Assembly (NCBI GenBank): GCA_964401705.1
Contig: CAYNZJ010000001.1
Span: 3,648 to 67,647, forward strand
Direction of reading: 5' to 3'
Length of the DNA stretch: 64,000 bases
Source of the DNA: an uncultured Candidatus Saccharibacteria bacterium
Lineage (GTDB): Bacteria > Patescibacteriota > Minisyncoccia > Phycocordibacterales > UBA9973
Every line of letters starts with the position of its first letter. Position 1 is the first letter of the stretch. Of this stretch, positions 1 through 64,000 are shown piece after piece. Under the pieces are notes generated by a model. It made no database searches. It was not told the DNA's origin and saw only the letters and a list, made by a program, of their open reading frames with translations. Position numbers and translations under genes: made by a program.

Positions 1-4
1 TTTA

Positions 5-1267
5 ATGTATGTATATTATGATATTGGTGGTAAATATATAGTAGATTCAATGGATATGTTAAATGGTGGTGAATTTTTATATGAAAATATATTTACTGAA
101 CAATGTTATAAATGTAAATATTCGCAAAATTCAATAGAATGTTCAGAATGTAATTTTATATATGATTGTAAAAATTGCATAGAGTGTTTTATGTGTACTG
201 GTTTAAGAAATAAGAGATTTTACTTTAAAAACAAAAAGTATTCAAAAGAAGAGTATTATAAAATACTTGAATCTTATTCTTTAAATACAAGAAATGGTGT
301 TAAAAAAGCTCGTATTGAGTTTGAGGAAATTAAAAAAAAACAAATAAGAAGATGTTTCAATATTATTAATTCATACAATTGTAAAGGAGATTTATTGTTT
401 AATGGTAAAAATTCACAATTTTGTTTTAATGTACAAAGGCCAGAGGATTCTAAATGGATAGAAAATTCTGATACTCCAAAGGATTGTTATGATTTATCCA
501 CGGGCGGGGAATTAAATTTTTGTTATGAAGGAATAACACCAGATCATTCATATAAAAACTTATTTGGAATATTTTCTTGGAAAAACCAAGAAGTTGAATT
601 TGCTCACCATTGCCATTCTTCTAAATATTTATTTGCTTGTGCAGGATTAAGAAATTCTGAATATTCTATTTTTAATAAGAGATATTCTAAAGAAGAATAT
701 TTTGAAATGATAGAAAAAATCAAAAAACATATGGATGATATGCCTTATGTAGACAAAAACGGGATGGTTTATAAATATGGTGAATTTTTACCAGCAGAGC
801 TTTCTTATTTTGGTTATAATGAAACCACCGCTAATCTACATTTTCCTTTAAATAAAAATCAGGCATTGGAGAAAAATTTTTCTTGGTCAGATTTAAATAA
901 AAAAACAGTTGGCCAAGAAACCTTGGAGCAAAAAGACATACCAGATGATATTAATAATGTTGACGAAAAAATTTGTAACGAAATTCTTAAGTGTGTATCT
1001 TGCGATAGAAATTATAAAATAATTTATAATGAATTTGAGTTTTATAAACGCTTGAATATACCAATACCAGAAAAATGTTTTTACTGTAGACAAGAAGACC
1101 GATTTAAATTAAAGAATCCATATATTCTTTGGGGTAGAGAATGTATGTGTAATAAGAGTATTCATGGACACGAAGGTATTTGTACTAATCAATTCGAAAC
1201 TTCATACTCCCCAGATAGACCAGAGATAGTTTACTGCGAAAAGTGTTACCAGCAGGAAATTGTTTAA
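5..1267 (+). CDS. Cys-rich multi-zinc-ribbon repeat protein, paralog A (ORF runs to window edge; 5' end probably outside window)
   Basis: Shares the module C-x-x-C..FxCxGLRNxxYxIFNKxYSKEEY and the C-terminal zinc ribbon ..CxxCDRNYKI..FY..L.IPIP..C..CRQ..RF....PDRPEIVYCEKCYQQEIV with the next two genes. Confidence 0.5.
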   Translation: MYVYYDIGGKYIVDSMDMLNGGEFLYENIFTEQCYKCKYSQNSIECSECNFIYDCKNCIECFMCTGLRNKRFYFKNKKYSKEEYYKILESYSLNTRNGVKKARIEFEEIKKKQIRRCFNIINSYNCKGDLLFNGKNSQFCFNVQRPEDSKWIENSDTPKDCYDLSTGGELNFCYEGITPDHSYKNLFGIFSWKNQEVEFAHHCHSSKYLFACAGLRNSEYSIFNKRYSKEEYFEMIEKIKKHMDDMPYVDKNGMVYKYGEFLPAELSYFGYNETTANLHFPLNKNQALEKNFSWSDLNKKTVGQETLEQKDIPDDINNVDEKICNEILKCVSCDRNYKIIYNEFEFYKRLNIPIPEKCFYCRQEDRFKLKNPYILWGRECMCNKSIHGHEGICTNQFETSYSPDRPEIVYCEKCYQQEIV

Positions 1268-1281
1268 TGGAAAGTATAAAT

Positions 1282-3042
1282 ATGGAAAACCAAATGAAAC
1301 AATGTCAGTCGTGTAAAAATAGCTTTGTAATAGAAAGTGAGGATTTTGATTTTTATGCGAAGATTGCGGTCCCAGCACCGACATTTTGTGTCGATTGTCG
1401 TAGTGTTCAAAGATTTGCAACAAGGAATGTAAAGTCCCTATATCGTCGAGAATGTGATAGTTGCCATAAAGTGGTGATATCTCGATTTTCTATAAATAAC
1501 CCTGCCACTATGTATTGTAAGGACTGCTGGTGGGGAGAATCTTGGGATGGTACTGATTATGGAATGGAATATGATTTTTCAAAGCCATTTTTTGAACAAT
1601 TTTATAAACTTTTAAATAAAGTGCCACACAGTGCAACACTAAATACCAAAATGTTAAATAGTGATTATTGCAATATGGAAAGTGAAGACAAAAATTGTTA
1701 TTTAACTTTTGGTGGTCATTATAATGAAGAATGTTTATATACTGAATATTCTATTCATGGTAAAGAAGTAATGGATGCTTATTGGTCGTTTAATTGTGAA
1801 CAATTATATGAAACTTTAATTACAGAAAAATGTTTTAGGACACTATATTCCGAGCAGTGTTATGATTGTTTAGATACTTATTTTTCGTATGATTGTCATA
1901 ATTGTTCCAATGTTTTTGGTTGTGCAGGACTGCGTAATAAATCATATTGTATTTTTAATAAACAATATTCTCGTGAAGATTATTTACAATTTATCAAAGA
2001 TGCCAATTTAGCTTCATATAGAATGGTTCAAAATTTCTTAAAAAAGACTAAAGAATTTTGGAATACCATTCCACATAAATCTGCCATTATACATCAATCA
2101 AATAATGTAACCGGTAATTATATTGCTAATTCAAATAATTCAAAAAATATTTGGCAGTCAGACGCAGTAGAAAATTTAAAAAATGCATATATTACTGCAT
2201 GGTCTAAAGATTGCCAAGATGAAACATCAGCCGGTGGTAATGAACTTTGTTATATGACTGGCCATGGTGGCGGATTGTATAATTGTGCATTTATAATGTA
2301 TTCATTTAATACAGATATGCAAAGCTCTAAGCATACTCTCAATTCCCAATATGGTTATACTATTTTAAATAGTAGTGATACTTTTGGTTGTGTTAGTTTA
2401 CGAAATAAAAAATATTGTATTTTAAACAAACAATACACCAAAGAACAGTATGACGAATTATTACCTAAAATAAAACAACATATGAATGATATGCCGTATT
2501 TGTCACCAGTAAATGGTTTTGTTTATAAATATGGAGATTTTTTCCCAAATGAGTATAGTTTGTTTTCATACAACGAAAGTGTTGCTCAAAATTTTTACCC
2601 TAAAACAAAAGAAGAAGTAGAGCGTCTTGGCTTTATTTGGCGAGAAGAAATAGAAAATGAGTACAATTTTACTGAATATATAATTCCAGACAATATAAAT
2701 GAAGTAGGGGATGAAATAATAAACCAGGTTTTAAAATGTGAACAAAGTGGTAAAGCTTATAGAATAACAGAGCAAGAATTAGATTTTTATAGAAAAATGA
2801 ATATTCCAATTCCACATATTGCCCCAATGGAAAGGATTAAAAATCGAATCAATAAATTGTTACCATTTAAATTATTTGATAGAACCTGTCAATGTATGGG
2901 TAAAAATGATGGAATTTATAATAATACAGGAACTCATTTTCACGAAGAAAATCCTTGTGGTAAAGTTATCCAAACCCCATATAATCCTGATAGCCCCGAA
3001 TTAATTTATTGTGAAGATTGTTATAAACAAGAAATGATATAA
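1282..3042 (+). CDS. Cys-rich multi-zinc-ribbon repeat protein, paralog B
   Basis: Start MENQMKQCQSCKN is homologous to the MENQTKQCQFCKN start of paralog C. Has N-terminal and C-terminal CxxC...CxxCR zinc-ribbon modules, internal repeats FGCAGLRNKSYCIFNKQYSREDY and FGCVSLRNKKYCILNKQYTKEQY, and ends PDSPELIYCEDCYKQEMI. Confidence 0.55.
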   Translation: MENQMKQCQSCKNSFVIESEDFDFYAKIAVPAPTFCVDCRSVQRFATRNVKSLYRRECDSCHKVVISRFSINNPATMYCKDCWWGESWDGTDYGMEYDFSKPFFEQFYKLLNKVPHSATLNTKMLNSDYCNMESEDKNCYLTFGGHYNEECLYTEYSIHGKEVMDAYWSFNCEQLYETLITEKCFRTLYSEQCYDCLDTYFSYDCHNCSNVFGCAGLRNKSYCIFNKQYSREDYLQFIKDANLASYRMVQNFLKKTKEFWNTIPHKSAIIHQSNNVTGNYIANSNNSKNIWQSDAVENLKNAYITAWSKDCQDETSAGGNELCYMTGHGGGLYNCAFIMYSFNTDMQSSKHTLNSQYGYTILNSSDTFGCVSLRNKKYCILNKQYTKEQYDELLPKIKQHMNDMPYLSPVNGFVYKYGDFFPNEYSLFSYNESVAQNFYPKTKEEVERLGFIWREEIENEYNFTEYIIPDNINEVGDEIINQVLKCEQSGKAYRITEQELDFYRKMNIPIPHIAPMERIKNRINKLLPFKLFDRTCQCMGKNDGIYNNTGTHFHEENPCGKVIQTPYNPDSPELIYCEDCYKQEMI

Positions 3043-3050
3043 TCAAGTAT

Positions 3051-4754
3051 ATGGAAAACCAAACAAAACAATGTCAATTTTGTAAGAATGATTTCGTTAT
3101 TGAAACAGAGGATTTTGCATTTTATGATAGGTTAAATGTCCCAGCACCAACTTGGTGCCCACAGTGTCGTTTTCAAAGAAGACTTAGTTTTTTAAACTGG
3201 CATAGTTTGTATAAAAGAAAGTGTGACAAATGTGATGCATCAATGATATCAGTACATCACGAGGACAAACCCTTCAGAGTATTCTGTAATCCATGTTACT
3301 GGAAAGACGATTGGGATGGTACCGAATATGCTATGGACTATGATCCTAATCGCAATTTCTTTGAACAAATGCTAGAACTTCGAAATAAATCAAATTATAT
3401 GGGGCAAGAAACATTATATTCTACTTTACAAAATACCCCATACGCTAATGCAGCTGCATACCAAAAGGATTGTTTTATGATATTTAATGCCGACTATGGC
3501 GAGCGTTGTGTATATAGTACATCTTATGCAAATTTAACAGAAAGTTTAGACACTTATAGGACAAATAGCAGTGAACTTTGTTTTGAATGTGTTGAAGCTT
3601 ATAAATGTTTTAAATGTATTTATAGTGAAAATATAGAATCATGCTCTAATGTAATGTTTTCAAAAAATTTATCTGGTTGTACTGATTGTTTCGGTTGTAT
3701 TAATTTGCGTAATAAAAATTATTATATTTTTAATCAAGAATATAGTAGGGAAGAATACAAAGAAAAAATAAAAAGTTTTAATTTAGACACACAAGATGGG
3801 GTAATAAATATGCTTGAAAAAGTTAAAAACTTTTATTTAACCCAACCATATCGTGCAACTATTGGTAATAGTATGAATTTAAATACAACAGGGGATATGG
3901 TATATGAATGTAAAAATGTCAAAAATGCTTACCAGGTTAGTAATACTGAAGATTCTAGATATATTCAAATGTTAATAATGGGGCCAACGAAGGATTGTTA
4001 TGACTATACTGTATGGGGTTATGGTGTAGAGAAATTATATGAATGCTTAACAGTAGGTGAAGGAGCATACAATACTCATTTTTCTGCACAATGTTGGCCA
4101 GCTGCGATTGAAAATGAATATTGTATGTACACAATACAATCTAAAAATTGTTTTGGTTGTGTTAATTTAAAAAGAAAACAATATTGTATTTTAAATAAAG
4201 AATACAGTAAAGAAGAATATGAAAAACTTCGTATCCAAATAATTGATGATATAAAAAATAATCCCTACATAGATAAAAATGGCCGAAAATGGAGTTATGG
4301 AGAATTTTTACCAATAGATTTATCATCTTACTCTTATAATGAAACTGTAGCTAATTCTATATTCCCACAAAATAAAGATTCAATAATAAATCAGGGTTAT
4401 TCTTGGTACGAAACAAAAGAAAATAATTATACTACGACTTTAAATAAAAACGATATCCCAAAAACTATTAATGAAACAACTGACGAGATTTTGGTAGAAG
4501 TTATGGAATGCAGTACTTGCCATAGAGCTTATAAAATAAATGAACAAGAATTATATTTATTACATAAACTAGGAATGCCAATACCATATGACTGCTGGAA
4601 ATGTCGACAAAACCGTAGATTTAAAATCATAAATCCACCAAAACTTTACAATAGAAACTGTGCTAAATGTAATAACGAAATCATTACATCTTATGCTCCA
4701 GATAGGCCAGAAATAGTTTATTGTGAAAAGTGCTACCAACAAGAAATAGTTTAG
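3051..4754 (+). CDS. Cys-rich multi-zinc-ribbon repeat protein, paralog C
   Basis: Same architecture as paralogs A and B. Ends PDRPEIVYCEKCYQQEIV, the same tail as paralog A. Confidence 0.55.
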   Translation: MENQTKQCQFCKNDFVIETEDFAFYDRLNVPAPTWCPQCRFQRRLSFLNWHSLYKRKCDKCDASMISVHHEDKPFRVFCNPCYWKDDWDGTEYAMDYDPNRNFFEQMLELRNKSNYMGQETLYSTLQNTPYANAAAYQKDCFMIFNADYGERCVYSTSYANLTESLDTYRTNSSELCFECVEAYKCFKCIYSENIESCSNVMFSKNLSGCTDCFGCINLRNKNYYIFNQEYSREEYKEKIKSFNLDTQDGVINMLEKVKNFYLTQPYRATIGNSMNLNTTGDMVYECKNVKNAYQVSNTEDSRYIQMLIMGPTKDCYDYTVWGYGVEKLYECLTVGEGAYNTHFSAQCWPAAIENEYCMYTIQSKNCFGCVNLKRKQYCILNKEYSKEEYEKLRIQIIDDIKNNPYIDKNGRKWSYGEFLPIDLSSYSYNETVANSIFPQNKDSIINQGYSWYETKENNYTTTLNKNDIPKTINETTDEILVEVMECSTCHRAYKINEQELYLLHKLGMPIPYDCWKCRQNRRFKIINPPKLYNRNCAKCNNEIITSYAPDRPEIVYCEKCYQQEIV

Positions 4755-5440
4755 AAATCTATTTCTTGTTCAGTTTTATTTAATTCGTCTATAGTATTAA
4801 TCTGATGCCAATGTTTTAAAATTATATAAGAAACTTTAACATTTGCTCCAAAAAGTGTATGCGGTATTCCAGCTTCGTCTCCAACATAAACTGGTTTATA
4901 ATTTAAAAAATCTGATGTTAATGTATAAGCTCCAGAAAAACAAATTACTGGTTTTTCTCTTTCTTCTTTTTTAATAAATCTAAAATTTGTGATTATTTTT
5001 GTATTTTCATTAATATCACAAGTTCTATATCTTTCATTTAAAATTTTATAACTAAGACCATAAGCAGGGGAATCTATTTTAATTAGTTCTTCTAAATCTT
5101 CTTTTAAAAAAATATCATCCCCATTTAAAACTAAAAATTTATCTTCATTTTTTATAACCTCACGACCAGCCATTAGTGCGTGATATGTGCCCTTGGTCAT
5201 TTCATCTTGAAATAAAAATTTAACTTTTTTACTTATTGCATTTTCTTGTAAAAATTTTTCAAACAAATCTAAATGTTTTTGTTTTATAACAATAAAAACT
5301 TCACTAATACTATCCGGCAAGGAAGAGAATATGTAAGATAAAATAGGCCGATCTTTTATTAAAATAAGTGGCTTTGGGGTATTATCAGTTAATGGTTTTA
5401 ATCGTTCACCATTACCGGCACATAGAATAAAAGCTTTCAT
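4751..5440 (-). CDS. sugar-phosphate nucleotidyltransferase family protein
   Basis: N-terminus MKAFILCAGNGERLKPLT...KPL is the G-x-G-x-R-L NTP_transferase signature. Confidence 0.6.
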   Translation of the reverse strand: MKAFILCAGNGERLKPLTDNTPKPLILIKDRPILSYIFSSLPDSISEVFIVIKQKHLDLFEKFLQENAISKKVKFLFQDEMTKGTYHALMAGREVIKNEDKFLVLNGDDIFLKEDLEELIKIDSPAYGLSYKILNERYRTCDINENTKIITNFRFIKKEEREKPVICFSGAYTLTSDFLNYKPVYVGDEAGIPHTLFGANVKVSYIILKHWHQINTIDELNKTEQEIDF

Positions 5441-5501
5441 TGGGCGAGTATATCATATAAAAAAACCCTTGTATATACTTTAAAATAAGTAACTACAAGG
5501 G

Positions 5502-6011
5502 CTAAAAGGTATATCCGTTCCAGCGAACTGGTTTGTTTAACAAACCACTGCGTATTCCATTTAGGAATTTCAACTTAAGTCGAATACTTCCTTCGTGGAT
5601 TAATTTTTGTTCAGCCATTTCGATAATCTGGGATAATGTTTTTATTTTTATCTCAGAAACCTCTAATGGGTCATTTGTTTTTAGTATGCTTGGCAAGTTG
5701 CAAATTTGAGCAATATATAAATGATTGTAATTAAATCCATTAGGTCTAATTTTTTTATAACAACCAAAATATGCAAAATTAAGTTGTATCCCAACTTCTT
5801 CAAGGCAAACTTCGCGATTTATCGCACTACGATGATGTTCATTTACATTTACACCACCACCCGGAAGACCACACATAAGTATACCGTCTCCTCGTCCTCG
5901 ATCATTATAATCTTGAACGAGTAAAAATTTTTGTTGAAATAAATCATGGCTGTTTTCTCCAACCATAATTATACCCTGAACACCGTCAGGAAGTTTGGTT
6001 AGATTTTCCAT
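5502..6011 (-). CDS. NUDIX hydrolase
   Basis: Nudix box GLPGGGVNVNEHHRSAINREVCLEEVGI (GX5EX7REUXEEXGU). Confidence 0.6.
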   Translation of the reverse strand: MENLTKLPDGVQGIIMVGENSHDLFQQKFLLVQDYNDRGRGDGILMCGLPGGGVNVNEHHRSAINREVCLEEVGIQLNFAYFGCYKKIRPNGFNYNHLYIAQICNLPSILKTNDPLEVSEIKIKTLSQIIEMAEQKLIHEGSIRLKLKFLNGIRSGLLNKPVRWNGYTF

Positions 6012-6100
6012 GTTTTTTAAAATTTAAATGAATATATCATATACGATATATTTAATCAATAAATAAAATCCCCTAAATAAATAGGGGATTTTATTATAAG

Positions 6101-6373
6101 TTAATCTATATGAACCTGTTTTCGGACTGTTTTAGAACCATCAAAATTGTTTTTCCTTTTGTTGGTAAATTTTACTGTACCATCTTTAAGAGCAAACAAT
6201 GTATGATCACGCCCTATACCAACGTTATTTCCAGGGAGTATTTTTGTTCCGCGTTGACGGATAATAATATTTCCAGCAATAACTTTTTCTCCAGCGTATT
6301 TTTTAGTACCTAGATACTTTGGTTTTGAGTCCTTCAGGTTCTTGGCGGAACCACCGGCTTTCCTATGTGCCAT
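6101..6373 (-). CDS. rpmA: 50S ribosomal protein L27
   Basis: [25 protein letters not shown]... is the typical L27 N-terminus; size is right. Confidence 0.9.
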
Positions 6374-6462
6374 ATTTTATATTTAAATTACTTATAAAAG
6401 ATATTTATACCCACGTGACAGGTAGATACTTTTTACTTTTATATTGTATAATAGGTAACATA

Positions 6463-6951
6463 ATGAATATAACAGAAATAAGCTATAAAATCAAGGCTTG
6501 GGTTCAAAGCCAATTTGGTCAAACCATAATAATTCTATTAATAATTATTATCTCCAATCTTATTAGCTTTAACATAGGTAAATCCTTAAATAATCCTAAT
6601 AATGAAGATTATTTAAACTCTGATAGTTATGAACAATATAGTCTTTCAGATGATACTAGATACCCAAATGGTAGCTTAACAGCCGCATTATATAATAGCT
6701 CTTTAAAGGCTCAAAATGGCTCTACAGGCTCAAATATAGCTCAAAATGGGGAAGTAGTAGGCCCTAATTTAAATACCCTGGATTTACCGACTTCCCGCTA
6801 TGTTGCCAGTAAAAATGGCCGAGTCTACTACTTTACCTGGTGTGCTGGTGGTAAAAATATAGATCCTGAAAAAAGAGTTTATTTTAATTCGGCACAAGAT
6901 GCTAGGGCAGCAGGATACAAAGCATCAACCGCATGTGCGGGGCTAGACTAA
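6463..6951 (+). CDS. hypothetical membrane-anchored protein
   Basis: Start moved to MNITEIS so it no longer overlaps rpmA. Has an N-terminal TM helix IIILLIIIISNLISF. Confidence 0.3.
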   Translation: MNITEISYKIKAWVQSQFGQTIIILLIIIISNLISFNIGKSLNNPNNEDYLNSDSYEQYSLSDDTRYPNGSLTAALYNSSLKAQNGSTGSNIAQNGEVVGPNLNTLDLPTSRYVASKNGRVYYFTWCAGGKNIDPEKRVYFNSAQDARAAGYKASTACAGLD

Positions 6952-6975
6952 GCTTTATTTATAGATTTATGTATA

Positions 6976-7042
6976 TGTCGCACAACATACTTTGTCAGAG
7001 GACAATGTCGCAACATGTCGAAGTTTTGCGACGAACGAATCG
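6976..7042. repeat. left boundary repeat (candidate attL), TGTCGCA/TGCGACA dyads
   Basis: tgtcgcacaacatac...tgtcgcaacatgtcgaagttttgcgacg. The same 14-mer recurs at 23533. Confidence 0.5.
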
Positions 7043-7103
7043 AGGCTTGTGAAGAATCATAAATCTAAACTGCAATTATTAATAAATTGATTTTCAATTT
7101 TAT

Positions 7104-7307
7104 ATGCCACAGTATTTAGGAATCTTTTCGCGCCACGATTATACAGACAATGAAGGTAACGCTCAAACCAGATGGTATAAGGCCGGTTACATGAAATTAA
7201 CAGAAAACGGAGGTAAGTTTTTACGCTTCTTCCATCAACCACAAACAGATTTTTTCTGTTTCGAAGGAGAACAAACACCATTGCCCGAAATTCATTTAGA
7301 AGACTAA
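7104..7307 (+). CDS. hypothetical small protein
   Basis: ORF only. Confidence 0.2.
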   Translation: MPQYLGIFSRHDYTDNEGNAQTRWYKAGYMKLTENGGKFLRFFHQPQTDFFCFEGEQTPLPEIHLED

Positions 7308-7319
7308 AGACAATTTTGT

Positions 7320-7823
7320 ATGTCTTTAGAATATACTACACCTGTTCCCAACAGGGTATTCGACTTTGACCTTGCAAAACTTAAAGAAGTTGAATTAAAA
7401 GTTCTGATGGTGGTCATTAGAAAAACCCACGGTTGGGTTGAACAAAAAAACCATCGGCAAAGGCGACAAATTCAACGCATTACAATAAATACTTTCGAAC
7501 TACTAACTGGAAGTTCAAGAAGAAGTATTTCAGGGGCTATTCAATCTCTGATTCAAAAAGAGCTTATCGTGGTCTATGACTATAACGGTAAGGTCTTGAA
7601 AGAAGCGGATGACCGAAAAGGAAAATACCATTTGTATTTTAAACCCAATATTCCACCTGTGGAAAACCACATACCTAGGCAAAATTTGCTCTTACCCTAC
7701 GAAAAATTCTCTCAGCAACCAAAGCAAAATTTGCTCAATACTATTAAAGAAAATATGGCAAAGAAAAATGAAAATATAAATTCATATCATATTAGCCACC
7801 ACATTAAAAATTACAGCCTATGA
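7320..7823 (+). CDS. RepA-like replication initiator / phage replisome organizer N-terminal wHTH domain protein
   Basis: ELKVLMVVIRKTHGW...LTGSSRRSISGAIQSLIQKELI matches the Rep initiator wHTH pattern (vLlyilrktyGw...ltGlsrrtv..al..L...glI). Confidence 0.55.
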   Translation: MSLEYTTPVPNRVFDFDLAKLKEVELKVLMVVIRKTHGWVEQKNHRQRRQIQRITINTFELLTGSSRRSISGAIQSLIQKELIVVYDYNGKVLKEADDRKGKYHLYFKPNIPPVENHIPRQNLLLPYEKFSQQPKQNLLNTIKENMAKKNENINSYHISHHIKNYSL

Positions 7824-8019
7824 CCCAAGACAACCCATTTGGAAATGAACACCGTAAAAATGTAATCGAAAAATTAATGAATGATGGATTAGTTAAGCGA
7901 ATCACAATCATAGAAGGGAACTATCCATCCCAAAAACAACAGCGAGATTTTTTAGACCGAATAATGGATTGGCTCAAAGGAAAGCGAAAGCATTACTAAC
8001 CCATAATCTCACATAAACA

Positions 8020-8367
8020 ATGTCTACAAAACAAAAACAATCCAATAAACCAATAAGTAACTGGCTACTCACTGAAAATGGAGTATACCTACTTATTGGC
8101 GATGGATACCGAATAACTTACAACCCTTCAACCTTATATACCTTCAACCTTAAAAAAGCTAAAGACCCACTCTTTCAATTTGAAGAGGATGAAGAAACAG
8201 AAGAAACTGCACTTTACATCAACGATACAGATTCATATCTAATCTTGGATGGAGACTTTCGAGCAGTATATGATGAATGTCAAAGTGTTGAAGAGTGCTT
8301 AGCTGTCTTCCGAAAATATGCTCCTTGGTACCGTTCAAAGTTCTGCTCCGGTCCAGATTCCATCTGA
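8020..8367 (+). CDS. hypothetical protein (possible antitoxin partner of downstream toxin)
   Basis: Sits directly upstream of the PemK-like gene with a 25-nt gap. No recognisable motif. Confidence 0.25.
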   Translation: MSTKQKQSNKPISNWLLTENGVYLLIGDGYRITYNPSTLYTFNLKKAKDPLFQFEEDEETEETALYINDTDSYLILDGDFRAVYDECQSVEECLAVFRKYAPWYRSKFCSGPDSI

Positions 8368-8391
8368 TTATAAGTATGTTAAAATAGAACT

Positions 8392-8781
8392 ATGTATTCA
8401 AAAGACTATGAGAAATGGAACATTTTAAAACAAAACCTTAATGCTATAAAAGGTCAAACCCTTCGTGTAAAAGAAGGGGAGATTTGGTGGTGTGCTATCG
8501 GCGTAAACATAGGAAATGAAATTGATGGTAAAAATGAGTTATACGAAAGGCCGGTAATTGTAATTAAAAAATTCCCTAATAACAGTTTTTTGGTAGTACC
8601 CCTTTCTAAAACAGAACGCGAACATCAATTTGCTATTCCTTTCGCCATCCAATCAAATCTATCTAAAGCTATAATCTCCCAAGTTAGAGTTGTAAGTCCA
8701 AAACGATTGATACGTCGGATGCACAAACTTTCTTCCAAGAAACTACTGGCAATCACCAATCACTTAAAGCGCATGATATAA
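8392..8781 (+). CDS. PemK/MazF-family toxin-like protein
   Basis: GEIWWCAIGVNIGNEIDGKNELYERPVIVI...VVPLSK resembles the MazF/PemK fold signature (G.i..v.f....G.E..k.RPavVl...). Confidence 0.45.
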   Translation: MYSKDYEKWNILKQNLNAIKGQTLRVKEGEIWWCAIGVNIGNEIDGKNELYERPVIVIKKFPNNSFLVVPLSKTEREHQFAIPFAIQSNLSKAIISQVRVVSPKRLIRRMHKLSSKKLLAITNHLKRMI

Positions 8782-8971
8782 AAAATCGGCTCCCCACAAT
8801 GTGAGGAGCCTCGGGGGCCTGACGGCCACTGGTAAACATAGTATACACCCTTTCAATGAAATTGAAAAGTGGTACTGTGGAAATCTCAACAAACACTAGC
8901 TAACTCTAAACTGGCTGTAAGCCGAAGAATCTGCTATTCATAAAATTTCAAACAACTTAATATTTTAAAAA

Positions 8972-9859
8972 ATGGAAACAAATTCAAAAACAAAAATCGA
9001 CATCTACGAAATGGTAACAGATCGTATTATTCAAAAACTCGAAGAGGGAATTATCCCTTGGCAACAACCCTGGACAGAAGCAGGCCTTCCTAAGAATTTA
9101 ATAACTCAGAAAGCCTACACCGGAATTAATGTCCTTCTCCTTGCATCTATGGGATTTGCTCGTAACTACTTTCTAACCTTCAAACAAATCCAAGAATTAG
9201 GAGGTTCTGTAAACAAAGGCGAAAAATCCATCCCAGTTATTTTTTGGAAGTGGTCTGAAAAAGAGGATCCGCAAACCAAAGAACTAAAAAAAGTCTCAAT
9301 GATACGGTACTATACTGTATTCAATGTAGACCAATGCACCGGAATACCCGAAGACAAGATACCTAAAGTTGTAAATAACAACTGTGAGATTGAGATGGGA
9401 GAGCTTGAAGCTATTATTGAAGAAATGCCAAACAAGCCACTAGTTCGCCATCTTTCATCTCAGGCCTATTATCACCCCAAGGAAGACTATATCAGTATGC
9501 CAATGATGAATGTTTTCAAAGATGCTGAAAGCTATTGGGGAACTCTATTCCATGAACTGATTCACTCTACCGGTCACCAAAGCAGACTTAACCGTAAAGA
9601 AATTGTTGAATGGACTAACTTTGGTTCTGAATCTTACTCCCAAGAAGAACTAGTTGCAGAAATCGGTGCTTGTTATCTTAAATCCCATTGTGGTATTGAT
9701 ACCAAACACTTTGAAAACAATGTTGCCTATATCCAAAACTGGCTCACTAAACTAAAGAATGACAAGCGGTTTATAATCTTCGCCAGTGCTAAAGCACAAA
9801 GGGCGGTGGATTATATATTACAGAAGGTACCTGTTGAAAAAGAGACAGTAGAATTTTAG
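8972..9859 (+). CDS. ardC: ArdC-like antirestriction protein (N-terminal ssDNA-binding DUF1738 + zincin-like metalloprotease)
   Basis: VTDRIIQKLEEGIIPWQQPW...YTGINVLLL...FLTFKQIQELGG, plus an HExxH motif (LFHELIHSTGH). Confidence 0.75.
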   Translation: METNSKTKIDIYEMVTDRIIQKLEEGIIPWQQPWTEAGLPKNLITQKAYTGINVLLLASMGFARNYFLTFKQIQELGGSVNKGEKSIPVIFWKWSEKEDPQTKELKKVSMIRYYTVFNVDQCTGIPEDKIPKVVNNNCEIEMGELEAIIEEMPNKPLVRHLSSQAYYHPKEDYISMPMMNVFKDAESYWGTLFHELIHSTGHQSRLNRKEIVEWTNFGSESYSQEELVAEIGACYLKSHCGIDTKHFENNVAYIQNWLTKLKNDKRFIIFASAKAQRAVDYILQKVPVEKETVEF

Positions 9860-9877
9860 TTATTTAAATTAAAAAAC

Positions 9878-9905
9878 AAACCCTGTGGTTGACATAGGGT
9901 TTTTA
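9878..9905. terminator. bidirectional rho-independent terminator
   Basis: aaaccctgtggttgacatagggttttt: a hairpin between convergent genes. Confidence 0.5.
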
Positions 9906-9915
9906 TTTGAAATGG

Positions 9916-10221
9916 TCAATCATTTTTTTCCATAGAGTAGCTAAAATCATACCAACCCTCTATTGTCATATCTCCTGCAAATCTCTTTTCTAATGTTGTA
10001 AGAAAGGCATCTTTTGCCTTATCAGATGCTAACATTAAAATATCATCCATGTAACTGCATTTTATAAAATACATATTTCCTTTAGATGTTGTTCGCATCG
10101 TACCTGTAAATCCGCCCCATTCTTGAAGTTCAGTAATTGACTTATATACACAATAGACATCGTTATAATCTTCAAGTTCAACTGCGTTAATCCATTCATT
10201 AAAATCTGTAATTGTTGCCAT
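9916..10221 (-). CDS. hypothetical protein
   Basis: ORF; start placed at MATITDF. Confidence 0.3.
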   Translation of the reverse strand: MATITDFNEWINAVELEDYNDVYCVYKSITELQEWGGFTGTMRTTSKGNMYFIKCSYMDDILMLASDKAKDAFLTTLEKRFAGDMTIEGWYDFSYSMEKND

Positions 10222-10304
10222 ATTAAAATAAAATATCAAAAACGAAGGTAATTAATATAAACGAGGATAATAATAATTAAATATAAAATCGATAATTTTA
10301 TCAA

Positions 10305-10328
10305 TTTGTTTGCAAATAGTTTGCAAAT
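10305..10328. promoter_or_regulatory. tandem palindromic TTTGCAAAT boxes (11-nt spacing), copy 1
   Basis: tttgtttgcaaatagtttgcaaat. TTTGCAAA is its own reverse complement. Same arrangement at 10525-10548. Confidence 0.45.
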
Positions 10329-10340
10329 CGTTCCAAATTA

Positions 10341-10364
10341 AAAGGGGTTTCATTTCTGAAACCC
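10341..10364 (-). terminator. rho-independent terminator immediately after tRNA-Leu fragment 3' end
   Basis: aggggtttcatttctgaaacccct is a perfect 10-bp stem, followed by a T-run on the minus strand. Confidence 0.5.
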
Positions 10365-10368
10365 CTTG

Positions 10369-10426
10369 TGGTGCGGATGATAGGACTCGAACCTACACGC
10401 CGCAAAGCACCAGATCCTAAGTCTGG
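10369..10426 (-). tRNA. partial tRNA-Leu(UAG), 3' portion only (anticodon arm, long variable arm, T-arm, acceptor 3' strand + CCA); probable att site
   Basis: Reverse complement reads CCAGA-CTTAGGA-TCTGG-TGCTTTGCGGCGT-GTAGG-TTCGAGT-CCTAT-CATCCGC-A-CCA. The matching 5' acceptor strand (GCGGATG) and D-arm are absent upstream. Confidence 0.55.
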
Positions 10427-10524
10427 CAAAATATGGTTTCATATGGTTTTATATGAATTAATATGTGTTGAATATCAGGTAATTATAATTTTATTGCCAT
10501 AAATGAAACCAAATAAAAGTAATA

Positions 10525-10548
10525 TTTGTTTGCAAATGGTTTGCAAAT
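10525..10548. promoter_or_regulatory. tandem palindromic TTTGCAAAT boxes, copy 2, directly upstream of integrase start
   Basis: tttgtttgcaaatggtttgcaaat ends 12 nt before the ATG at 10561. Confidence 0.45.
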
Positions 10549-10560
10549 TATCTTTGTGAT

Positions 10561-11787
10561 ATGGCTTTCAGTGTTCGAATAGTATTAGATGATAGAAACC
10601 GAAAAAGGGATGGTTTTCCGTTGGTCTTAAGAATTATCGCAAATCGCCATAGTACTTCGATTCCATTGGGTTTATCTTTAGAACTGAATGAATGGAACGA
10701 AAAAAACCAAACAATCCGTACTTCCTGTCAAAAGTTATCGAATGTGACCAGAGAGAATGCTAAGATAACTAAAAAGAGCCAAGAAGCATTTGAGATACTA
10801 TCCCAATTGGATGAAGATGGTGAACTCACCAAAATGAGTATCTCAGATATTAAAAAACGCATCCTAAAAGAAAATAAGCCGACCTTGCTAAGTGATTATA
10901 CAAAAGAAATAATCTCCGAAATGAAGGCTACTGGTAGACTTGGTAATGCCAGATCTTACCACGAATTCTTGCAATGGGTAATAAAATACAACGGGACAGC
11001 AGATATTCCTTTGGAATATTTAACACTGTTATGGATTAAAAAGATGGAACAGAAGTTTTTATCAGCAGGGAATTCGATTAATGGTCTTGGCGTTAAACTT
11101 CGATCCTTAAGAGCTCTTTTAAATAGAGCTATATCGGAAAACTTATTTTCTAAAGAATCCTATCCTTTTAGTCAGTATAAAATAAAAAAACAGGAAACCG
11201 CAAAAAGGGCATTACCTAAAGCTGCAATAACCAAACTTATTAATACACCTATTGAAACTGACCAAATACTAGAAAGGACCAGACGTATATTTCTAATCTC
11301 ATTTTATATGCGTGGAGCCAGTTTTTCGGATATCTGCTTTTTAAAAGTTGGCGATATTAATGATAACCGTATTTACTACAACCGGAGAAAAACTTCAAAA
11401 CTATATAGCATATCTATTTCTGAGCCATTAGCAGAACTTCTTAAACATTTTACCAAAGGAAAAACGGGTAACGATTTTATTTTACCATTTCTAAAAAAGG
11501 AAATGACTTTAGAACAAGCATACTCAGTTTCAAGGTCTGCTCTCGGTGAATACAATAAGAACCTTCGATCACTGGCAATGCATTTTGAGATAAAAGCTGA
11601 TTTCATGTCAACAAATACAATAAGGCACTCTTTCGCATCACTTGCTAGAGATTCAGGCGTGGATGTATCGACTGTTAGTAAAATGCTTGGCCACAGTGAT
11701 TTAAAAACAACTCAAATTTATCTCGCAAGTATAAGCGATGAAACTATCGATGAAGCGTTTGAAATGGTAATGGGTAATTTGGCTTAA
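10561..11787 (+). CDS. int: tyrosine-type site-specific integrase
   Basis: C-terminal catalytic box IRHSFASLARDSG...LGHSDLKTTQIYL (HxxR ... Y). Confidence 0.8.
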   Translation: MAFSVRIVLDDRNRKRDGFPLVLRIIANRHSTSIPLGLSLELNEWNEKNQTIRTSCQKLSNVTRENAKITKKSQEAFEILSQLDEDGELTKMSISDIKKRILKENKPTLLSDYTKEIISEMKATGRLGNARSYHEFLQWVIKYNGTADIPLEYLTLLWIKKMEQKFLSAGNSINGLGVKLRSLRALLNRAISENLFSKESYPFSQYKIKKQETAKRALPKAAITKLINTPIETDQILERTRRIFLISFYMRGASFSDICFLKVGDINDNRIYYNRRKTSKLYSISISEPLAELLKHFTKGKTGNDFILPFLKKEMTLEQAYSVSRSALGEYNKNLRSLAMHFEIKADFMSTNTIRHSFASLARDSGVDVSTVSKMLGHSDLKTTQIYLASISDETIDEAFEMVMGNLA

Positions 11788-11821
11788 CCTCAATTGCAGA
11801 TACTAAAGTAAATATTTAATT

Positions 11822-12100
11822 TTGACGGACATGGAAATAATATGTCTGGAATCAGATGCGCTCTATAATCTCGTTGAAAAGGTTGTTGAAAGATTGAAGT
11901 TACTGGATGGAGTCGCTCAAGAAAAGTGGATATCTGATGTTGAAGCCATGCGAATTTTGAACATAAAATCAAAAACAACCTTACAACATCTTCGCGATGA
12001 TGGAAGTCTAAAATACTCTCAACCAATGAAAAAGGTGATTCTTTACGATAGAGAATCTATAAATGAATATTTAGAAAAACACTCAAAAGATAAATTTTAA
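11822..12100 (+). CDS. xis: excisionase-like HTH (HTH_17) DNA-binding protein
   Basis: WISDVEAMRILNIKSKTTLQHLRDDGSLKYSQPMKKVILYDRESINEYL fits the excisionase-family HTH pattern. Sits directly after int. Confidence 0.5.
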   Translation: MTDMEIICLESDALYNLVEKVVERLKLLDGVAQEKWISDVEAMRILNIKSKTTLQHLRDDGSLKYSQPMKKVILYDRESINEYLEKHSKDKF

Positions 12101-12101
12101 A

Positions 12102-12389
12102 ATGGAAGAACTAGAAGTAACTCCACCGGAACAATATTTAAAAGGATTTAATAAAGGATATAGTTTTTCAAAAACATATCCTGATGCAGGTCAGCAGGTA
12201 TTAGATATTTTTTCTTCTCAAACTAACCTTTCCAGTGAAAATGACTTTACCTCAGTTACTGGTATGATTGATGGAATTAATCAACATAAAATTGAACAAG
12301 AAAGAGAATTGATAAATGAAAGCTTGGAGGATATCAAGGATTTACGAAATCAACAGGCTGAGGAAAAGTCTCCTGACCTAAATATTTAG
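12102..12389 (+). CDS. hypothetical acidic protein
   Basis: ORF only. Confidence 0.25.
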   Translation: MEELEVTPPEQYLKGFNKGYSFSKTYPDAGQQVLDIFSSQTNLSSENDFTSVTGMIDGINQHKIEQERELINESLEDIKDLRNQQAEEKSPDLNI

Positions 12390-12475
12390 TATAGTAAAAT
12401 AATAATGATACAAGAAGAGGATTTGTCGGTTGGAGAATCGGCAGAAAGCAATATTGTATTGAGGCTAATGCCATG

Positions 12476-12504
12476 ATAGGACTGATTTCAGTCCTATTTT
12501 TTTA
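12476..12504 (+). terminator. rho-independent terminator; also contains 11-nt direct repeat of the tRNA-Leu fragment (ATGATAGGACT)
   Basis: ataggactgatttcagtcctat hairpin followed by ttttttt. Confidence 0.5.
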
Positions 12505-12557
12505 TTTCATGGTTGTGTCTCTAGATGGCTTCTACTCAAAAACAAAATGCTATATTT

Positions 12558-14033
12558 TTATACCATTGGTTGAAAATCTAAATAATATTTAGCATTAAGT
12601 TCATTTTCAAATAAACATACGTTATTTTCATAAAAAGTTATGGTTGAGTAAATAGGATTTAAACATATATTACCTTCACTAGTTAATGCGCCCATTTTAT
12701 TATTATTTTTGATGAGTAAATAGAATAAATGTAGTTTTCTTTTTTTAAAATTTACAACTCTTTCATAATCAATAACACTTGTAACCATTTCATTATTGTT
12801 TTTATCGAACCCAACCACTTCTTTTGTAAATCCAAGATTTTTGAGAAAATATGGTTGCTTTTTAGGTGAATCTAAAAGCATATTACCAAATATGCCAAGA
12901 ATTTCAAATTTTGTCGATTTGGTTCCAACAATTTCTCCGTTAAACAAGTATAGCTTGTCATTTTTAATAAATAGAAATATTTTCTTATTATTCATAGAAT
13001 AAAAGGTGAGACAAAACTCGAAATCAATCTTTATTACATATTTTAAATCATCACAATCCTTAAGATACTCTGTTAAAAAAATATCTCCAACGATAACGGG
13101 TTTATCATTTTGTTTTACTTCCTCAATTGAAACACTCTTTTGAGTGTCTAAAACAATTTTGTTATAAAATGTGGGTTTAATTTCAAGGGAATCCTTCTTT
13201 TGTTTATCTTTTACAAGTAAATGATTAGCTTTATTAGGAACCTCACTAATAGACTCTATGGATTTATTTTTTGCTAACTGATATTTTACTATTTCTTGAT
13301 TTAAGGCATTATTCTTCGTATTGAGTGAATTAATTTCCTTCTGCAAATCTTGTTTTGATTTTTCAAGACCAATAATTGAATTATTGAGATTTTTTAGTTC
13401 AACCTTATTGTTTTTCTCGATCTCACTATTTTCATTTTTTAATATATGAATTTGGTCCTGCAATACAATTTTTTCATTCGAAAAAGCCATTTTGATTTCT
13501 TCTATTTGCAATTCATACTTCTTTTGGATAAAAGGTTCTTGATAGTTCTTTCTCTGATTTGCCAAATCTCTTATGTTTAATTCGTTTAAAAAAGTAGAAA
13601 GTTTACTTGATTTTTCAAAATCAAAATGCACAAGAGCCTTAGGGATTTTTATATTAAATTCAAGTTTAAAAAAATTTAAAATATGTTCATAAATTAGCTG
13701 TTCTATTTGATTAATTTCTAACTGCTTAGACTTTTTAATGGGTTTAGAAGAAACTTTATGAGTTGAGTTATTTCGATATTTTCTAAATGCTTGCAGGATA
13801 TTTTTATTCTTCACATAAAACGAATATTTCACATTTAATTCGCCTAAAGACTGCATCAACATAAGGTTGTCATAATAGAACTTATTACTATTACCTTCTT
13901 TTAAAAAGACCTGTGTTTCAGCTATCTTTTCACAAACTAAATGTAAAGCTTCTTTTTTGTCCTTATCAATCTCACTTGAAACCGATATATGGAAAGCCAA
14001 TAAAATTTCTTTTAATTGTTCATAAATATTCAT
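12558..14033 (-). CDS. hypothetical protein, N-terminal domain + central coiled coil + C-terminal beta-rich domain; translationally coupled to RtcR-like regulator
   Basis: Its start overlaps the stop of the upstream regulator by 14 nt. Long heptad-like stretch (EIKMAFSNEKIVLQDQIHILKNENSEIEKNN...). No motif I recognise. Confidence 0.35.
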   Translation of the reverse strand: MNIYEQLKEILLAFHISVSSEIDKDKKEALHLVCEKIAETQVFLKEGNSNKFYYDNLMLMQSLGELNVKYSFYVKNKNILQAFRKYRNNSTHKVSSKPIKKSKQLEINQIEQLIYEHILNFFKLEFNIKIPKALVHFDFEKSSKLSTFLNELNIRDLANQRKNYQEPFIQKKYELQIEEIKMAFSNEKIVLQDQIHILKNENSEIEKNNKVELKNLNNSIIGLEKSKQDLQKEINSLNTKNNALNQEIVKYQLAKNKSIESISEVPNKANHLLVKDKQKKDSLEIKPTFYNKIVLDTQKSVSIEEVKQNDKPVIVGDIFLTEYLKDCDDLKYVIKIDFEFCLTFYSMNNKKIFLFIKNDKLYLFNGEIVGTKSTKFEILGIFGNMLLDSPKKQPYFLKNLGFTKEVVGFDKNNNEMVTSVIDYERVVNFKKRKLHLFYLLIKNNNKMGALTSEGNICLNPIYSTITFYENNVCLFENELNAKYYLDFQPMV

Positions 14034-15570
14034 CTACATCCTTCAAATATTTTTTAAGAGTGTTTATTGAACCGATCCCTAGTGCTTTTTGGGCTTTTGA
14101 CAAATTTCCATTAAAAATGGCTACTACGGATTTAACATGTGCTTTTATAACTTCATTTAGTTTTAACGATTTAATATTAAGGTTCTTAACTCTCTCAGGA
14201 AGATTTTCGGTGTCTATTATTTCCAAGCCGAATGCATAAAATCTTTCCACAATGTTCTGTAATTCTCTAATATTCCCAGGCCATGAGTGATTGTATAGAA
14301 TTTTCATAGCATTAGGAGTGAATTCAAGAAGTTTTCTTTTACTACCCATTTCATTTTGGAATCTAGTATTGAAAAAGTTTAACAATGCTTTTATATCGTT
14401 TGTACCTCGCTGTCTCAAAGGTGGTAAAGAAATTTCTGCAACAGACAATCTATAGTATAAATCCCAACGGAAACTTCCTTTTTCGCATTCTTCATAAAGA
14501 TTTTTATTAGTCGCAGCAATAATTCTCAAATTAATTTTTTCTGAATTCGTACTTCCAACCTTTTGTATTTCACCTTCTTGCAATACCCTGAGTAGTGCAA
14601 TCTGCATTTGAGGATTTATGTCGCCAATTTCGTCTAAAAAAATTGTTCCACTATTGGCCGAATGAAAATAGCCATCTGTTGTCTCTATGGCATTGGTAAA
14701 TGCACCTTTTACATATCCAAACAACCTACTTTCTAATAAATCTGGACTAATCGCTGCACAATTCACGGTAACATACGGGCTATTATATCTTGAAGAATTT
14801 TTATGAATAAACTTTGCCACATGTTCTTTTCCAGTGCCGGTTTCACCTTCAATTAGAACAGTAGTTTTTTGAGTTAACGCAATTTCTTTTGCTAACTTAT
14901 AAACTGGTATGATTTTATCTGTGATGCAATAATTATCAAGGTCTTCTTCTGCTGATTTCTTATTTCTGGGTTTTACTAGATTCTCATGAATTATTAGAAA
15001 ATCAGTAATTGTTGAACTGCTAAATTGAATTTGAACCAAATTTGGATTTCCTGTTCCAGTATCTTCTTTTTTAATAGTTTGGAACAATCTAGTGTTTGCC
15101 TTAAACTCCATATGGAGCATATACCATACAACTTGCATAGTTGGAGTTCCTGGGGACACAAAAAAATCAATGTTAAATTGTTTAAATTCCAGAATCAAAG
15201 GGTAAAGAGCAGCATGTATTAAGTTAAAGTTTATGACATCTTGTGGCGCTAAGGCCATATAACGCAATTCAATTTGATGGAGTGGAAATGATTTTTTTAA
15301 TGTTGAAAACAAAGTTAGTCCTTTGGTGTATTCCTGACTACTTGACTCAGTTGATAGAAGAATGTGTTTGTCATAACCTTTAAAAAAGTGCTGATGAAAA
15401 CTATATGTTGGACCATTAGTATTAATGCGATTATTTTCAAAATCATTAGTTGCTGCTAACCACGAAATGAGAATTTTCGGCATATTTAAAATTAGAAAAA
15501 TCAAATCTATTATCAAATTTTGATAATTACAAGCAGATAATGAATACGAGCATTTCCAAATCAGAATCAT
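14020..15570 (-). CDS. RtcR-like transcriptional regulator: CARF-like N-domain + sigma54-interaction AAA+ domain (GAFTNA variant) + Fis-type HTH
   Basis: Walker A GETGTGKE, then ESRLFGYVKGAFTNA, WPGNIRELQNIVER, and a C-terminal LSKAQKALGIGSINTLKKYL HTH. The N-domain segment FVSPGTPTMQVVWYML..TRLFQ resembles E. coli RtcR HITTGTHVAQICWFLL..ARLIQ (from memory). Confidence 0.7.
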   Translation of the reverse strand: MILIWKCSYSLSACNYQNLIIDLIFLILNMPKILISWLAATNDFENNRINTNGPTYSFHQHFFKGYDKHILLSTESSSQEYTKGLTLFSTLKKSFPLHQIELRYMALAPQDVINFNLIHAALYPLILEFKQFNIDFFVSPGTPTMQVVWYMLHMEFKANTRLFQTIKKEDTGTGNPNLVQIQFSSSTITDFLIIHENLVKPRNKKSAEEDLDNYCITDKIIPVYKLAKEIALTQKTTVLIEGETGTGKEHVAKFIHKNSSRYNSPYVTVNCAAISPDLLESRLFGYVKGAFTNAIETTDGYFHSANSGTIFLDEIGDINPQMQIALLRVLQEGEIQKVGSTNSEKINLRIIAATNKNLYEECEKGSFRWDLYYRLSVAEISLPPLRQRGTNDIKALLNFFNTRFQNEMGSKRKLLEFTPNAMKILYNHSWPGNIRELQNIVERFYAFGLEIIDTENLPERVKNLNIKSLKLNEVIKAHVKSVVAIFNGNLSKAQKALGIGSINTLKKYLKDVDEYL

Positions 15571-15935
15571 ATTTTAGATATCGTACTTGTTAAAATCAAA
15601 AAAGTACCTTGTATGGTTTGAAATGGGAAACAAACTTAAATATTGAATAAGGATAACCTTTTTGCAAAAAGTAAATAAAAAACCCCCTCATATGTGAGGA
15701 GGCCGAAGATTTTTCAACAGTGTAAGTAGCAATTGCCTCTAACCTGATTAATGATCGCGATTCACCAATCAGAGGTACCAGGTTCATCGGGTACTGGTAT
15801 ACATACAATCATAAAGAACATCTTCGTAGGAGCCTTGCATAAAGTATAGCATAAAGTTATTTAAATGTCAAGATTAATTAATTGTAAATCAATTATATAC
15901 AGTGAAATGCTTATTAGAATTACGAAAAAATAAAA

Positions 15936-15955
15936 ACCCTCAATTTTAATTGAGG
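15936..15955 (-). terminator. hairpin + T-run on minus strand (possible terminator of a minus-strand non-coding transcript)
   Basis: ccctcaattttaattgaggg is a perfect 9-bp stem. The minus-strand reading is followed by tttttatttttt. Confidence 0.3.
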
Positions 15956-15967
15956 GTAAAGAATTTG

Positions 15968-16130
15968 TTGATGTAGAAGCCTCAGAATTCACCATGCCTC
16001 ACGCCTAAGACTGGATGTAAGATAAGGAGGGCCACCAACGCCCTTTTGACATCAATGTTGATGTAGAGGCCTTTAAGATTTGCCATATAAATATGGTTGG
16101 GTTAAACAAAAAGGGCCACCAATCATTGTA
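15968..16130. repeat. two ~17-nt direct repeats TTGATGTAGARGCCT, each followed ~85 nt later by AGGGCCACCAA
   Basis: Seen at 15968 and 16056; one copy lies within the palindrome ACATCAATGTTGATGT. Confidence 0.4.
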
Positions 16131-16373
16131 ATAGTCGAAGAACTAACTCTTTGTTCAATTGTAGCATATTTGATATTATTTGTCAAATAATGATAATAAA
16201 AGTCAATAAATGAATACAAATAAAGAATAAATTTCACATTGCCATTTTTTAATGTATTGATTATGAGTAATATGTATTTTATTTAAAATTAGGTAACCAA
16301 TTTGTATTTTCTAAAGCAAAATTGATTTAAACCCAAACTAACAAATCTCAATTAAAACTCAAAACGTAAAAAC

Positions 16374-17516
16374 ATGGAAAACAAAAACACAATCGTCTAC
16401 ACAAACTATCACCATGAAGGAATTGACAACTACCTCGCATCATGGAAAAAACAAACTTCATCAGAAGTGCAACTAAAGGCGAAAACCAACGCCGGAAAGA
16501 AATTACCGAAAGCTATCGGTGATGATTTTAAACGGTACATTGGTTACTTTAAGGAAAAAGCTCAGGAATGTCTTCGAGACATAGATCGAATCTTAAAAAT
16601 CACTCCTGTTTTATTCAAGATCAAACAATTACGCGATAAACGCGATGAGATGGTCTTTAAAGCTAATGGAAAAAAGGAGGAGTTGGAATCAAAATCTGTT
16701 TCGCTCAATCCTGATGCCAATCACGCCGAACACAAATTAGTTAGAGCCGGTTCCATAATCGCTTTACTTATTCTTGTACTACTAAGCACAGCAGAGACCT
16801 TTCTGTCTTACAAACCGTTCTATTATCTAACAGGTAACAAAGTTTCCACCTGGACTATTTGTATTGTATTCGCAATACTTTGGATAATCGGAGCCGAGAA
16901 ATTTTCTAAGTTCATCAAAGATCAAGCGATTACAAAAAAAGGTATCAAACTTTTCTTTATTATCATAGCCTGCACCTTTGTATTCTATAGCATCGCCCAT
17001 TTACGTGTTTTAGAGAAAGCTTGTTCACGAGCTATTTTAAACGAAGAACCAATCCCAAGCTTTTTTGCTATCAACTTTACTGAAGCTTTAGTCCTTACAG
17101 GAATAGGCTGGGTGTTTTTCATCGGTGGGGTTTGGGTTTCTCAACTATCGCCATCTATTCAAGAAGTTAGGCAAGCCCTGATCCAAAGATTTAACCGAAG
17201 GAAGGCATTAAAAATTCAAAAGGAAATCTTACTTCTACAAGCTGAAATTGACGCAGAAAACGAAAAAATAGCCAAAGAAGAGCATGCAGCCATTTCTCTC
17301 TTAAATATACGTAAGCAGGCAATTAAGGAGGTTGTAGGCTATCTAGAATTCCTTTGCGAGGAGTACAAGGAGGTTAACTATTCATCACGTGTTGATGGTG
17401 TTTACCCCGACTGCTTTAACGAAAAGGTAACTTATGACATGGATACAATTGTACCTAATATCAAGGAAGATCTGGAATTTCAAATGGATAACGCTAACGC
17501 ATCTAAACTTAAATAA
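16374..17516 (+). CDS. hypothetical polytopic membrane protein with C-terminal coiled coil
   Basis: Several predicted TM helices (IIALLILVLLS, WTICIVFAILWIIG, LFFIIIACTFVFYSI, LVLTGIGWVFFIGGVWV). Confidence 0.3.
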   Translation: MENKNTIVYTNYHHEGIDNYLASWKKQTSSEVQLKAKTNAGKKLPKAIGDDFKRYIGYFKEKAQECLRDIDRILKITPVLFKIKQLRDKRDEMVFKANGKKEELESKSVSLNPDANHAEHKLVRAGSIIALLILVLLSTAETFLSYKPFYYLTGNKVSTWTICIVFAILWIIGAEKFSKFIKDQAITKKGIKLFFIIIACTFVFYSIAHLRVLEKACSRAILNEEPIPSFFAINFTEALVLTGIGWVFFIGGVWVSQLSPSIQEVRQALIQRFNRRKALKIQKEILLLQAEIDAENEKIAKEEHAAISLLNIRKQAIKEVVGYLEFLCEEYKEVNYSSRVDGVYPDCFNEKVTYDMDTIVPNIKEDLEFQMDNANASKLK

Positions 17517-17518
17517 TT

Positions 17519-18217
17519 ATGAAGACACTAATATTTACATCACTCATTCTAATTCTAATTGGATGTTCAGAAAACAAAGGAATTATCGAAAAGGAAGTCG
17601 TCTGTGTCATTGATGGCACAGATACTACCATCCATAAACCATCATTCAAAGAAATCAAACCCTTTTTGAATTTAACCGACAATGATTTTGGGTTGGTCTT
17701 TAAAACTAAAATGATAGGGGATATTGATTTCGGAAATTCTTTCGAGCTAAGTTTAAGCCCCAAGGATTATAGTATCGACGAAACCATTGAAGATCGGTTT
17801 TTCCGAAAAAAGAAGTTTTTAAAACATGCTCAGGCCGGATATTTAAAAGTTTCCTCCACCGCAACTCCTAAGGATCACTCAATAATTTATCGGGTAATCG
17901 CCAAGGAACTTAATAAGTTATCAGGTTCAAAAGCCAAACAGCGTACCTTGTTGGTAAACTCAGATCTTATGGAGAATTCAAAGGAACTTAATTTCTATAA
18001 TCCGAGACACTATAGCCTACTAATGAACAGCCCATGTGAAGTGGAGAAATTACTTATTAGACAATTGAAATTAATGGATTTAAAAGGCATTGAAGTTTAT
18101 TTCCTTTTTCAGCCAAAAGATTTCTATCAGAACGATACGTACAAAGCAATCTTGGACATTTATATCAAGATAATTAGCGAGGCAGGCGGGGTTTGTAAAA
18201 TCGGTAATGAATCTTGA
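17519..18217 (+). CDS. hypothetical lipoprotein
   Basis: Signal peptide with lipobox MKTLIFTSLILILIGC. Confidence 0.35.
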   Translation: MKTLIFTSLILILIGCSENKGIIEKEVVCVIDGTDTTIHKPSFKEIKPFLNLTDNDFGLVFKTKMIGDIDFGNSFELSLSPKDYSIDETIEDRFFRKKKFLKHAQAGYLKVSSTATPKDHSIIYRVIAKELNKLSGSKAKQRTLLVNSDLMENSKELNFYNPRHYSLLMNSPCEVEKLLIRQLKLMDLKGIEVYFLFQPKDFYQNDTYKAILDIYIKIISEAGGVCKIGNES

Positions 18218-18267
18218 CAATTTCGGCTTGAAAAGCGAAAATGTAACTACAGAAGTATCAGAATTAA

Positions 18268-18297
18268 AACGGGGATTGGAATTCATTCCCCGTTTTA
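18268..18297 (+). terminator. rho-independent terminator
   Basis: aaacggggattggaattcattccccgtttt. Confidence 0.45.
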
Positions 18298-18329
18298 TCT
18301 TAAACAATCGAATAATAGAATAATTATAA

Positions 18330-18506
18330 ATGGCTCACAAACAACATAGCGGTGGTATCGGCAACTTTCTATTGGGGGCAATAAAATTTATCGTGAAAGT
18401 CATATTTAGAATATGTGTTTTAGTATTGGTATTCATCGGTAAATTAATTGTCGCAATACTCGAAAAGATTATAGAGGTGGCGGAACACAAACATAATAAA
18501 CACTAA
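18330..18506 (+). CDS. small membrane protein (58 aa; not in supplied ORF track)
   Basis: MAHKQHSGGIGNFLLGAIKFIVKVIFRICVLVLVFIGKLIVAILEKIIEVAEHKHNKH. Sits directly upstream of the coupling-protein gene. Confidence 0.25.
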   Translation: MAHKQHSGGIGNFLLGAIKFIVKVIFRICVLVLVFIGKLIVAILEKIIEVAEHKHNKH

Positions 18507-18518
18507 CCAAATAAACAT

Positions 18519-19952
18519 ATGTTAGATATAATCGAAAGTCTATTCAAATTAATCTTCGAATTAATAACGGAGATATTCAAGGTTATTTTTAATGTCGCAC
18601 CGGATAAAAAAACCAAACTTGATGCAGGGTTTATGAAGGTAAGCAAATTGCTTTCCAGTTGGAATAAAGGGTTTTGTTTAAATGGAACTAAACATATTGG
18701 AATTAAGGCTAGCCATACATCTTGTCTTGTCCTCGGAGGAAGTGGCTCCGGCAAAACAGTATCAGTCTGTATACCAACGATTTATAATTTAGCCAAACAT
18801 GGACATAGCATTACTGTCCATGACCCATCGTCCGAATTGTATAATAATGTATCTGGCTACCTAGAATACTTAGGCTATTCAATAAAAGTAGTAAATTATT
18901 CAAATCCTAATATTTCAGATGGCTTTAATCCGATGTATCGCCTAAAAAATAGTGCCTCTGAAACACAAAAATTAGCATCGCTATTGGTACGAAATTCAAT
19001 GGGTGAAAATAACAAGGATCCGTTTTGGCAAACACAAGCATCATTACTTATTTATTTGATTATGCGAGTGTTGCAACACAAAAGCCACTGGTATCAAAAT
19101 TTAGCTAATGTAAAGAGGGTTCTGGACAATATGACAACCAAACCGGAAGCAATGGATATTTTAGTTGCGGAATGTAGAGATGAATCAATTTTATCGGAGT
19201 ATAAAAACTTTCTAATATTAGATAAGAAGCTGTATACCAGTATTATAAGTAGTGCAAGAGCCGCTTTATCCATTTTTACGGACCCTTTGGTTCAGACAGT
19301 AACGGCTTACGATAGTATTGATTTTGACTCTTTTCGGAAAGAAAAAACTGCCCTTTTTATTAACAACAAAACCGGAGATATCAAATACTATTCAGCGCTT
19401 TCATCTGTATTTTTTGAGCAGTTTTTTTCAAGTATAATGGATAAACTACCAAGTAAAGAGGATAAAAATATCTTCTTCATTATTGACGAGTCATCCTCGC
19501 TTTATTTACCATCAATGCAAATTGCTTTAAGCAACCTCAGAAAGTACAAGGCTGGAATAATGAATATTGCGCAAGACTTTAATCAGTTCCATATTTACGG
19601 AAGTCAAGAGGCAGAAGCAATTCGGACTAATTCATTTGCTAAAATATATTTCCCAGGACAACCCCTCAATACCGCCCAGGAATTAGAAAAATTACTTGGA
19701 TCTTTTGAATTTGAAGATGAGAAAGGCAATCGAAGAACTAGACCTCTTATGACCATAGATGAGATTCGGGCAATGGAACCGAATACAGCTTTAATTGTTG
19801 CTGGTTCTAATCGCGCAGTATTTACCAAGATGAAACCTTATTTTAAATCCTATAAGTATAAAAACTTATCAAAATACGCATTACCAGAAAGGCAGAGCCA
19901 AATACCCTTTGAAGAACTTCCATTAATACCATTACCAAATAAAATCAAATAA
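18519..19952 (+). CDS. type IV secretion coupling protein-like ATPase (VirD4/TraG/TraD family), lacking N-terminal TM region
   Basis: Walker A GGSGSGKT and Walker B IFFIIDESSS, with the usual spacing for this family. Confidence 0.6.
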   Translation: MLDIIESLFKLIFELITEIFKVIFNVAPDKKTKLDAGFMKVSKLLSSWNKGFCLNGTKHIGIKASHTSCLVLGGSGSGKTVSVCIPTIYNLAKHGHSITVHDPSSELYNNVSGYLEYLGYSIKVVNYSNPNISDGFNPMYRLKNSASETQKLASLLVRNSMGENNKDPFWQTQASLLIYLIMRVLQHKSHWYQNLANVKRVLDNMTTKPEAMDILVAECRDESILSEYKNFLILDKKLYTSIISSARAALSIFTDPLVQTVTAYDSIDFDSFRKEKTALFINNKTGDIKYYSALSSVFFEQFFSSIMDKLPSKEDKNIFFIIDESSSLYLPSMQIALSNLRKYKAGIMNIAQDFNQFHIYGSQEAEAIRTNSFAKIYFPGQPLNTAQELEKLLGSFEFEDEKGNRRTRPLMTIDEIRAMEPNTALIVAGSNRAVFTKMKPYFKSYKYKNLSKYALPERQSQIPFEELPLIPLPNKIK

Positions 19953-19974
19953 TTCCACCTTTTAAATATTCAAA

Positions 19975-20418
19975 ATGAAAACAACGAAATCAAATATCAA
20001 CAAAGATGATGTTCTAGTTAGAGCATCCTTTGAACTTTTTAATATGAAAGTTAAAGAGACCGAATCTGAACTATCAAAAATTGAAGTTGAACGTAATGAT
20101 ATTATTCAATCCATAACCAACTCAGAAACTGGAATAGCTAGTGACATTGAACGGTCACGACTTGATGAATTATCTGAGCGGGAAGCAACCCTTCATGAAA
20201 AATGGAATGACCTTGAACTGTCCTATCAAGTTGGTAGTCTGAGTGAATCTATTCAACAAGAAGACCAACAACCCACTAATGAAATAGAAGATCAATGGTT
20301 TGAAGATTCCAAATCTGAATATACTGAATCAGAAATTGAAGAGACAATGGATGAATTGAACGAAATAAGAGATGCTCAGTTATCGCAAGAACATGAACTG
20401 GATATGCCAGATTTTTAA
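19975..20418 (+). CDS. hypothetical acidic protein
   Basis: ORF; rich in Glu/Asp. Confidence 0.25.
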   Translation: MKTTKSNINKDDVLVRASFELFNMKVKETESELSKIEVERNDIIQSITNSETGIASDIERSRLDELSEREATLHEKWNDLELSYQVGSLSESIQQEDQQPTNEIEDQWFEDSKSEYTESEIEETMDELNEIRDAQLSQEHELDMPDF

Positions 20419-20433
20419 TTTTTACAACACTCA

Positions 20434-20880
20434 ATGAAAAAAATCCGAAGCACAGAACTCTTTAAATTCCTTCAGTTGAAGGGGGTTCTTGGTGGTTCGG
20501 ATATCGAAATTAAAAATGCTAAACATCAATATCGGGCAGAGTACAAACGGAAATGGAAACAAGCTCGCCTAAAGATTAAACCAGAACTTAGACCAAACTT
20601 CACAAAAAAAGAAATCGAATCCATCTCAAAAGCTGCCAAAGTTAGAGGCCTTACAAGTACAAACTTTGTTCGACAGTCTGCGCTTAGTCTTGCCTCAAAC
20701 AAAACCCTAATTCCAAATCAGGATAAACTATTAACCATTTTACAGAAATTAAGTATGGCCGGTATAAAAATCTCTAACAAAAAAGGTAACCCATTTTACG
20801 ACCCAGAAGTTAAAGAAGCCGACGACCTGCTTCAAGAAACTGAGAAATTATTGATGGCATACTTAGGTTATGATTATTAA
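20434..20880 (+). CDS. mobC: MobC-like mobilization (relaxosome accessory) protein
   Basis: KIKPELRPNFTKKEIESISKAAKVRGLTSTNFVRQSAL fits the MobC pattern R.....vRlT..E...l...A...G.S.S.y.R. Confidence 0.5.
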   Translation: MKKIRSTELFKFLQLKGVLGGSDIEIKNAKHQYRAEYKRKWKQARLKIKPELRPNFTKKEIESISKAAKVRGLTSTNFVRQSALSLASNKTLIPNQDKLLTILQKLSMAGIKISNKKGNPFYDPEVKEADDLLQETEKLLMAYLGYDY

Positions 20881-21760
20881 GTTATTGTCTCGCCATAGTC
20901 CTTCTTACGGGGGATTGATAGACTATTTACTCAAAGAAGGAAAAGGTGGAGATGACAAAACCCCTGAACCGCTACTTCATAATTTCCGAGGAACCAATAA
21001 AAATGAATGGGTAAAAGAGCTCTGTCAAAACGAAGCCTTTCGAAAAAACCCTCGAAAAGGTCAAATATACTTCCAACACGCTATCCTATCATTTAATAAT
21101 CTTGATTCACAAAACTTAACACCGGAGATATTAAAAGATCTGACTCAAAAATTTATTGAATTAAGAGGAAAGGATGGGATGTATCTAACTGCCCAGCACA
21201 ATGACCGAGATCATCTTCATATACATTGCCTAATTTCAGGACTTAAATTCAAAACTGGAAAGGCTTTTCGCTTGCCAAAAGACAAACTGAAAGACTTGAA
21301 AGTTCAACTTCAGAACTACCAAATAGAGAAATATCCCGAACTCAAAAATTCATTACCAAACCATGGATCTGGAAAAGAATATCTTACACCAAATGAATAT
21401 GGTGCTAAAATTAAAAACTCTAAATCCTATAAAAAATCTGAGCTAGCTCTAAAAATTAATGAGATTCTCAACACTTCAAGCACACAAGAAAATTTCCTTG
21501 AAAAGCTACGAGAGCAAGGCTACCACCATTATGAAAGAGGAGGCAAGATTTATGGAATTACGCTTGATGATAAAAATTACCGGTTTAACACTTTGGGGGT
21601 TAGCTTGGACAAAATGAATTCTTTGCCAAATGATCTAACTCAAGAAGAACAGGCATTGAAGGAAATAAGTGAGTTACGTCAACAGATGGAAACTAAAAAG
21701 GAAATCGAAACCGAACAAGACATTCCCGACGGGGATGAACCACCTTTACCCAATTTATAA
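20870..21760 (+). CDS. MobA/VirD2-family relaxase (mobilization nuclease domain)
   Basis: LLSRHSPSYGGLIDYLLKEGK N-terminal motif and histidine triad QHNDRDHLHIHCLIS (HxDxxHxHxH). Confidence 0.65.
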   Translation: MIIKLLSRHSPSYGGLIDYLLKEGKGGDDKTPEPLLHNFRGTNKNEWVKELCQNEAFRKNPRKGQIYFQHAILSFNNLDSQNLTPEILKDLTQKFIELRGKDGMYLTAQHNDRDHLHIHCLISGLKFKTGKAFRLPKDKLKDLKVQLQNYQIEKYPELKNSLPNHGSGKEYLTPNEYGAKIKNSKSYKKSELALKINEILNTSSTQENFLEKLREQGYHHYERGGKIYGITLDDKNYRFNTLGVSLDKMNSLPNDLTQEEQALKEISELRQQMETKKEIETEQDIPDGDEPPLPNL

Positions 21761-21884
21761 AAAAGGGGAATCGAAAGGGTCTCCCTTCGCAAGATCACAT
21801 GACCATTGGTCTGTAAGAATTACAGTCGACCGAGGGTCATGTTATCTTGCCAACTGCGCGTTGGGGCGTTTTAAACACTTGACA

Positions 21885-22316
21885 ATGAAAGATATAGAGC
21901 GTAGTGTAAATAAAAACAATAAAATGAAAAAGAGCAATTTATCAAAATTTTTAGTTTTGCTGACAGTTATTACGGCTATAACGTCGGGGTATTTTATAGG
22001 AGTACACAAATGCAAACAAGACATCGTAGAACATCTACCACTATCGATTCCACGAAAAATTAGAATTCGAACCTATGAAACAGTAAAAAACCTAAATGCC
22101 GATTCAATTATAAAGCCGTTTTTTGAAAGCTTTGAGTATCGCGAAGTTAATGTTAATTTATCCGGTGTTTTGTTACCAGGAAAGTATACTGGCTTGGTTA
22201 GATTTAAATCAGAATTAGGCACTAGTCAATGGTATGCAATAGATGCTTTTGCTTTAGATTTATCAACATTTATTGATACTTCTAAGATTGAAGTTATTGA
22301 CGGATATATTCCATAA
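21885..22316 (+). CDS. hypothetical membrane-anchored protein
   Basis: Start reset to MKDIERS, downstream of the relaxase overlap. Has a TM helix FLVLLTVITAITSGYFIGV. Confidence 0.3.
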   Translation: MKDIERSVNKNNKMKKSNLSKFLVLLTVITAITSGYFIGVHKCKQDIVEHLPLSIPRKIRIRTYETVKNLNADSIIKPFFESFEYREVNVNLSGVLLPGKYTGLVRFKSELGTSQWYAIDAFALDLSTFIDTSKIEVIDGYIP

Positions 22317-22339
22317 TTAACACATCAAAAAATAAATTA

Positions 22340-22368
22340 AGGGAGATTTCACTCCCTTTTTTATATTT
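22340..22368 (+). terminator. rho-independent terminator
   Basis: aagggagatttcactcccttttttat. Confidence 0.5.
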
Positions 22369-22593
22369 GTACAGACCAAATGCCTAAAAATCAAAAGCCA
22401 AATCAACCTAAATCAAATGAATTAGATAAAAAATCTGAAGTATCACCGAAAGAGAAGAAGGTAGAATTTTGGACATTTATCAGAGAACATCAGTTAATAC
22501 CTGCTGCAATTGGAGCAGTATTAGCAATAATAGGTATTATTTGTACTTGGTATCTTTGGAAAAGACACCTCTGTATCAGACATTACAATTCAA

Positions 22594-23340
22594 ATGATAA
22601 TCGCATACCATCAAGGTATGGAATCAATTGAAAACTATAGCAAAGGCACCATCGCTTATTCATGCCGTATCATAAAAAACTTTTTCGAGTATATCTCGGA
22701 TTGTAATATTGAATGCCTAAATCCAAAACAAATCCGGTCACTAAAATACGTTCAACCGGATAAAGATATAATGACTTCAAGTCTTTTAAAAAGAATGGAC
22801 AATGAATTGAATGAACAATTTTATGAAGACCTAATCATAAAGTTGATGGTTCATATTCTATACGATACTGGTATGCGTGTATCTGAACTTTGTGATTTGG
22901 ATATTTCAAATCTTGAAGAAACAGATACGCCAGGCTTGCGCTGTGCAACCATTCGACGTCGCAAAAGTTTGCGATACAACACGGTTGTATGGGGAAAGGA
23001 AACAAACCGCTTGATGAATCTTTATTTAGGATTAAGGTTATGTTTGGATGTAAATCAAACAGACGCCTTATTTGTAAATAGGAAATCAAAAGGGAACAGG
23101 ATAACGACTAGAACCGTTCAACGATGGATAAAGGAAATTTGCATGCGAGCAAATATTCAAGAGAATATAACACCGCATAGTTTTAGGCATGGTAAAGCCC
23201 ATCAGGTTTTAAACCAGAGTGGTAATGTTAGAGATGTGCAAGCAATCTTAGGCCATGTAAATCCGGCTTCATCATTTAGTTATCTTTCGTTAAACCGTCA
23301 AAGTCAGATATCCGTGTCAGGGAAGTACTTGCCTTCTTAA
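22594..23340 (+). CDS. tyrosine recombinase (XerD-like; possibly N-terminally truncated or frameshifted relative to ORF 22380-22631)
   Basis: HSFRHGKAHQVLNQSGNVRDVQAILGHVNPASSFSYL catalytic box. N-terminus YSKGTIAYSCRIIKNFFEYIS resembles the core-binding domain. Confidence 0.65.
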   Translation: MIIAYHQGMESIENYSKGTIAYSCRIIKNFFEYISDCNIECLNPKQIRSLKYVQPDKDIMTSSLLKRMDNELNEQFYEDLIIKLMVHILYDTGMRVSELCDLDISNLEETDTPGLRCATIRRRKSLRYNTVVWGKETNRLMNLYLGLRLCLDVNQTDALFVNRKSKGNRITTRTVQRWIKEICMRANIQENITPHSFRHGKAHQVLNQSGNVRDVQAILGHVNPASSFSYLSLNRQSQISVSGKYLPS

Positions 23341-23532
23341 AATACTTGCAAAGAATATTATGTGGTTATATAATATTATCAAGCACTTAGATCTTATGAA
23401 ATTTACAAGCTTCATTCACTTATTAATCTAAAAACTGATTGGGTTAATAAATGATAATGAAGTTGGTAGCGATAGCATTAGGGAAGAGATAGTAAGACCA
23501 GTTATATGGCTTATTATTTTTTACTTCACTGT

Positions 23533-23560
23533 GTCGCACAACATAGATTTTGCGACATAT
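23533..23560. repeat. right boundary repeat (candidate attR)
   Basis: tgtcgcacaacatagattttgcgaca repeats the 14-mer and the TTTTGCGAC motif seen at 6976-7042. Confidence 0.5.
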
Positions 23561-23595
23561 ATATAATACTAATATATAATAAAGCTTTTAAATCT

Positions 23596-25428
23596 TTAAC
23601 TAAAGAATGTCTGGTGCCATAATACCAGCATATATATTGCAAATAGTTTCCTTGATCTATCTGCTATTCCATTATTATGATCATTGATTAATTTTTCAAT
23701 TTCTGATTTTGGTAAATATTCTTCTATAAATTTATTATCCATTAATAAATTACTAAACTTATCCATATCTTCTTTCATCCAATTCCTTAGTGCTGTTGGA
23801 AACCCTAATTTACGGGCTTTATTCACCTTGTTTGGTATAAGGCCTTTAAATGCCTCTCTAAGCGCATATTTAGTCGTACTATGAGCAAACTTAAGCTTGT
23901 CGGGCAATTTAGAGCTGTAGGTAGATACCCTTATATCAAGAAATGGAACCCGAAGTTCTAATGAATGTGCCATGGTCATTTTGTCAGCTTTGGCTAAAAT
24001 GTCACCACGAAGCCAAGTATGGATATCAATGTATTGCATTTGAGTTGGCTCGGAATAATTTTGGATTTTATTATAAATACTTTCAATATCAAAATAATTT
24101 TCAACTTTTGGTCCAACCCAAATTTTATTGATTTCATTTTTTGTATACAAAGTTGCATTACCAATGTAACGATTTTTTAGTGGAGTAAAGTATCGTTGTA
24201 AATAATTTTTACCAAAGAACTTTTTATCACTAAATGCCCAGCGTCGCAAAATATTTTCTCTTATAAATTTAGGAATTATATTTAATTTCATTCGGTCATA
24301 GTATTCGTGGTAGATAGTATAACCACCAAAGAATTCATCCGCACCTTCGCCAGAGAGAACCACGGTTACATATTTACGGGCTTCCCCTGCCATTAAGTAT
24401 AGCAGTATTGCTGATGGATCCGCGACTGGTTCATCAAAATGATATACAGCTTTAGCTAGTGCATTTATATATTCATCTTTATTAACTATTTGCTGATGAT
24501 GAATACTTTTTATTTTTTCTACTGTTTGGTTTGCTGATTCGAATTCGTTTACTTGTTCCCCACCTATTGTAAAAGTATGAATTGGTTTGTGTAAATGGTT
24601 TGTTAAAAGTGTTGCATTGATACTACTGTCTACTCCACCAGATAAAAATGATCCGACTGCCACATCAGCTATTGCATGGTGGGCTACAGAATCTTTGAGT
24701 AATGTTTTGATTTCATTTTTAGCTTTACTAATTTTTAAACTCTCATCATTTTTAAATTCAAATTCAAAATATTTATTAATAGTAAATGAACAATCATCTA
24801 AATTAACATTCATTACGTGACCTGGAGTTAAAGTAAAAATATTTTTAAAAAAAGTTTCATTCAAAGGATTATATTGGTACTGCAAATAATGATAGATTGC
24901 ATCATTATTTATATTCTTTTCATAACGAGCATCTTCTAATATTGATTTTATTTCAGAGCCAAAAGAAAATATTTTATTATCTTGGCTATAATAATAAAAT
25001 GGTTTGATTCCAAAATGATCCCGTGCAATAAATAATTTATTTTTAACTGTATCGTATATACAAAATGCAAACATTCCGCGTAAATATTTAGGAGTACTTG
25101 ATCCAAAAACTTCGTACATTGCTAAGATTGTTTCTGTGTCAGAATGAGTTTTGAATTCATAACTATTTAAAAATTCACTGCGAAGTTCCTTATAGTTATA
25201 TATTTCACCATTAAAGAAAATACATTTGGTTTTGTTATGGTTCCATATTGGCTGGTCCCCACCGGCAATATCAATAATCGCCAGCCGGCGCATAGCCAGA
25301 CCCACATTATCATCAGCATACAAACCAGCACCATCCGGCCCACGATGAAATATCGCGTCATTCATACGACTAACAACATTTGTATTTTCATCAGTACCTT
25401 TACCAATATAACCAACTATTCCACACAT
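23596..25428 (-). CDS. asnB: asparagine synthase (glutamine-hydrolysing)
   Basis: MCGIVGYIG N-terminal Ntn amidotransferase; SGGVDSS PP-loop; 610 aa. Confidence 0.85.
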   Translation of the reverse strand: MCGIVGYIGKGTDENTNVVSRMNDAIFHRGPDGAGLYADDNVGLAMRRLAIIDIAGGDQPIWNHNKTKCIFFNGEIYNYKELRSEFLNSYEFKTHSDTETILAMYEVFGSSTPKYLRGMFAFCIYDTVKNKLFIARDHFGIKPFYYYSQDNKIFSFGSEIKSILEDARYEKNINNDAIYHYLQYQYNPLNETFFKNIFTLTPGHVMNVNLDDCSFTINKYFEFEFKNDESLKISKAKNEIKTLLKDSVAHHAIADVAVGSFLSGGVDSSINATLLTNHLHKPIHTFTIGGEQVNEFESANQTVEKIKSIHHQQIVNKDEYINALAKAVYHFDEPVADPSAILLYLMAGEARKYVTVVLSGEGADEFFGGYTIYHEYYDRMKLNIIPKFIRENILRRWAFSDKKFFGKNYLQRYFTPLKNRYIGNATLYTKNEINKIWVGPKVENYFDIESIYNKIQNYSEPTQMQYIDIHTWLRGDILAKADKMTMAHSLELRVPFLDIRVSTYSSKLPDKLKFAHSTTKYALREAFKGLIPNKVNKARKLGFPTALRNWMKEDMDKFSNLLMDNKFIEEYLPKSEIEKLINDHNNGIADRSRKLFAIYMLVLWHQTFFS

Positions 25429-25430
25429 AA

Positions 25431-26882
25431 TTAAAGTCGACTTAATGTTTCAGTTTTTCCCAATACAAATGCACTAGTAAATGGGTCTGGAGATTTGGCG
25501 AGCCCAGTTAAAGCTACGCGCATAGCCCACAGTACATCCCCACGGCCATTCTGGTCAGCATAAGGCATGATTTTACCTTTGATAAATTCCATATCCCAAT
25601 TTAACTCATCAATTCCAGATAAAATATCTTTAACCCCTTGTAAAAATTCTTCTACCTTCTCCCCTGCTGTATTCCCCAATTTTGTTTTAGGAGAAATTAA
25701 TAAAGATTTTTCATAAACAGGAGTTGTAAAGAAAAAGTCTAATTCCCCACCAGCTATAAACAAATCTTTTACATCACCTAGTTTATCAATATGGTCACGA
25801 ATAATGTAAATTATTTTATTTAAAATTTCAGGATTTTGTTTAACATGGTCTGGTAAAAAACCAGAAATCCTTTTTATAAATTCAGCATCAGATAATCTTT
25901 TGATATGTTCACGGTTATACCAATTTAGTTTAACATCATCAAATTGCGCACCACCTTTTTGTAATCGTGTAATATCAAATGCATTAATTAATTCATCATG
26001 AGACATAATTTCAACTTCACCACCTGGGTTCCATCCCAAGAATGCTAAAAAGTTAAACAATGCTTCAGGTAAATAACCTTCTTCACGATAATCTAGTATA
26101 TCTTTAGCGCCGTCTCTTTTACCCAGCTTTTTCTTACCACAATCAGCCATAATATGTGGAAGTGATACAAATATTGGCGGTATTGCACCCAATGCATCAT
26201 ATAAAGATAAATATTTAGGTGTAGAAGAAACAAATTCTTGCCCCCGCATAACATGCGTTACGCCCATTTCAATGTCATCAATAACATGTGCAAAATTATA
26301 AGTTGGGTAGCCATCAGCTTTGATTAAAACAAAATCATCTAGTGCCTCTGTTCCAGCAGAAAGTTCACCATAAACAATATCATTCCAAACGTATCTTTTT
26401 ATATCTTTAACACGAAACCGTAATGTTTGCCCAACACCCGTCCAAGGAATGTTGGTTTCTAATGCTCTATGTTCACGATATAAAAATGGAACTTTATTTT
26501 TATCAGCTTCTTGGCGAAGTAATTCAATTTCTTCTTCGGTATGAGGGTCAACATAAGCATAACCTGCATCAATTAATTTTTGAGCATATTTATTATAAAT
26601 TTCTAGCCGATCAGATTGTTTATATGGAGCATATGGTCCACCATTGTCGGGGCCTTGGTCCCAATCAATACCCAACCATTTCAAAGACTCCATGATATGT
26701 TCTATTGATCCATCAACTTCACGGGCTTTGTCGGTATCTTCGATACGCAAGATAAAAGTCCCGTTATTTTTCTTAGCCCAAAGGTATGAAAATAGTGCAG
26801 TTCTAACACCCCCAACATGCATAAAACCTGTTGGGCTCGGCGCAAATCTTGTTATAATTTTTTTATTCTCACCAAGTATCAT
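25431..26882 (-). CDS. gltX: glutamate--tRNA ligase
   Basis: RFAPSPTGFMHVGGVRTALFSYLWAK class I HIGH region typical of GluRS. Confidence 0.85.
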   Translation of the reverse strand: MILGENKKIITRFAPSPTGFMHVGGVRTALFSYLWAKKNNGTFILRIEDTDKAREVDGSIEHIMESLKWLGIDWDQGPDNGGPYAPYKQSDRLEIYNKYAQKLIDAGYAYVDPHTEEEIELLRQEADKNKVPFLYREHRALETNIPWTGVGQTLRFRVKDIKRYVWNDIVYGELSAGTEALDDFVLIKADGYPTYNFAHVIDDIEMGVTHVMRGQEFVSSTPKYLSLYDALGAIPPIFVSLPHIMADCGKKKLGKRDGAKDILDYREEGYLPEALFNFLAFLGWNPGGEVEIMSHDELINAFDITRLQKGGAQFDDVKLNWYNREHIKRLSDAEFIKRISGFLPDHVKQNPEILNKIIYIIRDHIDKLGDVKDLFIAGGELDFFFTTPVYEKSLLISPKTKLGNTAGEKVEEFLQGVKDILSGIDELNWDMEFIKGKIMPYADQNGRGDVLWAMRVALTGLAKSPDPFTSAFVLGKTETLSRL

Positions 26883-26891
26883 ATATTAATA

Positions 26892-27248
26892 TTATTTATC
26901 TTCACGAATCTTTTTCATTTCTTCTGTAAGCTTTATAAGATTATCTTCGGTACTATCTTCAAGGTCGATAAAATCATTTCGGGCTGCTTTAACAGATCTT
27001 ATAAGTTCATCTAATTTTAAATGTACGGCTTTGGCATCTCGGTTTTGCATATTTTGAATTAAAAAAACCATCAAAAATGTAACAATCGTTGTCCCAGTAT
27101 TAATCACTAATTGCCAAGTATCTGAAAAATTAAACATTGGACCAGTTATAAACCAAGCTACAATTATTAAAACTGCTAATATAAAAGCCCATGGGCTACC
27201 GGCATTTTCACCGACTTTATGAGATATTTTATGGAAAAATTCATTCAT
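26892..27248 (-). CDS. low-affinity iron permease-like small membrane protein
   Basis: GSPWAFILAVLIIVAWFITGPMFNFSDTWQLVINTGTTIVTFLMVFLIQNMQNRD matches my memory of this family. Confidence 0.4.
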   Translation of the reverse strand: MNEFFHKISHKVGENAGSPWAFILAVLIIVAWFITGPMFNFSDTWQLVINTGTTIVTFLMVFLIQNMQNRDAKAVHLKLDELIRSVKAARNDFIDLEDSTEDNLIKLTEEMKKIREDK

Positions 27249-27421
27249 GAATCTATTGTATCATACAAAGGGCTTTTAATACAATGGTTTTTAAAAGCTT
27301 AATTCTTTATATTTTGACACAAATCACCTATTGTTGTATAACCTTGATTTATTTCTATTATTATGATACTATTTAATACAAATCAAATAAATTTCACTAT
27401 TTTTAACCCCCCCAAAAAAAC

Positions 27422-27778
27422 ATGGCAATTTTTTTAAAAAAACCAGAATCAGTATTAAGACAACTGGATATCATGGAAAGTAATTTACTTAATATGGTAT
27501 CAAATGTAAGGCTTTATGGTTTTCGTGTTAAAAACCATAGCGATTTTATTAACATAAAGAAAAATTACCAATTTATTTTGGGTAATTTAAAAAAATTAGA
27601 ATCAGACTCTATTAAGGAAACTTTTCCTATTGAGGAAACCTTAAAATCAATAAAAGACTTGATTTCTGAAATAGAAAAAGGTTGTGATGTGTCTTTTTTT
27701 AAAAAAGAAGAAGCCCCAATAATGTTTTATTACATTCCTTCGTTCCCTGAAACAAAAAGTTTTGCTTTTTTTAATTAG
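27422..27778 (+). CDS. hypothetical protein
   Basis: ORF only. Confidence 0.25.
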   Translation: MAIFLKKPESVLRQLDIMESNLLNMVSNVRLYGFRVKNHSDFINIKKNYQFILGNLKKLESDSIKETFPIEETLKSIKDLISEIEKGCDVSFFKKEEAPIMFYYIPSFPETKSFAFFN

Positions 27779-27780
27779 GC

Positions 27781-27885
27781 TCCCCACATTTCACCGCGAA
27801 TAAGCATGTATTCCATTCATACATGCCCCTTCCTCCTCAGCCATAAGACTTAAATAGTCAAGGCTGGGGAGTTTTTTATTGTCTA
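27781..27885 (+). other. structured GC-rich element ending in T-run (complex terminator or small RNA)
   Basis: Outer stem CTCCCCA...TGGGGAG encloses a perfect hairpin GCATGTATtccattcATACATGC, then ttttttat. Confidence 0.35.
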
Positions 27886-27895
27886 TAAAATTTAA

Positions 27896-29026
27896 ATGTT
27901 ATTATGCTATAATAAACCAATGATAATCAGATACATTTTATTTTTCACCTCTTTTTTAGGGGTTCTTTTTATAGGGTCTTATAGCATTTACAAATCTTAT
28001 AGTCTTGTAAATGTATTTGGGAATACTGGCAATAATATTATGCTCTGGATTTTGATAATTATGCCTGCACTATTTATACTAACAACATTTATTAGTATGA
28101 AAACTCATTTTATTATAAATGATATTTTATATACTATTGCTTGTGTTTGGTTACCAATATTGCTTTATTTATTTTTAGGATCAATAATACTAACAATCTT
28201 TAGTACTTTTATCCCAATAACTAACACTATTTTTTATACATATCTAACTTATGGATTTTTAATCCTATCTTTTATTTTAGGTATTTATGGTACTATTAAT
28301 GCTCATAATTTTACAGTTAATAACATTACAATCCCTAAAGAAAATCGTTTATCTCAAGACTGGTCTGGTAAAAAAATAATTTTAGTATCTGATACTCATA
28401 TTGGAATAATTCATAAAAATAATTTTTTAAATAAAACTGTAAAATTTATAAATTCTCAAAATCCTGATATGGTTTTGTTTGCTGGGGATTTAGTAGATGG
28501 CCCAAAAATAAACCAAAATAAATATTTAAAACCATTGGAAAATCTAAAGGCTCCTTTGGGTGTTTATTATACCCCTGGAAACCATGAAATATATTATGGT
28601 AATGAAAAAGATTTATATAATTTTACAGATAATTACATGACGGGGCTTCGAGATACTAAAATAGCAATCAACAATACTGAAATAATTGGTTTAATGTACG
28701 ATGCTGGCGAAACACCCGAAGGTCTTGAAAATAGACTTTATAAAATTGGCTTTGATAATAAAAAACAAAATATTGTAATTATTCATGAACCTAAAAACAA
28801 TAACATTCTGCAGTCATTTGGAGCAGATTTAATTGTTTCTGGACATACTCATGGTGGACAATTTTGGCCAATAACAATGGCTGTTAATAAAATTTACAAA
28901 GAATACACTCATAATTTAGTTTATAAAAATAATTCAGCAAGCATAACTTCAACTGGAATTGGCACATGGGGCCCACCAGTAAGAATTGGCACTGACCCAG
29001 AAATTATAGTCATAACATTTGAATAA
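27896..29026 (+). CDS. membrane-bound calcineurin-like metallophosphoesterase
   Basis: N-terminal TM helices; phosphoesterase motifs ILVSDTHIG, GDLVDG, GNHE, GHTHGGQ. Confidence 0.6.
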   Translation: MLLCYNKPMIIRYILFFTSFLGVLFIGSYSIYKSYSLVNVFGNTGNNIMLWILIIMPALFILTTFISMKTHFIINDILYTIACVWLPILLYLFLGSIILTIFSTFIPITNTIFYTYLTYGFLILSFILGIYGTINAHNFTVNNITIPKENRLSQDWSGKKIILVSDTHIGIIHKNNFLNKTVKFINSQNPDMVLFAGDLVDGPKINQNKYLKPLENLKAPLGVYYTPGNHEIYYGNEKDLYNFTDNYMTGLRDTKIAINNTEIIGLMYDAGETPEGLENRLYKIGFDNKKQNIVIIHEPKNNNILQSFGADLIVSGHTHGGQFWPITMAVNKIYKEYTHNLVYKNNSASITSTGIGTWGPPVRIGTDPEIIVITFE

Positions 29027-29030
29027 AAAA

Positions 29031-29055
29031 TAACCCCTATTGGGGTTATTTTTTA
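29031..29055. terminator. bidirectional rho-independent terminator (overlaps rplI stop)
   Basis: taacccctattggggtta with T-runs on both strands. Confidence 0.5.
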
Positions 29056-29486
29056 TTAATTACTAAAGTACAATGAACTATTTTATTACCTATATTTACA
29101 GACAATAAATGTTCCCCTATTGATTTTATATGAACATCGTGGAACACATCTTCTGGAATAATTACCCCCGATGCTTTTTCAAACAAAGGAGCAACATCAT
29201 GATAAGTTATAGCTTTAAACAAAACCCCTTTTTCATTAGCTAGAGCATTTATTTCGGCTTTTATACCATCTAAAGCTTTTGCTGTTGTTTCCATTTTTGC
29301 TAAATGAAAAGCATGGTCAGTATCGCGTGAAGCTTTTCTTTCAGCTAATTTTGATAAAGCTGAAGGTGTTGCAATTTCAACTAATTTTCTAGGTAATAAG
29401 AAATTTCGAACATAGCCATCGTTCATTGTTTTTACTTCATCTTTTTTACCTAGTTTTGGTACGTCCTTTAAAAAAATTATTTGCAT
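29046..29486 (-). CDS. rplI: 50S ribosomal protein L9
   Basis: MQIIFLKDVPKLGKKDEVKTMNDGYVRNFLLPRKLV. Confidence 0.8.
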   Translation of the reverse strand: MQIIFLKDVPKLGKKDEVKTMNDGYVRNFLLPRKLVEIATPSALSKLAERKASRDTDHAFHLAKMETTAKALDGIKAEINALANEKGVLFKAITYHDVAPLFEKASGVIIPEDVFHDVHIKSIGEHLLSVNIGNKIVHCTLVINKK

Positions 29487-29489
29487 AAA

Positions 29490-30704
29490 TTAAATTGATT
29501 TAACTACTTGTATTGCTTTGTTTAGTTGGTTATCAACTTTTGGATTTTTCTCATCGTAAATTCTTTTAACTTCAATATCAGGTTTAATACCCTCTTTATC
29601 AATTGCTATTCCATTTGGAGTTAACCATCTTGCAATTGTTACTTTTAAATTAGTTCCTCCTTTCATTGGAATTAATTCTTGAACAGAACCTTTACCAAAA
29701 GTTTTAACTCCAACTAATGTTGCGATTTTATGATCAGACAATGACCCAGCTAAAATTTCTGATGCTGATGCTGAGCCCCCATCAATCAATACGACTAATT
29801 TAGGTTTATTTATTTTATTATAACCATAACTGGTATGGATTTCTTTTTGATTATTTTTAACAAAGTCTTCAACAACAATTGTTTTACCTTTGGGTATAAA
29901 ATAGCTTCCAATATCTACTGCGGCTTCTAAATAACCACCCGGGTTACCTCGAAGGTCAATTACCATATAATTAAGCCCTGAAGTTTTATAAGAATTAATC
30001 GCTTTTTCAAAATCCTTTGTAGCTTTTTCTCCAAAAGATGATATGTGTATTACATAAACACCATCAATGATTTCAGATTCAACGGTAGGAATTACAATAG
30101 TATCTCTTGTTACAGAAATAACTTGTGTTTCTAATGCCCCGGTACGATAAATTTCAAGTTTTACAACTGTTCCTTTTTTACCACGAATTTTCAAAATTGA
30201 TTCATCGATAGACATTCCATTAGTAACAATACCATCAATTTTTAATATTTTATCTCCTGATTTAAGGCCAGCTATTTCAGCAGGGCTACCCTTTAATGGA
30301 GCAATAACTGTTAAAATATCATCTTGAGATTTACCAATTTCAGCTCCAATTCCGTCAAATGAACCCGCGATTGATTCATTAAATTTTTTTGATTCACTTG
30401 GAGGCATAAATTCAGTATAAGGATCACCTAATGATGCTGTTAGGCCTTTTATAGCGCCATACATTCTATCCTCATCAGTAACATCATTATAATGTATTGA
30501 TTTTTCTTTTAATGTATTCCAAACAGTAAAAAATAAATCAGTATTTGTGTTTGTTTTGGATGCTGCTTGAGCAGAAGAAACTGCTGTAAATTTAAATTTA
30601 ATGATTTGTTTTTGTGAAGCATAAGCTCCAAAAGCAAAAGACCCAAAAGAAAAAACAACTAAAACTAGTATAGCGATTGAGTAACGAAAATTTTTATTAT
30701 TCAT
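29490..30704 (-). CDS. ctpA: S41 family C-terminal processing peptidase
   Basis: PDZ segment GLKSGDKILKIDG, plus DLRGNPGGYL and LIDGGSASASE. Confidence 0.8.
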   Translation of the reverse strand: MNNKNFRYSIAILVLVVFSFGSFAFGAYASQKQIIKFKFTAVSSAQAASKTNTNTDLFFTVWNTLKEKSIHYNDVTDEDRMYGAIKGLTASLGDPYTEFMPPSESKKFNESIAGSFDGIGAEIGKSQDDILTVIAPLKGSPAEIAGLKSGDKILKIDGIVTNGMSIDESILKIRGKKGTVVKLEIYRTGALETQVISVTRDTIVIPTVESEIIDGVYVIHISSFGEKATKDFEKAINSYKTSGLNYMVIDLRGNPGGYLEAAVDIGSYFIPKGKTIVVEDFVKNNQKEIHTSYGYNKINKPKLVVLIDGGSASASEILAGSLSDHKIATLVGVKTFGKGSVQELIPMKGGTNLKVTIARWLTPNGIAIDKEGIKPDIEVKRIYDEKNPKVDNQLNKAIQVVKSI

Positions 30705-30713
30705 ATGTTTGTT

Positions 30714-31193
30714 TTAAGAAAAATCTGATAATTCGTTTTGATCAATATTAACATCATTATTTATAAATGTAGGTTCTTTTTTAACAGTTATTCTTTTTAT
30801 TCGTGGAGCCATTTCAATTCTCTTTCTTGTTCTTGGTTTAGGGTTAAAAGTATTAACATCTTCTATATTGTTAGGACTACTAGTTGAAATAGTATTATTA
30901 TCCAAAATATCTGGGTTTGATTGAATATTTATAGATTTATTATCTGCAATAGTATTATTACTATAATTATTATTATGATTATTTTCTACTGGGATATCAT
31001 TATTTTTAAAAATTTGTTTTTTCTTTTCATTATGGTATTGGCGATTACCTATTATTAATAGAATAATCCCGGTTAAAGAAAATAAAACTGTTTTTGTTTC
31101 CCAAGTAAAACCTAGCCAAGGCATAATAAGTGCCCAAAGCCCAATATACGAAATAGTTCGTTTTGATTTCATAGTGCTATTATACCATAGCAA
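30714..31193 (-). CDS. hypothetical membrane protein with N-rich low-complexity tail
   Basis: TM helices at N-terminus; ORF. Confidence 0.3.
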   Translation of the reverse strand: MLWYNSTMKSKRTISYIGLWALIMPWLGFTWETKTVLFSLTGIILLIIGNRQYHNEKKKQIFKNNDIPVENNHNNNYSNNTIADNKSINIQSNPDILDNNTISTSSPNNIEDVNTFNPKPRTRKRIEMAPRIKRITVKKEPTFINNDVNIDQNELSDFS

Positions 31194-31204
31194 AAAAATC
31201 TTTT

Positions 31205-32398
31205 CTAGTTATTTTGGTCTTCCAAAAGAGCTTCTTTTGTATATCTATTTTTAGGATCCCATAACAGATATGAATATATCCCCACATCATTTGCAGCTTT
31301 GATTTGAGCTTTTACTTCATTAGGTCCATAAGACACACTCATACTAAAATCTTGAAGCCATGGGCGGATTTCGGTATTATTATTTATTGCTTTTTGACGA
31401 TTTAATCCATCTTGTAAAGATAATTTAATAGTCTGATATGGGTTTGCTTCTGGAGATTTTAGTCCTTTATACCCAGCATAAAAATGTGAAGGATATATCA
31501 TAGGAGCAATAGCATCTACATTGGGTAATAAATATTCATAAAATTGCCCAATATTTACATCATTAGGATCAGTCAATATTTGCCCAAAAACATCAATTGA
31601 AAGTGGGATATCTTTTTCTTTTAAATTTTTATGCATAAAAATTGTAAAATCAGAAATTACATCTTGTTTAAGTTTGTTTTTAGTTATTGGATAAACTTTA
31701 TCACGACTACCATCTGTTGGGAATCTAATATAGTCTAAATTAATTTCATCAAATCCTAAATCATAAGCTTCGTATGCTAATTCTAAAATATATTGGTGGA
31801 ATTCTGGGCTACTAGCATCAACCCATGCTAAACCATGCCGATCTTTCCAAAGCTCGCCTTTACTATTCAAAACAGCACTTGTAGGGTTATTTTTAGCATA
31901 AATAGGATCTTCAAATACAGCAATTCTAGCAATTACATAAACATCATTTTCATGGAGTTCTTGAATATATTCTTTTAAATCAACGGCTCTTGTGGACTCG
32001 GCATTAATTCTATCTTGGCTTGCTCCTTCTGGGGCAGGAATTGACACAACACCAGTTGAATCTTTAAAATCAATTACGACACTATTTATAACAGTATCGT
32101 TAACTAAATTTGTTAATCGACTTCGAACTGATTTTGTACCTGCCACCCAAGATGACATATAGATACCTTTTACATTTTCTGGTTTTTCTACGTGTAAAGT
32201 TTCTTCTTTTTCTTCTTGAGTTTTTATTTCTTGATTATTTACAAAATTAGATTTAGATAAATTATTTGTAGTTATTTTTTCAAAAGACCAATAATTAGAT
32301 ATCGGCATATTTTGAGCCAATAAATAATGAACATTAACAAAACTAGTTGTTAGTGTCAAAGCAGACAATATTATTATAGTGAATTCTTTTTTTCTCAT
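31205..32398 (-). CDS. hypothetical secreted protein, possible glycoside-hydrolase-like TIM-barrel
   Basis: Signal-like N-terminus. Resembles a DUF4015-type putative glycosyl hydrolase, but this is weak. Confidence 0.3.
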   Translation of the reverse strand: MRKKEFTIIILSALTLTTSFVNVHYLLAQNMPISNYWSFEKITTNNLSKSNFVNNQEIKTQEEKEETLHVEKPENVKGIYMSSWVAGTKSVRSRLTNLVNDTVINSVVIDFKDSTGVVSIPAPEGASQDRINAESTRAVDLKEYIQELHENDVYVIARIAVFEDPIYAKNNPTSAVLNSKGELWKDRHGLAWVDASSPEFHQYILELAYEAYDLGFDEINLDYIRFPTDGSRDKVYPITKNKLKQDVISDFTIFMHKNLKEKDIPLSIDVFGQILTDPNDVNIGQFYEYLLPNVDAIAPMIYPSHFYAGYKGLKSPEANPYQTIKLSLQDGLNRQKAINNNTEIRPWLQDFSMSVSYGPNEVKAQIKAANDVGIYSYLLWDPKNRYTKEALLEDQNN

Positions 32399-32399
32399 T

Positions 32400-33086
32400 T
32401 TATTTTGGATGAATAATTAATGTAAACTCGCCTTTTAATTCTTTGGGATTTTTTATAATAAATTCTAAATGATTTTTTGCAATATCTGTTCGGATTGTTT
32501 CAAACATTTTTGTTATTTCCCGAGCTACCATTATTTGTGTTTTAGGAGAATTTTTATCAAACCATTCAAGAGTAGATTTAATTCTGTGAGTTGATTCATA
32601 AAAAACAACTGGGATTTTAGAATCAATAACCTCTTTAAAAAAAGTTTCGCGACCTTTTTTATTAGGGGCAAAACCTAAAAAACTAAATTGATTACCAAAT
32701 ATTCCTGATACTGATACCGCAGAAACAACAGCACTAGCCCCTGGAATTGGAACTATTTTTATTTCAGGATTATTATTAATAATATAATTAGTAATTAAAG
32801 AACCTGGGTCAGATATCCCCGGAGTCCCAGCATCACTAACAAGGGCAATATTTTGCCCACCAAGCAATATTTCTATAATTTTATTATGTGTTTTATTTGT
32901 AGAATGAGAATTATAAGAATAAGTTTTGGTTTTTATTTCGTATCTATTAGCAATTTTATTAAATTCTCTTGTGTCTTCGGCATAGATATAGTTTACATTT
33001 TTTAATGTTTCTACACCACGGTAAGTAATATCCCCCATGTTACCAATGGGTGTTGCTACAATATATAATATTCCGATATTTTCCAT
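32400..33086 (-). CDS. rsmI: 16S rRNA (cytidine1402-2'-O)-methyltransferase
   Basis: MENIGILYIVATPIGNMGDITYRGVETLKNVNYIYAEDTR: tetrapyrrole-methylase fold, RsmI N-terminus. Confidence 0.75.
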   Translation of the reverse strand: MENIGILYIVATPIGNMGDITYRGVETLKNVNYIYAEDTREFNKIANRYEIKTKTYSYNSHSTNKTHNKIIEILLGGQNIALVSDAGTPGISDPGSLITNYIINNNPEIKIVPIPGASAVVSAVSVSGIFGNQFSFLGFAPNKKGRETFFKEVIDSKIPVVFYESTHRIKSTLEWFDKNSPKTQIMVAREITKMFETIRTDIAKNHLEFIIKNPKELKGEFTLIIHPK

Positions 33087-33095
33087 TTTTATTTT

Positions 33096-33998
33096 TTAAA
33101 CGTTAGTTAATTTTTTAACATCTAAGGATTTACAATTATCAGTACAGTACCCATCATTTTCCTTAACACAATCAACACAACCTAAAAATTGTTGATGACA
33201 AAATGGGTATGTACAGTCAAAATAATTTTCTGTTGGATTTTTACAATAATGACATTTACCAATAACAACATGTTTACCCTGATCATCAAAAGTAATTGTT
33301 TTTCTTTTATCAAAAACATAAAGAGAACCTTTGAATTCTTTATTTGGAAATTCTTTCATATATGTAACCATACCATTGTGCAGTTGAGATACATCTTTAA
33401 ACCCTTGGGACAATAAAAACCCACTGGCTTTTTCACATCTAACCCCACCAGTACAAACTGTTACTACTTTTTTATCCTTTAAATGTTCAATTTCTTTAAC
33501 ACGGTCTTTTAAGTCTCGGAAATTTTTAAGCCCCGGAAAAACAGTCTTAGTAAATTTACCAACTTCAAGTTCATAATCATTGCGCATATCAACAATGTAA
33601 AATTCTTCTCCTGATTCATACATTTTGTCCAAATCTTTAGCTTTAAGTCTTTTCCCGGTAACTTTTTGAGGATCAATATCCCAATTATCATCAACCAAAT
33701 GCAGTGATACAATTTCTTTGCGGACTTTTACAGATAATCTTGGAAAACAGTCCCCCAGTCCAGCAGACTTTTTCCAATCGATATTTTTAAACTTTTTATC
33801 TTCTTCCATCCATTTGATGTATTTTTCGGTGTCTTCAGTTTTACCTTCAACAGTACCGTTTATACCTTCATTAGCAACTATAATCCGTCCTGTAAGCCCA
33901 AGAGCCCGGCAAACATCCATTTGCCTAACCTTTTCCAATTCTGGGTCTTTAATCCTTACGTATTTGTAATATAAAAGTATTGTATATTCGCTTTCCAT
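33096..33998 (-). CDS. trhO: rhodanese-related tRNA uridine(34) hydroxylase TrhO/YceA family
   Basis: UPF0176 N-domain, rhodanese active site CTGGVRCE, C-terminal Cys cluster. Confidence 0.65.
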   Translation of the reverse strand: MESEYTILLYYKYVRIKDPELEKVRQMDVCRALGLTGRIIVANEGINGTVEGKTEDTEKYIKWMEEDKKFKNIDWKKSAGLGDCFPRLSVKVRKEIVSLHLVDDNWDIDPQKVTGKRLKAKDLDKMYESGEEFYIVDMRNDYELEVGKFTKTVFPGLKNFRDLKDRVKEIEHLKDKKVVTVCTGGVRCEKASGFLLSQGFKDVSQLHNGMVTYMKEFPNKEFKGSLYVFDKRKTITFDDQGKHVVIGKCHYCKNPTENYFDCTYPFCHQQFLGCVDCVKENDGYCTDNCKSLDVKKLTNV

Positions 33999-34054
33999 AC
34001 GTAACTACTATAACAAAATAAGCATCATTTGCCAATCACTACCGTTAAAATTCT

Positions 34055-34076
34055 ACCAGTGGTTTACTTGGAGGTC
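34055..34076. repeat. perfect 10-bp palindrome CTTGGAGGTCcgGACCTCCAAG
   Basis: Read directly; lies between trhO and the atp operon; no U-tract. Confidence 0.4.
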
Positions 34077-34145
34077 CGACCTCCAAGTAGGATAAAAACA
34101 AAAAACCCGCATTTGCGAGTCTTTTTATTCTATACTTTTTTATTT

Positions 34146-34574
34146 CTATAATCTTCTTTTTGCGGTTTTGATACGTGCAAGATTTCTTTCAAGTGAACTT
34201 TGGAATCTAGCAAAATCAATATCGGAAAGAGTTGATTTTTGCTCCATAGCAACTCTAGCTCTTTCGTATGCTTCTTCTGCTTGAGCAAGGTCGATTTCTT
34301 CAGCTATTTCTGAATGAGTAACAAGCAATGTAACACTGTTATCTCCTCCGATTTGTAAAACACCTCTAGTTACAGCAAAATAACTATCTTTATTATCTAA
34401 TCGTAAAGTTAAAATCCCAGGTTTTGCCAAAGTTACCAATTCTGAGTGATGTGGCAATATTGTAATTTCACCAGATTCTGTAGGAATACTTATTGAATCT
34501 GCAAAAGACTGATACACAACTTTTTCGGGTGTAACAATGCGTAGACTCATTTTATTATTTCCTTGAAAATCCAT
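34146..34574 (-). CDS. atpC: ATP synthase F1 epsilon subunit
   Basis: MSLRIVTPEKVVYQ..., probably starting at the internal Met. Last gene of the atp operon. Confidence 0.8.
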   Translation of the reverse strand: MDFQGNNKMSLRIVTPEKVVYQSFADSISIPTESGEITILPHHSELVTLAKPGILTLRLDNKDSYFAVTRGVLQIGGDNSVTLLVTHSEIAEEIDLAQAEEAYERARVAMEQKSTLSDIDFARFQSSLERNLARIKTAKRRL

Positions 34575-34580
34575 ATAATA

Positions 34581-35990
<1,410 letters not shown>

Positions 35991-36902
35991 TTAATCTACT
36001 TGTAATGCGCTGGCTCCACCAACAATTTCACTAATTTCCTGAGTAATTGCACTTTGACGAGCATTATTATACGTCAACTGCAAATCATCAAGCAAATCAG
36101 AAGCGTTATCTCCGGCATTTTTCATGGCAAACATTCGAGCACTGTGTTCTGAAGCATGAGATTCAGCAAGAGCTTGATAAAGAGTAGTTGTAACCATTGA
36201 AGGTAAAATTGCGTCTAATATTGCGGACAATGAAGGTTCAAATGTTGTGTTAGAGAAATCGTATTCGGTATGAGATTCTCTAGAATTTGAATCTCCTATT
36301 GCATCAACAATGTTTTCAAATAATTCCATCGAAGCTGGTAATAATTTTGTATAAATTGGTTTATACATTGTTGTTTTAATAAACTCAGTATAACACATAT
36401 AGACATTATCATATTCTCCTTCAAGGAATTTTTTTTGAATCATCTTTGATATAACTTCCAAAGATTCGTTATTTGATGATTCATTAAATTCTACAAAACT
36501 AGCAATTATTTTATATTTAAGTTTGTTTGCTATTTTTTCAGCATATTTACCTATTGTAACAAAGTGGACTTCGTCTTTTGTATTTTTTAAAGATAAAGAT
36601 AACATTTTAAATAAATTAACATGATACCCTCCACAAAGTCCTTTGTTCCCACCGTAAAGTACAACTAAGATTTTACCTGTCTTGGTCTCTTTTTCTGACA
36701 TTAGAGAATGTGTTCCGGGAGCCATTTTTTGTAAATAAGCAACAAGCTTAAGACCAAGTATGGCATACGTTCGAGAACCAAGAGTCCGTATTGTTGATTT
36801 TCTCATCTTTGATACCGAAACCATTTCCATGGTTTTTGTTATCTTTTTGATATTTGCAACAGACTTTATCTTTTGTTTAATAATTTTAGATTGTACAGGC
36901 AT
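35991..36902 (-). CDS. atpG: ATP synthase F1 gamma subunit
   Basis: Position between alpha and beta; C-terminus ARQSAITQEISEIVGGA. Confidence 0.85.
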   Translation of the reverse strand: MPVQSKIIKQKIKSVANIKKITKTMEMVSVSKMRKSTIRTLGSRTYAILGLKLVAYLQKMAPGTHSLMSEKETKTGKILVVLYGGNKGLCGGYHVNLFKMLSLSLKNTKDEVHFVTIGKYAEKIANKLKYKIIASFVEFNESSNNESLEVISKMIQKKFLEGEYDNVYMCYTEFIKTTMYKPIYTKLLPASMELFENIVDAIGDSNSRESHTEYDFSNTTFEPSLSAILDAILPSMVTTTLYQALAESHASEHSARMFAMKNAGDNASDLLDDLQLTYNNARQSAITQEISEIVGGASALQVD

Positions 36903-36911
36903 AGTATAATA

Positions 36912-38405
36912 TTATAAAATAATTTCTGTAGCATCTTTTAAGGCCATTGAAAGAGAAGACTCTATTTCATCATTCCAAGTTTTTTCTAAATCTTTCAATA
37001 ATGTTCCATAACTATTTCTCATATAATTAAGAAAAGCTTCTTGTTTTTCTTTTATAGATAAAACATCAAAAGAATCAAAAAACCCATTATTTGCTGCAAA
37101 AATAGTAGCAACTTGTTCCCCCACTGGCATTGGTGCATATTGAACTTGTTTTAAAAGCTCTGTAATTCTTTTACCACGATTAAGTTGTTTTTTTGTTTCT
37201 GGATCAAGATCAGAATCAAACTGAGCAAAACTTTCAAGTTCACGATATTGAGCCATAGCTAATTTTAGTTTACCTGCTGTTTTTTTCATTGGCTTGGTTT
37301 GAGCACTAGAACCAACACGAGAAACAGATAATCCAACGTTAATCGCCGGACGAATACCTTTATAGAAAAGTCCTGATTCAAGGAAAATTTGACCATCAGT
37401 AATTGAAATAACGTTTGTAGGAACATATGCTGAAATATCTCCAGCTTGAGTCTCAATGATTGGCAAAGCTGTAATAGATCCTCCACCTGCTTCAGGATTA
37501 CGTCGACATGCTCTTTCAAGTAAACGAGAATGTAAATAAAAGACATCTCCCGGATAAGCTTCACGGCCTGGTGGACGACGAAGAAGTAGTGATATTTCAC
37601 GATAAGCTACCGCATGTTTAGATAAATCATCATAAACAATTAATACATCATTGCCTTTATCCATATAATATTCAGCAATTGCAACCCCAACATAAGGAGC
37701 CAAATAAGAATAAGCTGGGCCTTCTGCAGCACCAGCTGCAACAATTGTTGTATATTCCATTGCTCCAGACTTACGTAAAATTTCTATAGTACGAGCAATT
37801 TTTGATTGTTTTTGACCAATAGCAACATAAACACAAAGCATGTTTTGGCCTTTTTGGTTTATTATTGTATCTATTGCAACAGCACTTTTACCTGTTTGAC
37901 GATCACCAATAATAAGCTCACGTTGCCCACGACCAATTGGAATCATTGCATCAATTGCAAGAATTCCAGTTTGAACTGGTTGATCAACACCTTGACGATC
38001 CATAACCCCTGGGGCTGTTTTTTCTACAGGATAATAATCCTTTGTAATTACGGTTTTACCGCCATCAACAGTTTCTCCAATTGGGTTAACAACACGTCCA
38101 ACTAAATCCATTGAAACAGGAACAGAAAGTATTCTTTTTGTGCGTAAAACCTGATCCCCTTCTTTTAAAGATGTATAATCTCCTAAAATAATTACCCCGA
38201 TTGAATCTTCTTCCAAGTTAAGAGCAATACCAAAAATTCCATTTGGGAAAGATAGCATTTCATTTGATTGACACCCTGGCAACCCAGAGACACGAGCAAT
38301 ACCGTCAGTGATAGAAAGTATATTCCCGTACTCTTCTGTAGAAATTGAAATATCAAAATTTTTGATATTTTCTTGTATGTTTTGTATTAGTGAATCTATT
38401 TTCAT
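36912..38405 (-). CDS. atpA: ATP synthase F1 alpha subunit
   Basis: GDRQTGKS P-loop. Confidence 0.95.
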   Translation of the reverse strand: MKIDSLIQNIQENIKNFDISISTEEYGNILSITDGIARVSGLPGCQSNEMLSFPNGIFGIALNLEEDSIGVIILGDYTSLKEGDQVLRTKRILSVPVSMDLVGRVVNPIGETVDGGKTVITKDYYPVEKTAPGVMDRQGVDQPVQTGILAIDAMIPIGRGQRELIIGDRQTGKSAVAIDTIINQKGQNMLCVYVAIGQKQSKIARTIEILRKSGAMEYTTIVAAGAAEGPAYSYLAPYVGVAIAEYYMDKGNDVLIVYDDLSKHAVAYREISLLLRRPPGREAYPGDVFYLHSRLLERACRRNPEAGGGSITALPIIETQAGDISAYVPTNVISITDGQIFLESGLFYKGIRPAINVGLSVSRVGSSAQTKPMKKTAGKLKLAMAQYRELESFAQFDSDLDPETKKQLNRGKRITELLKQVQYAPMPVGEQVATIFAANNGFFDSFDVLSIKEKQEAFLNYMRNSYGTLLKDLEKTWNDEIESSLSMALKDATEIIL

Positions 38406-38406
38406 A

Positions 38407-38802
38407 TTATGCGGTTAAATTTTCTTCTAATTTTTTGAGCATACTTTTAATAGATGCATCGTAAATAGTTCCATTTTGTTTTAAAATAAAACCACCCAAA
38501 AGAGAAGGGTCAACAAAAGACTCTATATGAACTTCCCCCGCATCTTCCTTAAGAAAACCTTTTACTAAATTATTCATAGTTTCTTTACTTAGTTCATGTG
38601 AACTAGTTAAATTACATTCACGTAAAACGATATCTTTTTCTTGAATCCTTTTTAAATGTGAAAGAATTTTAGGTAAAGAAGAAACCATATGATGTCTTTT
38701 TAAAAAAGAAGTAAGAGACTGTGCCATTTCTTGCGCATCTTTGCCATTGTGTGCAATATGATGTGCATATAAAGATTCAGCAATTGTACGAGATTTAATC
38801 AT
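38407..38802 (-). CDS. atpH: ATP synthase F1 delta subunit (OSCP), unusually short (131 aa)
   Basis: Operon position; C-terminus LGGFILKQNGTIYDASIKSMLKKL resembles the delta C-terminus. Confidence 0.6.
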   Translation of the reverse strand: MIKSRTIAESLYAHHIAHNGKDAQEMAQSLTSFLKRHHMVSSLPKILSHLKRIQEKDIVLRECNLTSSHELSKETMNNLVKGFLKEDAGEVHIESFVDPSLLGGFILKQNGTIYDASIKSMLKKLEENLTA

Positions 38803-38804
38803 AT

Positions 38805-39302
38805 TTATGAATTTTTCTTACTAATACCTGCAGTAAATCTCTCATTATCTTCTTTTGTAAAACCAGTAGAAAGAATCTTTTCTAAACTCTCTCTTATTAA
38901 AGTAGCTGTTTCTTTTTGTATATTTGCAGTCATTTCTTCTTTTTCTCGAGCTAATTCTTTTTTAGCTGATTCTAAAATTTGTTCTTTTTGTATTTGAGCA
39001 TCTTGTAAAGAAGCATCGATAATACCTTTGGATTTTTCTTCTGCGGAACTCAAAATATCACGAACTGTGTTTTGAGTTTCGGAAAGTATTTCTAATTTTT
39101 CAGATTCAGCTTCTAAAAGCTTTTTCTCTGCACGATCAGCTTTATTAAGACCTTCACGTATTTTACCATCTCGAATCCTCATCATTTTCATAAGAGGTTT
39201 ACCAAGAACAAAATAAACAAGCACAAGAACAATTGCAAAGTTAATTACTTGAGCAATAATAAGTTTTAGATCGATGTGAAAAGTTGAAATGATTGCATCC
39301 AT
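38805..39302 (-). CDS. atpF: ATP synthase F0 b subunit
   Basis: N-terminal TM helix plus long charged helix; operon position. Confidence 0.7.
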   Translation of the reverse strand: MDAIISTFHIDLKLIIAQVINFAIVLVLVYFVLGKPLMKMMRIRDGKIREGLNKADRAEKKLLEAESEKLEILSETQNTVRDILSSAEEKSKGIIDASLQDAQIQKEQILESAKKELAREKEEMTANIQKETATLIRESLEKILSTGFTKEDNERFTAGISKKNS

Positions 39303-39338
39303 AAGGAAAGTTTACATTAAAAGATTATAATAAAAAGA

Positions 39339-39569
<231 letters not shown>

Positions 39570-39585
39570 TTAATAAATAATAATA

Positions 39586-40548
39586 CTACACCGAGCCTAG
39601 CACTTTTTCTTGTGCTAAATGTTTTTCATCATGATGCTCGGACTCGTGAGAGTCATGTTCATCATGGTCGGTTGCTTGAATTGAGAAATAAACTGTCGTT
39701 AACATTGAAAAAATGAATGCTTGAATAATACCTACAAAGAATTCCAAGAAAAGAAAAGGAATAGGTAAAAAGAAAGCAAGAAGAGCGCTCATTGAAGCCA
39801 ATAACACTTCTCCAGCAAAAACATTACCATACAAACGGAAAGAAAGTGATGCGACTTTTGCTATTTCACCAATAGCTTCTAACGCTCCTACAAAAAAATG
39901 AATTGGAGCTACAACTAATACTGTTGGATCTTTTAAAAAGTTTCTCATTTTTAATAGTTCCCCAATTTTTATATATTTGTTTATACCCTTCCATAAACCA
40001 AGAACTACAATACCAAATATATTAGAAGCAATTACGGTAAATATTGCAATTGCTAATGTTGTATTAATATCTGCAGTTGCTCCACGAAGCATTGGTATAA
40101 ATACATCATGCCCATCATGGTTTACAATATTTCCAAATGCCCCTACTCCTGGCAATATTCCAACCCAGTTATTAACAAGTACAAAAATAAACAATGAAAA
40201 GGATATTGGAAATATTTTTAAAGAAAGTTTTCTTGAACCAGTTACTTGGTCACATAGATTTAATGCCCCATCAATTATAAGTTCAAAAAAATTCTGAACT
40301 CTTCCAGGAATTAATTTAAGCTTTCTTAACCTAATAAATAGAACTATTAACAAAACAAAAACCACAGCAACCCAGCTTGTTAAAAGTGAATTTGTAACAG
40401 TAAAATTACCAATATTAAAAACTGGTTCTGCATATAGTGTTGCTTCGTGGCTAACATTTTCACTACTAACCCCAGTGGTATCAGCAGTAGAATGTCCAGC
40501 TTGTTCTATAATTTCAGTATTATTATTTAAGTTATTTTCTTGAGTCAT
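39586..40548 (-). CDS. atpB: ATP synthase F0 a subunit
   Basis: FRLYGNVFAGE motif with the conserved Arg. Confidence 0.85.
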   Translation of the reverse strand: MTQENNLNNNTEIIEQAGHSTADTTGVSSENVSHEATLYAEPVFNIGNFTVTNSLLTSWVAVVFVLLIVLFIRLRKLKLIPGRVQNFFELIIDGALNLCDQVTGSRKLSLKIFPISFSLFIFVLVNNWVGILPGVGAFGNIVNHDGHDVFIPMLRGATADINTTLAIAIFTVIASNIFGIVVLGLWKGINKYIKIGELLKMRNFLKDPTVLVVAPIHFFVGALEAIGEIAKVASLSFRLYGNVFAGEVLLASMSALLAFFLPIPFLFLEFFVGIIQAFIFSMLTTVYFSIQATDHDEHDSHESEHHDEKHLAQEKVLGSV

Positions 40549-40553
40549 GTAAA

Positions 40554-40913
40554 TTAATTATTTTTAGTATCGGTATCTTCTAAATGTATATCGTGATAAG
40601 AGAGTTCTCTTATGGATTGGATGTCGTTTTCTTTTCTACTTTTTTCCTCATCTTCACTATTTACTAAAGATCGTAAATATTTTTTTGATTCTTTGATAAG
40701 CCCATAGAAAGAAAAAACTACAGAACCAATAACACATATTAAGAATACATATTGTGGTGCATTTATTTTATCAACAAGGAAATTCCCAAGGAAAAAGCCA
40801 CACAATACAGGAAATGCAATCCAACCAGAAAGACTTAATCCAAAACCTAATTGCCTAGTCATTATGCCTTGCTGTTTTTGTTTCTTATCAATGTTGTTCT
40901 TTATATTGTCCAT
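40554..40913 (-). CDS. AtpZ/AtpI-like small membrane protein upstream of atpB
   Basis: QLGFGLSLSGWIAFPVLCGFFLGNFLVDK resembles the AtpZ pattern; first gene of the operon. Confidence 0.45.
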   Translation of the reverse strand: MDNIKNNIDKKQKQQGIMTRQLGFGLSLSGWIAFPVLCGFFLGNFLVDKINAPQYVFLICVIGSVVFSFYGLIKESKKYLRSLVNSEDEEKSRKENDIQSIRELSYHDIHLEDTDTKNN

Positions 40914-40914
40914 G

Positions 40915-40987
40915 TGCGTGTACTTGGAATCGGACCAAGGACCTCTGTCTTATCAGGACAGCGTTCTACCACTGAACTATACACGCA
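40915..40987 (-). tRNA. tRNA-Ile(GAU)
   Basis: Reverse complement folds as GCGTGTA-TA-GTTCAGTGGTAGAAC-G-CTGTC-CTGATAA-GACAG-AGGTC-CTTGG-TCCGATT-CCAAG-TACACGC-A. T-loop has C at position 55. No encoded CCA. Confidence 0.7.
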
Positions 40988-41040
40988 TGTTTAGATTACA
41001 ACTATAATCTTTTTCATTATATTTATTACATCACCATTAC

Positions 41041-41090
41041 TCGCCCGTCCAAAGCCTTGGCGTCGGCGGGCCACTGAACTATACACGCAT
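41041..41090 (-). repeat. duplicate of first 18 nt of tRNA-Ile 5' end fused to GC-rich hairpin element
   Basis: Reverse complement of 41073-41090 is ATGCGTGTATAGTTCAGTGG, then gcccgtccaaagccttggcgtcggcgggc. Confidence 0.5.
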
Positions 41091-41266
41091 AAAATCTATA
41101 ATTAATAGATTCTAAATAAACAAAATTACACCAGCAGAAATTCCACTGGGCGCCTAAATTATAGCAAATTTATGCTTTTAAAGCAAATAAAAAGGGCTAA
41201 ACCAATTAATTCTAGGTAGCCCTTAACTTTATAAATTCATAATAATCCGCATTATTGGTACCATTT

Positions 41267-42145
41267 TCACCTTCTTTGATTTTTTCTTTCATACATCTCG
41301 AATCTTAATCCACCAAAAAAGTGGTTTTCCTTTTCTACATGATCAAAACCCAACATTAGCGCTAAAGTATGGTTTATTTTTATCCCACTTTCCACCTCAA
41401 AAGAGTATTCGTTTTTATTGGGGTAATAATTTAAAAATCCCTCAAAAAAAACTTTTTCATTTAGAATAGGTTTGCTTTGCGCATAAGCGTTAACTAACCA
41501 ATCTTTAGTATGAAGATTTTTGTACCCGCCAATTTGGGCTTGATAAAAAATGTTCTTTACTATATGAAAATCTGAAAAGACAGTGTTAAGGCCCAACCAA
41601 ATAGATGTGTGGGAATTAAATCTTGCTTGAGCAGATAGGTATATAGGTACCTTTTTGAAAGCAAAATCTGCTGAAATAAAACCAAGACCTACTGTGTCTT
41701 TCGGTTCAATCCAAACATTTTGTCTAGTCCGAAAGTTGTAGAAATTATGAGATGTATCCCAAAATTGTCCAATATACGAGATAGCTATTGGGTAGTAAGC
41801 ACTAATTTCAAGCTTTTCTTCCACTGCGGAAGAACGACAATAATCTCCTCCAGAATCTTGTGCAGAAGATGTTAAAGATAAGAAAATAAAAATTATTATT
41901 CCTGATCCTCCTTTTAACCATTCGTTTATTTCTTTTAATTTTTTTTCTTTCTTTTTGTCCTTATGAAAAATTCCATAAAGTAAAAGAATTGCTCCGCCCA
42001 AAATTACACCCCATCCACCAAGCGAGATATCATCCCACCAAGGATTTTTTTGTATTTTATGATAGAGAAAAAAAGAAATAACAAATATCAAGAAAATTCC
42101 TGCAGAGAGTATATACCCTGCTGTTTTGTTTTTTAGTTTATTCAT
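41267..42145 (-). CDS. hypothetical membrane protein with C-terminal beta-rich domain
   Basis: ORF; TM helices ILSAGIFLIFVISFFLY, GVILGGAILLLYGIF and a further one. Confidence 0.3.
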   Translation of the reverse strand: MNKLKNKTAGYILSAGIFLIFVISFFLYHKIQKNPWWDDISLGGWGVILGGAILLLYGIFHKDKKKEKKLKEINEWLKGGSGIIIFIFLSLTSSAQDSGGDYCRSSAVEEKLEISAYYPIAISYIGQFWDTSHNFYNFRTRQNVWIEPKDTVGLGFISADFAFKKVPIYLSAQARFNSHTSIWLGLNTVFSDFHIVKNIFYQAQIGGYKNLHTKDWLVNAYAQSKPILNEKVFFEGFLNYYPNKNEYSFEVESGIKINHTLALMLGFDHVEKENHFFGGLRFEMYERKNQRR

Positions 42146-42259
42146 AAATATTTTTAATCGGGGATATTTTACCACAAAAACAACCAAAATGCAAAGATTT
42201 TGGTTGGATTATCTTGAATTCAAGCCTATTTTGTAATTAATAATAGGATTATAAAGTAA

Positions 42260-43201
42260 TTATTCTTCGTCTCCAGCATCACCAATTACCCCATTTTGAA
42301 AAGCATCAATTATGTCATCAATCTCCCCCATCATTATTTTCGGTAAATTATGCCATGACATATGTATTCGATGATCAGTAATACGGTCTTGTGGGAAATT
42401 ATAAGTTCTAATTTTTTCACTTCTATCTGCTGTTCCAATTTGGCTAGCTCGATCACCGGCATATTTAGCTGCTTCTTTTTCATCTTCTATCATTTGAAGT
42501 TTAGCTTGAAGCATTTCCATTGCTCGGTCACGGTTGGCTAATTGAGATCGCTCCATTGTACAGCGCACAGCAATCCCTGTTGGTTTATGGATTAGTCTTA
42601 CTGCAGTTTCAACCTTGTTAACATTTTGCCCACCAGCACCACCAGCCCGAGATAATTCCATTTCTAAATCGGCAGGGTTAATTGTAATTTTTGTTTTTTT
42701 ACGGATTGGTAGTATTGCAACACTGGCAGTTGATGTATGAATCCGGCCGTTTTTTTCAGTAAGTGGGATTCTTTGAACTCGATGAACTCCGGTTTCAAAG
42801 CGAAGTAATTTATATACATCTTGTCCTCGAATTTGAAAAGTATCGTCATCTAACATATGAACTGCCCATTTTCTTTTACCAGCATAGCGTTGATACATTT
42901 GAGAAAGTTCACTAGCAAACAAACTAGCTTCGTCACCACCTGCACCAGCGCGCATTTCAACGACAACTTCATTAGGGAATTCTTCTTCCTCTTTTTCGGA
43001 TTTTTCAATTTCTGCAACTTGATCTTCGATTGATTTTATTTGCATATCAATCATTGATAATTCTTCAATTGCCATATCAGACATATCAGGATTTTCTTTA
43101 ATCATATTTTCAACTTCTCCTTTTTCACGCAAAAGCTTCTCGTACTGATGTGCAAGAAATTCGGTTTTATAATTCTCTTTTAATTTTTCAATATCTAACA
43201 T
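42260..43201 (-). CDS. prfA: peptide chain release factor 1
   Basis: GGQ motif [17 protein letters not shown]; [14 protein letters not shown]; PLT tripeptide (PxT type). Confidence 0.85.
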
Positions 43202-43222
43202 GAGTATATTTATTATAACACA

Positions 43223-43280
43223 AACCCCCTCTTAATCTCCCCCTTCTTAGGGGGAGATGTCCGCAAGGACAGAGGGGGGG
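43223..43280. repeat. GC-rich nested palindromic element (family A)
   Basis: aaccccctcttaatctcccccttcttagggggagatgtccgcaaggacagaggggggg holds three nested dyads. A partial copy is at 50455-50490. Confidence 0.55.
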
Positions 43281-43291
43281 TACTGTATTAG

Positions 43292-43549
43292 TTAAGCTTT
43301 TTTAAGAGAAGCTCTTTTCTTGAATTTATCAACACGTCCTGCAGTATCAAGAACACGTTCTTGTCCTGTATAAAATGGATGTGTAGCTGATGAAATTTCA
43401 ACAAAATATGCTGGGTATTCTTTACCATCACCTTCGTATTTAACGGTTTCTGTTGTTTTAACAGTAGAAAAAGTTAAAAACTGCGCTCCTGTACCAGAGT
43501 CAATAAATACAACTTGACGATAATCTTTTGGGTGGATATCTTTCTTCAT
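43292..43549 (-). CDS. rpmE: 50S ribosomal protein L31
   Basis: [29 protein letters not shown]...HPFYTG. Confidence 0.85.
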
Positions 43550-43610
43550 ATGTATTAATATAGCATAAAATATAGAAATTGCAATTTTTTATAAAATTTG
43601 CGATCTAATT

Positions 43611-44999
43611 TTATCTTCTAGACACTCCATATTCTTTTAAATAATCAATGTCAGCTTGGATGCTGGATACACGAGCCATAACTTGTTTACCATAACTACA
43701 ATCAGACCCTCCAGACCCATAATATCTACAAGCAGCTTTGATTTGAGAACTATAAGTAGATCCAGCCCCAATATCAGCTAAATAAATAGATGAAGCAGTT
43801 ATCGAGTCTCTAGCATTCCAAGGATTAGCACTACCAGTAATTGCAATTATTCTTTTTTCTACACCTTTCCAAGTAGACGGAATAAACTGAGCTGGGCCCA
43901 TGGCTCCACCCCAACCTTGTACACCAGCAATAGGACAAGAAACCACTGTTTTTTTATAATCCATACCAAGTCTAGATGTGATTTCAATAAAAGGCTTAAC
44001 ATCTCGAGTTGGCTTCATACCATTAGCGAATACTTTATTTGTGTTTATATTAATAGCTGAACCAGTAGTTTCATCTAATAAATAACATTTACCGACATTA
44101 GCCCCTAAAGCTGATTCTTGAGTTAAAATAGCCAAAACAAGTGAAGCTGGGACACCAGTATGAGTTTGAGCACTCTCAGCATACTGCAATGCTGTACCAA
44201 AAGGAATTGCTTTGGTTTCCCCACCAGCAAAGTTAAATAAACGGGCTTTGATTTCAGCGGCCTTTTTTTCTTTTTCAGCTTTTACTTTTTCATACTCAGA
44301 CTCTTTACCTTTACTTAATTTAAGCATTGCTTGACGTTCTTTCTCGTTAGCTTCAACAGCTTTTTTAGCACTTTCTATTTTAGCTTTTGCATCAATTTGT
44401 TCGTCTTGTTTTTTAATTAATTCAGTTTTTTGAATTTCAACTTGCTTTTTATTATCACGAACAATTCCCAGCGAATCTCCAATAGAATCTTTGATACTAT
44501 TATAGTCGTCTAAATCTTGATAAAAATCAGATAATGTTTCTCCAGACATAATTACATGGACAAAAGATGTTTCATCTTGTAATTCATATGATTTACGGAT
44601 AAGCTCTGCTAACGATTCTCTTTCTCTTTCTATTTTTTCAGTTAAAGAATAGATGGTTTTGTTTTTATTATCAATTTCACCACCCAATTTTTCAATTAAT
44701 ACATTTTTTGCTCGAATATCTATTTTAGATTGATTAATTTTAGTATTTAAAATATCAATGTCACGTTTAAGTGAAGCAGATTGACCTTTTTGATTTTGAA
44801 GTTGAGCGGTGACTTCGGCTAGTTCTTTTTCAAGACCAGCTAGTTCTTGCTCTAAAATAGCTCGTTTATTTTGAGCATCCTGAATTTCACTAACTTGAGC
44901 AAATGTAGATAAAGGAGCAAAAAAAACATTCGTAATGGAAAAAATAACCAAAACAAAAATATAAATATACCGCAATTTAAAAAATCGTACCATACACAT
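43611..44999 (-). CDS. secreted coiled-coil protein with C-terminal lytic-transglycosylase-like (SLT/GEWL-like) domain
   Basis: Signal/TM N-terminus, long coiled coil. C-terminal ILTQESALGAN...GAMGPAQFIPSTW resembles the SLT catalytic Glu region. Confidence 0.45.
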   Translation of the reverse strand: MCMVRFFKLRYIYIFVLVIFSITNVFFAPLSTFAQVSEIQDAQNKRAILEQELAGLEKELAEVTAQLQNQKGQSASLKRDIDILNTKINQSKIDIRAKNVLIEKLGGEIDNKNKTIYSLTEKIERERESLAELIRKSYELQDETSFVHVIMSGETLSDFYQDLDDYNSIKDSIGDSLGIVRDNKKQVEIQKTELIKKQDEQIDAKAKIESAKKAVEANEKERQAMLKLSKGKESEYEKVKAEKEKKAAEIKARLFNFAGGETKAIPFGTALQYAESAQTHTGVPASLVLAILTQESALGANVGKCYLLDETTGSAININTNKVFANGMKPTRDVKPFIEITSRLGMDYKKTVVSCPIAGVQGWGGAMGPAQFIPSTWKGVEKRIIAITGSANPWNARDSITASSIYLADIGAGSTYSSQIKAACRYYGSGGSDCSYGKQVMARVSSIQADIDYLKEYGVSRR

Positions 45000-45031
45000 A
45001 GTATAGCACGATTTTTTATTAATTTTATGAA

Positions 45032-45661
45032 TTATTCCCCAGCTTGGTCAGATTCTTTTTTACCTTTCTTTTCAACTTCAATATTAGTTAAATCAATTGG
45101 AGCTTGTTCTTTTTCTTCGTGGACTTCGGTAACTGCAGCTACGACTTCATCTGAATCAGTGACGAGCTCAACACCTTTTGGTAATTTAATATCACTAGCA
45201 AAAACATTATCATCCAATGTTGCTAATTTTGAAATATCAGCAGTTAAACTATGTGGCATATCAGCTGGTAATGCTTCAACTTCAACTTCATGAAGTACTT
45301 TAACTAATACTCCAGCACCACTTTTAACAGCTTCTGAAACACCAGTAAATTCTAAAGGAACACTTGCTGTAATTTTCTTTTTAAGGTCAACACAAAGAAA
45401 ATCAATATGCAAAGCAAATCCTCGGATTGGATCCAATTGGATTTCATGAATTAGAACTGGTAAATCTTTACCATCTAAATTTAAACTAATAGTTGTTGTC
45501 TCTCCTGCTTCTTTGTAAACTTTTTTGAAGTCGATAGCTGGTACAGAGATAGGAGTATTCTCTACGCCAGCGCCATAAACCACAGCTGGAACCAATCCAT
45601 TTTTACGGACCAATTCTAGTTTGTCGGTTTTACTTCGCTTTTGTGCGTTTAATTTAATCAT
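45032..45661 (-). CDS. rplY: 50S ribosomal protein L25 / general stress protein Ctc
   Basis: MIKLNAQKRSKTDKLELVRKNGLVPAVVYG. Confidence 0.8.
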   Translation of the reverse strand: MIKLNAQKRSKTDKLELVRKNGLVPAVVYGAGVENTPISVPAIDFKKVYKEAGETTTISLNLDGKDLPVLIHEIQLDPIRGFALHIDFLCVDLKKKITASVPLEFTGVSEAVKSGAGVLVKVLHEVEVEALPADMPHSLTADISKLATLDDNVFASDIKLPKGVELVTDSDEVVAAVTEVHEEKEQAPIDLTNIEVEKKGKKESDQAGE

Positions 45662-45704
45662 GGGTTTTATATTAGCATAATATGCTTATTTTGGCAAACT
45701 AAAA

Positions 45705-46667
45705 TTAATCCCAATTGAAATTGTGCCCAAAATGACCCCATATACAGGTACTAGTATATTTAACTGTATCTAATTTTAAAAATTCTCTTATACCTTTTGG
45801 GGTTAAATCATAATCTGCGATAACCTTCTCTACCCCATCAATAATAGCTACCGCCATTACAGGCTCGGCTTTACCAATAGCATAAGCTAGTTTGATATAA
45901 ACTTTATTAGCATTGTTAGATTTAAGTAAATCAACAGCAATTTTTCTAGCCATGTATGCTCCGCTTCGGTCAACTTTGGTATAATCTTTACCTGAAAATG
46001 ACCCCCCGCCAATTGAAATTTCAGGGCCGTAATTATCAATAATTAATTTTCGGCCAGATAGCCCAGTATCTGCGTCAAAACCACCTAAGACCCACTCACC
46101 AGCTGGGTTAATTAAATATTCAGTATCAGCATCACCAATTATACTTTTTACAAGTGGTAGTAATTCTTGGTTCTTTGAATTTTGAAAACTTACAACTACA
46201 GTTTTTACTTTAAAATCTATAATAGCATCATTTACATATTCAATCGTAACCTGGGTTTTACCATCATAAGGGTAAACTGCATAAATTTTTTGAGCTAAAT
46301 TCCGAGCTAAAATATATTCCAATGGAAGCAATTCTTTTGTTTCGTTGGTTGCATAACCGCACATTATGCCTTGGTCCCCAGCACCACCAGTATCAACCCC
46401 ACTAGCTATTTCAGGACTTTGTTTAACAATGTTTATAATGACTTTATAATCTTGCCCAACAATTTGCTTAACAACCTTTTCAACATCTGGCGATCCAGTA
46501 CTGGTTACTTCACCATTAATAGTAATTAAATTATGCCCACCCATAACTTCAATAGCAACGCGTGAATTAATATCATTTTCTAAATACGCATCTAAAATTG
46601 AATCCGCAATAAAATCACAAATTTTATCAGGATGTTTAGGAGTTACAAATTCTGCAGTTTTAATCAT
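45705..46667 (-). CDS. metK: S-adenosylmethionine synthetase, compact form (320 aa)
   Basis: KHPDKICDFIADSILDAYL, GGHNLITINGEVTS, GGGSFSGKDYTKVDRSGAYMAR. Confidence 0.75.
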   Translation of the reverse strand: MIKTAEFVTPKHPDKICDFIADSILDAYLENDINSRVAIEVMGGHNLITINGEVTSTGSPDVEKVVKQIVGQDYKVIINIVKQSPEIASGVDTGGAGDQGIMCGYATNETKELLPLEYILARNLAQKIYAVYPYDGKTQVTIEYVNDAIIDFKVKTVVVSFQNSKNQELLPLVKSIIGDADTEYLINPAGEWVLGGFDADTGLSGRKLIIDNYGPEISIGGGSFSGKDYTKVDRSGAYMARKIAVDLLKSNNANKVYIKLAYAIGKAEPVMAVAIIDGVEKVIADYDLTPKGIREFLKLDTVKYTSTCIWGHFGHNFNWD

Positions 46668-46691
46668 GAGATTGATTATACCACAAGCATT

Positions 46692-47762
46692 TTAAATCCC
46701 TTCTTTTTTGAGTTCTTCCAATAATTCTTTAGCTTTTTTGGAAATCTTTTTCGGTATGTTTATTTTAATACGCAAAATTGCGCTACCGCGAGACCCACCA
46801 CTGTGTGGTATACCGCGTGATTTGATTATCAAATTCTCCCCGTCATTTGACCCAGCTGGTACGGTTACATTAATAACACCATCAATTAATTCAATATCTT
46901 TTTTAATACCTAAAATAGCTTCAGTAGGAGTAATATTTAAATTATAAATTAAATTTGCGCCAGATCGCTCAACATTAGGATTATTTTTAACAATTAAATT
47001 TAAATACAAATCCCCTATTTTACCATTTTTAATAAACTCACCTCCACCGGTAAGCTTTAAAGTGTCCCCATGTGAAGAGCCTGCTGGAATATTTATTTTT
47101 AATTCAACTTCTTTATTTTCACCACCAGTACCATTACAATTTTTACATTTCTTTTTTATTATTTTACCAGTGCCATCACAATTATCACACATTGATACTT
47201 GTTGAAATGCCCCAAGCATTGTTCGGCGAAGAGTTGTAATTTGACCAGAACCATTACACTTACTGCAGGTTTCTGGTTTTTCATCTTTGTCCCCACCTGT
47301 TCCACTACAAGTACTACATTTTGTATGTTTTTTAATACGAATTATTTTTTCAGCCCCAAAGATAGCTTCATTAAAAGTTAGATTTATTTCAGTTACTAAA
47401 TCGCGACCTTTTCTTGGACTATTTTGACTACCGCGCATACCCCCACCAAAAAAGTCTCCAAAAATATCACCCAAATCCCCCATATCAAAATCAAAACCTT
47501 GCTGAGAAAATCCACCATAACCTGCGCCATATCCGCCAGCTCCTGCACCAGAAAAATCAGTATGTCCATATTGGTCATACTGCGCACGTTTAGCATCATC
47601 ACTTAAGACTTGATAAGCTTCATTGGCTTCTTTAAATTTAGCATCGTCACCTCCTGGTTTATCCGGATGGTATTTGTGTGCCATTTTATGAAAAGCTCTT
47701 TTTATTTCGTCTTTCGATGCACCTTTTTGTATTCCTAATGTTTCGTAATAATCTTTGGACAT
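46692..47762 (-). CDS. dnaJ: chaperone DnaJ
   Basis: J-domain YYETLGI...HPDK; G/F-rich region; four CxxCxGxG repeats. Confidence 0.9.
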   Translation of the reverse strand: MSKDYYETLGIQKGASKDEIKRAFHKMAHKYHPDKPGGDDAKFKEANEAYQVLSDDAKRAQYDQYGHTDFSGAGAGGYGAGYGGFSQQGFDFDMGDLGDIFGDFFGGGMRGSQNSPRKGRDLVTEINLTFNEAIFGAEKIIRIKKHTKCSTCSGTGGDKDEKPETCSKCNGSGQITTLRRTMLGAFQQVSMCDNCDGTGKIIKKKCKNCNGTGGENKEVELKINIPAGSSHGDTLKLTGGGEFIKNGKIGDLYLNLIVKNNPNVERSGANLIYNLNITPTEAILGIKKDIELIDGVINVTVPAGSNDGENLIIKSRGIPHSGGSRGSAILRIKINIPKKISKKAKELLEELKKEGI

Positions 47763-47770
47763 AAATATTA

Positions 47771-48322
47771 TTATATATTAATTTGTCTCAAACGCTCATA
47801 AAGTGCAATAGCAACGCTAACAGATGCATTTAGGGATTCAACTTTACTATCCATTGGAATAGCTAAACCATAATCACATAATTTCATAGTCATAGCATGG
47901 ATGCCTTCACCTTCACTACCTACTACTATTCCAACTTTACCAGTTAAGTCTGATTTCCATAAATTCGTATCACCACTCATAAAAAGTCCATGCACCCAAA
48001 ATCCATTTTCTTTCATTGTGCGGATGGCGTCATTAACATTCATCGCAATAACCGGTATCATCCCTGCTGTACCGGCAGAAGTGTGCATTACTGTGTCGTT
48101 AATTGGAGCTTGATTATTTTTAGCAATAATTATTGCATCAACACCAGAGGCAACACTGGACCTAATAATTGCCCCAACATTATGAACATCGGTTAATTCA
48201 TCCAACACTACGATACAAGCATTTTTTTTATCTTTTGTAGTGCGCAAAACATCGCGAAGAGTAATGCTACTTTCCGCGATATTTGCTGGCACCTTGTATT
48301 TAGGCGCTCTTTTCTCCCTCAT
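47771..48322 (-). CDS. SpoU/TrmH-family RNA 2'-O-methyltransferase
   Basis: [28 protein letters not shown]. Start trimmed to MREKRAPKY to reduce overlap with dnaK. Confidence 0.65.
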
Positions 48323-50201
48323 CTTGATTTTTCTCTGTAAATTCTGCTTCTTTTGCTTCGCCTTCTGAACTGTTAGTATCTGTTTTTGGAGCATCTTGGT
48401 TAGCTTTATTCATTTCTTCACCAATTTTGCTCATAGCATTACTTAAGCTTTCAGTTTTTTCTTTAATTGCATTTTGATCATCACCATCTTTGACGGCTTT
48501 CAAGTCAGCAATTGATTTTTCAACCAATTCTTTTGTCTCGGCGCTAACTTTATCACCAGCGTCTTTTAATGATTTTTCTGCAGTGTATAGTAACATTTCA
48601 GCAGTGTTTTTAGTATCAACTAATTCTTTTTTCTTTGCATCTTCGTCGGCATATTTTTCGGCATCTTGTTTCATCTTTTCAATGTCAGCGTCGGATAATC
48701 CACTAGAGGCTTCAATACGAATACTCTGCTCTTTACCACTGGCTTTATCTTTTGCTTTAACTGAAAGTATACCGTTAGCATCAACATCAAAACTAACTTC
48801 AATTTGTGGCATACCGCGTGGTGCTGGTGGAATACCATCTAAAATAAATCGTCCAAGTGATTTATTATCTTGCGCCATTTGGCGTTCACCTTGGGTAATG
48901 TGAATTTCCACACTGGTTTGATTATCACCAGCAGTTGAAAATACTTGGGAACGGTTTGTAGGAATAGTTGTATTTTTTTCAATAAGTTTTGTTGCAACGC
49001 CACCTAATGTTTCAATTCCTAGTGATAGCGGAATAACATCCAGTAGTAACACATCACGGACATCACCTTGTAAAACTCCACCTTGAACTGCAGCACCAAG
49101 TGCTACAACTTCATCTGGGTTAATTGTGCGGTTTGGTTCTTTACCAAATAATGCTTTTACAGCTTCAATAATTGCTGGCATACGGGTTTGTCCACCAACA
49201 AGTATAACTTCATCTATTTCAGTTGCTTTAAAAGGACTAGCTTCAATTGCACGCTTTGTAATTTCAATTGAACGGTCAATATATTCTTTTGCTAATTCTT
49301 CCAGTTTTGCACGAGTCATTTTAAGTAGTAAATGCTTTGGACCACTAGCGTCAGATGTAATAAACGGAATATTTATTTCTGATTCCATAGTAGTTGATAA
49401 TTCGTGTTTAACTTTCTCCGCTGCTTCTTTAAGACGTTGCAATGCTAAAGTATCTTTTGTGATATCAATACCACTTTCTTTTTTAAATTCATCAGCAATG
49501 TAGCGAATTATTTTTTGGTCAATGTCTTCACCACCCATGTGTGAATCACCATCGGTTGATTTAACTTCAATAACATCATCACCAACTTCAAGAATTGATA
49601 CATCAAATGTTCCACCTCCAAAGTCATACACGGCGATTTTTTCATTTTTCTTTTTGTTAAACCCGTATGCTAGTGCAGCGGCAGTTGGCTCGTTAATGAT
49701 TCGCTTTACATCAAGTCCGGCAATTGCTCCGGCGTCTTTTGTAGCTTTTCTTTGAGCATCATTAAAATATGCTGGAACAGTAATTACTGCTTCGGTTACC
49801 TTTTCACCTAGTTTAGCTTCAACATCGGCTTTGATTTTAGCTAATATCATTGCGGAAATTTCTTCGGGACGAGTGAATTCTTCACCAATTTTAACCATTA
49901 CTCCACCGTCTTGCCCAGCTTGTGTTTTAAATGACAAAGTATCTTTACCTTTCATTATTTCCGGATCAGAGAAAAGATGCCCCATGAATCGTTTGATACC
50001 ATAAATAGTATTTTCCGGGTTTGTTACAGCTTGACGTTTTGCCAGTAATCCCACAAGCCGTTCGCCTGTTTTACTAATTGCAACGATACTTGGTGTTGTA
50101 CGGTTACCTTCGATATTTTCTATAATTTTTGGTTGCCCAGCTTCTATAATAGCTACTGCACTGTTTGTTGTACCTAAATCGATACCTATGATTTTTGACA
50201 T
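48300..50201 (-). CDS. dnaK: chaperone DnaK (Hsp70)
   Basis: [30 protein letters not shown], 633 aa. Confidence 0.95.
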
Positions 50202-50365
50202 ATTATTTTTCTTGTCTCGCCATAGCTTTATGCATAGGCGGATATTAACTTATAATTTTTTAATAATTTATATTTGGATTATATACTAAGCTCATATTTT
50301 TGACAAGTATTTAGCGACCGCAAAAAGCTTGTAAAATGTGGATAACTATATTATATTATAAATAT

Positions 50366-50923
50366 ATGGCAAAGAAAATAGATTATTCAAAAAAAATACT
50401 TAAAATACTAGCGGATAAACCGGCTGTTTTGATTAGTGATATAGTTCAAAGCCCAAACCCTCTCCAAACCTCCCCCTTATCAAGGGGAGGCACCGACATA
50501 AAATCCAAATATGCAATTACAAGGTCATTAAAATCTCTTGCTGATGCTGGGTTTATTGAAAATATCTCATCAGGACAAAATAGCTACGCTAGACTAACTA
50601 AACAAGGTAAAAGAAAATTAAACAGTATCAACCTAGAGAGCGATACCGCAATGGTTAATACTTCTTGGGATGGCAATTGGCGAATCATCATGCTGGATTT
50701 ACCAGAAAATAGAAAAAACGAACGCGAAAGTTTGCGCTATTTATTAAAAAAGGCTGGGTTTATTTGTCTTAAAAATTCGGCTTGGATATCACCTTATCCA
50801 TTTGAATTTATGTTTTACAATATCAAAAAAGATCTTGGCTTAACCAATGAAATGATGATATTTGTTACAAATAAAATTGACGAATTAACTAAAGAAGAAT
50901 TAAATAAAATATTTAAAATCTAA
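50366..50923 (+). CDS. PaaX-like transcriptional regulator, carrying an in-frame GC-rich repeat insertion
   Basis: WDGNWRIIMLDLPENRKNERESLRYLLKKAGFICLKNSAWISPYP matches the PaaX C-domain pattern. The insertion at 50455-50490 encodes NPLQTSPLSRGG. Confidence 0.45.
   Translation: MAKKIDYSKKILKILADKPAVLISDIVQSPNPLQTSPLSRGGTDIKSKYAITRSLKSLADAGFIENISSGQNSYARLTKQGKRKLNSINLESDTAMVNTSWDGNWRIIMLDLPENRKNERESLRYLLKKAGFICLKNSAWISPYPFEFMFYNIKKDLGLTNEMMIFVTNKIDELTKEELNKIFKI
50455..50490. repeat. GC-rich palindromic element (family A, partial copy) inside CDS
   Basis: aaaccctctccaaacctcccccttatcaaggggagg; compare with 43223-43257. Confidence 0.55.
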
Positions 50924-51825
50924 ATAAAATCTTCATTAATAGTAATATTGATATTATTTATATTTTTAGGTAACACCGGCCAGATTGGCCATGGGTTAGT
51001 CTTTAAAATAACTTCTTGAATATTCCCATTTGAATTTAATTGGTTTCTAACATTTTTTTGAGTTTTAAAAGTTAAATTATTTTTTATTTCATCAATATCA
51101 ATATTTGGCATCAAAACCATATCACCTTTTAAAATAAAAGAAACTTGATTACTTTTTATACCATTTATTTTTATATCACTCAAAAGCTCACAAGATAGAT
51201 TATCAATATTCTTCAAATGCTTATTTTCTAAATATAAATTACTTAATATAAATTTTTCTAAGCTACCTGAATCAAAAATCAGAACCGAAGTATCTGCTTT
51301 TAGATATTTTGGATTTTTACTACTATCAAAAACTGGTTCAGTATAAAGTATCCCGCTTTTACAATTACCTATCATTTTATAACCAGTGGGCATATCATAA
51401 ATCAAACGGTTACGGACCTTTTCATCTAGTTTAATTTTTGAAACCGAAAGTTGGTCAGAATTTTCAACTAAGACTTCTTCACTTATAGACATAACGCTAA
51501 CTTTCAAAGGTTTAGTCCAAGAATTTAAAGTAACTTCTTTGTTAAGTTTTTGAATATCTTTTTTGGGAATTATTGTTATATTAATAGAACTAAAAAAATA
51601 AAATCCAACCCATATTATTAATAAAATTATAGCTAATATTATTAATTTTCTTTTTATTCTACTACCTTTTTTTAATTCATTAGGGATTGATTCATAATGC
51701 GCATAATCTTTTGTTGTTTCTTTTAAAATTGGTTTTTGCTTAATGTCTTGCACAGTCAAATTACTCGAGACATTATTTGTCTTTTTTACTGATTTAATAT
51801 CCCCCATTTTTATTTTATTAACCAT
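50920..51825 (-). CDS. hypothetical single-pass membrane protein
   Basis: TM helix LIILAIILLIIWVGFYFF; ORF. Confidence 0.3.
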   Translation of the reverse strand: MVNKIKMGDIKSVKKTNNVSSNLTVQDIKQKPILKETTKDYAHYESIPNELKKGSRIKRKLIILAIILLIIWVGFYFFSSINITIIPKKDIQKLNKEVTLNSWTKPLKVSVMSISEEVLVENSDQLSVSKIKLDEKVRNRLIYDMPTGYKMIGNCKSGILYTEPVFDSSKNPKYLKADTSVLIFDSGSLEKFILSNLYLENKHLKNIDNLSCELLSDIKINGIKSNQVSFILKGDMVLMPNIDIDEIKNNLTFKTQKNVRNQLNSNGNIQEVILKTNPWPIWPVLPKNINNINITINEDFI

Positions 51826-51831
51826 ATTTTT

Positions 51832-52878
51832 TTAAAAATCTTCTTTAATGTAAAAATCTAACAATCTATCCCCGGACTCATTTATTATATCAGTATTTTT
51901 AATATTTATGTGTTTTTTATTAATTTCAAGATCTAATAAATATAAAAATAACTCATTCCAGATTTTATGTAACCCAAAAATCCTAACAGGTCTAGCTGGT
52001 TGTGGAATATTAGGATCAAAAATTTCTAATTTTTCTAAATTTCCACTAAAAGGCTTAAAAACATCCAGAATATCATTTTTTATCCGGACCATTTCATTTG
52101 TATTAAGCTCATTTTTTAAAAACATATTTAGCCAACTAATAGTTGAAAAATACGGTGTGTCCCATTTTTGTCCTAATTTTTCTAATATATTACAAAAACC
52201 AAATGGAATAGTCACACTACTTTTTAATGTGTTTGCACTGTATAATTTTATTATAGTATCGCTTGACCCTAACACAATATAAATATCGTTTGTTTTTATT
52301 TTAGTTAACCCATTTTTAATAATAAATGAACCACCAAAAGTAAAAGTTATTTTTGTTTTATCCCAAATATTTTCTATTGTATTTTTAATAAAAGATACAA
52401 ATTCATAATCCTCGGTAAATTTAGTTAAATAAATTTCAATTTCTTTTGCTTGTTTATTTAATGGTTCAGTATGAACATGCCCATCTAACAAAACTTTTTC
52501 AATTATATATGGATTATTTTGTTTCTTGAAAGATGTAAATTCTTTATCAATAAAAGAACTTAAAAAATTTTTAGTAACAACAAATTCTTTTGATCTTTTT
52601 TCTTTGATATGGCTATGGCTTTCTATAACCCATGGGTTTTCTAAAATTATACAAATTTCATCTAATAAAAAGTTATGTTTATTTTTAAAACTAATCAAAG
52701 TTTCTTTAAATAAAACCTCAATAGGTTTTACAGCTTCATTATTTAAATAAAATTTACGATCATAAAAAATACATTTATGATTTGATAAAAAAGCAATACC
52801 AATGCTTCTAGCATCTATTGATAGATAAAGTCTATTTATAGGTCTTTTATTTTTTTTATTTAAAAGCCATTTAAACAT
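51832..52878 (-). CDS. hypothetical protein (possibly actin-like/PilM-like fold; weak)
   Basis: LSIDARSIGIAFL N-terminus is faintly PilM/FtsA-like; followed by a TM protein. Confidence 0.2.
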   Translation of the reverse strand: MFKWLLNKKNKRPINRLYLSIDARSIGIAFLSNHKCIFYDRKFYLNNEAVKPIEVLFKETLISFKNKHNFLLDEICIILENPWVIESHSHIKEKRSKEFVVTKNFLSSFIDKEFTSFKKQNNPYIIEKVLLDGHVHTEPLNKQAKEIEIYLTKFTEDYEFVSFIKNTIENIWDKTKITFTFGGSFIIKNGLTKIKTNDIYIVLGSSDTIIKLYSANTLKSSVTIPFGFCNILEKLGQKWDTPYFSTISWLNMFLKNELNTNEMVRIKNDILDVFKPFSGNLEKLEIFDPNIPQPARPVRIFGLHKIWNELFLYLLDLEINKKHINIKNTDIINESGDRLLDFYIKEDF

Positions 52879-52881
52879 ATT

Positions 52882-54636
52882 TTATGTAAGCGTTGCTTTT
52901 ATACGACGTATACCTTGGGCAACGGCTTCTTCTTTTTGGATTTTAAATACACCTAGTTCGTTAGTATTATTTACATGTGGACCACCACAGAATTCAATAC
53001 TAAAAGGCGTGCCGTCTTGTTCAATTGAATAAACCGAGACCATTTCGGGATATTTTGCACCAAATTCCATTTCGGCACCTAACTTCTCGGCTTCTACTAG
53101 TGGCATTTCTTTGCGAACTACGGCCAAACCAGCCTTAATTTTTTCATTTACAATATCTTCTACCTGCTGTCTCTCAACATCTGTCATTTTGCGGTCAAAC
53201 ATAAAATCAATACGAAGTCGTTCTTCGGTAATGTTACTACCCCGTTGTTTTACACTTTTACCTAATACTTGTTGCAATGCGGCTAATAGTAAATGGTGGG
53301 CAGTGTGCAATTTAATAGTTTGTTCGTTGTGATTTGCAAGCCCACCCTTGAACATCCCAGCTGATGCTGTTTGTGATAATTTTTGATGCTCTTGCATTTT
53401 AGTATTAAAATCTTGCATATCAATAGCTATACCCTTTTCTTGTGCTAATTCCAAAGTTAATTCAATTGGAAAGCCATATGTAGTTGCTAAAATAAAAGGG
53501 TCAATACCTTTTTCGAATTCTTTCAATCCTTTTTCAAGTGTCTGCCTAAACTTTTCCATTTCATTTTTGAGAATTTGGATTTGAGTATTTTTTTCTAAAG
53601 AATCAATATTTGAATAAACACCATTATATAATTGCTGAAACATACCAAAAATTCTCTCTAAATCACTATCGTTTAAAAGCAATTGGTTTGCTTGAATCAT
53701 CATCCGACGAATCAAACGACGCAGAACATAACCTTGATCTTTATTATTTGGTAAAACTCCATCAGAAATTAAAAATACAGAACACCGCAAATGCTCGGCG
53801 ATTATTTTTATACTTTTTTCAAAATTATTTACACTATGATTTTTAATTTGATCAACAACATTACTAAACAAATCAGTTTCAAAAACATTCTTTTTGTTTT
53901 GCACAACCATTGTAATACGCTCCAGTCCCATACCGGTATCAACATTTTTTTGAGCTAGTTTGCCAATGACTTTGCCATCCTTTTTCTCGTACTCCATGAA
54001 TACGTTGTTCCAAATTTCAACAACACGGCCTTCGTCATCAGCTTGTACAAACCGATCATGAGTCATATCGCCTAATGGTTCGTCGTTTACATCATAAAAA
54101 ATTTCAGTATCGGGGCCACATGGGCCATTGTCGCCCGGGCTCCACCAGTTGTTTTTAGCAGGTAAAAAGTATATGCGGTTTTCGGGCATGTATTTCTTCC
54201 AAATCTCTACTGCCTCGTTATCGCGAGGAGCATTTTCATCACCTTCAAAAACAGTTACATAAATCCTATTTGGATCAAGACCAAGACCCTCAACTTTATC
54301 AGTCAAAAATTCGTAACTCCATCTTATAGATTCTTCTTTAAAATAATCACCCAGTGACCAATTACCAAGCATTTCAAAAAAAGTAAGATGACGATTGTCG
54401 CCAACCTCATCAATATCACCTGTTCGTACGCATTTTTGGCAACTAGCAAGTCTACTGCCCAGTGGATGTTTTTGGCCCATTAAATAAGGCACCAGTGGTT
54501 GCATACCGGCAGTATTAAACAATACCGATGGGTCATTCTCAGGCACTAAAGATGCCGAAGGTAGTATTTTATGTCCCCTTTTTTCAAAAAAATTTAAGAA
54601 TCTTTGACGGATTTCGTTGGATGTCATACTGAACAA
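52882..54636 (-). CDS. alaS: alanine--tRNA ligase, short form lacking C-Ala domain
   Basis: FLNFFEKRGHKILPSASLVP...LFNTAGMQPL; editing motifs HTAHHLL and CGGPH; 584 aa. Confidence 0.8.
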   Translation of the reverse strand: MFSMTSNEIRQRFLNFFEKRGHKILPSASLVPENDPSVLFNTAGMQPLVPYLMGQKHPLGSRLASCQKCVRTGDIDEVGDNRHLTFFEMLGNWSLGDYFKEESIRWSYEFLTDKVEGLGLDPNRIYVTVFEGDENAPRDNEAVEIWKKYMPENRIYFLPAKNNWWSPGDNGPCGPDTEIFYDVNDEPLGDMTHDRFVQADDEGRVVEIWNNVFMEYEKKDGKVIGKLAQKNVDTGMGLERITMVVQNKKNVFETDLFSNVVDQIKNHSVNNFEKSIKIIAEHLRCSVFLISDGVLPNNKDQGYVLRRLIRRMMIQANQLLLNDSDLERIFGMFQQLYNGVYSNIDSLEKNTQIQILKNEMEKFRQTLEKGLKEFEKGIDPFILATTYGFPIELTLELAQEKGIAIDMQDFNTKMQEHQKLSQTASAGMFKGGLANHNEQTIKLHTAHHLLLAALQQVLGKSVKQRGSNITEERLRIDFMFDRKMTDVERQQVEDIVNEKIKAGLAVVRKEMPLVEAEKLGAEMEFGAKYPEMVSVYSIEQDGTPFSIEFCGGPHVNNTNELGVFKIQKEEAVAQGIRRIKATLT

Positions 54637-54676
54637 TATAACATTTTTAAGCTTAAAAATAAAATTAATTTATAAA

Positions 54677-55246
54677 TTAATATTTTCTGATGACACCTTT
54701 TACAATTGCCCAAATTTTTAAATCATTTACAGGGTAAATTGGCTTAAAATCCTTATTTGCGGGTTCAAGCCAAACCTTATCACCATCTTTTTTAAAATAT
54801 TTCATTGTAAATTCTCCATCAACTTCAGCAATTACTATTTGTCCATCGCGAGCAAACTGTGACTTTTCCGCTATAACCATATCACCATCAGCAATGTGAG
54901 CTTCTATCATTGAATTACCATCAACTTCTAGTATATAAGTAGAATCTTTTTTACGAATTAAAAAGTTGTTTAAATTAATTGTAGTTTCCATTACATCTTC
55001 CGATGGTGACGGAAAACCAGCCTTGACTAACCCTAATAATGGCACATCACCAAATGACGAACTAGGTATAAGCCGGCCCAGTGGGTCTTTTTCTACAATG
55101 CCTGCCTCTATAAGTTTTTCCACTAAACGGGCGACAGTATTTTTAGATTTAAAGTCAAATAATTTCATCATCTCAGTATAGGTAGGCATTCGGTTAGATG
55201 AAGCATAAAAATCGACAAGTTTATTTTTGTATTCGTTAATATTCAT
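54677..55246 (-). CDS. lexA: LexA repressor
   Basis: wHTH N-terminus, VPLLGLVKAG cleavage region, GNSM serine, S24 peptidase domain. Confidence 0.85.
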   Translation of the reverse strand: MNINEYKNKLVDFYASSNRMPTYTEMMKLFDFKSKNTVARLVEKLIEAGIVEKDPLGRLIPSSSFGDVPLLGLVKAGFPSPSEDVMETTINLNNFLIRKKDSTYILEVDGNSMIEAHIADGDMVIAEKSQFARDGQIVIAEVDGEFTMKYFKKDGDKVWLEPANKDFKPIYPVNDLKIWAIVKGVIRKY

Positions 55247-55249
55247 ATA

Positions 55250-55459
55250 TTAAAATTGTAAAGATGAAGCTGAAAAAAATTTAGAGAAAAAACTTTTTAC
55301 AGAATTCTTATGAGTATGTTGATAAATTCTTTTTAATAATAATTTGTGCTCTTTAGCTAATTCAAAATATTTCTCTCCAGAAATTATTCTTAAATCAATC
55401 TCTCTATTTATCTTTTGCAATTCTCGTTGCAAAGTTTGTATATATTGTTCTCTTGTCAT
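55250..55459 (-). CDS. small coiled-coil protein co-transcribed upstream of lexA
   Basis: ORF 69 aa; operon position. Confidence 0.3.
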   Translation of the reverse strand: MTREQYIQTLQRELQKINREIDLRIISGEKYFELAKEHKLLLKRIYQHTHKNSVKSFFSKFFSASSLQF

Positions 55460-55472
55460 GTTTATATTATAT

Positions 55473-55490
55473 GTGAACGCTCGTTCACAT
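55473..55490. promoter_or_regulatory. candidate LexA operator (Cheo-box-like GAAC-N4-GTTC)
   Basis: tgtGAACgctcGTTCaca lies 14 nt upstream of the operon start, inside a larger imperfect palindrome tctcttgtcatg...catgcaagaga. Confidence 0.5.
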
Positions 55491-55514
55491 GCAAGAGATA
55501 ATACTGTGGATAAC

Positions 55515-56777
55515 TTAATTAATTATTTTTTCTTTAATAGCAACGTTATTCCCTGCTACAAATCCTGTAGTCCAACATAGTTGCAGTGAAAATCCACCTG
55601 ATGGTCGATTAATGTGTAATAAGTCCCCTGTGATGAATAAATTTTTGATTTTTTCTGATCGCATTGTGCGCATATCGATTTCATTTAGTGGGACACCACC
55701 GTCCGCAATTACGGCTCGGTCAAACCCCATCAGCCCGGTGATAGTCAAAGGTAGTGCCTTTAAAGTATCTACAATGTATTTACGTTCATCTTTAGTGATT
55801 GAATGTACCTTTTTATCAATATCGATTTTATCTTGGAGCAATATTAGTATACCTTTACTCATACCTTCGGGGACTATTTCTTTAATCATATTTTTAAATA
55901 ATTTATTTTTATTCTCATCAAAAATTGTAATTATTTTTTTATCAAGTGCGCCTAAATCAGTATCGGGATACATATCGATTTTGGCAGTAACAATATTAGT
56001 ATGCAGTAAATCCGAAACTAAATAAGCACTGTTTAATATAAGTGGCCCTGATAAACCAAAATGAGTGAACAAAACTTTACCAGTTCTGGAAAAAGCTTTT
56101 TTACCTTCAGCATAAAAAGTAATCTTCATAAATGACAATGATGTTCCAGATAATGCTTTACTCCATTTTTCTGCAGTAGCTAGTGGTACAATTGATGGTG
56201 TTGGTTTAGCTACATTGTGACCTAAATCTTTTAACCATTTAAAACCGTCTCCAGTGGACCCAGTCTCAGGATGAGACAAACTACCCGTAGCTAAAACATA
56301 GTCTTGCGCAATATATTCTTTATCACCACACATTATGCTTGTAATTACATTGTCTTTAGTATTTATTTTAGTTACTGGCGATGATGTATGAATTGTTACA
56401 TTTTTATTAGTTACGTATTTTTCCATAACTTTATACACATCTTCAGCTTTTTCTGTATGTGGAAATGCGCGCTGGCGAGCTTGAACAACTAATGGTAATC
56501 CCCGTTTTTCAAAAAAATCAAAAGTATCTTGCGCATTAAATTGTGCAAATAAAGAATAAAGAAATTTTTCCGCTTTACCATAAATTGATAAAAATTTACG
56601 GATATCTTTTTCAGCATTGGTTACGTTAGACCGGCCTCCACCACCAATACGGATTTTCTCGCCCATGCGTTTGTTTTTCTCCAGCAGTAGTACCTTTTTA
56701 CCTAGTTCGGACGCTCGTCCAGCGCTCATCATACCTGATGCTCCACCACCAATAACAATTACATCATATTTTTCCAT
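55515..56777 (-). CDS. HI0933-like NAD(P)/FAD-dependent oxidoreductase (BaiN/aminoacetone oxidase family)
   Basis: MEKYDVIVIGGGASGMMSAGRASELGKKVLLLEKN Rossmann dinucleotide motif; 420 aa. Confidence 0.7.
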   Translation of the reverse strand: MEKYDVIVIGGGASGMMSAGRASELGKKVLLLEKNKRMGEKIRIGGGGRSNVTNAEKDIRKFLSIYGKAEKFLYSLFAQFNAQDTFDFFEKRGLPLVVQARQRAFPHTEKAEDVYKVMEKYVTNKNVTIHTSSPVTKINTKDNVITSIMCGDKEYIAQDYVLATGSLSHPETGSTGDGFKWLKDLGHNVAKPTPSIVPLATAEKWSKALSGTSLSFMKITFYAEGKKAFSRTGKVLFTHFGLSGPLILNSAYLVSDLLHTNIVTAKIDMYPDTDLGALDKKIITIFDENKNKLFKNMIKEIVPEGMSKGILILLQDKIDIDKKVHSITKDERKYIVDTLKALPLTITGLMGFDRAVIADGGVPLNEIDMRTMRSEKIKNLFITGDLLHINRPSGGFSLQLCWTTGFVAGNNVAIKEKIIN

Positions 56778-56815
56778 ATATCTAAAAACTATAGCAAAAA
56801 ATCATTTAAAAGTCT

Positions 56816-57322
56816 TTAAACTATTTTATACGCCCAGTGGAGCAAGGCTTGGCGTTGGCGTGGGCGACACTGCGTGTCGCCCACGCGACAGTTCGCTTGT
56901 ATTTGGCCAATATGTCGGCGCATCGCCTTCCACCTTTTTATTTGCCTTGCGTCTTCATCTGGTATACGGCGCCCCATATAGTACCGACAATACCATTGAA
57001 ACCAGCCCCTAGGGTCTTCTTTATATATCCAACCCTTGGCCCGCCAAACCGACAATGGTTGCGATGCATTTACTTTAAAGTAATTTAAATTTTTCTCGCG
57101 TTTGTCCCCCTTTGCAAACTTGGCTTTTGTAAACCAATCTTTTGGGAATTCTTTACTGCAGTCACGCATATAAACACCACCAAACACACCCATGGATAGC
57201 ATTTGTTTAGGTGTAATATTTGGTTTAAATTCTTTATCAAAATTTTTACCTACAGGCTCGGTTAAAAAATATACATAACCTTTTTGCATTTTGTCGTTTA
57301 CTGTAACCTTTTTTGATTTCAT
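56816..57322 (-). CDS. hypothetical protein whose C-terminal ~35 aa are encoded by a GC-rich repeat region
   Basis: ORF. The 3' end 56819-56923 lies in the GC-rich palindromic sequence gggcgacactgcgtgtcgccc. Confidence 0.3.
   Translation of the reverse strand: MKSKKVTVNDKMQKGYVYFLTEPVGKNFDKEFKPNITPKQMLSMGVFGGVYMRDCSKEFPKDWFTKAKFAKGDKREKNLNYFKVNASQPLSVWRAKGWIYKEDPRGWFQWYCRYYMGRRIPDEDARQIKRWKAMRRHIGQIQANCRVGDTQCRPRQRQALLHWAYKIV
56829..56905. repeat. GC-rich hairpin element (family B: AAGGCTTGGCGTyGGCG...)
   Basis: gcaaggcttggcgttggcgtgggcgacactgcgtgtcgcccacgcgacag. Perfect stem GGGCGACAC/GTGTCGCCC. Similar to 41041-41072. Confidence 0.4.
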
Positions 57323-57331
57323 ATTATAAAA

Positions 57332-57631
57332 CTATTTTAACATAATGTTTACTTTTATTTCGTCTCCTGCAAAAAGGCCTTCGTTTTTTAAAACCTTTTT
57401 ATTTATGCATAGTAGATAATCAACTTGTTTGCTAATTTTTTTATTAGGCGTGTGTGGAAAAAGCGATGTCGCCCACTCGCTTTTCCCGCACTTGGCAACT
57501 ATTGGTACAAACCCCCGTGTATAAACACTGCGAATTTGTGCCGACAACTTTTTATCAAGTGTTATAAAATGCCAACCGCCATTTCCTGGCCAACGCCAAA
57601 TTTTTGCTTTTACAATAAAATATTTCTTCAT
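57332..57631 (-). CDS. DUF1905-like small protein
   Basis: KAKIWRWPGNGGWHFITLDK...VPIVAKCGKSEWATSLFP; weak match to the family. Confidence 0.35.
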   Translation of the reverse strand: MKKYFIVKAKIWRWPGNGGWHFITLDKKLSAQIRSVYTRGFVPIVAKCGKSEWATSLFPHTPNKKISKQVDYLLCINKKVLKNEGLFAGDEIKVNIMLK

Positions 57632-57718
57632 TCTTATATTAAATAAATAATATTATAATTCATGTTTTAATAATAATGTTTATTCAGTTTTTATATATTA
57701 TACAAACTATTAAACCTT

Positions 57719-58186
57719 TTAATTTAATACTGCCTTTGTAAAAGGAACAGAAAAAGCCTTGCACCAAACCCATACTTCTGCCGGGTCTACACCTGCTGGT
57801 AATTCATAATTTTGAGCACCAATATTACCTTTTAATTTTCCTAATTCACTACCTTTTATATATTTACCATTTTCCCCCAGCCCAACATATAAATCTGGAC
57901 CATTGTTTACAGTGAAATCTTCTTCGAAACGTATATAATTTTTATCTCCAATTTTTATAACACTAGCTGTACCTGACCCTGTATGTACTTTATCAAAGCC
58001 TGTAAACTGACCTTGTTTTAATTTAACAATTTGTTGATCAACATTATTAGCTTGATCTTCTAGTAAAGAATTATCTACTGTTGGTAAAGATTCATTAACT
58101 TCATTATTAATAAAAAAAGGAGAAACAAACCAATACCCTATACTCAACACCCCGATAACTAAAACAAATATAAAAATTTTTTTCAT
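57719..58186 (-). CDS. DM13 domain-containing secreted protein
   Basis: Signal peptide, then [19 protein letters not shown]...NGPDLYVGL...[16 protein letters not shown]. Confidence 0.5.
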
Positions 58187-58560
58187 AAAGATATTATATC
58201 ATTTCCCTCTATAAATTTTAATGATATTGAATTTACGCAATGGCGAATGTTTTTATCGGTTAGCATTTCGCCCTCAAATACATGACCTAAATGCCCACCA
58301 CAATTGGCACACGTGATTTCAGTCCTTATACCATCGGTATCAAGCGTGCGTTTTACCGCGCCTTCAATCTCTTGGTCAAAGCTTGGCCAGCCACAAGTAC
58401 TTTCAAATTTATCTTTTGAATTATACATTGGCGCATTACATTGCCGGCACACATACACACCGTGGGCAGTATTGTTAACATATTCACCTGTAAAAGGCAT
58501 TTCGGTACCCTTGCCCAATATTACCCTCTTTTCTTCGTCTGTTAGATCGTTTAATTGCAT
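58183..58560 (-). CDS. msrB: peptide-methionine (R)-S-oxide reductase
   Basis: CRQCNAPMY...GWPSF...[19 protein letters not shown]. Confidence 0.85.
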
Positions 58561-58564
58561 AAAT

Positions 58565-59011
58565 TTATTTTACAATATACCAAACCAGCATTGCCAAACC
58601 ACCCCACCAACCAATATCTGAAATTATCAAACTTACCATAATTTTATTTTGCAATGTTTGTGGCAACAATTCGCTCGCCCTACCCTCGGCCTCTGTTTTT
58701 AATAAAAACGGGCTTACATAAAATGATAAAAATATTCCGTTTAAAATCAAAACTATTGCAATAATTGCATGGTACATTGGTACGGAAGCTATTGGCACAT
58801 TGCGGTAAAAAATAAATCCACCAATAATTGCAAGTATCATACCCACCCAAATCATGGGCTTGGTTACTTTGTGAGTGCGAATTGTCGCCTCGGTCCAATA
58901 GCTAGACTTGCGCCCCAAAAATCCATGAATATCAATAACACTCACAGCACCCAGGCCTATAACAAAGCCAGCGATCATAACAAATAAACCAATAAAATTT
59001 AATGTAATCAT
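58565..59011 (-). CDS. hypothetical membrane protein
   Basis: Start reset to MITLNFIG; several TM helices. Confidence 0.3.
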
Positions 59012-59406
59012 TATCTGTTTAAATAAGTAATTGTTAATTGCAAAACTGTCGCAAAGCTTACCCATAATAAGTATGGTATTTGCATATACACCACCCATTT
59101 CGCATGCGGGTATATTGCAATCATTAACCAAATTATTGTAGCCAATACCAATACAATATCAACTGCAGCCAATAAATTATTTTTCAAACCAAATTGAAAA
59201 TAAGTAAAAGAAAAATTAAAAATCAAATTCAATATAAATGGCAGTGCCACAATAAAAGGAATTTGTTTTTGATAAAGCATTATAAAAACCTTACCAAATG
59301 ATATTGCAATCAATGTGTATAAGAAACTCCACACTGGCCCAAATAAAAAGCTTGGCGGCGCCCAACTTGGCCTAATCAATGTGCTGTACCAATTGTATGA
59401 TTCCAT
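59011..59406 (-). CDS. tspO: TspO/MBR family tryptophan-rich sensory protein
   Basis: NWYSTLIRPSWAPPSFLFGPVWSFLYTLIAI. Confidence 0.6.
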   Translation of the reverse strand: MESYNWYSTLIRPSWAPPSFLFGPVWSFLYTLIAISFGKVFIMLYQKQIPFIVALPFILNLIFNFSFTYFQFGLKNNLLAAVDIVLVLATIIWLMIAIYPHAKWVVYMQIPYLLWVSFATVLQLTITYLNR

Positions 59407-59426
59407 ATATTTATTATACCACAGGC

Positions 59427-59819
59427 CTATATACCCATAAAAACAATCAAACCAGAGGTTAAAAATACAAACACGTGGTACCACGGGTGTGATTTATTAT
59501 AATCACCAAACTTAAAACCGTAAATAAAAAACAGTATTGTTAGCGACAATAATATAGCCAAAGGCATTTGCCATTCGCCACCAACCTTATTAAATATAAA
59601 ATAGTACATATATGCGTGCGCCCCAATACCTACCACCCAGTCGGCAGTTCGCGCAAAAACAAAAAGTTTTGATTTGCGATTGTATAAACTTAAATAGTGA
59701 TACATTGGCGATGCCACGCACAGCCCCACACAGAATGCAAAATACAACCACTCGCCTTTCCAAGCAGAAATCAATGTCGGCACAAGTAAAAAAATATTTG
59801 AAGTTAAAATTTTCGGCAT
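59427..59819 (-). CDS. hypothetical membrane protein
   Basis: ORF with TM helices. Confidence 0.25.
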   Translation of the reverse strand: MPKILTSNIFLLVPTLISAWKGEWLYFAFCVGLCVASPMYHYLSLYNRKSKLFVFARTADWVVGIGAHAYMYYFIFNKVGGEWQMPLAILLSLTILFFIYGFKFGDYNKSHPWYHVFVFLTSGLIVFMGI

Positions 59820-59820
59820 G

Positions 59821-60192
59821 TTATATAAAAATGATTATATAATAATAAATCAAGCAAAGCACCACCCACGCAATTGAAAATTTCGGACAAATTAGGCCTT
59901 TATAATTGAGCCACTCCCCACTATAATCCCAAAGCATAATATTTTTGTATTTCAAGTATGTGTAGCCAGTTATAAATTCGATGCTTGTTGTAAAAACTAA
60001 AATCAATATTATTAAAATATAAATTGGTAAATTATATTGCGACAAAATGTACAAAAATGCAGTGCTTAAACCATACATTTGCAAGTTTATAAAAAGTGGC
60101 CAAACTATTTTTTTGGCATTAATCGATCGGTATAGGAATTCTAAAACAAACCCAAAACCTAAACCAATTAAATAGTGTATTAGTATTTGCAT
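59821..60192 (-). CDS. hypothetical membrane protein
   Basis: ORF with TM helices. Confidence 0.25.
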   Translation of the reverse strand: MQILIHYLIGLGFGFVLEFLYRSINAKKIVWPLFINLQMYGLSTAFLYILSQYNLPIYILIILILVFTTSIEFITGYTYLKYKNIMLWDYSGEWLNYKGLICPKFSIAWVVLCLIYYYIIIFI

Positions 60193-60287
60193 GGGTTTAT
60201 TTTAACACACTCGCAATGACTATTTTTATCATGCTTTGATTTGACATTTAACTATTTTAGTGTTAATTTAAAGAAAATTTAGATACA

Positions 60288-60770
60288 ATGGAATTAATAG
60301 ATTTCAACCAAAAACCAACATCAATAGCGCCATACGAATTTGGCCAAGATGTAAATCGGGAAAATTTTGTAAATTTTCTAATCCTTAGTTATGCTGTTTC
60401 CAGAGGAAACTTTGTAATCCAAAAAGTATTCTTTGTAATGTATGAGAAAAAATTCAACTTCCCTTATAAACAAGTAATTCAGGATTTTTATGAAAGTGGC
60501 GGGTACGATGCGTTCACCGAAGAAGAACAACAAATCTTTCAAAAAGCATTTCGTGGCGTTTCTGCTCATATGGAAAAGTATATTGAGATGGAAATTGAGG
60601 ACGAAATTCGAGATGAAATCGATGGCCTATGTGATAGACCAGAAAGTGAAAGAGAAATTATTTTCAACTCGGCACTAAATTTCTTTAATTTTGATTCTAT
60701 TAATTCAGTTCTTGAATTCAACAAAATAGCAAAAGAATTTAATGGCAGAACTGAATCTTCGTTAAATTAA
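60288..60770 (+). CDS. hypothetical acidic protein
   Basis: ORF. Confidence 0.25.
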   Translation: MELIDFNQKPTSIAPYEFGQDVNRENFVNFLILSYAVSRGNFVIQKVFFVMYEKKFNFPYKQVIQDFYESGGYDAFTEEEQQIFQKAFRGVSAHMEKYIEMEIEDEIRDEIDGLCDRPESEREIIFNSALNFFNFDSINSVLEFNKIAKEFNGRTESSLN

Positions 60771-60790
60771 AAAACTTAATACATTTACAA

Positions 60791-60815
60791 GGCGAGTATA
60801 AACCTCGCCTTTTTT
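60791..60815 (+). terminator. rho-independent terminator
   Basis: aaggcgagtataaacctcgcctttttt. Confidence 0.5.
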
Positions 60816-60859
60816 ATTTAGCTTAAGAGTAGATTATTTTTTGAAATATAAAAAACAAA

Positions 60860-61567
60860 TTACCCTTTATACTTCAAAAACCTCTTCCTCTTCCCCTCTT
60901 CCATTCGTTCAATCGCATAGCGCAATGTTGTGCGGGGTAGGTTTTTATAATTTTTGATCAAAAAGTCTTCGCAAGTTTTTGCATCCTTCTTCCACACTTC
61001 GCGCAAGGCCCAGCCCACGGCTTTGTGCATTAGGTCTTCTTTGTCGGCCAAAAGCTTTTTAGCAATGCGCAGTATTGGCCCATAAACGCCGTATTTAATA
61101 CTTGCCATTGTGGCAATTATTGCCACGCGCCGGTACCACATACTTTTTGATACTGCTAATTCATCTAAAACATTCTTACTAGCAAGTCCTTTATACACCG
61201 CCATACCCAATATTCTACTAGCTGACAAATCTACCAAATCCCAATTGTTTACCCTTTTTAAATTCTTTAAATAAAAGTCCAGCACCTTTTGCTTTACCCT
61301 TTCATCACTTGCCCGTTCGTATTGTTTAACCAATATCAAAATACCCACAAGCCTAACCTCGTGTATTGGCGAATTCAAAGCCTGCCTAATATCGGCAAAT
61401 CCAAGGTGCGCAAATTTACCAACCACCTTGCGCGCATCGGGGTTATTAACACCCATAAATTTATCACCCTCGCCATATTGCCCCACCCCAGTTTTAAAAA
61501 ACCATTCATTAGACTTTTGCCGTTTGGCGCTGGCGTACTTTTTTAATTCGTTATAAATTTCGGACAT
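60860..61567 (-). CDS. DNA alkylation repair enzyme family (AlkC/AlkD-like HEAT-repeat) protein
   Basis: KSNEWFFKTGVGQYGEGDKFMGVNNPDARKV...NWDLVDLSA. Confidence 0.55.
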   Translation of the reverse strand: MSEIYNELKKYASAKRQKSNEWFFKTGVGQYGEGDKFMGVNNPDARKVVGKFAHLGFADIRQALNSPIHEVRLVGILILVKQYERASDERVKQKVLDFYLKNLKRVNNWDLVDLSASRILGMAVYKGLASKNVLDELAVSKSMWYRRVAIIATMASIKYGVYGPILRIAKKLLADKEDLMHKAVGWALREVWKKDAKTCEDFLIKNYKNLPRTTLRYAIERMEEGKRKRFLKYKG

Positions 61568-61647
61568 TATTTTTTGTTTAACTCGCTCAAAATACCTGAA
61601 GTTAAATTTTACACATAATAAGCTTCATATAATTAACCGAGCTTTAA

Positions 61648-62841
61648 TTAAAACTTTGCCCGATCACCATTTTCATCATATCCATAAGATCTAATAAAAC
61701 CAGCGGCATTCCAGACCATATCAAAAACAGGTTTAAGAGCCTTAGTGATATCTTCCTCAAAGTCATTAATTATTACTTCAGGTAGATAAATTTCATTTTC
61801 TGTAATTTCGTTTGTATCTCTTGAGATATAGGAACTTTGTAGTTGGATGGAATAACCCTGAATTCCAATAATTGTAACAAAAATAAAATAAGGAGGCTCA
61901 ATTTCTAATATCTTCAATAAATCAAGGTTCTCTTTTATTGATTTAATCAAAACATTTTCAATTGCTACCATTGGTAAATTTTTTCTATCACCATCTTCGT
62001 ATGCAATTCTAGGAGCAATTATACGACAATCAAAACCTTCAATAGTTCCATTCCTAAATATCTGAGTATAACTGCTAGTTTTACCATTATTGCTTGAATA
62101 TACATAAACACCATCAAGGTTAATTCTATGACTATAACCAAAAGCATAGAGAGGCTTAAATAAATTTATTTTACCCTCACTAAGATCAAGCAATTGCTTA
62201 CTTGTTAGTTTATTTGTTTCTATGATTCCAGATAGCGGGACAATATGCGCAGTTAGAAAATTATCAGCACTCTCCAGGTTTACAGGGCCATCATTTGCCT
62301 TGATATCAAAAATTCTCTTTTTCCTAAATTCTCGAATAGTATCAATCATGCTCCCGTTAGCGCCAAAAGCACTTTTTAATTCAAATACATCCATCTCGTA
62401 TTTACCATTACTATTTCTTTTGTAAAATCGGTTTGAATTTTTGAAAACAACCCTATGAGGACTATTAAGACTTGGTTTAATTCTGATTATTAAAATGAAC
62501 TTTTTATCATCAACATCAATAACTTTTATGTCCGTATCAATTCTTGGAGATATCCCATCTCTAATTATGTTTTCCAGTCTTTGAATTTCAGTATCGGTAT
62601 TTTCTATTTCAATTCCAAAATCAGCCTTGATTTCTTTTTTGTCTTCAAACACTCCAAAAATTAAATCACCACCATCGGTATTAGCAAGAGATGAAACGTC
62701 CGCAAGAAATTCTTTCTTATCATCGTCTCCATTTCCTGGCAAGGCAGATTTGTATTCAAGGGTTTTACCTTCAAAAACCTGGTTATCAACCAGTTGCTTA
62801 ATGTCGTCTTTTGTTATTTCTGATAGTTTCTTTTGAATCAT
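61648..62841 (-). CDS. AlbA_2 (Schlafen-like) DNA-binding domain protein with uncharacterised C-terminal domain
   Basis: EGKTLEYKSALPGNGDDDKKEFLADVSSLANTDGGDLIFGVFEDKKEI matches the AlbA_2 pattern E..~lEfK......~....ktv.AfANt.GG.l.~GV.d. Confidence 0.5.
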   Translation of the reverse strand: MIQKKLSEITKDDIKQLVDNQVFEGKTLEYKSALPGNGDDDKKEFLADVSSLANTDGGDLIFGVFEDKKEIKADFGIEIENTDTEIQRLENIIRDGISPRIDTDIKVIDVDDKKFILIIRIKPSLNSPHRVVFKNSNRFYKRNSNGKYEMDVFELKSAFGANGSMIDTIREFRKKRIFDIKANDGPVNLESADNFLTAHIVPLSGIIETNKLTSKQLLDLSEGKINLFKPLYAFGYSHRINLDGVYVYSSNNGKTSSYTQIFRNGTIEGFDCRIIAPRIAYEDGDRKNLPMVAIENVLIKSIKENLDLLKILEIEPPYFIFVTIIGIQGYSIQLQSSYISRDTNEITENEIYLPEVIINDFEEDITKALKPVFDMVWNAAGFIRSYGYDENGDRAKF

Positions 62842-62918
62842 ATTATTCGAATTATTCTTTTTCCTTTCTGTTAGGCCCCTCTTTTGATTTAGCCAGGGCA
62901 ATCCTATTTATTAATAAA

Positions 62919-63122
62919 CTATTTGGATTGAACAAACCTAAATCCATCACCACCATTAGAGTGAGAAATATTGCCTGAAAAATTACCAATCTTTATTTGT
63001 TTTATCTCAACAGATATTTTACGAATTTCTTTTAAATCTTTTTTAGCAGAAATTGCGCTCAAGATTGAAACAACACCAGCAATAATTCCAACAGAGCTAG
63101 AAACAATACTGACTATATCCAT
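62919..63122 (-). CDS. small membrane protein
   Basis: ORF 67 aa; TM helix VGIIAGVVSILSAI. Confidence 0.25.
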   Translation of the reverse strand: MDIVSIVSSSVGIIAGVVSILSAISAKKDLKEIRKISVEIKQIKIGNFSGNISHSNGGDGFRFVQSK

Positions 63123-63216
63123 ATTTATTTATTTTAATTTATAATTGTGTGGATAACCGCTTTTACTTTCGGTATATATTCGGTTATAATAGAATCATAA
63201 TAAAAATTAAAATAAT

Positions 63217-64000
63217 ATGCAAACTCTCACAAAAAAACAAAAAGAGGTCTTAGACTTTATTAAGGCCTACATTGCTAAAAACAATATATCTCCAACCATT
63301 GAAGAGATTCGTAAGAAATTAAAACTAAAAGCTATTTCAACCGTCCATGAACATATCGATTCCCTAAAAGAAAAAGGCTATATTTCTAAAACCCAAAATA
63401 TTTCACGGGGTATAACTCCCAAGAAAAAAATAGAGGATTATATTAAAATACCTCTTTTAGGTACAATTGCTGCTGGTCCAGCTAATGAAGCCGTAGAAGA
63501 ATTTAGTGGTTATATAAATTTACTGAAAAATGAAATAAAATCTCCAGAAAAATGTTACGCTCTTAAGGCTGTTGGAGATAGTATGATAGATGACGGAGTT
63601 TTTGATGGAGATATTGTTATTATTAGACAGCAAAATACTGCTGATGACGGTAAAATGGTAGTTGCTATTATTGATGATAACCAGACTACTTTAAAAAGAA
63701 TTTATCATGAGAAAAAAAGAATAAGACTTCAGCCAGCAAATCAAAATTTCTTACCATTTTATAGAACAGAGGTAGAAATTAGAGGTGTTGTAGAAAAAAT
63801 TATTAGAAACCCAAATAATGAAATTAATGATGAAGAAAAAGGATATAAAAATTTAAAAAATATTTCCACAAATCAAAATAATAAAATAAATAAATTCTAC
63901 AACAAAGATAAAAATGTAAAAATTTACCACGGTGACTCTTTAGATATATTAGATCAAGAAACTGATCTTAAATTTGATATGATTTATTTAGACCCACCTT
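63217..64000 (+). CDS. LexA-like repressor/S24 autopeptidase fused in frame to a DNA methyltransferase domain (3' end beyond window; not in ORF track)
   Basis: My own translation gives MQTLTKKQKEVLDFIKAY...IPLLGTIAAGPANEAVEE...KAVGDSMIDDG...TLKRIY...EVEIRGVVEKIIRN (LexA). Then ~35 aa of N/K-rich linker with no stop. Then KIYHGDSLDIL...FDMIYLDPP (N6/N4 MTase motif IV). Confidence 0.55.
   Translation, partial: MQTLTKKQKEVLDFIKAYIAKNNISPTIEEIRKKLKLKAISTVHEHIDSLKEKGYISKTQNISRGITPKKKIEDYIKIPLLGTIAAGPANEAVEEFSGYINLLKNEIKSPEKCYALKAVGDSMIDDGVFDGDIVIIRQQNTADDGKMVVAIIDDNQTTLKRIYHEKKRIRLQPANQNFLPFYRTEVEIRGVVEKIIRNPNNEINDEEKGYKNLKNISTNQNNKINKFYNKDKNVKIYHGDSLDILDQETDLKFDMIYLDPP

Follow-up and report, generated by a model that had tools for sequence, protein, structure and literature searches.

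LexA-methyltransferase fusions as modification enzymes of restriction-modification systems in Patescibacteria: a possible tie between self-protective methylation and DNA breakage

Why should a LexA repressor sit at the head of a DNA methyltransferase? The question is raised by an open reading frame at the end of the 64-kb stretch of DNA that we analysed (the window), which starts with an ATG at position 63217 on the forward strand and continues for 261 codons without a stop as far as the window end. An earlier note on this DNA had read the frame as a complete LexA that runs on, through an N/K-rich linker of about 35 residues, into the beginning of a methyltransferase. We confirm this reading: the ORF at 63217-64000 encodes the whole of LexA, a linker whose length is in fact 37 aa, and the beginning of an N6-adenine/N4-cytosine DNA methyltransferase of the beta class. 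Of this gene, about 1.65 kb long, the window holds the first 783 nt, and about 870 nt lie past the window end.

The LexA part is complete, and all of the motifs that the earlier note had quoted are present. The winged-helix DNA-binding domain (wHTH; aa 1-65, 63217..63411, + strand) matches PF01726 (LexA_DNA_bind) with 65.8 bits, and the S24 peptidase/dimerisation domain up to the LexA C-terminus (aa 79-198, 63451..63810, + strand) matches PF00717 with 94.7 bits, the Peptidase_S24 match itself spanning aa 79-192. The NCBIfam model for lexA (TIGR00498) gives 174.2 bits over aa 1-198 with a cut-off of 110.95, and the LexA C-terminus, EVEIRGVVEKIIRN, ends at N198. The self-cleavage bond Ala86-Gly87 (63472..63477, + strand) is found within LLGTIAAGPANEAV, and the catalytic Ser/Lys dyad is made by Ser122 in GDSM (63580-63582, + strand) and Lys160 in TLKR (63694-63696, + strand). 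These residues are conserved among 81 fusions of this type (A86, S122 and K160 in 81/81, G87 in 80/81), and in the recognition helix, ...AISTVHEHIDSL..., S41, T42, H44 and H46 are nearly invariant. Judging from the conserved cleavage site and Ser/Lys residues, the fused LexA would be cleavable in a RecA*-dependent manner.

It has to be asked whether the two parts truly belong to one protein, or whether an error of sequencing or assembly has merged separate lexA and methyltransferase genes, or the methyltransferase has a start of its own. Beyond LexA, the tail (aa 199-261) consists of the linker, rich in N, K and E (aa 199-235, 63811..63921, + strand), followed by KIYHGDSLDILDQETDLKFDMIYLDPP. 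The linker contains no stop codon, and no in-frame ATG, GTG or TTG is found between aa 199 and 254, which speaks against two genes with an internal start. An open frame is retained in only 0.1% of cases when the tail codons (n=63) are shuffled, and the remaining two frames have 6 and 13 stops. A close relative from an independent assembly (L008) has 94% nucleotide identity with the window and 0 indels over the 261 codons; the similarity begins at 63138, slightly 5' of the promoter, and the linker differs by base substitutions only, 3 of the altered codons being synonymous and 2 non-synonymous. A search for the fused architecture among the GTDB species-representative Patescibacteria genomes gives a consistent picture: of the 80 LexA loci closest to this one, 78 have LexA running into a full-length methyltransferase that ends in a proper stop codon. 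In favour of an artefact, some metagenome copies of related genes are frameshifted (L006, and L007, where the shift is at an A6 run), and one locus (L090) is an unfused operon in which the lexA stop codon is followed, after 2 nt, by the methyltransferase ATG. With the open frame, the linker and the independent copy as they are, however, an artefact is effectively refuted for the window.

The methyltransferase is represented in the window by its N-terminal 26 aa (KIYHGDSL...DMIYLDPP; 63922..64000, + strand), assigned by homology to L008. A Pfam search with this fragment, which ends in DPP, returns no match because the fragment is too short. The L008 protein (549 aa, 96% identical) carries LexA_DNA_bind, Peptidase_S24 and N6_N4_Mtase in one chain, with PF01555 (N6_N4_Mtase) matched at 119.4 bits over aa 254-545. 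Its motif IV, at residue 259, comes before motif I (DPVAGSGTTG, at 511), the order required of the beta class, and so by way of L008 the window enzyme can be taken as a beta-class N6-adenine/N4-cytosine methyltransferase. Motif IV had been expected to read DPPY; the relative has DPPF. When the whole 549-aa protein is compared with the PDB, the best match is LexA (3k2z, E = 3e-29, query residues 4-195), and the chains related to the methyltransferase part include EcoP15I Mod, DpnA, CcrM, M.MboIIA and M.RsrI.

How general is this arrangement? The methyltransferase extensions in the fused loci are 280-428 aa long and can be sorted by sequence into seven modules, which belong to three Pfam families (C5, Dam-like D12 and N4/N6), with a linker sequence that varies from one module to another. 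On the LexA tree the module undergoes at least 15 changes of state. That one LexA head has been combined so many times with different enzymes indicates that selection acts on the LexA-methyltransferase linkage itself. The units that are exchanged would be the promoter plus wHTH, the S24 domain and the methyltransferase, as suggested by a natural swap: the fusion at locus L175 has an S24 domain 86% and a methyltransferase 91% identical to those of L008, while its wHTH is that of another fusion (P0032, 95%) and is accompanied by the TTCTA operator of the latter. Two or more cassettes can be found on single contigs (L019 and L076; L176). We also considered whether the C5 fusions are split or truncated methyltransferases, since their database matches are all 431 aa or shorter, and rejected this; the genome loci give full proteins of 521-537 aa, and the short records are contig-end fragments or frameshifted copies. 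In phage and plasmid collections no record reaches 80% coverage of the 549-aa fusion, and in IMG/VR the LexA genes are mostly unfused, with one different fusion (L103). The fusion proteins, of 500-620 aa, are now annotated only as "transcriptional repressor LexA". We found no published description of the architecture in the literature covered; a 2017 Environmental Microbiology study of the Patescibacteria SOS network, outside that coverage, may mention the fusion or the repeat described below.

We now consider the DNA in front of the gene. A sigma-70-type promoter (63162..63190, + strand; 10/12 matches) consists of a -35 box TTTACT (63162-63167) and a -10 box TATAAT (63185-63190) separated by a 17-nt spacer, and the same layout is present in most related loci. 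The spacer is filled by a direct repeat, TTCGGT-ATATA-TTCGGT (63168..63184, + strand), that can be written as TTCGG-N6-TTCGG and is a putative LexA operator. Such a repeat is found in 74 of the 81 fusion promoters compared with 33 of 4825 background windows. Moreover, the half-site covaries with residues 41-46 of the recognition helix: ST[IV]H[EQ]H goes with TTCGG, STAH[FY][HY] with TTCTA (5/5), SGV[YH]QH with TTCAG or TTCGG (5/5), and STAHHH with TTCGA (2/2). Because of this covariation the repeat is very probably the operator, and the proposal that the fusion represses itself, made in the earlier note, is supported by a predicted operator that is both conserved and matched to the protein. 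When the 64 kb of the window are scanned with a PWM for the repeat, the fusion promoter (31.6 bits) is the one site to score 10 bits or more, and no further convincing copies were found in about 0.8 Mb of flanks. Unfused lexA genes of Patescibacteria have the same promoter and repeat, and the regulator may therefore have targets beyond the restriction-modification (R-M) module.

Just 5' of the -35 box there is a DnaA-box-like element, TGTGGATAAC (63148..63157, + strand), which includes the perfect DnaA-box 9-mer TGTGGATAA, with TTATCCACA as its reverse complement. The exact 9-mer occurs in 49 of the 81 LexA-methyltransferase promoters (67 of 81 when up to one mismatch is allowed) versus 20 of 4825 background windows, and it starts mostly 19-25 nt (mode 22) 5' of the repeat operator. 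TGTGGATAAC was tried as the LexA operator and rejected, since the repeat is present without the box at two loci (L088 and L092) and it is the repeat that covaries with the helix. The box is also found at promoters without the repeat.

The surroundings of the fusion genes indicate what the methyltransferase is likely to serve. In the 80-locus family, the fusion is usually met by a convergent gene on its 3' side, although in 7 loci a second methyltransferase comes in between, and where this gene follows the fusion directly the spacing is typically -22 to +70 nt. About half of these downstream genes match restriction-endonuclease or nuclease families: RE_Bsp6I at 18 loci, PD-(D/E)XK (PDDEXK_5) at 6, MvaI_BcnI (172 bits) and RE_NgoFVII_C at 5 each, and HNH at one (L001); the convergent families cl2, cl4, cl6, cl12 and cl15 are without annotation. 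A gene for an HTH_3 C protein lies near the fusion in 15 loci, as a rule past the R gene; among the 80 genome loci the count is 14, and L175 has one too. Vsr adjoins 8 of the C5 loci, a pair of methyltransferases, like that of DpnII, is found at the D12-type loci, and defence genes (AbiEii, HEPN_AbiU2, ThsB_TIR, Schlafen-like) are found around the fusion loci. At one locus at least (L003, with fusion P0037) no nuclease is visible nearby, and PAP2, topA and dprA come next. For the subtype to which the window belongs, a convergent HNH-like ORF is shared by L008 and L175, with 76% identity between the two copies, and in L175 there is a C-protein gene as well. This putative endonuclease gives a weak HNH-like alignment (pairwise E = 0.038), and Pfam and PDB searches with it gave nothing significant.

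The choice between an orphan methyltransferase and an R-M component had been left open in the earlier note; the convergent nuclease-family genes and the C proteins fit the R-M component better than the orphan. The best reading of the window fusion, by analogy with its relatives, makes it the subunit responsible for modification in a type II R-M system whose R and C genes would come after the point at which the window stops. Its partners would then be a convergent HNH-like endonuclease gene and a small C-protein gene just past the window end. A regulatory element of the kind that balances M and R in type II systems is present, in the form of the LexA head borne by the methyltransferase and its predicted operator.

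Combining the protein, the operator and the neighbourhood, we arrive at a type II R-M methyltransferase that would repress its own synthesis and be open to RecA*-dependent cleavage. Its SOS response we infer from sequence, and to this explanation as a whole we give a probability of roughly 0.7. From its N-terminus the protein would comprise a LexA wHTH, a hinge with the Ala-Gly bond, the S24 domain for self-cleavage and dimerisation and, after a flexible linker, the N6/N4 methyltransferase of the beta class. Its head would bind TTCGG-N6-TTCGG in the spacer of its own promoter, and the methyltransferase output would be self-limited in the way known for SsoII, Ecl18kI and EcoRII. When DNA damage, including breaks made by the system's own endonuclease at under-methylated sites, leads to RecA filaments on single-stranded DNA, the S24 domain would cut Ala86-Gly87, the DNA-binding head would be released, the promoter would be derepressed and methyltransferase synthesis would go up, with the S24-methyltransferase fragment probably remaining active. 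As the 3' ends of the M and R genes adjoin and leave no room for a terminator, the raised M transcription may also run antisense into R. The net outcome would be damage-induced restriction alleviation together with homeostatic self-protection. The fragments of E. coli LexA are degraded once cleaved, and if the same happens here cleavage could lower, and not raise, the methyltransferase levels.

It is useful to compare this model with the systems already known. M.SsoII, M.Ecl18kI, M.EcoRII and M.MspI are dual-function methyltransferase-repressors of type II R-M systems (PMC12707154, PMC2760811, PMC3978073). Like the fusion, the SsoII-type repressors have an N-terminal DNA-binding domain, a flexible linker and a methyltransferase, with an operator at the methyltransferase promoter through which the enzyme limits its own synthesis and the balance of M and R is tuned; in the fusion the predicted operator sits within the promoter spacer and changes together with the DNA-binding domain. 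The fusion differs in that its M and R genes are convergent instead of divergent with a common control region, one head is combined with seven modules from three families (C5, D12, N4/N6) instead of one, and a C protein is often present in addition. In place of an HTH of about 70 aa it carries at its N-terminus the whole of LexA, some 200 aa long (LexA_DNA_bind plus Peptidase_S24), and with the hinge and S24 domain it could be inactivated by RecA*. By analogy, the fusion probably works as the SsoII/Ecl18kI methyltransferase repressors do, without belonging to their family. The C proteins (C.PvuII etc.) are small transcription factors whose dedicated task is the timing and balance of M and R expression; they are separate polypeptides and would act beside the LexA head, not replace it. 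We know of no DNA-damage response of C proteins, and in the R-M literature that was searched no DNA-damage input to R-M controls was found. In type I systems, restriction is alleviated upon DNA damage through ClpXP degradation of HsdR (PMC12707154). Self-restriction would be lowered under DNA damage or repair in both cases, but type I alleviation acts by proteolysis of the restriction subunit, whereas the fusion would do so by derepression of a type II methyltransferase gene upon cleavage of its built-in repressor.

As a LexA, on the other hand, the fusion resembles the SOS repressors (TIGR00498; 3k2z, 1jhh, 3jso) in its full-length match, wHTH, Ala-Gly bond, Ser/Lys residues and predicted operator at its own promoter. 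The operators of LexA in Alphaproteobacteria are also direct repeats, GTTC-N7-GTTC (PMC8565304), with the same 11-nt period as the repeat found here. Unlike SOS LexA, the fusion carries an enzyme of 350 aa on its C-terminus, is linked to R-M cassettes of which a contig may have several copies, has its own promoter as the sole regulon member detected in the sequence covered, which was the 64-kb window plus some 0.8 Mb of flanking DNA, and coexists with a stand-alone paralog. This paralog (189 aa; 54677-55246, - strand) forms an operon with a 69-aa ORF (55250-55459), the whole region being 54677..55514. Its promoter contains a palindrome, GTGAACGCTCGTTCAC (55473-55488, - strand), which is a separate GAAC-N4-GTTC box, and a second copy of TGTGGATAAC (55505-55514, - strand). 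The gene had been taken for the canonical lexA; it is indeed a second, highly conserved LexA paralog with its own box and no part in the fusion, but the fused protein is the more canonical by HMM scores (TIGR00498, 174 versus 134 bits; wHTH, 66 versus 15 bits). A 95%-identical homolog of the stand-alone form occurs at L174, on a contig that ends 2 kb from the gene, before the fusion locus.

These comparisons bear on the other ways in which the locus can be read. The fused LexA might be a general SOS repressor that runs a wider damage regulon, the methyltransferase being a passenger whose expression is coupled to SOS. This would agree with the HMM scores of the fused LexA, the most canonical in the window, with the unfused Patescibacteria lexA genes that have the same promoter and operator, and with the predominance of the fused form among the 80 nearest species; as regards the methyltransferase it is even compatible with our main explanation. 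The single operator in the window, with none convincing in the flanks of about 0.8 Mb, is nevertheless a poor regulon, the genome has a second, highly conserved LexA-like repressor with a box of its own, and several cassettes per contig with mosaic modules are the behaviour of R-M cassettes rather than of a single-copy master regulator. We regard a general repressor as unlikely, at about one chance in five.

Cleavage could also have the opposite consequence. LexA-type fragments of E. coli are substrates of ClpXP and Lon, and if cleavage of the fusion exposed degrons, the S24-methyltransferase fragment would be lost, methylation would drop and the endonuclease would kill the damaged or phage-infected cell, much as in abortive infection. 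The cleavage machinery is conserved, degrons are revealed on cleavage of a LexA-like protein (PMC5742171), lapsed methylation in R-M systems can kill cells (PMC3874152, PMC5737642), and the fusion loci sit among defence genes of the AbiEii, HEPN_AbiU2, ThsB_TIR and Schlafen-like kinds. Such suicide is improbable, however, since derepression of the promoter on cleavage would restore the methyltransferase and the methylation already in place on the chromosome lasts until replication. Less probable again is a role in recruitment, where the S24 domain would dock the methyltransferase on RecA-ssDNA and recombination, repair or transforming DNA would be methylated on site, as in DpnA-type protection. 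Here one can point to a physical fusion, not an operon, having been selected across seven methyltransferase modules, to the binding of the LexA C-terminal domain to RecA* filaments (PDB 8trg and 8gms, which are among the L008 matches and which we take to be such complexes), to the DpnII-like pair of methyltransferases in D12-type loci, and to dprA close to one locus (L003). Yet docking usually ends in cleavage rather than in stable tethering, and the wHTH and operator are strongly conserved and swapped together, so that transcriptional control is clearly under selection.

A self-repressing, cleavable methyltransferase would have several consequences. R-M systems need methylation ahead of restriction, and the controls known for this are C proteins, small HTH heads and antisense RNA; a methyltransferase bearing an SOS sensor would, if true, be a direct link between genome-integrity sensing and epigenetic self-marking. 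We would tentatively extend this, with somewhat less than even confidence, to Patescibacteria at large: a cleavable LexA may be the standard head of type II methyltransferases, exchanged as a module across chemistries, by which breaks raise methylation and the control of R-M autoimmunity and the SOS sensor become one molecule, possibly with an input from replication through the DnaA-box-like site. The module swaps also supply specificity pairs (STVHEH/TTCGG, STAHYY/TTCTA), which may be of use for synthetic damage-responsive repressors as well. In databases, the annotation "transcriptional repressor LexA" hides the methyltransferase and the R-M context, and reconstructions of the SOS response in Patescibacteria that take each LexA match as a master regulator may mislead. 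If the fusion is linked to SOS, it could explain how many R-M systems are tolerated by episymbionts with small genomes and little repair. In many Patescibacteria the modification enzyme of R-M systems is usually a LexA-methyltransferase fusion of this kind, which hints that in such systems the methylation that protects the cell's own DNA may be coupled to DNA breakage.

We begin by considering the reading frame that opens with the ATG at 63217 on the forward strand and continues for 261 codons, up to the end of the window. Residues 1-198 are a complete LexA (NCBIfam TIGR00498 over the same residues, 174.2 bits against a cut-off of 110.95), with the Pfam domains LexA_DNA_bind at 1-65 (65.8 bits) and Peptidase_S24 at 79-192 (94.7 bits). 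The A86-G87 cleavage bond, Ser122 (GDSM) and Lys160 (TLKR) all lie where an earlier note on this DNA had placed them. Past the LexA C-terminus (...EIRGVVEKIIRN198), the frame runs through a linker of 37 N/K/E-rich residues and then into KIYHGDSLDILDQETDLKFDMIYLDPP. This open tail exceeds chance expectation: when its 63 codons are shuffled, the frame is kept open in just 0.1% of trials, and the two alternative frames hold 6 and 13 stops. No ATG, GTG or TTG occurs in frame from residue 199 to 254, so the methyltransferase part has no independent start.

The window itself ends before the methyltransferase core, and the whole gene is seen in a close relative, a species-representative MAG contig (locus L008). 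Nucleotide identity is 94% from position 63138 of the window on, and protein identity is 96%. Their 261 shared codons differ by substitutions only, with no indels (28 synonymous and 8 non-synonymous changes in LexA, 3 and 2 in the linker). The L008 frame extends to 549 residues and matches N6_N4_Mtase at 254-545 (119.4 bits), with motif IV (DPPF at 259) ahead of motif I (DPVAGSGTTG at 511), as is typical of the beta class. Among PDB entries, the relatives of the C-terminal part include EcoP15I Mod, DpnA, CcrM, M.MboIIA and M.RsrI, and the N-terminal part matches LexA structures.

Does this architecture exist elsewhere? The database search proposed in the earlier note returns many such proteins among Patescibacteria: in a protein search, many close LexA homologs from Patescibacteria metagenomes (50-61% identity) have PF00145, PF01555 or PF02086, and several database copies bear merely the name "transcriptional repressor LexA, partial". 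A LexA-only alignment searched against GTDB genomes, one per species, gives 385 relatives. The best 80 of these were examined; they are the closest to the query, and fusions may be over-represented among them. In 78 a full-length methyltransferase directly continues the LexA frame with a stop at its end, extending it by 280-428 residues. The two unfused exceptions (L039, L066) have short tails resembling the Dam-type linker, followed by unrelated genes. With this recurrence, no internal start and no indel relative to L008, the in-frame fusion that had been read from the sequence stands.

Motifs divide the 78 fused loci into six classes. Most loci are C5, with 59 of type A and 3 of type B; D12/Dam accounts for 5 of type A and 2 of type B, and the rest are an N4/N6 type with FCGSGT (5) and beta N4/N6 (4). 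Within the beta class there are two unrelated modules, that of the window and L008 and that of L009, L076 and L077, and there are therefore seven methyltransferase modules. In a neighbor-joining tree of the LexA domains the C5 type A fusions form a single large clade and the remaining types are intermixed; methyltransferase type changes state at least 15 times by parsimony. The cleavage residues are almost invariant in a set of 81 fusions (A86, S122 and K160 in 81/81, G87 in 80/81).

We turn our attention to the promoter. Upstream of the fusion gene, TGTGGATAAC (63148-63157) is followed by a -35 box (TTTACT), then by TTCGGTATATATTCGGT (63168-63184), then by a -10 box (TATAAT). This layout recurs before nearly all related genes, irrespective of methyltransferase type. 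The repeat TTCGG-N6-TTCGG, allowing at most one mismatch, is present in 74 of 81 upstream regions compared with 33 of 4825 background 150-nt windows, and a PWM built from these sites finds a single site in the whole 64-kb window (31.6 bits). The direct repeat has a precedent in the LexA operator of Alphaproteobacteria, GTTC-N7-GTTC, also with an 11-nt period (PMC8565304). Recognition-helix residues 41-46 covary with the half-site: ST[IV]H[EQ]H is paired with TTCGG in about 66 loci, STAH[FY][HY] with TTCTA (5/5), SGV[YH]QH with TTCAG or TTCGG (5/5), STAHHH with TTCGA (2/2) and PTIHEH with TTAGG (1/1).

A natural swap of modules is found at locus L175, which carries a fusion of the window subtype, 78% identical to that of L008. 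The two are 86% identical in S24 and 91% in the methyltransferase, compared with 44% in the winged-helix (wHTH) domain and 34% in the linker. The wHTH of L175 is 95% identical to that of P0032, the fusion protein at locus L001, and their methyltransferases are unrelated (25%). L175 and L001 have the TTCTA repeat; L008 and the window have the TTCGG repeat. The fusions are mosaics, and these identities imply recombination at domain boundaries. The DNA-binding head and the operator thus travel together, which is how a repressor and its binding site should behave.

A perfect DnaA-box 9-mer, TGTGGATAA, usually followed by C, is also seen in 49 of the 81 fusion promoters (20 of 4825 background windows). 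It lies mostly 19-25 nt upstream of the operator in the window and in the upstream regions of L008-L087. The window has it at 63148-63157, 55505-55514 and 50337-50346; the copy at 55505-55514 is in the promoter of a second lexA-like operon, and that at 50337-50346 in the promoter of a PaaX-like regulator gene (50366-50923).

This second lexA-like gene (54677-55246, minus strand) encodes 189 residues, and its wHTH match is weak (15 bits); the product passes the NCBIfam cut-offs for LexA and for UmuD alike. It forms an operon with a 69-aa ORF, and its promoter has the palindrome GTGAACGCTCGTTCAC, a Gram-positive-type GAAC-N4-GTTC box (region 54677-55514). The 120 best homologs are all stand-alone and 69-95% identical, and their contigs reach 844 kb; apart from some fragments that are shorter or longer, they measure 186-192 aa. 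The gene appears to be a conserved paralog of housekeeping type that has an operator of its own, probably the housekeeping SOS-type repressor of the lineage. The idea of two paralogs is thus kept, but the label "canonical lexA" given to 54677-55246 is not, as the fused copy is the more canonical by sequence.

Unfused lexA genes of the fusion's own family share its promoter and operator layout and likewise adjoin methyltransferases. They are divergent from a type III Mod/Res pair (L088/L089) or from an Eco57I/MmeI-like enzyme with ThsB_TIR nearby (L092/L093), or lie 2 nt before the gene of an 839-aa C5+N6 methyltransferase (L090/L091). The L090 arrangement is a plausible precursor of the fusion. 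HEPN_AbiU2 and ThsB_TIR defence genes occur near the lexA genes of this group, which as a rule seem to lie within defence islands. In IMG/VR, unfused LexA genes are also present on nine predicted viral contigs (L094-L102, 6-9 kb), and seven of these start exactly at lexA, which suggests either provirus or element boundaries called at lexA or a LexA type borne by a mobile element. The fusion was not found in phage or plasmid records of cultured-organism collections.

The genomic context points to type II restriction-modification (R-M) systems. The gene 3' of the fusion is usually convergent, typically tail-to-tail at -22 to +70 nt and mostly at 1-6 nt. These convergent genes belong to a few families, and the family follows the type of methyltransferase. 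Their Pfam matches are RE_Bsp6I (18 loci), MvaI/BcnI (5 loci, 172 bits, always with the FCGSGT type), RE_NgoFVII_C (5), PD-(D/E)XK nuclease (6) and HNH (L001); for several families no Pfam annotation was found. Near the fusion in 15 loci is an HTH_3 protein of 73-120 aa, a controller (C) protein, in 14 of them just past the endonuclease gene (R) and on the same strand as R. A divergent vsr gene is present at eight C5 loci, and a large serine recombinase near ten; at D12 type A and some beta-type loci a second, unfused methyltransferase precedes the convergent gene. For the window subtype, L008 and L175 have a convergent ORF in common, 76% identical between them. It contains CxxC pairs and a DH...N...N motif, and its alignment to the L001 HNH nuclease is weak (pairwise E = 0.038); in L175 it is followed by an HTH_3 C protein (50 bits). 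By analogy, we expect the remainder of the methyltransferase gene past 64000, then a convergent R (a putative nuclease) and C on the opposite strand.

Several cassettes can share one contig. L176 (4716-10316) has a decayed copy of the window subtype, with a broken LexA and a 92-aa nuclease remnant, beside an intact LexA-C5 fusion that retains its convergent gene, and on CAISUD010000041.1 about 14 kb separates L019 (C5) from L076 (beta N4/N6). Frameshifts break some C5 fusions (L007 at 8797-8830, L006 at 4330-4365), one being an A6 run where A5 is needed for the frame. Contigs often end within or beside fusion genes (L002, L050 and many of the "LexA, partial" proteins). These breaks likely reflect strain-variable R-M cassettes that disrupt assemblies, or sequencing errors. 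Between a shared 155-aa gene and the fusion promoter, the window (58201-63138) and L008 (516-2137) are wholly different; the stretch directly upstream of the fusion is a variable island. In the window it encodes MsrB, membrane proteins (one of 67 aa), an AlkD-like protein for DNA alkylation repair and a Schlafen/AlbA_2 protein, and in L008 it contains fragments of an AbiEii toxin. Elsewhere in the window, 8972-23340 is a probable integrated mobilisable element with an ArdC-like anti-restriction protein (ArdcN and zincin peptidase), two tyrosine integrases, a T4SS coupling protein, a MobA/VirD2 relaxase and a sigma-54-type AAA+ protein. GC content is higher at about 6-10 kb.

As read from sequence, a single polypeptide joins a repressor head specific for its operator to an intact self-cleavage module and a DNA methyltransferase; the spacer of its promoter is the operator, and it is located in R-M cassettes. 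By analogy with dual-function methyltransferase repressors, which follow the same self-limiting logic (PMC12707154, PMC2760811, PMC3978073), the fusion would repress its own gene and thereby limit the methyltransferase level. RecA filaments would trigger cleavage at A86-G87, detaching the head and derepressing the promoter, and the S24-methyltransferase fragment would remain active. Protection would thus rise upon DNA damage, including the breaks that the cell's own endonuclease makes when methylation falls behind. In type II systems this would be the counterpart of damage-induced restriction alleviation. Read-through from the methyltransferase promoter may in addition give antisense transcription of the abutting R gene.

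Competing readings give the cleaved fragment or the LexA head another role: the fragment could be degraded, making cleavage a suicide switch, the fusion could serve in recruitment, or the fused LexA could govern a wider SOS regulon. Selection of the fused form across seven methyltransferase modules argues for the importance of the physical linkage itself; possible reasons are a strict repressor-to-enzyme stoichiometry, S24 dimerisation or docking to the RecA filament.

A full-text literature search, with a 2017 Patescibacteria SOS paper outside its coverage, found no paper on the LexA-methyltransferase architecture, and a 2025 review of R-M biology that covers methyltransferase repressors and restriction alleviation has no mention of LexA. 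Methyltransferase-borne autoregulation of R-M systems is already known; the new part is the cleavable LexA as its head, in a fusion that is widespread in Patescibacteria and amenable to experiment.
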